A model generated the notes under the pieces. The model was not told where the DNA came from. It worked only from the letters and a program-made list of their open reading frames with translations, and did not search any database. A DNA stretch of 57,684 bases, counting the filler, from Dugesia japonica (Eukaryota): assembly GCA_001938525.1 (NCBI GenBank). It is 6 parts of 6 records of this genome, joined end to end, with 100 filler letters (N's around TTAATTAATTAA, not from the genome) between each part and the next. Parts side by side here need not be neighbours in the genome. Positions count along the whole stretch, not along the records: positions 9,405 to 18,029 come from MQRL01167217.1; 5 more parts are not named here. One strand, 5' to 3'. The stretch's first letter is position 1. Each line of letters opens with the position of its first letter. Positions 1 through 57,684 of this stretch are shown in pieces. A program made the position numbers and the translations under genes.

Positions 1-633
1 TATTATTATTGCTATGATTCTGAGTCAAACTATCTATTAAATTATCATTTTGATGTGATTGACAAATACATGAACTCTTTAGTAGGTAGATAAATGATTA
101 TTTGCTAATTGCGTGCTGCTAATGCATGCATATTTTAAACAAAATTATGAGGAATTTTCGTTTTACGACAAATATATTGTTGTGTTTAAAATCAAAAATT
201 ATCTAAAATGAGAATTTTCTAACACATAAATCTTAGCGTCTGACATATATGACCGACAATAGACCATAAATAAATAATTTTTCAAGTACTGCGTCAACAT
301 TAACAAATTTCTACAATCCATTCATAACGTTTGGCCTGAAAAGATATTTCGTCAAAAATGAGGTGGGTAAATTAATTGGTAATATATTACTGTTTATTTT
401 GCTTATTGACATTTATTTTCCNGATTTTGTAATTATCATGAGGTGCTATATTTTAAATGATAAACATATTTATGCAAAATTTACATGAAATTTTTTTATT
501 ATTTTTGATAATTATTTTTACAGAAATATTAGTTATTTCTTTTATTTTTTTATAATTAATTAATAGTGTATTGCATTGCATTGCCAATATAATTGTAATA
601 ATATTATAATAATATAATTAATAAATAATTATA

Positions 634-2222
634 CAGGGTGTTCGGCAAGGAATGCACATGACTTTATATGTAGCTTTCTTAAGTCATTATAATCAAAAAA
701 TGTCTTATAAACATGGGTCCGATTATCAACCATTTACAAGATATTGTGGATAAAATAATTAATTTTTATTAATAATTATATTTATTTAATATTTATTAAA
801 CTTTGTATTTATTTAATATTTATTAAACGTATTTATTTAATATTTATTAATATTCAAACTATTAAGAGACAAGTGCTTGTTTTAATATTCCAAATAAAAA
901 ATTATTCTTGTCGCACCATTTTAAAATTAAGTAAATTTTAATTAATAATTAAAATATTTTAATATTTGAATATTTTTATAATCATTTTAATATTATAGAT
1001 TTGATATGATGCCATTTCAATTTTCCAATCAGGAGTATGTTGATATGATATTTTTGTATGGATACTGCAACCGAAATTCTGCCGCAGTTAGAAAGGAGTA
1101 TGGCAAAAGATTTCCTAACCGCAGGTTACCTTATTGTGGAACATTTCGACGTGTCTTACCGTCCCTTAAAGAAAAAGGAAGTTTCCCGAAGGCATGCAGC
1201 AAAAGAATTTTACAAAGAAGAAACAGAACTGAAGTCATATTAAAAGAAGTAAATATAAATGCTCAATCAAGCGTACGAAGAATCTTAGTTGTAACTGGAC
1301 TTAAGTAAACAACCGTTTGGCAGACGTTACATGAGGAAAGTTTTTATCCATATCATTTTACATACGTCCAACAGCTTCACCAAGGTGATTTTGAAAAAAG
1401 AGTAAGATTTAGCAAATGGTTAAATCAGCACTCACAATTGATCCAAACTATTCTATTCTGTGATGAGGCTACATTAACAAGGGACGGAATCAACAATTCT
1501 CATGATGAACATGTATGGGCAACAGAAAATCCACATGCAATTAGAGAAAGTCATTTTCAAAATAGGTTCTCAGTAAACGTATGGATAGGACTGATCGGGT
1601 CTCACATCTTTTGTGGTCATCTGAACAGCAATATTTACTAACAATTTCTGCAATTAGAGCTTCCATTATTACTCGAAAATGTTCCACTTATTATAAGAAG
1701 GAAAATGTGGTTCATGCAAGATGGATGTTCATTCTACCGAGCTAAGGTGGTGACAAATCTTTTTGGATGTGCACTTTCAAAGACGTTGTATCGGAATAAA
1801 TGAACCTGTGGAATAGCCGCCAAGGTTACCAGATCTTAACATTAGATTTCTTCACAAGAAGCCACATAAAATCTACATATGAAATTGGAAAACAAGAAAA
1901 TAAAGAGAAAACAATTGAGAGGATTTTTGCAGCGTTTGAAACATTGAAATCAAAAATTGAAAACAACAATTAGCAGAAGGAGCTGTTGAATCGTGTGGAA
2001 CTTTATGAAAAAGTTGAAAGTCACATTGAACAATTTTAAATTCTTTTATGTTGTAAATACCATGTTTATATTTACAAATACAATGTTTGCCTTTGTCTTC
2101 CTTTGATCCACAATATCTTGTAAATGGTTGATAATCGAACCCATGTTTATAAGACATTTTTGCTTATAATCACTCCAAGAAGCTAACTACAAAGTCCTGT
2201 GCATTCCTCCCCGAACACCCTG
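634..2222 (+). mobile_element. Tc1/mariner-superfamily DNA transposon (DUF4817-type HTH plus DDD transposase), degenerate but full length
   Basis: ~115-bp terminal inverted repeats (CAGGGTGTTCGG...GATATTGTGGAT at 634; ATCCACAATATC...CCGAACACCCTG ending 2222), flanked by TA on both sides. Transposase pieces: YVDMIFLYGYCNRNS...RFPNRRLP, FCDEA, FMQDG, PPRLPDL..DFF. Confidence 0.92.
1006..2030 (+). pseudogene. Transposase of the 634-2222 element, with stops and frameshifts
   Basis: ORFs 1006-1308 and 1438-1641 plus downstream QDG and PPR.PDL motifs, interrupted by stop codons. Confidence 0.85.
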
Positions 2223-3044
2223 TATAATTGTAAAATAAATAATTTAATAATTGTAAAATAAATCAATTTAAATAATTTTTGTAATATTAATGCGCGTATA
2301 TTTAACATACATGATATCTTTATTTTATTTATCGTTTTCATAGTCCAAAAACCTAACAATGAAACCAAAAAGAAAAAATTAATTATTTAATTAATGAATG
2401 TAAATTAAAAAATTTATTGGACTTCAAATTCATAATAATTTTGAATTATTAAATAATATTTTAATATGTTAAGTGAAAAATTATCTGTTGAAGAACACAT
2501 TAAAACTATTATCTATTTAATTAACTTAATTATTAATTTAAAGATAAAATTTATCATAATAGTTTATTTAGGATTTGTAAATATGAATTCATAATAAGCA
2601 TTAATGCAATTTTTACATCAATTGTAAAAGGTCTAGACGACTTTCTCTTATGAATAGATTTTGTAGACATTCTTATCAGGTACTCAAAGAAATAATTCAT
2701 ATTAATGAAAAACGATTTAAAGACATTTCGTAATGAAAGCATGTTAAATTTATTTGTTAGTAATGTCAATATATGGCTTGTATATATATATATATCACCT
2801 AAAATTGCATATAGAAATTGTATACATTTAAGATATTCAATTTCATCCCATTAACCAAATATGAGTTTTGTTCTAATATTTTCTGTTTAATAAATAATCT
2901 GTTTGTTTATCTGATTCAATTCTTAAATGGAGTTAATTAAATAAGTTAAATAAGTAATCATTTTTCTAATTTTGTAATGTAAATTAAAATAGTATAGACG
3001 GCGCAGTTAGATGATATTATATCAATAATAAAATTAATTAATTT

Positions 3045-3700
3045 TCTAAGTTGGAGTATAGAAGAATGGAAAACGATAATGTGGTCAGATGAATCACCAT
3101 ATGTGTTACGGTTTCAGCACTCAAAACGCGTTTGGAGACTTCAAAATGAGCGTTATTCCAAATCATGCAAGACAAAAACCATCAAACAAAATAAAAGAAT
3201 AATGGCCTGGGGATGCTTTGCCTCACATAGTGTTGGAAGCCTTTGTAGGTTTAAAAAACAATGGACAAAGAACAATATCGTCAAATATTAATTAGAAAAA
3301 TGGTATCTTCAGCAAAGAAATTGTTCTCAGACGGTAATTACATTTTCCAGCATTACAACAATCCGAAATACAAAGCAAAAATTATTCAAAAATATTTGGA
3401 GATGAAACATTATTAAAACTCAAAGTCCAAATTTAAATCCCATTGAAAACGTATGGATTTTTCTCGATAAACAAGTGGCAGACAGAAATTCAAAATGAAA
3501 AGGAATTATTACAAATTTTAGAAGTTGTCTGAAAAACATTGCAGCAATTTATCTCACTAACTTAGTTGAAAGCATGCCACGCAGATGCCAAGCTGTTAGT
3601 AACAATGACGGAATGCCAACCAAATATCAAAATTTATTTTTAATAAATTTTTTTAAAGTTTTATTTTAAAAGTGATCAGATTTTTTTGCGTATTGTATAT
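3045..3700 (+). mobile_element. Tc1-like (DDE) transposase fragment, 3' half
   Basis: WSDES, IMAWGCF, IFQHYNNPKY, SPNLNPIENVW and SMPRRCQAV...GMPTKY motifs across frameshifts. Confidence 0.85.
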
Positions 3701-6700
3701 ATTGTATATATATAAAACTATTAATTTATAAAAACAATTTAATGATTAAAAATCATAATTAATCGCTCATTTTGATTAACTTTTAAGANNNNNNNNNNNN
3801 NNNNNNNNNNNNNNNNNNNNNNNNNNNNNNNNNNNNNNNNNNNNNNNNNNNNNNNNNNNNNNNNNNNNNNNNNNNNNNNNNNNNNNNNNNNNNNNNNNNN
3901 NNNNNNNNNNNNNNNNNNNNNNNNNNNNNNNNNNNNNNNNNNNNNNNNNNNNNNNNNNNNNNNNNNNNNNNNNNNNNNNNNNNNNNNNNNNNNNNTTAAC
4001 TTTTTTTGACAAATAACCATTTATAATTATTTAATATATAAACAAAAGTTTTTATAATAAAATTCCTACAAATGTAGAAAACAAAGTTTCATTGTGAATT
4101 CTAATATTAATAAATTTTTATCTAAAAAACGGTTTTGTTACATTAAGAATTATTATTAAGAATATTATTTAAAAAAAATACTAAATGCAAACGTTTTCCA
4201 GTTCACTATTTACAATGGTTATTAAAACCCAAATTAGAATTATTAATTTCATTTTTGTAAAATATTTTGCATTTCAAAATAAAGAAAATAGAATTTTTCA
4301 TTGGTTTTTAATTTTTTTGTTAAGAGCTTTTATTTAAGATGTAAATGATTCATAATAATTCAATTAATAATTAATTAATAATTCTAATTTGTGTTTTAAT
4401 AACACTATTCTGTAGGGTTGACTAACAAAAATATTTACAACTATAAAACATTCAGTCAAACCAGAAAGAAAAAGTCATTCCTTTTCAACAGATTATAACT
4501 GTAATTCCAATCAAATAGAAAATATAATGAATTTTAATTTAAAACCTCTTAAATTTCATTTGAATAATAAATAATTAAAGGAATATTCATTAAAATTAAC
4601 AGAGGATAATATAAGAATATTTTTTACATTATGTTAAGAATAAAACTTTAAACTCAAAATGAATTTCTTTCTAAACAAAAAAATTTGTTACGAAAAGTTT
4701 TGTTAATGATATTTTGTACTATACAGCTTATAAAATACGCATGACACACTTACATACATACATGTATACATACATTTCAAATTATTTAAATAATAATACA
4801 TACAAGACAACTGCAGTAAGCAATCTGTAAAAGACAATTTTTTATTTATGATATCATTTTATTTATTTATTTTGTCATATGATCTATAATTTGTCGGCAC
4901 ACTTATTTTTTGATAACTGAGTTTTAATATAAAAAATAATATAATATATGTTATTAAAATATATCGAACTATGTTAATATTTAATTAACTAAATATATTT
5001 TGAATTTACATTAATAAAATATGTTAAGGAATAATGGAATCACTGTCGAAATTTTGAAGAAAAGATAAGGGTTCCAAATGTTAAATTAACTTAATGATTC
5101 AAGGTTAAGTTAATAATCAAAATACTAACATAAAGTTCTTCACCATAATACTTAATACCAGGAGCTGTAATATAACTATCATAGCGAAAATAAATAAACA
5201 ATCCGTAAAGGTCTTATCACAATAACACTAATAATCAGGAGCTGTTGTTTAATTATTACAGTGAGAATAAAGAAACAATAGTTCGTATAATCGTGACAAT
5301 TCATAAGAAGAATCCACAGCAACTATATTTTATTTAAATACTCACTTACTAGTTGCTGCGATACTATTTGAATATTAAAACACACATGACGTATTAAAGG
5401 TAATTTTAATAAGATTTTAACATTTATCTATTTAAGATTTCTTATTTAAATAAACTAAATAGATAAAATTAAAATGATATTATTCTAAAAAACAAATAAT
5501 TTTCAATACAATTAGTAACGTAAGTTTCATTTTGAATTTTCGTTGATTTTCTTTATTTTTCTTTGAATTTATCAGTTTTATTTTTATTTTAAGTCTTATA
5601 TAATACAAGTTTAAGCATATTCTAGTAAAATTCATGAACATGAAAATAAAAAATAAATTGTGAACTGCACATAAATTTCCATTAAATATATACNNNNNNN
5701 NNNNNNNNNNNNNNNNNNNNNNNNNNNNNNNNNNTTTTTTTTTGATTTAATCTGTCTATGAATGGTTAAGTCATAAATAATAGTTATTTATTGAAATTTT
5801 TATTTTATTTTTATATTTTAATTTTCAACTAAAAGTTGAAAATTTTATTTCTTTAAATATTAGGATTAAGGAGGATTAAAATTTAAGTGTAGAGAAGTGG
5901 GATTTTATAATCCATTTAAATAGAGATTTATAAAATGTCATTTTTACAATAAAATCTAGATTACTTTAATATAAAATATCTAAATTTATTCTTTTCTTTA
6001 AATATTATATTTTTATTAAAATATTCCAATTTGATTAATACGAGTTTAAGCAATGGATAGTTCATTTTTAGTTTAATGATATAAAAATAGTATTTCTTGT
6101 TTGAATGAAAATATTGAAACAAAATGATTTGATAAATTTATGACAACTATAATAAATTGACGAAATAATTGATAGGATGAAATAAAAAACAAAAATATAA
6201 TATTGCTGATCTTTTTTCATACGTTCTCAAATATGAAGCAATGAAAATTATTTGTTAATTTCATATTATTTGAATATTATTAAAAAATTTCTTTTCTATA
6301 TTTGATCACTTTCAAACCCACATAATTTGATTGTTATCAATAATAATAAACTAAAAATGTTAACTACAATAATTGAAAACAAATAAAATTAAAAGTATCA
6401 GTGAAGAAATTAACACGAAAAGAAAATAAATTTATAAAAATGAAATAATAATAATAATCGAAGTGATAATTTATTAATCAAAAACCAAAAACAAGAATTG
6501 AAATTTCACTACGTTTATTAACGCTTTGAAATGTATTTTAATTAGTATTTTCAAAAATTGATGTATTCAAAAAATACCTTTCGATATCTTTCTACACATT
6601 TTTGCTTGACTATAGTAAGATATAATTTGATGAAATCTATACCATCTTTTACTTATTTGTAGTGCAATATAATGAATGGCTGTGTAATAATTAATCTCAC

Positions 6701-6794
6701 TATTTTTTAAGGTTTATTTAATTATTAATACAAAATATTTAAATTATGTACGTTTATTTTCCGTTTTTATATTTAATCACTCAATTTATATTAT

Positions 6795-6808
6795 CAATAT
6801 TATTATTA

Positions 6809-6862
<54 letters not shown>

Positions 6863-6958
6863 NNNNNNNNNNNNNNNNNNNNNNNNNNNNNNNNNNNNNN
6901 NNNNNNNNNNNNNNNNNNNNNNNNNNNNNNNNNNNNNNNNNNNNNNNNNNNNNNNNNN

Positions 6959-6996
<38 letters not shown>

Positions 6997-7035
6997 ATTA
7001 TAATTATTATTATTATTATTATTATTATTATTGTG
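6795..7035. repeat. (TTA)n microsatellite with assembly gap
   Basis: Direct inspection; it explains the poly-L/I/N ORFs. Confidence 0.95.
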
Positions 7036-7534
7036 AGTATGTATGAAAAGCAATTTAAAATTATTATGCTTTGGTTTGAAATCATTTACTTAAAATCTTT
7101 TTTTCTAAAAATAGAAAATCTGAAATTAAATAAGAAATTAAAATAAATTAAATTAAATTCTTTGTACAAAAATTATGAATAGTTTAAGGATTAATTTAAT
7201 TATTTTTTATACACAATTTATTGTAGGTTTTTAGAAATGAAAAGTTTATTTACAATTTCGGAAATATTTTTAATGAAATTTTAATAACAAATGATTATTT
7301 TATTGGAACTTTCATGATTAGTTTAAATGAAAATTTAAGAAAAAAAGTAAAAAGTTTATCTATAATTTTAATTTATTGAAAAATGATTTCCAATTAAAGC
7401 ATATAGTTTTAATTTGTTTGAATAAACTAATAGTTATGGTTAAAGTTTTATTTTGCGAATAAATCTTTTATGGAAACACGTTTTGACATTAATTATCTGA
7501 TGAGCACTTCAAACTGATCTAACAAAATAATAAA

Positions 7535-7568
7535 AAAAATAATAATAATAATAATTATTAATAATAAT

Positions 7569-7605
<37 letters not shown>

Positions 7606-7796
7606 TATTAANNNNNNNNNNNNNNNNNNNNNNNNNNNNNNNNNNNNNNNNNNNNNNNNNNNNNNNNNNNNNNNNNNNNNNNNNNNNNNNNNNNNNNNNN
7701 NNNNNNNNNNNNNNNNNNNNNNNNNNNNNNNNNNNNNNNNNNNNNNNNNNNNNNNNNNNNNNNNNNNNNNNNNNNNNNNNNNNNNNNNNNNNNNNN

Positions 7797-7853
<57 letters not shown>

Positions 7854-7855
7854 GT
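7535..7855. repeat. (TAA)n/(TTA)n microsatellite with assembly gap
   Basis: Direct inspection. Confidence 0.95.
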
Positions 7856-9238
7856 TAATATTATTATTTTATTTATCTTGAATTGCTCGTTAATTATTTT
7901 GGATAATATATTAATATAATAATTTATTCTTTTTTTGCGCTGAGCAAATTTCCCTTTAAATAATTTATTTTTAACATTAACTAGTGTATTTCTTGTGCTG
8001 CAGACAATTATAAAATGAATTTTTCGCACATACAATTTAAAGTTGATGAGTTATTGCAATTTTAAAAATTTATTTCTTCCTCTTTCCATTTCTTTGTATT
8101 GTTTCCTTTTATGCGTGCTTCCTTTACCTTTCGCTGTTTTTTATTAACTTATTTTAACTTATCTTCCTTTAGTACTATATTCTTTGAATAATTGATTTTA
8201 TTTTACTTTTGTTTCAATTTTGACCTAATTTTTAGACTATTATTGTTTTCTAATTTGTTTTTCTGAGCTACATAAATTAATCTTTCTTTTTCTATAATTT
8301 ATATTTTCTTTGTATGTTTCATATTACAGGTTTTGTTTTCTTTGCGGTCTTCTAATTCTTAGCCATCTGTACACATTATCATAATAATAATTAAGCCATT
8401 TAACATTCTACCTGGCCATCTGTGTGTTTTCGAACTACTCAATTTAATTATTAAATGTTTATTATTAATTGTAAATTATTAATATGATATTTATAAAATA
8501 TTCATTTCTTTAAAAATATTTTGTTGTAAATATTTTCACAATAATAAAATTAAAATATTTAATAAATAAATATTGAGAACTTTGTTTAAATTAATTAAAA
8601 TAAAGAAATAAAATAAAATGTATTTTTATTTTGATGATAAATTTTAATGAAATCTCAAATGGGATTAAGTCCAACAATTAGTCTCGCAATAATTGTAATT
8701 ATAAATTAATTAAATTAAATTAATAATAAAAATTTAAAAGTTTTGCTAATATAATTATAGATATTAAAATATTTATATATTATAAAATATTAAATCGTAT
8801 TTTGTGGTACCTTCCACAAAAAAAATTAGAAAAATAAAAAAGTATTCAAAATAATTACCCAATTCACTCACTCTGGGACACTGATATTATTTACTGACAA
8901 TTATCAGTAACTAAATATTTTTCAAAAAAATTTAAAATTAAATTTTGTAAATAATATTAATTATTAATATTATTAATTAATATTAATAATAAAAAATAAT
9001 AATTATAACAATAATATTAAGTGATGATACTTATAATGAAAATAAATCAATAATAGTGTTAGTAATAATAATAATATTTAATAAATTTGCCCAATTCACT
9101 CACTAACTCTATAACGTTGATATTTCCTACTGACTAATAACTAAAAATTTTTAATAAAAATGTTAAAAACAAATTTAACAAAATTTTAATAAAATGAAAT
9201 AATAATAATAAAAAATATTAATAAATGATGTTGATGAC

Positions 9239-9239
<1 letters not shown>

Positions 9240-9304
<65 letters not shown>
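9240..9304. repeat. (TAA)n microsatellite at a contig end
   Basis: Direct inspection. Confidence 0.95.
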
Positions 9305-9404
9305 NNNNNNNNNNNNNNNNNNNNNNNNNNNNNNNNNNNNNNNNNNNNTTAATTAATTAANNNNNNNNNNNNNNNNNNNNNNNNNNNNNNNNNNNNNNNN
9401 NNNN
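9305..9404. other. Artificial assembly spacer N44-TTAATTAATTAA-N44 (also at 18030-18129, 27528-27627, 36516-36615, 49202-49301)
   Basis: The same 100-nt block with stops in all six frames occurs five times. Confidence 0.95.
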
Positions 9405-9627
9405 ACAAAAAAATTCCCCGAATCAATCTGTCTATTTAATTTACCTCACAATGATAAAATGAATATTAATAATGTTGAAGTTACACTAAAAATAAAAAAA
9501 GATCCAAATTTTAAAGCAATTATTTACTGGTGTATTCTTGAAGAAAAACATGTTGAAATGAAACTAGCTAACAGTAAAATTGTTATGGTAAAAAATGTAA
9601 AAGAAATTAATATTAAATGTTAAAGAA

Positions 9628-10911
9628 ATGTCTTCTAAAAATTTTTATGTGAAACTTGTGGAAAAATAATCTTAAAGAAAAATAAATCAAGACATTTAGA
9701 TTTGTGTAATAATAAAGTAAAACAAACTGGTAGCAATCTTCAAAATTCAAAAATAACATCTGCATTATTAAAACCTTTTACATGGGAAAAATATGAAGGT
9801 GAAAGACATTTATTTGGTCATAATTATACTGGTCCAGGAACTAGATTAGATATTAGATTGGATTCCGAAGGAAACCCAAATCCTGGTGAAGAACCAATTA
9901 ATAAAGTTGATGAAGCAGCTTTAAAACATGATTTAGCTTATAATTCAGAAGATATTAGAGATCGACATATTGCAGATGTAAATTCAATACATGATCTTAA
10001 TAATATTGACAATCCAACATTAACAGAAAAATTTCAAAGAGCTCTTGTAAAATTAGCTATGAAAGGTAAAATCATGATTGGTGTAACAAAATCAAAAATA
10101 ATGGTTGAAGATTCTGATGATGAAATTAATCCAAATGAAATTAAAAGTAAAGAACTTCATAAAGATTTTAGAAAGCCAAAACATTTTAGAAAAGTAATTG
10201 TACATGAAAAAGATGACATTTGCTCAGCAGATTTAATATTTCAAGGAATTGAACGAAAAGGTAAAAATGTAATATTAACAGTTATAGATCTTTAAGATTT
10301 GCATTCATAGAACTTTCTAAAAGTAAAACTAGTTTAGCAACAACAAAAGCATTTGAAAAAATTTTAACTAAAATTTTAGATCTCCAAATAAATTGTGGGT
10401 TGATAAAGGTAAAGAATTTTACAATAAACATTTTAAATCTTTCTATGAAAATAATAACATTGACATGTATTCAACTGAAAATCAAGGTAAAGCAGTTATT
10501 ATTGAAAGATTTAACAGAACATTTAAAAACAAGCTCTTTAAACATTTTACTGCCGTTGGGAATCAAAATATTAATTTAGAGTTATTAGAAAAAATTGTAA
10601 ATGATTATAATAACAGTGTACATTCAACAATTAATGTTACACCACAAAATGCTTCAGATAATCCTGAAAGTATTAAACCTAATATAGTAAGTAACCCACA
10701 ACAGAAATTAAAATTTAATATTGGAGATCGTGTACGAATTACCAAAAAAGGAAAAACATTTCCTAAAGGTTATACTTTTAAATGGTCAAAAAGAATTTAT
10801 ATTATCACTAAAATTTTTCGTAATCCATTTACATTTGAAATCTCAAATCTTAACGGCAACAAAATATTGGGAAGATTTTATTCTAATGAGTTACAGAAAT
10901 CAGTTTTATAA
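9628..10911 (+). pseudogene. C2HC zinc finger + parvovirus-VP1-like PLA2 domain + Polinton rve integrase
   Basis: CETCGKIILKKNKSRHLDLC; HNYTGPGT and NKVDEAALKHDLAY (PLA2 Ca loop and HDxxY); ELHK...DDICSADL...LTVID; WVDKGKEF; IIERFNRTFK; YNNSVHSTI; GRFYSNELQK. Disrupted near 9640 and 10295. Confidence 0.88.
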
Positions 10912-11131
10912 AGGGTGTTAAGATTAAAATAAAAAAACTCAAAATGGATGTTATTAAAGAATTAAAGAAAGTTAATAAAGAAATAAAAGAATTAAAAAAA
11001 AATATTTGCATGTGACGAAGATAATGAATATGAATTTTATCAAAATGAATTATTACAATTAAAAGATTTACAGAATGAATTATTACCTATAAAAAAATAT
11101 TTTTAAAATAATATCCCATTAAAACATTAAA

Positions 11132-11901
11132 ATGAAATATTTTATAATTAAAAAATGGCATTTATCTGGAATAAAAACAACAAAGTTTAATAATAAAGTA
11201 TTACCTAATAATTTTAGACTTTTAATGATTGGATCTTCAGGTTGTGGTAAAAATGTTTTATTAATGAAAATGTTATTAACTCCAGAATTTTTAGATTACA
11301 ATGTTTTAATTTTTTATTCAACAACAATTAATCAATTTGAAATTCAACTTTTATATTTAGGTTCTGAAAATGGTTTAACTAAAGAAGAAATTATTTTAAT
11401 GTTTGAAAAACAAAATATAATTCCAAAAACATGTACAACTCCTTATGAAGTTGTAAAATATTATTTAGATAAAAAATTAGTTATTAAAAAACCAAGATCT
11501 ATTATTGTAACATTAAGTAATAAACCTAATGAAATTATTTCTTGTGATAAACTTTCTAAGGAAAAGAAAAACTTAATAATATTTGATGATGTAGTTTATG
11601 AAAAGAATCAACAAGTTCAAAAAGTTATTTCACAAGAGGTCGACATTCAAATTGTAATGTAATTTATATTTCCCAAACATATTATCAATTAGATAAAAAC
11701 TCTATCAGAAATAATTCAAATTGTTATATATTTTTTAAGTTAAATAAAACTGATAGAGATAATGTTTATCATGAATTATTTTCAAATGTTTTTAATAATA
11801 AGTTAGATTATGATTATGAGGTAAATCTTCACTGGAAAACCAAATATAATTATTTTTACATAAATAAAGAAACTGATGAAATTTTAGATGATTTATTTTA
11901 A
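11132..11901 (+). pseudogene. A32/FtsK-like genome-packaging ATPase (one frameshift near 11625)
   Basis: Walker A GSSGCGK, Walker B LIIFDD, then in the shifted frame FTRGRHSNCNVIYISQTYY and SIRNNSN, ending TAA at 11899-11901. Confidence 0.9.
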
Positions 11902-12101
11902 TATTCTATTTCAATTTTAGTTTCTTTATTAATTTCTATTTTAGTTTCTTCTTCATAACTTCCATCATCTTCATCTTCAGAACTTTCTATTATAGTTTCT
12001 ATTTTAATTTCAATTAAATTTGTTTTAAAATGAAAATAAAACTTTTCAACTGAATATAAATCTTTAATGAGATTATTTAAATTTTCTAAAATACTATCCA
12101 T
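11898..12101 (-). CDS. Small acidic hypothetical protein of the Polinton
   Basis: 67-aa ORF with TAAAATG start context; its stop overlaps the ATPase stop (TTAA). Confidence 0.5.
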   Translation of the reverse strand: MDSILENLNNLIKDLYSVEKFYFHFKTNLIEIKIETIIESSEDEDDGSYEEETKIEINKETKIEIEY

Positions 12102-12117
12102 TTTATAATCTTATTAT

Positions 12118-12705
12118 TTAAGTAATTCCTAATTTATTTTTCATTTCACTATTAACTTTATTTTGATTTTCTAATAACACTTTTAAATTTTCTTCTTTAG
12201 CTTTTTTATTTCCAGAAATTAATTCGTGAACTTCATTAACCATATTTTTACTAACTAATAATTCATCATCAGTTAAAATTTCATCATTAACAGCTTTCTG
12301 TTGAAATAGAAATAATTTATTTTTAACAGCTTCAAGTTTCTTAATTAATTTTTCATATTTTTCTTTTCTAGATTTTACTAATGAAGAATTTAATGTACCA
12401 ATTACAGGCAACACAGAAATTGCCCCAGTCAAAATTGGTATACCAATTGTGGCAAGGGGTATTCCTATTGGTGCAATTAAAATTACTCCACCAATTCCAA
12501 TTCCTGCACTAACAAATATTTGTGCATATTTTATTGATGAATCTATTCTTGTCCATCTTCTTTCTATTTTCTTATAATGTTTTATTTTATCTTTAATATA
12601 ATAAAAATCATTTTCGAAATCTTTAATTCTTGATAATGCAAGTTTATTTTTTAAATCTATTATTGTGTAATCATTTAAATCAGGATATAACTTTTAACTC
12701 TCCAT
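12118..12705 (-). pseudogene. Polinton membrane-active protein (GasderminX-like) with N-terminal LYPDL
   Basis: MES*KLYPDL...HYKKIERRW...two Gly/Ile-rich hydrophobic helices...KKYEK...KAVNDEILTDDE. ATG 12705 is in frame with the listed ORF; premature TAA at codon 4. Confidence 0.65.
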
Positions 12706-12711
12706 TTTTTA

Positions 12712-14833
12712 TTATATAAAATTTAAAGTTATTTCTTTTAAGTGAACATCTTGTGGTAAAATTATTACAATATAGTTTATATTTGTATCTTTATTAATTT
12801 CAGTACTTGTTCTGTTAATTTTAACATTATAATCTCTAGGTGAAAAATATTGATATTATATTGCAATTTGATTAATTCTAATGACATAATCAATTATATT
12901 AATTTCACAACTACCTTCTATATTTATACTAACTTTTTTTATTAATGTTTGTCCATAAATGTATTTCTTTTATTATTTTACCTTTTCTTTTAAAATCTAA
13001 ATTGTTAACATATTTATCCATAATAGAAAATTGACGAGAATTAATTGAAAATATTGTTTATTATTGGGTGGATTAACATAAGGTAAATAATTATCAATTA
13101 ATTCTTTTATGTTTTTAAGTATTACATCAGAACTGGTATTTTTAAAAGTTTTAAATAAAACATTAATTCTATCAACAAAAATTTTATGTAGTTTTGGTTT
13201 TATTGTTTCAAATTCTTTAGTTAATTCTTCACAAATTTTAAATCTATACAATTTAATTATTAAATGATATAAATAAATTTCTTTTGGTAAAATTATTTCA
13301 ATATAATTTATATTTGTATCTTAATTAATTTCACTGCTTTCTCTGTAAATTTTAATACTATTATCTTTAGGTTTAACATATAAAAATGATACTGCAATTT
13401 GATTAATTTTAATGACATATGTAAATTTTTCAATCTCGCAATATCCATCAATATTTATATAAATTTTTTCATTAATGTTTTTTGTATGTAAAATAATTTT
13501 AAAAGGTTCTTCAAGATAAAAATAAGCGTAATTAATATTTAACTTAGTTTTTATTTTTCCTTTACTTTTAAAATCAAAATTCTTTACATGATCACTAATA
13601 TGAAAATATGGACGAGTTTGACGTTGTTCATAACAGATAATTGTTAATATTACATTAGCACCAGGTAAAAAATATTATATAAGCAATTATCAAACATTTC
13701 TCTTAAACCCTTAAAATTAAGGGTTTTAAATAAAACATTAAAACTGTCAATATGTTTTTTGTGAAGTTTTGGTTTTATTAATTCAAATTCTTTTTTTAAT
13801 TAATCACGAATTTCTAAACTATATAAATTAACACTTAATTCATTTATATAAATTTCTTTTGGGAAATTTATTTCAATATGGTTTATATTAATTTCACTGC
13901 TTTCTTTAAAATAGTTAATCTTTTCTTATTGATATGAAAATGTTTTTTTAATATGATTAATTTCAATACTATACGTAAAACTTTCATATAAAGTTGGTAA
14001 ACTACCTTTTATTTTTATACAAACTTTTTCATTTATTTTTGTTTGTAAATTAATATTAAAAGCTTCTTCACCTTTTATTTTAAAATCAAAATCATGAACA
14101 TATTTATCTATAATAGAATATTGAAAAAGATTGTTAACACGTTCTATTAAAAATATTGTTTTGTCACTAGGAATGAAAACAAAAGGTATTAAATTATCAA
14201 ATTATCTCTTTTAAACTGTTAAGTTTTAAATCTGATAATGTTTCTTTATAAGTGTTAAATAAAACATTAAATCTGTTGAGATGTATTTTATGAAGTTTTG
14301 ATTTTATTGGTTCAATTTGTTTAAGTACATTTGAGATTTTAAACTTAAAATCTATTATATCCGATTTAATATTATTAATGTAATATAAATATCCATAAAA
14401 AGTTAAGTTATCTAAATCTAAAGGTAACATGTTAATTTTTTTTATCTAACACATTAATTTCTTCTTTAATTTTCTTATTTGTATCCTCTTCATTTAATTT
14501 TTTTATTCGATAAAATAAATCACTTCTTTTATGTGGAAAAACTTCTGATTTTATTCTTTTGATTCCAGAAGTTAATTTTTCACATGTTACCTGAGTATTT
14601 TTATTGTTTGTTAAATTATAAATCTTTAATTCAAGTTGTTTAATATATTTTAAATTAACAGCATCATTTAAATCTTTAGGATCATCTTTTATTTATAAAT
14701 ATGTAATTGTGTCACCTGTTTCATTTACAAATTTATTTTCATTATCAGCATTTGAAATTCTAATTTTAGCATCAACATGTTTTACTAATTGTGAATTGTT
14801 TGCTGTGAATAAGCTTTCACCAAATTTATTCAT
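12712..14833 (-). pseudogene. Fibre/receptor-binding-like protein with three tandem C-terminal modules
   Basis: N-terminus MNKFG...FVNETGDTI...DPKDLNDAVNLKYI (fibre-shaft GDT..P...DA..KY motif), coiled region, then three homologous ~180-aa units. ATG overlaps the protease 3' end; final TAA at 12712-12714. Confidence 0.65.
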
Positions 14834-15269
14834 TTTCTATAATTAAATTATTATATAAACTTTTCATTTCTTTTATTATTTCTTTAATGGTTTTATATTG
14901 AAGTTTATATAAAAAATAAATACAAAGGATACCACAAATTTTAGTACCAAAATGTTGAACTTTAATTTTATTATATTTAGTAACAAACTTTTCTATTTTG
15001 TCTAAAGGTTTTAAACCAAAAGAGTCAAAATAAAAACCATTTGTGTAAGCTATCCAATGTGAGCCTTTTTGATTTGAATTTTGATAATTAAAAATAATAT
15101 TGGAATTATTATTATTTACAAGGGTTGTTTCAACCCATTTTAAAATTTCATTCTTCATATAAATTTCTAAAAGTAAATTTAAAAAGTCTACAATTGAATA
15201 TAAATCAAAATTTGTTGTAGTGTTAATTCAAAATGTTTTCAAGAAATTTAATAAAGTGTAAGATGCCAT
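14826..15269 (-). pseudogene. Adenain-like (adenovirus-type) cysteine protease
   Basis: GSHWIA, YFDSFG, KVQ...ICGILC (H-D-Q-C set). In-frame upstream ATG at 15269 with TTNFDL motif and one internal TGA. Confidence 0.88.
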
Positions 15270-15298
15270 TTTTTAAATGTAAAATGTAAAATATTAAC

Positions 15299-15317
15299 AC
15301 GCTTACTTCGTAAGCAT
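15299..15317 (-). terminator. Hairpin ATGCTTAC-GAA-GTAAGCGT 5 nt after the penton stop
   Basis: GC-rich 8-bp stem with one G.T pair and a GAA loop in an AT-rich spacer. Terminator function is inferred. Confidence 0.5.
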
Positions 15318-15322
15318 ATTTT

Positions 15323-15988
15323 TTATAATCGATATTTACGTAAATGAACTAAAATAGAAATTGTTTCTTGGTTAAAATCTATTCTGTTAAAATTTTCATC
15401 TACAATATTAAATCTTAATATTGAAATGTAATTTGTATTAATTTTAGAATAAATTGTTGTTGTTGGTCTTTCTATAATTTTAAATCCAAATGGAACTGTA
15501 TTTATTAGAAATGAATACAAAAGATTAATATTTTCAGTTTCACCATTTGCAGATTTTACATAATTACCTTTAATAATATTACAAGTTATATTTATCATGT
15601 TAATATGTGAAATGTCAATTTTATTTTCTGAATAATAATTTCCTGGTTGATAANNNNNNNNNNNNAAACCTAAAATTTTATGAAAGAAAGATTTATCATC
15701 AAAAGTTAATATGTTTTTTGTTTTCATGTAACATTTTGTTGTTGAAGTATCTGCTGAAATTTCTATTCCATATTTTTCTAATCTTGCTGAGATTTCTTTT
15801 ATTTCATAAGCACCTGATTCAATTTTATCTTTATTAAATTTATTGTTTAAATTTGTTATGTTAAAAATAATATTGTAAAATGTAAAACAAATTAATCCTA
15901 ATTCATATTCTGAATCTAATTCTATAGGAAATTTTAAATCTAATTTTAAATCTTGTTCTTTTCCAACTATTAAGAATTGATGTGACAT
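15323..15988 (-). CDS. Minor capsid (penton-like) protein
   Basis: 221 aa with Polinton minor-capsid-like motifs: PIELD.EYELGL, IFNIT..NNKF, GAYEI, ILG, INITCNIIKG, P.GFKIIERP, IVDEN...IDFN.ETI...HL. Confidence 0.8.
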   Translation of the reverse strand: MSHQFLIVGKEQDLKLDLKFPIELDSEYELGLICFTFYNIIFNITNLNNKFNKDKIESGAYEIKEISARLEKYGIEISADTSTTKCYMKTKNILTFDDKSFFHKILGXXXXXYQPGNYYSENKIDISHINMINITCNIIKGNYVKSANGETENINLLYSFLINTVPFGFKIIERPTTTIYSKINTNYISILRFNIVDENFNRIDFNQETISILVHLRKYRL

Positions 15989-16088
15989 TTTTTAAATGTA
16001 AAATATTGGTTCATGCATGAGCCATGTTTTTTGTTAAATGTTAAATGTTACATTTTAAATTTTACATTTTACAAAACCCGCCAAAAAC

Positions 16089-16107
16089 GCGATTACTTCG
16101 CAAGCGC
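16089..16107 (-). terminator. Hairpin GCGCTTGC-GAA-GTAATCGC immediately after the TAA at 16108-16110
   Basis: Same C(GAA)G loop as the 15299 hairpin. Terminator function is inferred. Confidence 0.5.
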
Positions 16108-16768
16108 TTATTTTTTAAAATATTTAACTTTATATTTATCATAAATCTTATTAGATAATAAACCCACCATTTTTAATTTTTTACAAACACTTTTAATTTC
16201 TTTATCAAAATTATCATGTCCTGATTTTGCTGCTGAAATTAATTATGTTAACTTTTCAAATAAATTTATTGGATTGATAGCATTTCCTTCTTTTTCTGTT
16301 TCGGTATCAGTATATTCTGATTTCTCAGTTTCTGTATATTCTGGTTTTGTTTCTACTTTTTTCTTTTTTTTAGGTTTTACATTAATATATACCCTTTTAA
16401 ATTTTCTCTTTAATTTATTACAATAATCACTATTACCAGGAATAGGACTAATAAATTTATTTAAATAAATCTCAACATCTTCAGGTGTTTCTCTTCCATC
16501 TATATTTCCTAAAATTAATCTAAATATTCCATCTGTGTATGGTATAACTTCTGCTTTAAATAAGAAATTTTTATTTCCTTCTTCTTCAAATAAATAAATT
16601 TTATTTTCCTTTACAGTTATTTCCATAAAACTTTTGATGGCACCAACTCCACTAATATTTAATGTAGAAAATTTAGGAATTATTGTTTGACTTAATTTTC
16701 CACTAGCATCAATATTATCAATTGAGTATTCAGGAATAAATGGATATACAATAAATGCATATTGATAT
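16108..16768 (-). pseudogene. Conserved Polinton hypothetical protein, 5'-truncated
   Basis: The ORF 16243-16626 frame extends to ~16768 and, past one TAA, to NPINLFEKLT*LISAAKSGHDNFDKEI..., which resembles the P..L...L.L...+.AG+...EI C-terminal motif recalled from Polintons. Confidence 0.55.
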
Positions 16769-16774
16769 GAGAAG

Positions 16775-17280
16775 AGTGAAAGATTTATATTTTAATCCAC
16801 AGTTGGTAAAAATCACTATTATGTCAAGCAGCGGAACTATTTTAATGGATGAAACTCTCTGTCCTAGAGAAAAAATTAGACATTTCGACTCACATATCAC
16901 AGGGTGTAATCAGGAAAAAATTTTATAATATAAAGATGCTTATCTCCTAATATTAAAAGCAAGGCAGCTTATTTATAAGAGGATATTAGTAGGCTATAAT
17001 TTTAGGAAAAATTTGATAAGTCTTCATATGGATCAGAGACATGTAATTGGTGTTAGAGATCTCGTGGAAGAAAAATGGAGACGACAATACACCCCAAATG
17101 TCAAGAAGCTTAAATTTCTTAATTTAATGGAAGCAGTATTTAAGCCATTAAGACACGAATTTGACATAAAAGATATTCTAAAAACAGCTAGAGAAACGAA
17201 ATATGAATCAACGGCTAAAAGAACGACATTGATCAAGATAACTTATAAACAAATATGTAATCAGCAGGAATGGATGGATT
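16775..17280 (+). pseudogene. REX4/ISG20-like DEDDh exonuclease domain, followed by an acidic low-complexity region to 18029
   Basis: PQLVKITIMSSSGTILMDETLCPREKIRHFDSHITG ... RQLIYKRILVGYNFRKNLISLHM..VIGVRDL ... ITYKQI..QEW follows the REX4 pattern L.RVS+V...G.V+YD..VKP...I.DY.T..SG / ILVGH...D...L...RDT / LY....W. Confidence 0.65.
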
Positions 17281-18130
17281 CCTTACAACCAAAGACAACT
17301 GATAACATGACATTAATCAAAGAAGATCAGAACACGATGCAGGAAATTGCAATTAGAGAAGTGCTTAAACCAATAAGTATTCGATGAATATTAGATTCTG
17401 AATCCGAAGATGACATGGATACAAAAGTCAAGCTGAATTCAGATAACGACACCAAGTCGGTCAAAGATGAGATAAAAGACGAATATAGCAGTGACGGATA
17501 TAGTCCTGAGTCAGATGACGAAGAAATAAGAAGACAATAGATGAAGAAGACAGACAGCTAGAAATCCAAGGCAAGAAGGACGAACAGTGGGTGGTTGAAC
17601 AGTGGAAGAAAGTCCCAATCCCCTACCATGAGGAAACTTGTGATTTAGATGAAGGAAAAATAAATAACAGTACTGAATACTGGTCTGAAGTGGGAGATGA
17701 ACAAATGGAAGGTATTATGGAACCCAAACGTGTAATATATCTCACTGAATCAGATAATAAAGACAAACAGTTGGAAGATCTTATGGTAGATCAAGTTTGA
17801 GAGGATTGTGTATATATGCCATATTATACAGACAATGAGAGCGATGATTCAATGGGACCAGAGCCGGATATATTTATAACCGAACCAGGGGTTATTTGTT
17901 TAGAAACATCAAATAAGACGAATAAGAAGAGTGGAGAATTCAGATTCCCAACACCACCAGAAACGGATATCTATTTAAAATATGGTAAAAAAAGAGTTCG
18001 TCTAACAAAAATAGGAGAAGATGGCAACANNNNNNNNNNNNNNNNNNNNNNNNNNNNNNNNNNNNNNNNNNNNTTAATTAATTAANNNNNNNNNNNNNNN
18101 NNNNNNNNNNNNNNNNNNNNNNNNNNNNNT

Positions 18131-18325
18131 ATGGAAATGATTCGAGAACGGGGTGACCCAGCAAAAGGTAGTTGGCTGGTTAACCCTGGTGGAGAAGCAA
18201 CTGATTGGACTGATGCTAGTAGCATTGCATTGGGTGTTATTTTGTTCGTTGATGATGACATAATAGAAGATGCAGCGTGGCTACGAAAGGAACAAGATTC
18301 AAGTCATATTAATCTTAGTGAAAAC
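18131..18325 (+). mobile_element. LTR-retrotransposon RNase H fragment
   Basis: WTDASSIALGV...IEDAAWLRK...HINLSE. Confidence 0.7.
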
Positions 18326-18689
18326 TTATCCACCGAAACTAATGATTATAATAATACTAACAATAATACTCCAAATATATATAAGGCCCGACACTTACCT
18401 ATTTCCATTTGATCTCTTGTCCATTTTTTGTACTCCATAAGTTTTAATTTATGTTTCATTTCGACTTTACTTTGCATTTCATGATGTCACTTGAGTTCTA
18501 GCTCAACAAAATACTAGAGTACTGAAACGACTTCGCTCCAAACTTTCTCTCCTTAAATTTTTCTTCACTCATTTATTCACTCAATTTACAATTTCAATGT
18601 TTTTAGCTATCAATCAGTTCTCACTACTCTCAAACTCAATATTCCAAATATACCCTTAAGAAAAACTCTAATAGGTTTTTAAAAATAGA

Positions 18690-20152
18690 TAGAAAATTAA
18701 AGCGATATCATTCCTAAAACCACTCAAAGAATTTTCACACCATATGGATTGTATTTTTACACCATCATCTTTTAATTCCATATTCAGCAACCTATTCAAA
18801 TTCATTACTGCAGTGTAATGATATTTTCCCCATCTTCAAGCAATAAAAGATTAATTTTACTACCTCATTCAACCTTACTTCATTGAATAATAGGATTAGG
18901 ATGTTTCATAATTACATCATCTTCATTATTACAATGACTAATAGGATTCCAAGAAAATACATTTATGGAAAGATCTGGATTATTTGTCTCAAATTTACGA
19001 ATATTAGCTAACTTCATCGGCATATTTGATTTGTTAAAAACATGTTCTCCAAATAATTTCTTATATTTTGAAGCTCGATACTTATGATATTTTCCAACTT
19101 CATCTAGTTTAAGTATAGCAAGAATGCTATAGATGAAACACATATTGTATTTGTTTTTAATATTAAGAACAACTGTTTTATTCACAAGATTTTCAGGTGT
19201 TGAGATATGATTACTTCCCGACAACCCGCTCATATCACTAAATTTAGTTATCTTAAAGTTTATTTCAGACATTCTTCTAAGAATTCAAATATTTCCTAGT
19301 TCAGACCATACTACAATCTTTTCATTTAATTGTTCTATACCTTCTTCGAAAAATTTGTCAGATAATGGGACAGCACTATTCAATAATTTACATGTCTTAA
19401 CTTCATAATCCCTAATAAACTTCACATGAATTCTCAACTGAATCTTAACATGTTTCATTTCATGAATTATCTTAAATAAACTCTGGATCAAATTAACAGG
19501 TAGAATTTTCTCAGTCATATTAAATTTCAAAACTTCAAGCTTCAATATTTGATGACACGTCGGTTTCAATTACAGCTTCATCAACAGAGCCACCTACTTG
19601 AATATTATACAATTAATCTCCATTTATTTCCTCATACTTATATTATCTCTTATATTATCTTATAAATTATCTCTTCATCGCTTATTTTATCAATAAAAAC
19701 CCGAGAATAACCATCAATAGTTGAATTATTAACTGAATCAATAGATCGACAACTGGAACAAGAGAAACCTTGAAATCACTAACTAGATCAACAGTTGGAT
19801 TAATAACTGTATCAACAGATAGATCAAGCACAGGATCAACAAATGGAGCTACAAAACCTTAGTCCTCATTAAGGCTTATATTTATTACCTCAGATTTTAA
19901 CCTTTTACAGAATGGAACATCTTTGTCATGTTTATTAAGTATTTTAAGAAATAATTCTTTCTTAGTTTCAATAAATTGTGATAAATGATGTGCATGGGTC
20001 CTATAAAATTCCTTGTATGTACCTAAATCTAATGTTTCACATGTAAAAGATATTTAGCATTTTGTTCCGTAATGAAAAACATCATAGTATTTCTCCATTT
20101 TCTCGTGAAAATCTTCATTATGTTTTTGACTAACCCAATAATTTGTGTACAT
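18690..20152 (-). pseudogene. N-terminal region of a Polinton-type protein-primed DNA polymerase B ORF (catalytic part absent)
   Basis: GSNHISTPENL..KTVVLNIKNKYNMCFIYSILA; MPMKLANIRKFETNNPDLSINVFSW; INLLLL; HYTAVMNLNRLL; WCEN(S)L.GF. Upstream part is rich in VDL motifs. Confidence 0.7.
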
Positions 20153-20864
20153 GGTGCAGATTTCTACAAAGCAACTTGTTAATCATATATGGTTTATATG
20201 CATATAAAATAGTATATTACTAAATAATAGCATTAACAAGTCTTATTATATTAGTTAAATCTAATTTATTTATAATTTATAATTTATTTGATTAATACTT
20301 ATTAAACCTGAAATTTATGATTATAATTAAATTAAATTAGACATAAAATATTAAATAATAGTCTTAGAATTTAAAATCAAAACTACAATTATGAAATGAA
20401 TTATTAAATAAATTCAACTATCATTTTTAAAAGTTAGTAACATGAAAATCATTACACCTAATTATTAAATTAAGTTAAAGTTATTACAATAAAGTTAAAA
20501 ATGAATTATTATTTCAAAAATAATTACATTTAGCAAATTAAAAATAATTAATCTCTTTGAGATCTCACTAAATTATCACTTTGTATGAAATTAGTTTGGT
20601 TAATAATATTTACTTGGTTTTTCGTAAAATTCCGATTCAATTTTTATTCATAAATAATTCATTTTCATTGTTCCTAACGTTTTCACAATTGTTAAAAAAT
20701 ATCCAAATTAAAAATAATTAATTAAAAATCATAATCACTTTATTGATTTTTCTTTTCATTTGGTTCATGCTCATATTGTTATCCGTTGTGCTAATCATTT
20801 TCTTGTACATTTGGTTGATTATTTTGGCCCATTATTTTCACATGATGTTTACATTTTCTTTCAC

Positions 20865-23800
20865 AAAAATACATGAAAATTAATTTTCGTTAAATTTACA
20901 AAATAAATGAAAATTATATTTTCATTAAATTTAACATTTTATTATTTATTATATTAAAGAAAGTTTTTCTTATTTAATTTTAAATCAACAAATTTCTATT
21001 TGAAAAGTCAACAAATTTTCATTTGGAAAATAAATACAAATTGAAATTCTGTAAGTCTTTAATAAAATAATTAACAATTATAACCATAATAAAATAATAG
21101 AATAATTACTAATTAACATCAATAAATAACATCAATTATAAAATAATGAGATACAGCAATATATGTTCTGTTAATCACAAGGAATCAATAGATAATATTA
21201 TAATGTCCTAAGGATCGAATATTGTAATGTCGATTGTCGCAATAAATAATATTGAAATGTTGATCACTGATTTGGCTGAGATCCTTTGATAAGCTTAGTA
21301 TGTAGATGTGAGCGCACAAACACAGTAGGTGTTATCGAGGCCCCCTCCCTCTGGGTGGGGGTGTGTTTGAATTTGTTTGATTTTATGTTTGATTTCATAG
21401 GTCGGTTTTTGATTGGATGCGGGGAGATGTAGTTTGGTTTTAATTTGTAAATTTTGGCGGGAAATTTAAAATTTATTTTTTTCAATTGATTAAAACAAAA
21501 AATTATTTTTTTAGCAAGGATTACTGTGTTTTTGCGCTCACATCAATCATTTCAGTTACTAGCCATCTTGGATTTTAGAATTTTTTGATCGAATTTCTGA
21601 TCAGATCATATTTTTGATAGTTAATTTTTCTTTTCTTTCTTTTCTTTTCTTTTGAAAAATTTTTCTCTTTTTTTGAATGATCAACGATAACATATGGCAT
21701 AAAATTAAACACAGGGTTATCAATTAATGAGCCACCCCCGGGAGGAGTTGTGTTAGATTTTGAGTTTTATTTCATTGTTCGGTTGGTGATTGGTTGCGGA
21801 GAGATCTAGTTTTTTTTTAATTTTCAAGTAATTTTGTAGGAAATTTTAATGAATTTATTTATAAAAAGTTCCACTGAAATGAATTATATTTGAAAAACGT
21901 TCCACTGTAATGAATTATTTTGCGTGTTGATGATTTCATGATTACATAATGAATACGTCATGGTCTTCTAAAATTTTTTATCGCTTCAACTTTTGTTGGA
22001 TCAATTCAGACTTCATTCTTGACTATGACATGTCCTAAAATTTTGACTTCTGCTTGCAATAAATGACATTTTTCTGGATTAATTCTCAATCCTGATTCTT
22101 GAATTCTTTTAAAAACTTGGTCTAAAATTCTAAAGTTTCTGAAAATATCAATTTAACATCCATATATAACATTGTTCCTCTCAATTTTTCTAATACTTTT
22201 CTCATTAATTCTTGAAACGTTCCAAGTTCTGCAGCTATACTAAAAGCCATTTTTGTGAAACAATACTGCCCATTTTTTGTAGAAAATGCTGCTTTTTCTC
22301 TACATGTAACGGAACTTGATAGTATGCATTACTTAAATTAATAGTACTAAAATATCTTGCACCACTCAAATTGTCTAGTATTTCCTTTACATTAGGCGTT
22401 GGAAATGCCGGTTTTTCTGTGATTGCATTTTATTTTCTAAAATCTAGACATAATCTAACGTCTTTACTTTCGTTTTTCCAAACACAAATTAACGGTGTTT
22501 TTTTGGAGTATTACACTTCCTAAAAATGCCATTATCAAACAAATTCTTGATAGCTTCATCAATCTTATTCTCTAAATGCATTGGTTGTCTCCATGGTTTC
22601 GTATTTATTGGTTCTCCATTTGTGATTATTTGACATTCTGCCATTGTTGCTCTGCTAATATCCCAATTGTCTGTCATGAATATTAGATTTCTCTAAATTC
22701 TCATTCGACTTGTTTATCAATATTTATATTGCTCTCTGTACTGTCTTTTTATTCGTTGTATATTTTGTTTCTATATTATAAAGATACTTTTCAATATCCT
22801 CACATTTAATCCCCTCAGCAGTTGGAAGCCAAATTATTACTGTAATTATTTTTCTCCTATTAAATCTGAATGTATCTGTTTCACCACAATGAATCTAACT
22901 GTTTCGCTTTTATTCTCGAATTTCAATTCTACTTTTATCGCACTTACGATTTCGAGCGAACTATTATTGGCACATCTTAAATTTTCTTTACTTTTTAATA
23001 TTACATTTCCATTTTAATATATTGTCTCAATCTTTCCAAAATTTTTAAACATATCACATTAACTCTTGCTTCAGTGTCTAACAAATAATCAATTTTACGC
23101 CTTTTATTTCTACTGTTGTACTTGGTCTACATTGCATCTTGTCATAACGTATCTTTTGTCGCTTTATCTTTTCTATCGTCAGAATTTTACAGTTGTTTTC
23201 TCCATTTATAACATTGGTCATCTTTGCTTGGCTTCTAATCGATCCTTTCTTTACAAACTTGTAAACGTTTTCTTTTACATCATTGTAAACATCTACTCGT
23301 TTATCTTCGTTTACTTTTTTATATAAATATTTATACTATTTTTACTATAATTAACAATACTGCGATTTTTAATTGAATACTTAATTTAACGCTCCGGCAA
23401 TCTCAATTTTCTATTTCAAACTTTTTATTTGTCTTCAGAATAGATTTTTCGACATCATCGCCTATTTTGAAAATTCTAGGTTGCATTACTTCTTTTAGGA
23501 AATCTAAAGATGCTTTGGTTGCCATATTAGTTCAATTCAAAACGTCACAACTTTCTTAAAGTTTTAATTAATTATCTTAAAATTTTTGATTAAAATAAAA
23601 AAAGATAAAGAATAATCCATAGTATTCTAACAAATAATCTGTAGTAAAATATTTTTACTTTTGTTGGGAAAAACCAATCCTCAATGCACTTTAAATACAC
23701 ACGCATTCATACACCCACAAGATACATAACAAAATATACACAAGTCTATAATAATAAATATATGATCACGCACACATAACACANNNAATATTTAAATCGA

Positions 23801-24280
23801 GCCAATAAAATCAAACCCATCAAATGGTTCCAGACAAGCTTATCAAAGGATCTCAGCCAAATCAGTGATCAACATTACAATATTATCTATTGTGACAATC
23901 GACATTACAATAATCGATCCTTAGACATTATAATATTATCTATTGATTCCTTGTGAATAACAGACTTTATATTGATGTATCTCATTATTTTATTATTGAT
24001 GTTATATATTGATGTTAATAAGTAATTATTCTATTATTTTATTATAGTTATGATTGTAAATTATTTTATTAAAGACTCTTACAAAATTTCCTTTTGTATT
24101 TACTTTCCGAATGAAAATTTGTTGATTTAAGATTAAATAAGAAAAATCTTAAATCAAATAAGAAAAATTTCTTTAATATAATAAATAATAAAATGTTAAA
24201 TTTACAATTTTGTAATAAAAAAAGTAATTTTTATTTATTTTGTAAATTTAATAAAAATTGATTTTCATTTATTTTGTAAA
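20865..24280. repeat. ~430-bp inverted repeat arms (20865-21296 and 23836-24280)
   Basis: TGATCACTGATTTGGCTGAGATCCTTTGATAAGCTT is the exact reverse complement of AAGCTTATCAAAGGATCTCAGCCAAATCAGTGATCA, and homology continues outward. Confidence 0.88.
21940..23790 (-). mobile_element. Ty3/gypsy fragment: LTR, PBS, gag, protease, RT
   Basis: TGGCAACC PBS at ~23524; LLDTEARVN protease; PINTKPWRQP; RLCLDFR; FPTPNV; YMD; GLRINPEKC; LGH. LTR resembles 35941-36070. Confidence 0.85.
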
Positions 24281-24429
24281 ATTTTTATTTATTTTATTTA
24301 AAATAAAGTTGAAACGAAAACTGATTTTAAAAATAAGATATTAAGTAATAGTTTTAAAAGATTGAAACGAAATTTAGAAAATCTGTCTTTGATTTGTGAG
24401 TTGAAACGAAATTCTCAGTATAGTAAAGT

Positions 24430-26530
24430 CTAAAATAAACAGAAAATATGATGTATAAATTACAAAAAGTAAATATAAAACTAAAGCCAATACAATGCAA
24501 ATGAGCGGAAGACAGGTATTATTTCTAGAGCATATAGTTTTCTCAAAAGCTGTACAGACAAATCCAGATAAAATAGAAGCAGTAAAAAATTTCCCAATAC
24601 CAAAAACAGTACAACAGCTCCAAATTTTTAACGGATTAGTTGGGTATTATCATCGATTCATAAAAGATTTTGCTAAAATATCTGCTTCACTAGTAAAGTT
24701 AACAAAAGATCTAAAAACAAAAGGAGAAAGCAGAAATGTGATGATTACTGAAAAATTCGATGAAAATTCATCTAAAATACAAAAACTATGGGGGAAACAA
24801 TCATTAAAAGGCTAGCGATACGTACAAGAGAAATTAAGAAAAGTGCTAATATTGAGATACCCAGATTTTGAAAAATCATTTATAATCATGACAGAGGTTA
24901 GGAGGTACGCAGTTGGAGCTGTTCTTGGACAGTAGGAAGAGAAAAACAAAGATCGCGTAATTGCATAGGTTAGTAAAATGTGAAAAGAAGCAGAAACTAG
25001 ATATTCAACAATAGAAATAGAGTGTTACGCAATAATATATGCGTTGAAACAATTTCGACCATTCATCTACGGAACAGTAGTTACTATACAAACAGACCAC
25101 AAACCACTAGAAAGCTTATGAAAAGACAAGGATACATCCAGCCGAATACTAAAATGGGGCATGAAAATCCAAGATATGAATATAAAAATAAAATACAAAC
25201 CTGGAAGAGCTACCAGAAATGCCGATGCACTATGAAGAATTCCTTACATAAAAAAAGTGGAAACGATAGAACTAATGGCTATAATAACTGAAGTTATAAA
25301 TGATAACACTTTCTCAGACGAGCAAAGAAAAGATAAAAACATCAAATCAATACGAAATAATCTCAACAAAAATACAAAATATAAAATATACAAGGATTTA
25401 ATTGTATACGATAATGTGGAAAAATCTTATGGGTTATACCTGATTCCTTAAAACAGATGTTACTTTTTCAATATCATGACGGTGCTCTTGGTGGACATTA
25501 AAACAGCATCTAGAATATTATAAAAATACTATTGCCAAAATTTACATGAGGCAAAAAACCATGGTGTAAAGCTTGTTCAATATGTGCAACTAGAAAAAAC
25601 ACTAGAACAAAAACAAAAGTACCACTTCACCTAATGCCGGTACCCAGTTCAGCAATAGAGATATGTGCTATGGACTTTTTAAGTAAATTACCAATTTCAA
25701 TAAAAATTAATAAGCATATTTGGGTATTTAGTGATTACTTTACAAATTTGGGCCGAAGCATTTCTCCTCGCTATCAGACAGAAGTAGAAATTTCTTAAGC
25801 GAAACAGTTAAAAGAGTCAACGAAATGTTCAAAATTGAAAAAATAAATATTTCAGCATACCCCCCACAGACAAGTGGTCTTGTGGAAAGATTTAACAATA
25901 CATTATGTAACAGATAATCAGTATTTGTAAATAAAAATCAAAATAATTGGGATTTGTTTATTAAACCAGCATTATTTTCCCACAACATGACAGAAAATGA
26001 AGCAACTGGATATTCACCATTCTATTAAATGTACCTGATAGAAAGTCATAATCCGATAGATGTCACATTCGAACCTATTATATCACAATGTTATGTNTAT
26101 TAAATGTACCTGATAGAAAATCATAATCCGATAGATGTCACATTCGAACCTATTATATCACAATGTTATGTTACAAAAATTCATGGAATACTACAAGGAG
26201 TGTATAAACAAGCTGGATTGAGAGTAGATTTCAAACAAGAATAGTATAAAGATTACTATACAGAAATGCAAAACCACATCAATTTAAAGTTGAAGATAAT
26301 GTGTTAATAAAGTCTCCAAATTCAAAAAATGGTCTAACAAACAAAATAGCTAGACCATTTATAGAACACTTCGAAGTAGTAAAAGTAACAGACACGAACT
26401 TACAAATAATAAAAAATAAAAATGATGATCCTATTGTAGTCGCAGTTTATATATGTAAATTAACAGAAACAGAACCAATAACTCAAAAACCACATAAATA
26501 TAATCTCACACAATCACAAAATTCATTGCC
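24430..26530 (+). mobile_element. Ty3/gypsy pol fragment (RT C-terminus, RNase H, integrase)
   Basis: GLVGYYHRFIKDFAKI; YAVGAVLG; TDHKPL; YKPGR...NADAL; HDG..GGH/C..C zinc finger; PQTSGLVERFN; TGYSPFY. Confidence 0.9.
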
Positions 26531-26534
26531 AATC

Positions 26535-26865
26535 ATGTCAGTAATATTATTATCAATCATGACAAGTTGTTCAGCGGACTTTACGTATCTATCACCTAAA
26601 AAAGGATCTTGGTCTATGGTAGAAATAGATATATATTCACGTCAATTTACATTCGAAATCACTTCACAATAAACGTTTTATGGACCTACTTACTTATTCG
26701 TAGTAGTAGGAAGAAAAATCAGCTATACAGCAAGATTTAGCGAGTTTACTGGGTTAGAACCGAATACAAAATATTACACCACTATCAACTGATTTGGAGG
26801 TTTATTGAGTAGCTCGCGCTATTGAAACTATCACTCTGACAACATTTCCAGAAAATCCAAAATAG
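26535..26865 (+). pseudogene. Extra ORF after integrase: signal peptide + fibronectin type III-like domain
   Basis: MSVILLSIMTSCSA|DF; FTGLEPNTKYYTTI; after a frameshift ITLTTFPENP. Confidence 0.55.
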
Positions 26866-26939
26866 TAATTTTGGAATCAAATATCCTGAGAAACAAGTGC
26901 ACCTAAACCTACAACTAACCTAGTAAAATCAACCCCTAC

Positions 26940-27527
26940 AAATTTTAATACTCGATAGTATTTACGTAAGTCTGTCTCAACAATCGGTTTATCAAGATTA
27001 AGAGAAGCACCAACTTGGTTTTTTTGAAAAACTTATTCAGAACAACTTCCTCATCACCTATTTCTTTATCAAAAGTATTTTCAACAGACCATTCATCAAT
27101 CACCTTAAAACTTCCTATTTCATCATCATCAGCAACTTAAGAATTACCAAATAGATCAACAATCGGATAATTAACTGAATTAACAGTTAGATCAACAACT
27201 GGAACCGCAACTGGAGCAACAAGATCTATAGAAGAACCAAATAGATCAACAGTGATTGAATTAACAGTTAGATAAACAACCGGATCCTCAACCGGAGGTT
27301 TAGTTACTTCAACCTTAATATCGGATTCATCGTCACTTATATCTATTATTTAATAGTTTCTTACTGGGAGGAATATAATTATTCATTAATTTATTAAATA
27401 ATTTTTTCTTATTAAATTCAGTTAAACGTTGTGCATATGATTTGTCAAATTATTTATATGATCCTATACTTAATGTATTGCATGTGGGGCATGTGTAATA
27501 TACCACCTTTTTATAAAGTCGACCATA
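26940..27527 (-). pseudogene. Second, diverged copy of the pPolB-type N-terminal region with SIM array
   Basis: TCNTLSIGSYK..HA/YA..L..F..KKLF.K; IIDISDDESD; VDL repeats; QVGAS...IVETD...VLKF. Collinear with 19520-20050. Confidence 0.65.
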
Positions 27528-27699
27528 NNNNNNNNNNNNNNNNNNNNNNNNNNNNNNNNNNNNNNNNNNNNTTAATTAATTAANNNNNNNNNNNNNNNNN
27601 NNNNNNNNNNNNNNNNNNNNNNNNNNNTGGAAAAATACATTTTTCGATACACGTTCTTGAGGTAATGTATAGGCAGTTTTTAATTCTCCATCCGATGAT

Positions 27700-27880
27700 A
27701 TCAAAAAAATTTACAAAAAAATTTAAAAATCCTGTTATATGAGAGTCGTAATGTTTAATTCTTTCTCTTGGGTAGAGAGTTTCGTACATTAAAACATTTC
27801 AATTATTCGGCATAATCGTAAATTCTACGAGTTGTGGATTAAAGTATGTGTCTTTTATATCAATGTATATTATTAGCTGT
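27700..27880 (-). pseudogene. Second REX4-like exonuclease fragment
   Basis: IIYIDIKDTYFNPQLVEFTIMPNN*NVLMYETLYPRERIKHYDSHITG, homologous to 16775-16905. Confidence 0.6.
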
Positions 27881-28559
27881 TCAATATCCTCTTTTGTTAG
27901 CATAGTGTATTTCATGAAGAAGGTATAATTCAATATCTCCTTTGATAGATGTGAGTGATCGAAAAGGTATTGGGATTTGATCATAATATATAAATTCAAT
28001 GGCTAAAACTGGTGGTGTGATTTGTATTGCCACTTTTATACTATTGATATTTGTATTAATAACCTCTTCAATTATTAGTGAAGTATTATTAATGACTGTT
28101 ATCAATTTTTTGTGATGCGTGCATTTTATGGGAGTTTTTTTAACATGCATTCGTATTGCTTTTAAAACTCTTTTCCCTTTCTTCAATGCTTTTCCCGGAT
28201 ATTTTGGGATTTTTATATATCCTATTAAATGTTGAAGGGCGTATCGTTTAGCATCATGAATCTTATCATGTTTAAATCTTAATCGAAAGTAATGTTTTTC
28301 AACGTATTTGAAATTTTTGTTACCCCATTAAAAATTATTTTTCTGGGTTGTTTTTCTTTAAATATATAAAATGTCACATCTATCGGCATATGGTTTTTTC
28401 TTAGATACATCAAAGAGAAATGTGAATATCCTGTGGCTGCATTTCGGTGATATTGTGCATTCTTCTTGATAACCTCTTGCAAATGATTTTTCAAATGATT
28501 CAACTCTTTAGATAACTTTTACCTTGTCATCTTATTTTAAATTGATAATTATATTTTTC

Positions 28560-29078
28560 CAAACTTATATAAAACGAATTTTATTTTTGGAACACTCAAT
28601 ATATACTGTTGGTGTTACCTTTTCATTGGTTATTGTTGTTTTTCTTTTAATATCTCGAATAATAGGTGGCTTATCCGTTGGTTGGGTTCCACTAATTTTC
28701 CTCATTGCCACTGTTCTTAATTTTGTGAGTGTACATCCAAACGGATTTATTTTGTACGTGATCATCGACTCTACGGTATCACAACTTGTATCTTTTGAGT
28801 TACAAAATGTATATGTCATCATTTTCCCAGTAGCGGCGTCGAATGCTTCTCTTATTTTCTTTAATTCGAAATTATACTGCCTTCTGACTAAGATACTGGT
28901 CTTTAGTTGTCCCCATACTTTATAGCTTCTTCTTCCACAATATCCACTGGGTGTGAACCATCCGACGATGTCTGCTCTTTGTTTTACTCTTACACCAACC
29001 TTTACTTGTAACTCATTACCATATACTTTTATAGTTTACGTTTTAAATGCCTTCTGACAATCACTTGCATCTAAAAAA
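28560..29078 (-). pseudogene. Viral envelope glycoprotein fragment, chuvirus-like cysteine pattern
   Basis: LDASDCQKAF...DIVGWFTPSGYCGRRSY...ILVRRQYNFEL...FCNSKDTSCDTVESMITY...GCTLTKL...PTVY. Confidence 0.5.
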
Positions 29079-29082
29079 AGCT

Positions 29083-32000
29083 TTTTTTAACAAGACAATA
29101 GGGTGACTACCCCATAAATACGTCATAGTAGGTATAGACGAGTCCATAACCTTATCTTTCTTTCTTTTTGCAAATAACTTCGTCAAACAGCCAAGTTTTA
29201 ATAAACTTAGCTCATACATCAGGAGAGAGGAGTGCAATCAATAGAATTTATATGATTTAAAAAGATACGATGACTGGTTTTGATGACCTTTTCTATAAGG
29301 ACCTGGGAAATGGGCTTTATTTCCTTATTGTTTAGGCCAATAGCTTTGAGGACTCTTTGATTGGCTGGATCCCAAAATCCGCGGGTACCAAGGACTATTG
29401 CATCGAGTGGTACTTCTTTGTGATACTTGGCCCCAAGATCCTTTCGAACTTGCTCATATTTGTTTTTGTTGTCTATTCTAACTTTCTTGAAGCCTTCTAA
29501 AGAATCGTATGGTACTTTGACGTTTGGAATGTGAATTTTCTTATTCCTATTGCTAGTTATAACCAGATCTGGTCTCTACTTAGTTTCTAGGCCTTGAGAT
29601 GAGCAATCGTACTGAACGTCAAAGTCCTATTTCTTGAATATTGAAGCCGTCTTTTCCAGGATTCTGTTGTGTTTGTTGTGCTTCTAGTTTTTCATGACCG
29701 GATAGTGAATAAAGATGTGCGTTTGTGTCTCAACATGAATACCACACTGTATGCAGTGAGTAGGCGTATTCATTTTGAGCCTATAGGGGTTGTAATTGGT
29801 TCGGAGAAGGTTGTTATTTGCTCTGGCCATGAATAAGAAATCCATCTCTGTGATATTTATTTTTTTCATAAATTTACTACTATAGTCAGAAACAGCAATA
29901 GCATTTGCGATGAGGCCTTGAGTAGATAGTTTGCACCAATGCTGAATGTAAGTAAAACCAATCTTCTTGTGGAGGGCCTTGCAAATCTTTGATTTGTATT
30001 CATTATTGAATATAATACTTATTTGATGATTATATTCAGCCAAGTCAGTTAGACGTAAGGAGATTAGGTTGTCATCCCTATGAAAAGTGATTTTTAGTTT
30101 ATAAGCTTCTTTGAGCCTGTTGATGGCCAATCTGACTCTAGTCCACCAGGAGGCGACTACATCAGCTTTGTCCTCGTGCAGGAAATTGTTGTTGACCCAA
30201 TCCAAACATTTGTCTAAAGAGAAGTTAGCCTCTTCGAAAGCGATGTTTACCAGTAAGTTTCAGTTCATTAGTGGCAAATTTTCTGAAGACTTCAGTGTCG
30301 GAATTCAGTGTACGTAAAGCATGTACAATGATATGAATATAATTTGAATATAATACTCATATATAGGTAGTATCAGACCAAGTCCACCAAGATTGGTTGG
30401 TACTTACAGGGAAGCATTGTTTGGACTGGTATTGGGAGCCTCAATGATTTCTTTAAGCATTTTCCTGATAAATTGATCATAGCCAGGTTGACCACTAGAG
30501 CCATCAACAGGTTTATAATGAGGTTTGTTGAGCTTCATACAGAGAATATTTCTATTTCTCATTAAGTAGATGAGCCTCGAATGAATGAACATTTTTTATG
30601 TTGGATTTTGAGAGTTGGGTGGAGATCCGAATCAGCAATCTTGGTGTAATCCTCTATGGCCTTCGAGATAATTTTCTCTAGGTTGCACTTTTTCTTTTCA
30701 CCAAAAGGTACACCTAAGTAATTGTAGAGCTTCTCCTAGTCAATGATAAAGAGTTTATCTCCATAAATTTGAATTTCGTTAGAGATGAATTGCCTGTTAG
30801 TAGTGAAGTAGCCACATTTGCTAGGTCTGAATCTAAGTAGAAAAATCTCAGAGAGAATATCTATATGATTTATCATGGCAGCACTATTCCGTTGGTTATT
30901 TGTCATAATTACGAGATCATCGGCATAAGCAAGGATGACTGTATTAAATCCAGAGTTTATAAAAGGGAATTTATTTGCAGTATCCTTGATCATGAAATCA
31001 ATAGTAAGGCTGAAGAGAGTCATAGACATTGAACATTCTTGCTTTACACCTTTACAAATTGCGATATCGCCGGTGTAAATATCAAGACAGCTGTAACTAG
31101 TATATACATCAGTATAGAGATCTCTGAGAAGATGAATAGTATCAAAGTAGGAGCCCATTTTCCTCCGAGTATTCCATTTTAATTCATGAGTTAGACTTCC
31201 AAAAGCATCAGCAAGATCCAACCAATGCAGATTAAGATTTGTCTTTTCTCTGTCAGCTTTTCCCTGATTATTTGGATAGTAGCTTTGTGTTGACAGTAGC
31301 CATCGGAGACATTGACAGCATTTTGAGTAACTGAGAGTAAGCATTCGTTCTTTATCCTCTGAAGGAGACGGAAGTTCATTATAATTGCAAAGATTCTCTG
31401 GGAAGTGTCAAGAACAGCAATTGGCCTCCGTGAAGAAACAATGTAAGATTCATTTTATTTTCCAGGTTTGAGAATAAGAGTGGTGTAAAATCTTTTCCAT
31501 TGGTTTAGGATATCCTTTTGATTAAGAGTTTTGTTAAAGAGTTCTTTAAGTAATTGATGACTATTGTCCAATTTGACCCGGTCTGAGTAGCTGATTTTGG
31601 CAAGACCTAGAGAAGATTTGTTTTTCTTGATTTGATTTCTTGAATAGTGATTTCGTCGTTGGTGTGGAAGTCTTCAGAAGCATGCAGTTTATAATTTTTT
31701 TAGAAGGTTGATGTCGAAATCTTTAGGTTTATTCTAAAAAATTCTTTGATGATGTCTTCCTTGGTAAGACATGAATCAGGAGAGGAAGAGCCAATAATTT
31801 CTTTGAAAACCGAAGATGGATTCCTAAGATATCTCGTTTGTGGTTTGTATTTGGATTCCATTATGTTGTTTCTAATATGGTGATAAGACTGTTTAGGATT
31901 TCTGACCTTGAATTTCTTAGGTGATATTTTGGCTAGTTCTTGCTGAATTTCAAGTAGAGACTCAGTTTTATGAATAGAACCATTTTGTAGTTTTTTAGTG

Positions 32001-32290
32001 ATTTGATAAATGTTTTCTTTTTTATCTTCTTTTACAGATTTGCTGTTGATTGATTTAATATGTTTGAAGATCATTTCTTTGATGTTTTTTAGATATTCTA
32101 TAACATTTGGGACAGAAATGCAATTGTTGTTAAGAAGACAGTTTGTATATGAAAAAATGAATATTTCAGTCATTATCATTTCTCGGCCGAGGATGGCTAA
32201 CCGATGTTTTAGAGTTGATAAAAATTTCTTCTTTAGGATAGTAGTAGTTGGAACAAATTCTGTTTAGTTTTGACTGGAGTTCAATTTTCT
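29083..32290 (-). mobile_element. Non-LTR retrotransposon with restriction-like endonuclease (R2/NeSL/Utopia-type clades), degenerate
   Basis: RT motifs RPIAV, LDLADAFGSL.H, GVKQ.C..S, AYADDL, Y.YLG, GGLG; zinc knuckle CIQC..VETQTH and HNRI; RLE RPDLV...VKVPYD...NKYE...GTRGFW; short A tail at ~29083-29089. Confidence 0.9.
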
Positions 32291-32394
32291 CCAGATAAAG
32301 GTAAACACTATAAGGATCAATAAGAAGAGATTTGTTTTTCATTTTGTCAACAAAGTATATGATTCAGTTATTGTTGTTCCAATTGTAAGGAAAA

Positions 32395-33115
32395 ACATAA
32401 AAAATTGAATGATTTACTTTGCTTGTATGAATATAAAAATTTGTTGATTGATGATTTATTTAACAAAACTTTAGAATAAAAAAAATTAATATTTAATGAA
32501 TAACATTTTAATTCCTAATGGTATTTCAGTTATAAATAAGGATTTAAATAATGTAAATTTAATAAATAATTATGAAAATAAGATGACGTATAATAAAATG
32601 TCACGAAGACCATGTTTAAGGTTAAAATTAAATTTTGATTGTTTACTTGATACGTGAGCTAAGATTAATGTGATTGACCATGCAATATTTTTAAAATTAA
32701 ATATTACTAAAATTAAAAGTGAATATATTAATGTTACTTGTGCTAATGAAAGTCAACTAAAAAAAATAGAAAGTATTATATTAAAAATTACACTTAATAA
32801 TACAACAGAATTTATTAACTTTTATGTTGCAGAAAATATTCCTCCCAGGAATGGATTTTTAATCTAAATTTAATATAAAATTAAAAATGCTAAATTATAT
32901 TAATAAAAAAATAAGGGAAATAAAAACTATAAACTTTTAAAATGAAGTGAATAAAAATATTAGGGATATAATTGAACGATTTTCAGAATTTTTTTGAAAG
33001 ATAAATTGAATGTAGGTAAGACAACACTATTAAAACACAGTTAGATAAACAAGGCAATGAACAGGTTATAGCTTATGGATAAAAAAAACTTTGACTAAGC
33101 ATGGATTAGGTAATT
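32395..33115 (+). mobile_element. Ty3/gypsy fragment (protease region), same family as 39182-43426
   Basis: Clear nucleotide similarity to 40480-41095; LLDT.AKINV and VTCANESQL. Confidence 0.8.
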
Positions 33116-36100
33116 GTAAAATATTATCAATTATTCCGTAAAATATTTCAAAAAAAATATGTCAGATATTTAAATCTATGAATGATTCTTCAATCCTCCC
33201 TCTTTAAATTTTTTTTTAATCTTTTCAACATTTCTTTCAATCACCTTGCCTTCTGAACTCTTCAGCAGGTATCATCTTTCATGAATCTTTTTTATCACCT
33301 CGTGTGGACCTCTAAATCTTTCTTTGTCTTTTGATCTGTTTTCTACCTTGATTAGCACATCGTCTCCAGCTTGAAAATGTATCTTTATTGGTGTTAACTA
33401 TCCGAATTCTTCATTTTTTTCTCCATTATGGAACCATCTTTCTCTATGTATTTTCTTACAGAATATCACTTCTACTGGACTTATTCCTAAAGTCTTCTGC
33501 CTTTTTACATTTAGTGTATATTCAATTTCTGGTATTATCTCTGCCCAATTTTTATTCTTTTTATCTTTTAATGTTTCATTGATGTAATCTCTGATCGTTT
33601 TGAATTGCCTTTCTACTATCCCGTTCGTATTATGATGATATGGACTTGAAAAGCAAATTCATTGAATCTGTCATCTCTTTGAAGACTTTCGATTCGAAGA
33701 TCTTCCCGCAATCTACATGTATCTCTTTTGGAGCACCAAATTTCAGTATCCATTTATCCATAATCATTTTCTTTATTGATTCCTCATCTTGTATAACTAG
33801 GGCTGTTAGGTATATGTATCTGCTAAATTTATCTATTATAGCACATATATATCTTTTTCTTCCTACGGGTTCTTGGAATGTCATACAGACATCAATATAA
33901 ATACTCTCAATGGTTCATTAGCTTTTAATTTTATAGTTTTCTCCTTTTTTCTAACTCTAGTTACTTTGTTCATTTGGTACGCTGTACATTCTTTTATTAC
34001 TTTGACACATTTTCTCATATTCATTTTTTAAATTATTTATAACTTTTTCTGTGCCTGCGTGCACCAATAAATTATTCATTTCTTTTACCAATTGAATTTT
34101 ACTTTCTGGCGGGATCCATATTTTGCCTTCTTTTGTTTTTATAATATCTTCTATTAATCGAAACCTTTTGCATGTTTCATTTTTATATCATTTTTTATCT
34201 GTTTAATTTTTTCTACGTTACTTTGCCATTTATACGTATCTGAGACTGATATACCATTAATTGTTCTTGTCTTTATTTTTCTTTCCTTTGGATTCTCATG
34301 ATATGTTAAGAATTGTACACACGTTCCACAATTCATTCTCAACAGCATATCTGCATTCGTGTGTTTCGAACCTTGTCTAAATTCCAATATCATATCTAGG
34401 CTACTAAGAATAATCATCCAAGTCTGAAATTGCGGAGTAATTGGCTTATTTGTCTTTTTTATAATCGCCTTTTGATCTGTTCTCACCAAAAATCTTTTTC
34501 CATACAAATAATGTTTAAAATGGTTACAAAAATAGTAAATGGCCAATAATTCCTTTCTTGTTATACAATATCCTTTTTCATGAGCTGACATTGTATGTGA
34601 CCCATATGCAATGACTTGTTGTAAACCTTTTTAATCTATTTGCGATAAAACTGCTCCAATTGCATCGAAACTCGAATCTGTATCCAGTACAAACATCTTT
34701 TTGATATCCGGAAAGCTCAATCAGTGTTTTTGTTAATGCCTCTTTCATATCATTAAAAGCTTTATCACAATTTTCAGACCACATAAGTTTTTTACTATAA
34801 CTTCCACATACCTCTTCCAAGCTTCTAGCTTTCTTGGAGTAATTATTCTATCTTGACCTCTAAATGCATTGATTGTCTCCATGGTTTCGTATTTATTGGT
34901 TCTCCATTTGTGAGTATTTGATGTTCTGTAATTGTTGTTCTGCCAATATCCCAGTTGTCATCTTTATAAATATTTGATCCTTCATTGCAATAGTGGCCTA
35001 TACATACACAATCTTTTCCATTTTTTCAATTAAATTAACTTGACTACCATTCCTTCTTTTGTAAATATTCGTATTGTTCGAATAATCTCTTTTTCCCAAT
35101 TTTCCGAATACTTTTCTGGACTGTTCACTTTTATTCTGATAACTAAACTGTCTGTACATATTTGTGTAACTGGTCTCTGTGTGGTGATAACTAACTTTGG
35201 TATAGTCTCTTCTTAAGTGTCTTTCAGATCCACAAGCATTGCACTTTTTTTCTTTCTTGACAATCTCTGCTTACATGACCGATTTTGTTACAGGTCCAAC
35301 ACGAGATTTCTCGTCTTTAATTGTTTTTGTTCTGTTTTATTCCTTCATTTCGACTTTTATTGAAATTTGTTTGTTCTGGACTTCGGTGAACTGCACCTCT
35401 GTAGTTACGAACTACATTTATTTCTTCAGTTTTTACTTCGTCCTGTATCTCTTCCCACTCTTTTATTGCTTAAAATACATCTTCTAATTTTTCTATTTTT
35501 CCTGATTTGATTTTATGTTTAATCTGTCTACCATTGTAACTCATCATTATTGGCACTTTTGTTAAGTCCTCTTGTTTTCATTTATGAGTCATTAACTTTT
35601 CCACCAATCATTCAATCTTTTTCTTATAGATATTTATATGCTTTCTATTCCTTCGATATTTTAGAGCTTCCTCGATAACTTTCATCATTGTTGATGGCCT
35701 AAAGAAAGCTTTTCTGAATCTTTCTTCAAATTCCAATGATTCGTCTTCATTTTAATAGATTTCACGCTGTTCTTGATTTATGAAAGCAACTACAAACAAA
35801 CTCCTTTGGCATTTCTTAGTTCCGGTTATATCAAAATATTTCGTTGTCTTCAAAAGAAATTTTTCAAGATCATCGCCCAATTGGAAAATTCAATGGTTCA
35901 TGGCTTCTTTTAGCAAATCCAATGATGCGTTGGTCGCCATATTAGTTAAATTCAAATTATCATAAGTCTCCATAAATTTATATTTATTATTACAAGTGTT
36001 TTTGATTAAAAAAAAATAATAATGAAGAATAATTCATAGTATTTAAACTAATAATCTGAGAATTTTTTCAATAAAATATTTTAAAAATATTGATTTTTTT

Positions 36101-36221
36101 TACTAAATATTTTACTTTACATAATGATTTCATAAAATATTCTAAAAATATTTCATAAAATATTCCACAAAATATTTCAAAAAAAATATGTCAGATATTT
36201 AAATCTATGAATGATTCTTCA
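33115..36221 (-). mobile_element. Ty3/gypsy LTR retrotransposon, internally deleted
   Basis: 5' LTR 36221-35941 and partial 3' LTR starting 33192 share TGAAGAATCATTCATAGATTTAAATATCTGAC; PPT AGAGGGAGGAT; PBS TGGCGACC; RNase H (KGYCITRKELLA) and integrase (IIDKFSR, HVDCGK). Confidence 0.88.
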
Positions 36222-36339
36222 TAAATTTAAATGAATAATCATTTCAGTATATTTTAGTCATCTAATTATCATTCTGCTTCTTTGTTTGCTCCTTGGTTTC
36301 CTGCTTGCTCATTTGTTTTCATGGGTTCCTTTCTTTCTA

Positions 36340-36515
36340 GGTAGCCAATATTCATATATTGTTAGAAAATAGGAGTTTAACATAAAAAATACGGGTCTCG
36401 TCATTAGAAATACTTGATTCATCATTAAAAATATAGATCTTAACATTGAAAATACAGGTTTAATGGAGAATATATGTTTAATAGCACATATTGGTTTTAT
36501 CATAAAAATATGGGT
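36340..36515. repeat. Degenerate ~21-bp tandem repeat
   Basis: CAT.AAAATA recurs at ~21-nt intervals. Confidence 0.5.
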
Positions 36516-51690: not shown

Positions 51691-52291
51691 CAGGTCGTCT
51701 TAAAAAGTTCGGTGCCCATGGGCTGCTAAAAATAATGCGCGCCTCTTCGTAAGAAAATTCACAGATTAGCAAACGGGAGCCAGTGTCCGGCAAAGTTATA
51801 CTAAAGTGTCAGAACTAGAAAAAATCAATTTATTACCTACATACTAAACAAAACCTCAAAATTGAATTAAATAAAATTAATAAACCTTTAAGGACAAAAA
51901 CAAACCTTAATGAAATCAAGATACAAAAGTAACGTATATATTTATTTCCCTAGCTTTTTGTTTAGCAAACTGATTAATAATATCTCTCGTATTTAAGTTA
52001 TCAAATAAATCTCTCTCAATTGAAAAATACTTAAATCGTTGAAGTTGCTTTGTCCCAAAGATGATCGTAAATAATTTTTTATTCTTTTTTTTGCTGAAAA
52101 TTATCTTTCACCTCTGCAGCTTTTAGTGGCTATACTCAAAAAGATGCGCATTGCTGTGGCCACGTTTGGAAATGTAGATTTAATTTTCGAAATAAATAAC
52201 AAAAAAATGTATCGCATATAAAAATTGCCACCTCAAAAGGCTTACGCCCTGGAGCTATAAACCCATTTATCCCTGTGGTTAGGGTGGCCTG
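51691..52291 (-). mobile_element. Non-autonomous hAT element retaining the C-terminal dimerization domain
   Basis: TIRs CAGGTCGTCTTA / TAGGGTGGCCTG; degenerate 8-bp TSD AGAGCAAG/AGAACAAT; FPNVATAMRIFLSI...ER.FS.KKRIKNYLRSS...LSIFSIE. Confidence 0.85.
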
Positions 52292-52435
52292 AGAACAATT
52301 AAATGTATATTTAATCTTTATTGCGATTGCTTACTTAATCTAAATCGAACTAATTAATCTCAACAAAAATAAAATGGAATCTATTTAAAAATTATTATTG
52401 TGATTAGAATAACGATACAAATATCAAATGAAATA

Positions 52436-52547
52436 CAGTTGAATCTGCGCATAAAATACACTATTTTACAGATACACCTTATTTGGCAAGTAAAAAGCTT
52501 AAATACTGAGGAGCAAATAAGGTATACTGTTTGAACAGGATCTACTG
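52436..52547. mobile_element. Short pogo/Tigger-like MITE
   Basis: TA-CAGTTGAATCTG ... CAGGATCTACTG-TA termini. Confidence 0.5.
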
Positions 52548-53499
52548 TATATAGAAAATTGTTGTATATTTTGTAGTCTACTTAATGCTGTTTATTAAGT
52601 AAAAGTAGTCGCCCTATTAAATGTAATTTATTATACTTAATTTATAAGAAAATTATTTTATTATAAAGGTGTACTATATACCTCCTTTTTAATATAAATT
52701 TACTCGTAAAACATTTATAAATGTAAAAAAATAATACAACTAATTTATAACAATTTTACATAAAATAATAATTTTATAATAATTAAAACATGAATTATAG
52801 AAATAAAACAAATTAAATTAAACTGAAAAATTATCCACTAATAAAATTATTGATAAAATTATCAGTAAAATGAAAGAAATTTGCATTATATATCAAAACT
52901 CGTGAAAAAAAAGATGTCTAAAATATTATACATAATAATCGATGAATTAATCAATCAAAGAATGAACAATGAAGAAACAATTATTGATTGAATCACTTAT
53001 GAAACCTAATGGAATGAATTACTATCATTCGTTTTTTAAAGTGAAATGGTTCTCTATTATTAAAATGACGAAAAATTAAAACTACAATATTTTAGTACGT
53101 CAGGGCCACGCAAATGATATGATTGAACCTCTAGATTGATCGTAAAAGCTCTGAATGTAGTTACTTAGAATTCGAGTTGGATTTGAGCTAAATTCTACTA
53201 ATAAAAAAATCAATCATTTTTGCATTTATCGAAAACAAACATCAGGAGCCTCTGATTTGCTGATCATTAAATGACCCATTTAAGTTCCGCAAATAAAATG
53301 TATTATCTATTATAAAAATTAAATGAAAGGAACATTTTTAGGAAATATAAATCACGCAGTAACTGAAGNAAAATAATTTTCATAACGTGAATTTATTGAA
53401 TAATTATTATTTATAATCTCTATAAATAAAAATGTAAACATAAATGTTCACTTGTTCAAAATCTATAGACTCAAAAAATTTTCGCCGCTTACCTTGAAA

Positions 53500-54401
53500 T
53501 TTTGACATAATGTTGCATTCGAATCCAGACATGTTCATATACACCTATTATATTTTTATATGTCTGCAAATTTTTTAATGGACTTAAATAATTCATTGCG
53601 AAATTTGACTTTTAACGTTATGATATTTTCAATTCTGAATTATGCCTTAATTCATAGTTGAATAAGAGCTGTTGCATTAGTTGGAAGAAAATGAACTTCA
53701 ACATTATTAATTTTGTTGATTATTTGATGAGCAGAACAATTATCTAATAGAAAAAGTATTTTTTTCTACCAGAAAGAGACATAGATGCATCTAACTGCTT
53801 AGTAATTCTTTAAATATTATCGAAATCATCCACAACATAATTTTGAACATTAATATTTTTAAAGCACATGGGTTTTTTGTGATTTACCAATAATCAAAGG
53901 TTTCAATTTATCTGTGCCTGACATATTAGCACCAATCATGACAGAGATTTACATCTTTGATTATTTGCCACCACTTCATTTCTCATCTTTTAATTTCAAA
54001 GTCTTATCATCTGATAAAATTACGTTATAAAAGGATCGGCAGCACATTGTCAAACCATTCTTGGACAGTATTACAATTGATTGCAGCTTCCTCTCCACCA
54101 ATTTTCTTACACACTGTACCATTTAGAAGCTTAAACATGGGGTTACATGCTTTTCTTCTGACAATCTCACTCGCATCAATCAATAAACTGATAACTTATG
54201 CTCTCATAATCGCTGATATGTGACAATATAGAAATTTTTTTATTCAATGGACCGTGAAAAAATGATCGTGACTATATAGAATGTGACTGATGAGAGATTT
54301 TTCCTATAATAAAACTATTGAGGGCTATTGGGTTCAACAGTTTAATGTGACCATATAGAGATTGTGAGTGTAAGTAGTTTGACTATAACGAGGTTCTACT
54401 G
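53500..54401 (-). mobile_element. pogo/Tigger (DDE_1) transposon fragment
   Basis: Terminus TA-CAGTAGAACCTCG; GANMSGTDKLKPLIIGKS, LLDNCSAH and FLPTNAT.LIQ motifs. Confidence 0.8.
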
Positions 54402-55328
54402 TATTTAAATTTTATTATTATTGCTGTTATTCTCTAAATGTCTCAATATTTTCTCTTTATTGTTTTGTTCCAGTAAACTGCATTTTATTTACCATTCAAT
54501 GATTTGTCTAATACGTCTATAAATTTTCTTTCTTTGTTTTTTAAAATTTATTTATAATGATGGTTACTTGATTTGTTTTTCTTACCAGTTCATTTTTCTT
54601 CCATCATTTTAACAATTCCACATTATTTAAAGTATCGCTGATTATGTGATTTTTTAAGTACTTCTCTATTTATCTTGTTTAATAAGAAACTTATTTAAAA
54701 CTTAAAGTGACCCAAATTGATATCAAATTTTTAGAAACATAAGCTTTTAATTTAAAGAGTCTTTTTTGTTCCTCATTATACTGATGCAAATTAAAATTGA
54801 ACAGCAATTTTTTTCAAACAATAAATAAACATTCAATAAAATATTTATAACTAAAAACATTTCAATATTTAAACTCTTAAGTATTTAATATAATTACGTA
54901 AATTAAATTTATTAAAATCTTATAAGTTTTAAATTAACATAATTTCTTTTATATTAAAGTTATNTTTTTGGTTTTATTAATGACTTTTAAAAATAAGTAA
55001 TTATGAATATTCAAAGGATTTTATTTACGTAATTTTTTTAAAAATATTTGTTTTACTGCATTGACACTGTAACACAGTATTCGCGTAGTTATGAAAATTA
55101 AAAAGTGATGTATATTTTCTTTTTTGCTTTTTAACTATTAATTTTATAGATTTTAATATAATAATAAAAATAGAATGGTATAATGATATTTACAACGGTT
55201 TTTTTAAATAATTTAATTTTTAGGAGCGTTTTAATCTAATAAATTTACTTTACGTATTTCAAAATTTATAATTAAATATTAATACGTTTATGACTGACAG
55301 AATCTTTTAAATTAGTATTCAATTTTAG

Positions 55329-56633
55329 ATGTCAGATATTGGTCCTTATAGATTTTATAATAATTCACCAACTTTTCGCCGACCTCAAACATTGCTAAAA
55401 AGTTCTAATCAAATTCGTATAAATACCAATGAATCAAATAATCATAATCTTACTCGTAAACCGTCCTTTAAACAGAAATTATTTTCAATATTTAAAAATT
55501 CAAAATTTCCTCAACCGAACTCTACTAATGAATCATATATTGCAGAAGACAATAAAGCCATCACAAATTTNNNNNNNNNNNNNNNNNNNNNNNNNNNNNN
55601 NNTATGTCTTAATTCTAAACGTAACTCAAATAAATTAAAACACGCTGACACATCAGATAACCATATAAAACAATTAGATGATACCGATTTAACTCTTATT
55701 GATAAATTCAATATACATCCTTTAAATGGTCAAATAATTCGTTATATCACCGATTTACAATGCTCACCAATTAAATTACCAACGAGTTGGATTAATAAAA
55801 TGGGTTCTCATTTGACAAACAGTGTAGTAATTCCATTTATATCGATCGTACCGGGTTTACTCGGAATTGAAAACCATGGAAACACTTGCTATGTTAATGT
55901 TATCATACAGTGCTTGTCGCATATTGATAATGTAGCGGAATATTTTTCCACTAAAGATTATTTGAAACATGTTAAAACTGACAATCACGCATCGCCGACA
56001 ACGATATCGACTGAATCCGCTAGTGGTTTCGATGTGATGGTCGGATTCTCATATTTACTGCAATCACTTTGGCAGTCAACTTATCAGGGTAAAATCTCAA
56101 TGAAATTCTGTCAACTGTTAACTCTGCACAAGAGTGAATTCAGTATCGATTCTCAGCAAGATGCTCACGAGTTACTGTTGTTTATGCTCAATTTACTGCA
56201 CGACAATCTACTAGAGAAGATCCCGTGCGATATTAATCGGAATTTATCAGCGAATTCACTGGTGAATGAAACCGACAAGTTATTCGATGAAACATCTTTT
56301 ATTTACGAGAGATTCCGAGGCTGGCTGTCGAATGAGATCGTTTGTCCGGAATGTAATTATACGAGGAAAACACTGGACCAGATTCTGTCATTGAATTTGC
56401 AAATACCAAAACAGATTAATTATGATGATATTGTGGAGAATAATCACCATTTGGAATTGTTTTACATGGTTGTGATAAACCCGAATCAGATTCCAGAGAA
56501 ACATGCTTTCGAAATTAACAGCTCTACGACAATAGGATTTATCAGAGAGGTCATTGCTGCTCGGCTGTTTTGTAATAAATATGATGTTATCATTATCGAG
56601 CTTGTTAGTGGGGGTTTCGGGAAATTGTTTTCG
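55329..56633 (+). CDS. Ubiquitin-specific protease (USP31/USP43-like), coding exon
   Basis: Cys box GIENHGNTCYVNVIIQCLS, QQDAHELL, CPEC; the start of a Ubl-like insert. Probable splice donor TCG|GTTAGT at 56634, after which GC content collapses. His box not in the window. Confidence 0.85.
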
Positions 56634-56964
56634 GTTAGTTTCTTGTTTTTTTTGTTTTACGATTTTTTTAAAAATTCATTTGAAATTAATATTAAATTTT
56701 AAAAAGATTAAATAATTTATTAAAATTTTAAAAAAATCGTTTTTTAAAAATTTTCTATTTGTTTTAAAAAAATTTAAAAATTAAATAAAATTTATTAAAA
56801 ATTTTAAAAAATTCAGTTTGTATTTTAATAAAAATTCATTTTAAATTAATATTAAATTTTAAAAATATTAAATAATTTATTAAAATTTAAAAAAATCATT
56901 TTTTATTTACATTTTTTTAAAAAATTATTAAAATTTGAAAAGAAATATTATTTTATAATTTATT

Positions 56965-57684
56965 AGAAATTCATTTAAATTAATATTTAATTTTAAAAAT
57001 ATTATTAAACAATTTATTGCAAATAACTAAAATTTATTAAAATATAAAAAAACATTTTACAATTTAATAAAATTAATTAAAATTTTAAAATATTATCAAA
57101 CACATTTTAAAAATGAATTAAAATTAAAAAAAAACAATTTTGCATTTTAATAAATTTTTTTTAATTTAATTAAAATTTTTAAAAAATTAATTTACCATTT
57201 AATAAAAAATTATAAAAAACTTAATAATAATAATTAAAAAAATTTAATTTTAAAAACATATTACATAATTAAAAATTCATTTAAAATTTAATTAATTATT
57301 AATATAAATTTTATTATTAATAATTATTAAAATTTAAATAAAAACATTATCTTACAATTTAATAAAAATTCATTTAAATTAATATTTAATTTTCAAAATA
57401 TTATTAAACAATTTATTGCAAATAATTAAAATTTATTAAAATATAAAAAAACATTTTACAATTTAATAAAATTAATTAGAAGTTTTAAAATGTTATCAAA
57501 CACATTTTTAAAATGAATTAAAATTTAAAAAAAAACAATTTTGCAATTTAATAAATTTATTTTAATTTAATTAAAATTTTTAAAAAATTAATTTACCATT
57601 TAATAAAAATTTATAAAAAACTTAATAATAATAATTAAAAAAATTTAATTTTAAAAACATATTACATAATTAAAAATTCATTTA
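56965..57684. repeat. AT-only intronic tandem duplication, period ~400 bp
   Basis: TTATTAAACAATTTATTGCAAATAA at ~57002 and ~57401, with continuing identity. Confidence 0.8.

Follow-up and report, generated by a model that had tools for sequence, protein, structure and literature searches.

Inside a decayed Polinton fragment of the Dugesia japonica genome lies a long broken gene in which one module is repeated three times. This raises the question of whether the gene encoded an attachment protein that displayed three heads at once or a store of alternative heads from which recombination selected one. The window is the whole stretch of DNA that was analysed, 57,684 nucleotides of assembly GCA_001938525.1 including filler. 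A first-pass annotation of it left two readings of this gene, namely a multi-specific fibre and a cassette array in which recombination between conserved anchors swaps the terminal head. The gene is probably the dead remnant of a Polinton spike or fibre gene, encoding a single polypeptide with three stacked jelly-roll heads that arose by tandem duplication.

The Polinton fragment and its broken genes

The pseudogene stretch (9405-18029, from MQRL01167217.1) is bounded by gaps at 9305-9404 and 18030-18129. Its features are as follows.

9639..10908, plus strand: PLA2-like domain, then DDE integrase; two frame changes
11132..11898, plus strand: A32-type packaging ATPase (Pfam Pox_A32 E 0.002, below cut-off); frame change near 11630
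12118..12702, minus strand: LYPDL gene, the downstream neighbour, a SLATT-like two-helix membrane protein; one early stop
12712..13248, minus strand: unit 3 of the broken gene, helical linker (~13240-13080) and terminal beta domain (~13060-12715); 3' end fixed only to within a few codons
13249..13823, minus strand: unit 2, helical linker (~13800-13670) and jelly-roll domain (~13653-13243) with a 15-codon in-frame insert
13824..14346, minus strand: unit 1, helical linker (~14340-14190) and beta domain (~14165-13805), the last strand of which extends a few codons beyond the repeat boundary used
14347..14833, minus strand: N-terminal part of about 160 codons, with an MNKFG start, a GDTI..DPKDLNDAVNLKY neck-like motif and then a probably helical stretch
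14829..15268, minus strand: adenovirus-type cysteine protease, the upstream neighbour (Pfam Peptidase_C5 E 0.026, below cut-off); one early stop
15323..15988, minus strand: minor capsid protein (penton), an ESM Atlas lead; 12-base N gap; no Pfam match

The PLA2-like domain matches Pfam Phospholip_A2_4 above the cut-off (E 3.5e-8). The integrase (10372-10908) has a weak match to an IS481-type DDE model (E 2e-5, far below cut-off) in the expected setting. The LYPDL gene matches NCBIfam SLATT_1 (E 0.003, below cut-off) and, more weakly, Avd (E 0.051). The protease gene has visible HW, YFDSFG and CG motifs, which we take to be those of adenovirus-type proteases. The penton lead, at 0.94, is a Sputnik minor capsid V18/19 cluster in which 52% of members carry PF21507; 30 unnamed clusters rank higher, and recognition is below the mark. 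An integrase, a packaging ATPase, a protease, a penton and a PLA2-like gene make up the gene set of animal Polintons (adintoviruses) in the available part of PMC8502044. Because the weak matches together form this set, the host element is identified as a Polinton/Maverick of adintovirus-like type. The Polinton context put forward by the first-pass annotation therefore holds, with all neighbours but the PLA2-like gene matching below curated cut-offs. Neither a major capsid protein nor a protein-primed polymerase B is seen in the frames of 9405-18029, where the contig ends at gaps, and this interval contains no long inverted repeat, its left end being a gap. Because no major capsid gene, polymerase gene or terminal repeat is seen, the Polinton stretch is a fragment. 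Rfam gives no match in 9405-18029.

The broken gene comprises about 706 codons at 14833-12712 on the minus strand, downstream of the penton and protease genes and on the same strand as both. Joining of the short open frames into one gene of about 700 amino acids between the protease (14829-15268) and the LYPDL gene (12118-12702), as had been proposed, is thus upheld. Five in-frame stops, all TAA, interrupt it at 14695, 13928, 13802, 13323 and 12858, and five frame changes occur near 14435, 14200, 13675, 13058 and 12940. Three of these frame changes coincide with 6-8-base runs of A or T, where the assembly may be in error; homopolymer assembly error does not account for the five stops. Breaks are about 2.5 times denser in the pseudogene (10 in 2.1 kb) than in its neighbours (about 7 in 4.0 kb; p 0.036), a rough comparison in which the neighbour breaks were counted by eye. 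Because the neighbour genes are broken too, the whole element is dead.

Other features of the element can be listed beside these. A CxxC stretch, the PLA2-like domain and the apparent start of the integrase share one 218-codon open frame at 9639-10292 (plus strand), and PLA2 and integrase may be fused. An A+T-rich motif ending in an A run and ATG precedes the ATPase, protease and penton genes (11136-11160, plus; 15263-15297 and 15983-16007, minus). The three sites are 80-88% alike, and the common motif is possibly a late promoter or a start-context signal. The lysine of a Walker A motif is usually followed by T or S. In the ATPase this motif (11190-11220, plus) reads GSSGCGKN, without T or S after the lysine, probably as a result of decay. 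The SLATT-like LYPDL gene and the PLA2-like gene are two candidate membrane-active genes in one element. Upstream of the penton gene, an unbroken 182-codon frame (16246-16791, minus) encodes a basic and then an acidic tail and has no family match; the GC-rich word CCCGCC lies at 16077, between this frame and the penton gene.

As a whole, the window is eukaryotic DNA of very high A+T content, with numerous assembly gaps and retroelement remains. The gaps at 9305-9404, 18030-18129, 27528-27627, 36516-36615 and 49202-49301 have the same layout (44 N, a 12-base spacer, 44 N), the spacer being TTAATTAATTAA at 9305 and 18030. Because these five gaps are artificial joins, adjacency across them is unreliable. 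Two fragments at 18883-19569 (minus), beyond an assembly gap, presumably resemble the N-terminal region of a Polinton polymerase; they have no family match, and their G+C content is higher than in the element studied here. Inspection by eye finds remains of Tc1/mariner-like transposases, gypsy-like LTR elements and a non-LTR retroelement with a restriction-like endonuclease (991-1638, 2998-3288, 24459-26669, 29222-32263, 33401-35270 and 39711-43040). A host ubiquitin C-terminal hydrolase exon (Pfam UCH E 2e-24) is located at 55329-56699 (plus) and is followed by an A+T-rich repeat with a period of about 400 bases at 56662-57684.

Three tandem units that diverged in a working gene

The three tandem units first read by inspection are recovered on the minus strand by self-blastn and by shuffle-tested alignments alike. 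Self-blastn gives 68% identity, with E 8e-80 at an offset of one unit and 8e-42 at an offset of two. Local alignment of the unit pairs gives scores of 155, 232 and 257, against maxima of 50, 48 and 55 in 200 dinucleotide shuffles each, so the units align significantly. Their protein identity is 45-49% (76/158, 71/158 and 79/160 aligned codons). Scanned with a three-unit profile, the window shows no fourth unit in any of its six frames. Upstream of unit 1 the DNA scores 29-32, the shuffle means being 33-34, and such shuffle-like scores rule out an older fourth unit there. The array contains exactly three units.

Each unit consists of a helical linker of about 55 residues and a beta domain of about 110-135 residues, and the chain terminates in a beta domain. 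The KLHK..FNVLF/INVLF and S(S/T)EIN..IN motifs are present as originally given. The DKYV motif, attributed to every unit, is found in units 1 and 3 (in unit 3 as DKYVNNLDFKRKG), and unit 2 reads DHVKNFDFKSKG. This region was also thought to precede the beta part; instead it lies within the beta domain, the structural matches beginning at residue 8 of P0001, a single-frame stretch that combines the beta part of unit 2 with the helical part of unit 3. The in-frame insert of unit 2 (~13555-13510, minus) resembles the adjacent strand and is probably a small internal duplication; model confidence is low there.

Between units, 28-32% of aligned bases differ. When dead DNA is simulated at the observed divergence, the three units carry 16.7-18.7 stops on average, compared with the four observed. 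Four stops or fewer occur in none of 150 runs in each of two matching settings and in one of 900 runs over all six. Second codon positions are the least diverged (21-28% vs 31-37%), and eight gap positions outside the breaks keep the frame, compared with four frame changes (p 0.019, assuming that one in three is expected). Simple codon counting gives a dN/dS of 0.91-1.03. Codon models disagree on the overall value (0.49 under MGK, 0.16 under GY), and the lower values depend on models that allow for the 6-9% G+C of third codon positions; a dN/dS of 1.0 is rejected under MG (2 x 5.8 log units). Because stops are few, second positions are conserved, gaps keep the frame and the codon models agree with this, the triplication is old and was shaped, and its units diverged, while the gene still functioned.

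Divergence is uneven within the units. The helices have a dN/dS of 0.16 (interval reaching 0.35) and the beta domains one of 0.7 (0.45-1.1; p 0.003), and the same contrast is obtained under three other alignments (p 0.008-0.03). The heads, that is, the beta domains, changed faster than the helical spacers. The beta-domain interval spans 1, and three sequences cannot show diversifying selection.

Predicted fold of the heads and the N-terminal part

The P0001 model, folded with a three-row alignment, has a mean pLDDT of 66, with 77-93 over residues 61-140, and consists of ten strands followed by helices. Residues 146-199, the linker of unit 3, form three predicted helices (pLDDT 49-69). In a structural comparison with 48,161 solved chains, residues 8-144 match jelly-roll domains, and 12 chains reach Z 8; further comparisons agree. 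The best match is 9mui_A (Z 9.6, rmsd 2.9 A, 116 residues aligned), and the second is 9jsf_A (Z 9.4). A turret entry of STIV, 4ind_A, follows at Z 8.6 (rmsd 3.9, 123 aligned), a pectate lyase CBM also scores 8.6, and many carbohydrate-binding modules fall at 7.2-8.6. For unit 1 the model is poor, with a mean pLDDT of 53, and none of the chains attains Z 8. The best rows (Z 7.6-6.3) are rich in TNF/C1q-type trimeric jelly rolls; 4ind_A and APRIL score 7.4 each and the PRD1 P5 spike 6.4. The STIV entry ranks third for both models, at 6-15% identity, and the structural rows also include APC10/DOC, IFT25 and the furin P domain.

The two models point to different jelly-roll families, TNF/C1q-like for unit 1 and carbohydrate-binding-module-like for unit 2, and they are not independent since they have alignment rows in common. 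Z values of 7-10 only modestly exceed the level of unrelated beta-sandwiches, and a common fold does not establish function. Foldseek against viral models gives four rows at E up to 0.001, all uninformative with a TM-score of at most 0.33. The proposal of beta-sandwich or knob heads survives as a predicted jelly-roll sandwich (Z 9.6 for unit 2, a weaker model for unit 1), with no kinship to the adenovirus knob seen. This knob does not appear among the 50 structural rows listed, an absence that excludes nothing. These models give good support to a jelly-roll beta-sandwich, but not to any one subfamily or ligand.

The N-terminal part contains the shaft motif GDTI..DPKDLNDAVNLKYI reported earlier. 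The pattern P-x4-DA[VAT][NT]-x2-Y, chosen post hoc, occurs once in the six frames of the window. Motifs resembling the DAVN neck occur in phage fibres. DAVN itself is listed as a beta-to-alpha connector of trimeric adhesin fibres in the available text of PMC7688925. Pfam (at E up to 0.1), PHROGs and NCBIfam contain no family that matches the N-terminal part. No Pfam match to a triple beta-spiral shaft or a penton-binding tail is found in this stretch, the sequence of which is decayed and far from known families. Atlas leads for the shaft are weak (best 0.84; a Preplasmiviricota-rich cluster at 0.80). A three-copy complex prediction of an 86-residue shaft stretch, made with no alignment, scores 0.27 against a mark of 0.32, and a heptad scan finds amphipathic helices with no distinctive coiled-coil signal beyond. 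Judged from its sequence, the N-terminal part is a candidate capsid-anchoring tail and shaft.

Searches for relatives are uniformly negative. No match to P0001 at E up to 0.001 is found by phmmer among 1.84 billion representatives. Word-seeded searches for longer proteins confirm none of 496 candidates for the N-terminal part and none of 4665 for the three-unit profile, and the same is true of sets of 289 and 39 pattern matches in bacterial and archaeal genomes. In phage records P0001 has no match, and the N-terminal part has 18 chance matches at E of at least 1. The pseudogene stretches find nothing below E 0.03 in Pfam, PHROGs and NCBIfam, and nothing significant among the sequences of solved structures (best E 0.09, to a coronavirus spike N-terminal domain, then 0.92 and 0.44). 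No second genomic copy is present in the window or in the protein representatives, bacterial and archaeal genomes and phage records searched. Because no sequence relative of any part is found, the fibre label rests on a short motif, the gene position and the fold. The orphan state of the heads says little, because the lineage as a whole seems poorly covered: for the SLATT-like LYPDL neighbour, too, none of 508 candidates is related.

Head switching, rival readings and known systems

Head switching by recombination would leave spare modules set apart, anchors that stay alike at the DNA level, and mosaic copies, and the KLHK and EIN anchors had been named as its breakpoints. Same-residue codon pairs differ in 8 of 44 cases at the KLHK anchor, a frequency like that of the beta halves (9/51 and 16/98); at the EIN anchor silent differences are lower (4/41), such codon pairs not being independent. 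The longest exact words common to the units are 19, 16 and 19 nt. The anchors are conserved as protein, not as DNA. Conversion tracts are absent at polymorphic sites (p 0.42, 0.08 and 0.66), and the same test over all sites gives p 0.03, 0.48 and 0.27. Six triplet tests for mosaicism are borderline (p 0.011, 0.041, 0.057, 0.071, 0.19 and 0.43, uncorrected), and none survives correction. In the first half of the domain unit 3 is closer to unit 1 (0.19 vs 0.27), in the second to unit 2 (0.21 vs 0.48); unit 3 may have taken part in an earlier exchange, as tandem repeats commonly do.

No adenine-directed bias exists between the units: A differs at 22-26% of sites, and C and G at 36-63%. A diversity-generating retroelement is rejected, the units being 28-32% diverged with no adenine excess in any direction and the Avd match of the neighbour standing at E 0.051. 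Among the 25 longest of 139 inverted repeats none bounds a unit, and Pfam, PHROGs and NCBIfam reveal no recombinase or reverse transcriptase family in the element frames scanned.

The junction between units 2 and 3 is one open frame, and the junction between units 1 and 2 aligns to it without gaps. The TAA at 13802 directly follows the last strand of unit 1; the other four stops are clearly inside domains. The chance that one of five evenly placed stops falls so near a junction is 0.07-0.22, depending on the margin. No ATG marks the start of unit 2, and its first in-frame Met (~13697) is within the helical part. The stop at 13802 could be genuine.

If it is genuine, unit 1 would be the head of a one-head fibre, and units 2 and 3 would either make up a two-domain product of their own or extend the chain by read-through, giving short and long forms. 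The position right after the last strand favours this reading, which is nevertheless improbable in view of the missing ATG, the gap-free alignment to an open junction and four further TAA stops within domains. The same stop has also been part of the case for cassettes, in which alternative heads are swapped into the expressed or terminal position at conserved anchors to change tropism. Modular units in one orientation, fast-evolving beta domains and weak mosaic hints (the lowest triplet p of 0.011, uncorrected, and the mid-domain shift in the affinity of unit 3) would fit such swapping. It is very unlikely, however, given the open unit 2/3 junction, anchors conserved at the protein level, no long identical tracts, no unit-bounding inverted repeats, no adenine bias and no recombinase or reverse transcriptase family. 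A specific form of it has an equally slight probability: the stop after unit 1 would be real, unit 1 would be expressed with units 2 and 3 as spares, and template switching at 15-19 nt words would have left the weak mosaic of unit 3. Were this true, it would amount to tropism switching in an integrating animal DNA virus. The least probable reading, to which we give hardly any weight, is triplication in already dead DNA followed by neutral decay. It agrees with a simple dN/dS near 1 and with the denser breaks relative to the neighbours (p 0.036), but four stops are far too few for 28-32% divergence, so that simulation largely refutes it, and conserved second positions and the predominance of frame-keeping gaps also speak against it.

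A more serious rival accepts one polypeptide with three jelly rolls and denies that it was a receptor-binding fibre; it might have been a capsid decoration, a turret-like vertex protein or a binder of host factors outside the virion. Jelly rolls are common and serve many roles, as the APC10/DOC, IFT25 and furin P domain rows illustrate, no fibre family matches the N-terminal part, and the STIV turret entry is within the top three for both models. Such a role is nonetheless rather unlikely, because the DAVN-type neck near the N-terminus, the C-terminal heads and the faster change of the beta domains relative to the spacers all suit an exposed attachment protein. Of the interpretation first offered, the multi-head fibre thus stands as the likeliest reading, on the Polinton context, the N-terminal motif and the beta-sandwich heads, and the cassette half finds no support in the tests possible on a single copy.

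For the three-headed fibre we infer the virion location, the trimeric state, the binding of a ligand or receptor and the mechanism of duplication. In the living virus two tandem duplications, probably by unequal crossing-over, would have produced the three units. Because unequal crossing-over suffices, the array is accounted for without switching machinery. The N-terminal tail and neck probably docked on the penton, as gene position and the neck motif suggest, and three heads in series, each a short helical spacer with a jelly-roll domain, would have been displayed at once. Several heads could have provided avidity or several ligand specificities, and their divergence may have given different ligands. 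Purifying selection would have kept the spacers, and the beta domains would have drifted or diversified at a faster pace, gaining or losing whole codons in loops. After integration the gene would have decayed along with the rest of the element.

On cell attachment by animal Polintons, a candidate attachment protein with a repeated orphan jelly-roll head provides a workable lead. Spacers that stayed conserved next to heads that changed fast are fossil evidence of an ancestor selected as a particle that met host surfaces. The find matters less in that fibres with repeated heads are known from related viruses, that the one copy is dead, and that little supports tropism switching. A literature search over titles, abstract beginnings and passages, with few subscription papers, found neither a gene for an attachment protein with repeated heads nor head switching in any animal Polinton. 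In the available part of PMC8502044, figure legends label 'Fiber' and 'Lectin' genes and a supplementary map labels one 'Fiber', with no repeated head described there. The adintoviruses in that text have an integrase, a packaging ATPase, a protease, a penton and a PLA2-like gene like the Dugesia element, whereas no major capsid protein or polymerase gene is seen in the Dugesia contig.

Tandem heads are known from other viruses, as far as the available parts of the respective papers describe them. The 703-residue fibre of porcine adenovirus 4 (NADC-1) consists of a tail, a short shaft and a head followed by two tandem carbohydrate-binding domains (PMC3562239). Like the Dugesia gene, it has three C-terminal globular modules in one chain of similar length in a related virus lineage. 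However, its tandem domains are described as host-derived galectins placed after an adenovirus knob, whereas the Dugesia gene has three homologous orphan units, each with a helical spacer, and no beta-spiral family match. Fibres of protist Polinton-like viruses carry arrays of up to seven laminin G3 domains, interpreted as raising affinity (PMC12220804). They likewise repeat beta-sandwich binding modules in a Polinton-related virus. As presented in that text they differ in that their hosts are protists, their domains are recognised by Pfam and a Peptidase_S74 chaperone is often present, neither such domains nor such a chaperone being matched in the Dugesia gene. The turret protein C381 of STIV, presumably the 377-residue chain of 4ind, consists of three jelly rolls, sits on the penton of a double-jelly-roll virus and binds host pili (PMC10551542). 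It too has three jelly rolls in series, but it belongs to an archaeal virus and is pentameric, and the text at hand mentions no N-terminal shaft or helical spacers. The Zamilon virophage proteins Zav_19 and Zav_20, together with Zav_1, are related fibres with different beta-sandwich heads and proposed different ligands, and Zav_19 has a three-helix bundle before its head (bioRxiv 2023.01.23.525297). According to the same partial source they are separate genes with a common N-terminal domain, whereas a single Dugesia gene repeats the head. Further, the particles of Gezel-14T contain a fibre-like protein with repeats (bioRxiv 2022.07.28.501842), and oomycete Polintons encode a tail-fibre-like protein (bioRxiv 2023.08.22.554363), again from partial texts. 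Tandem heads as such are no novelty, with examples in porcine adenovirus 4, in STIV and among protist Polinton-like viruses, and the Dugesia gene adds an orphan jelly-roll head in an animal Polinton.
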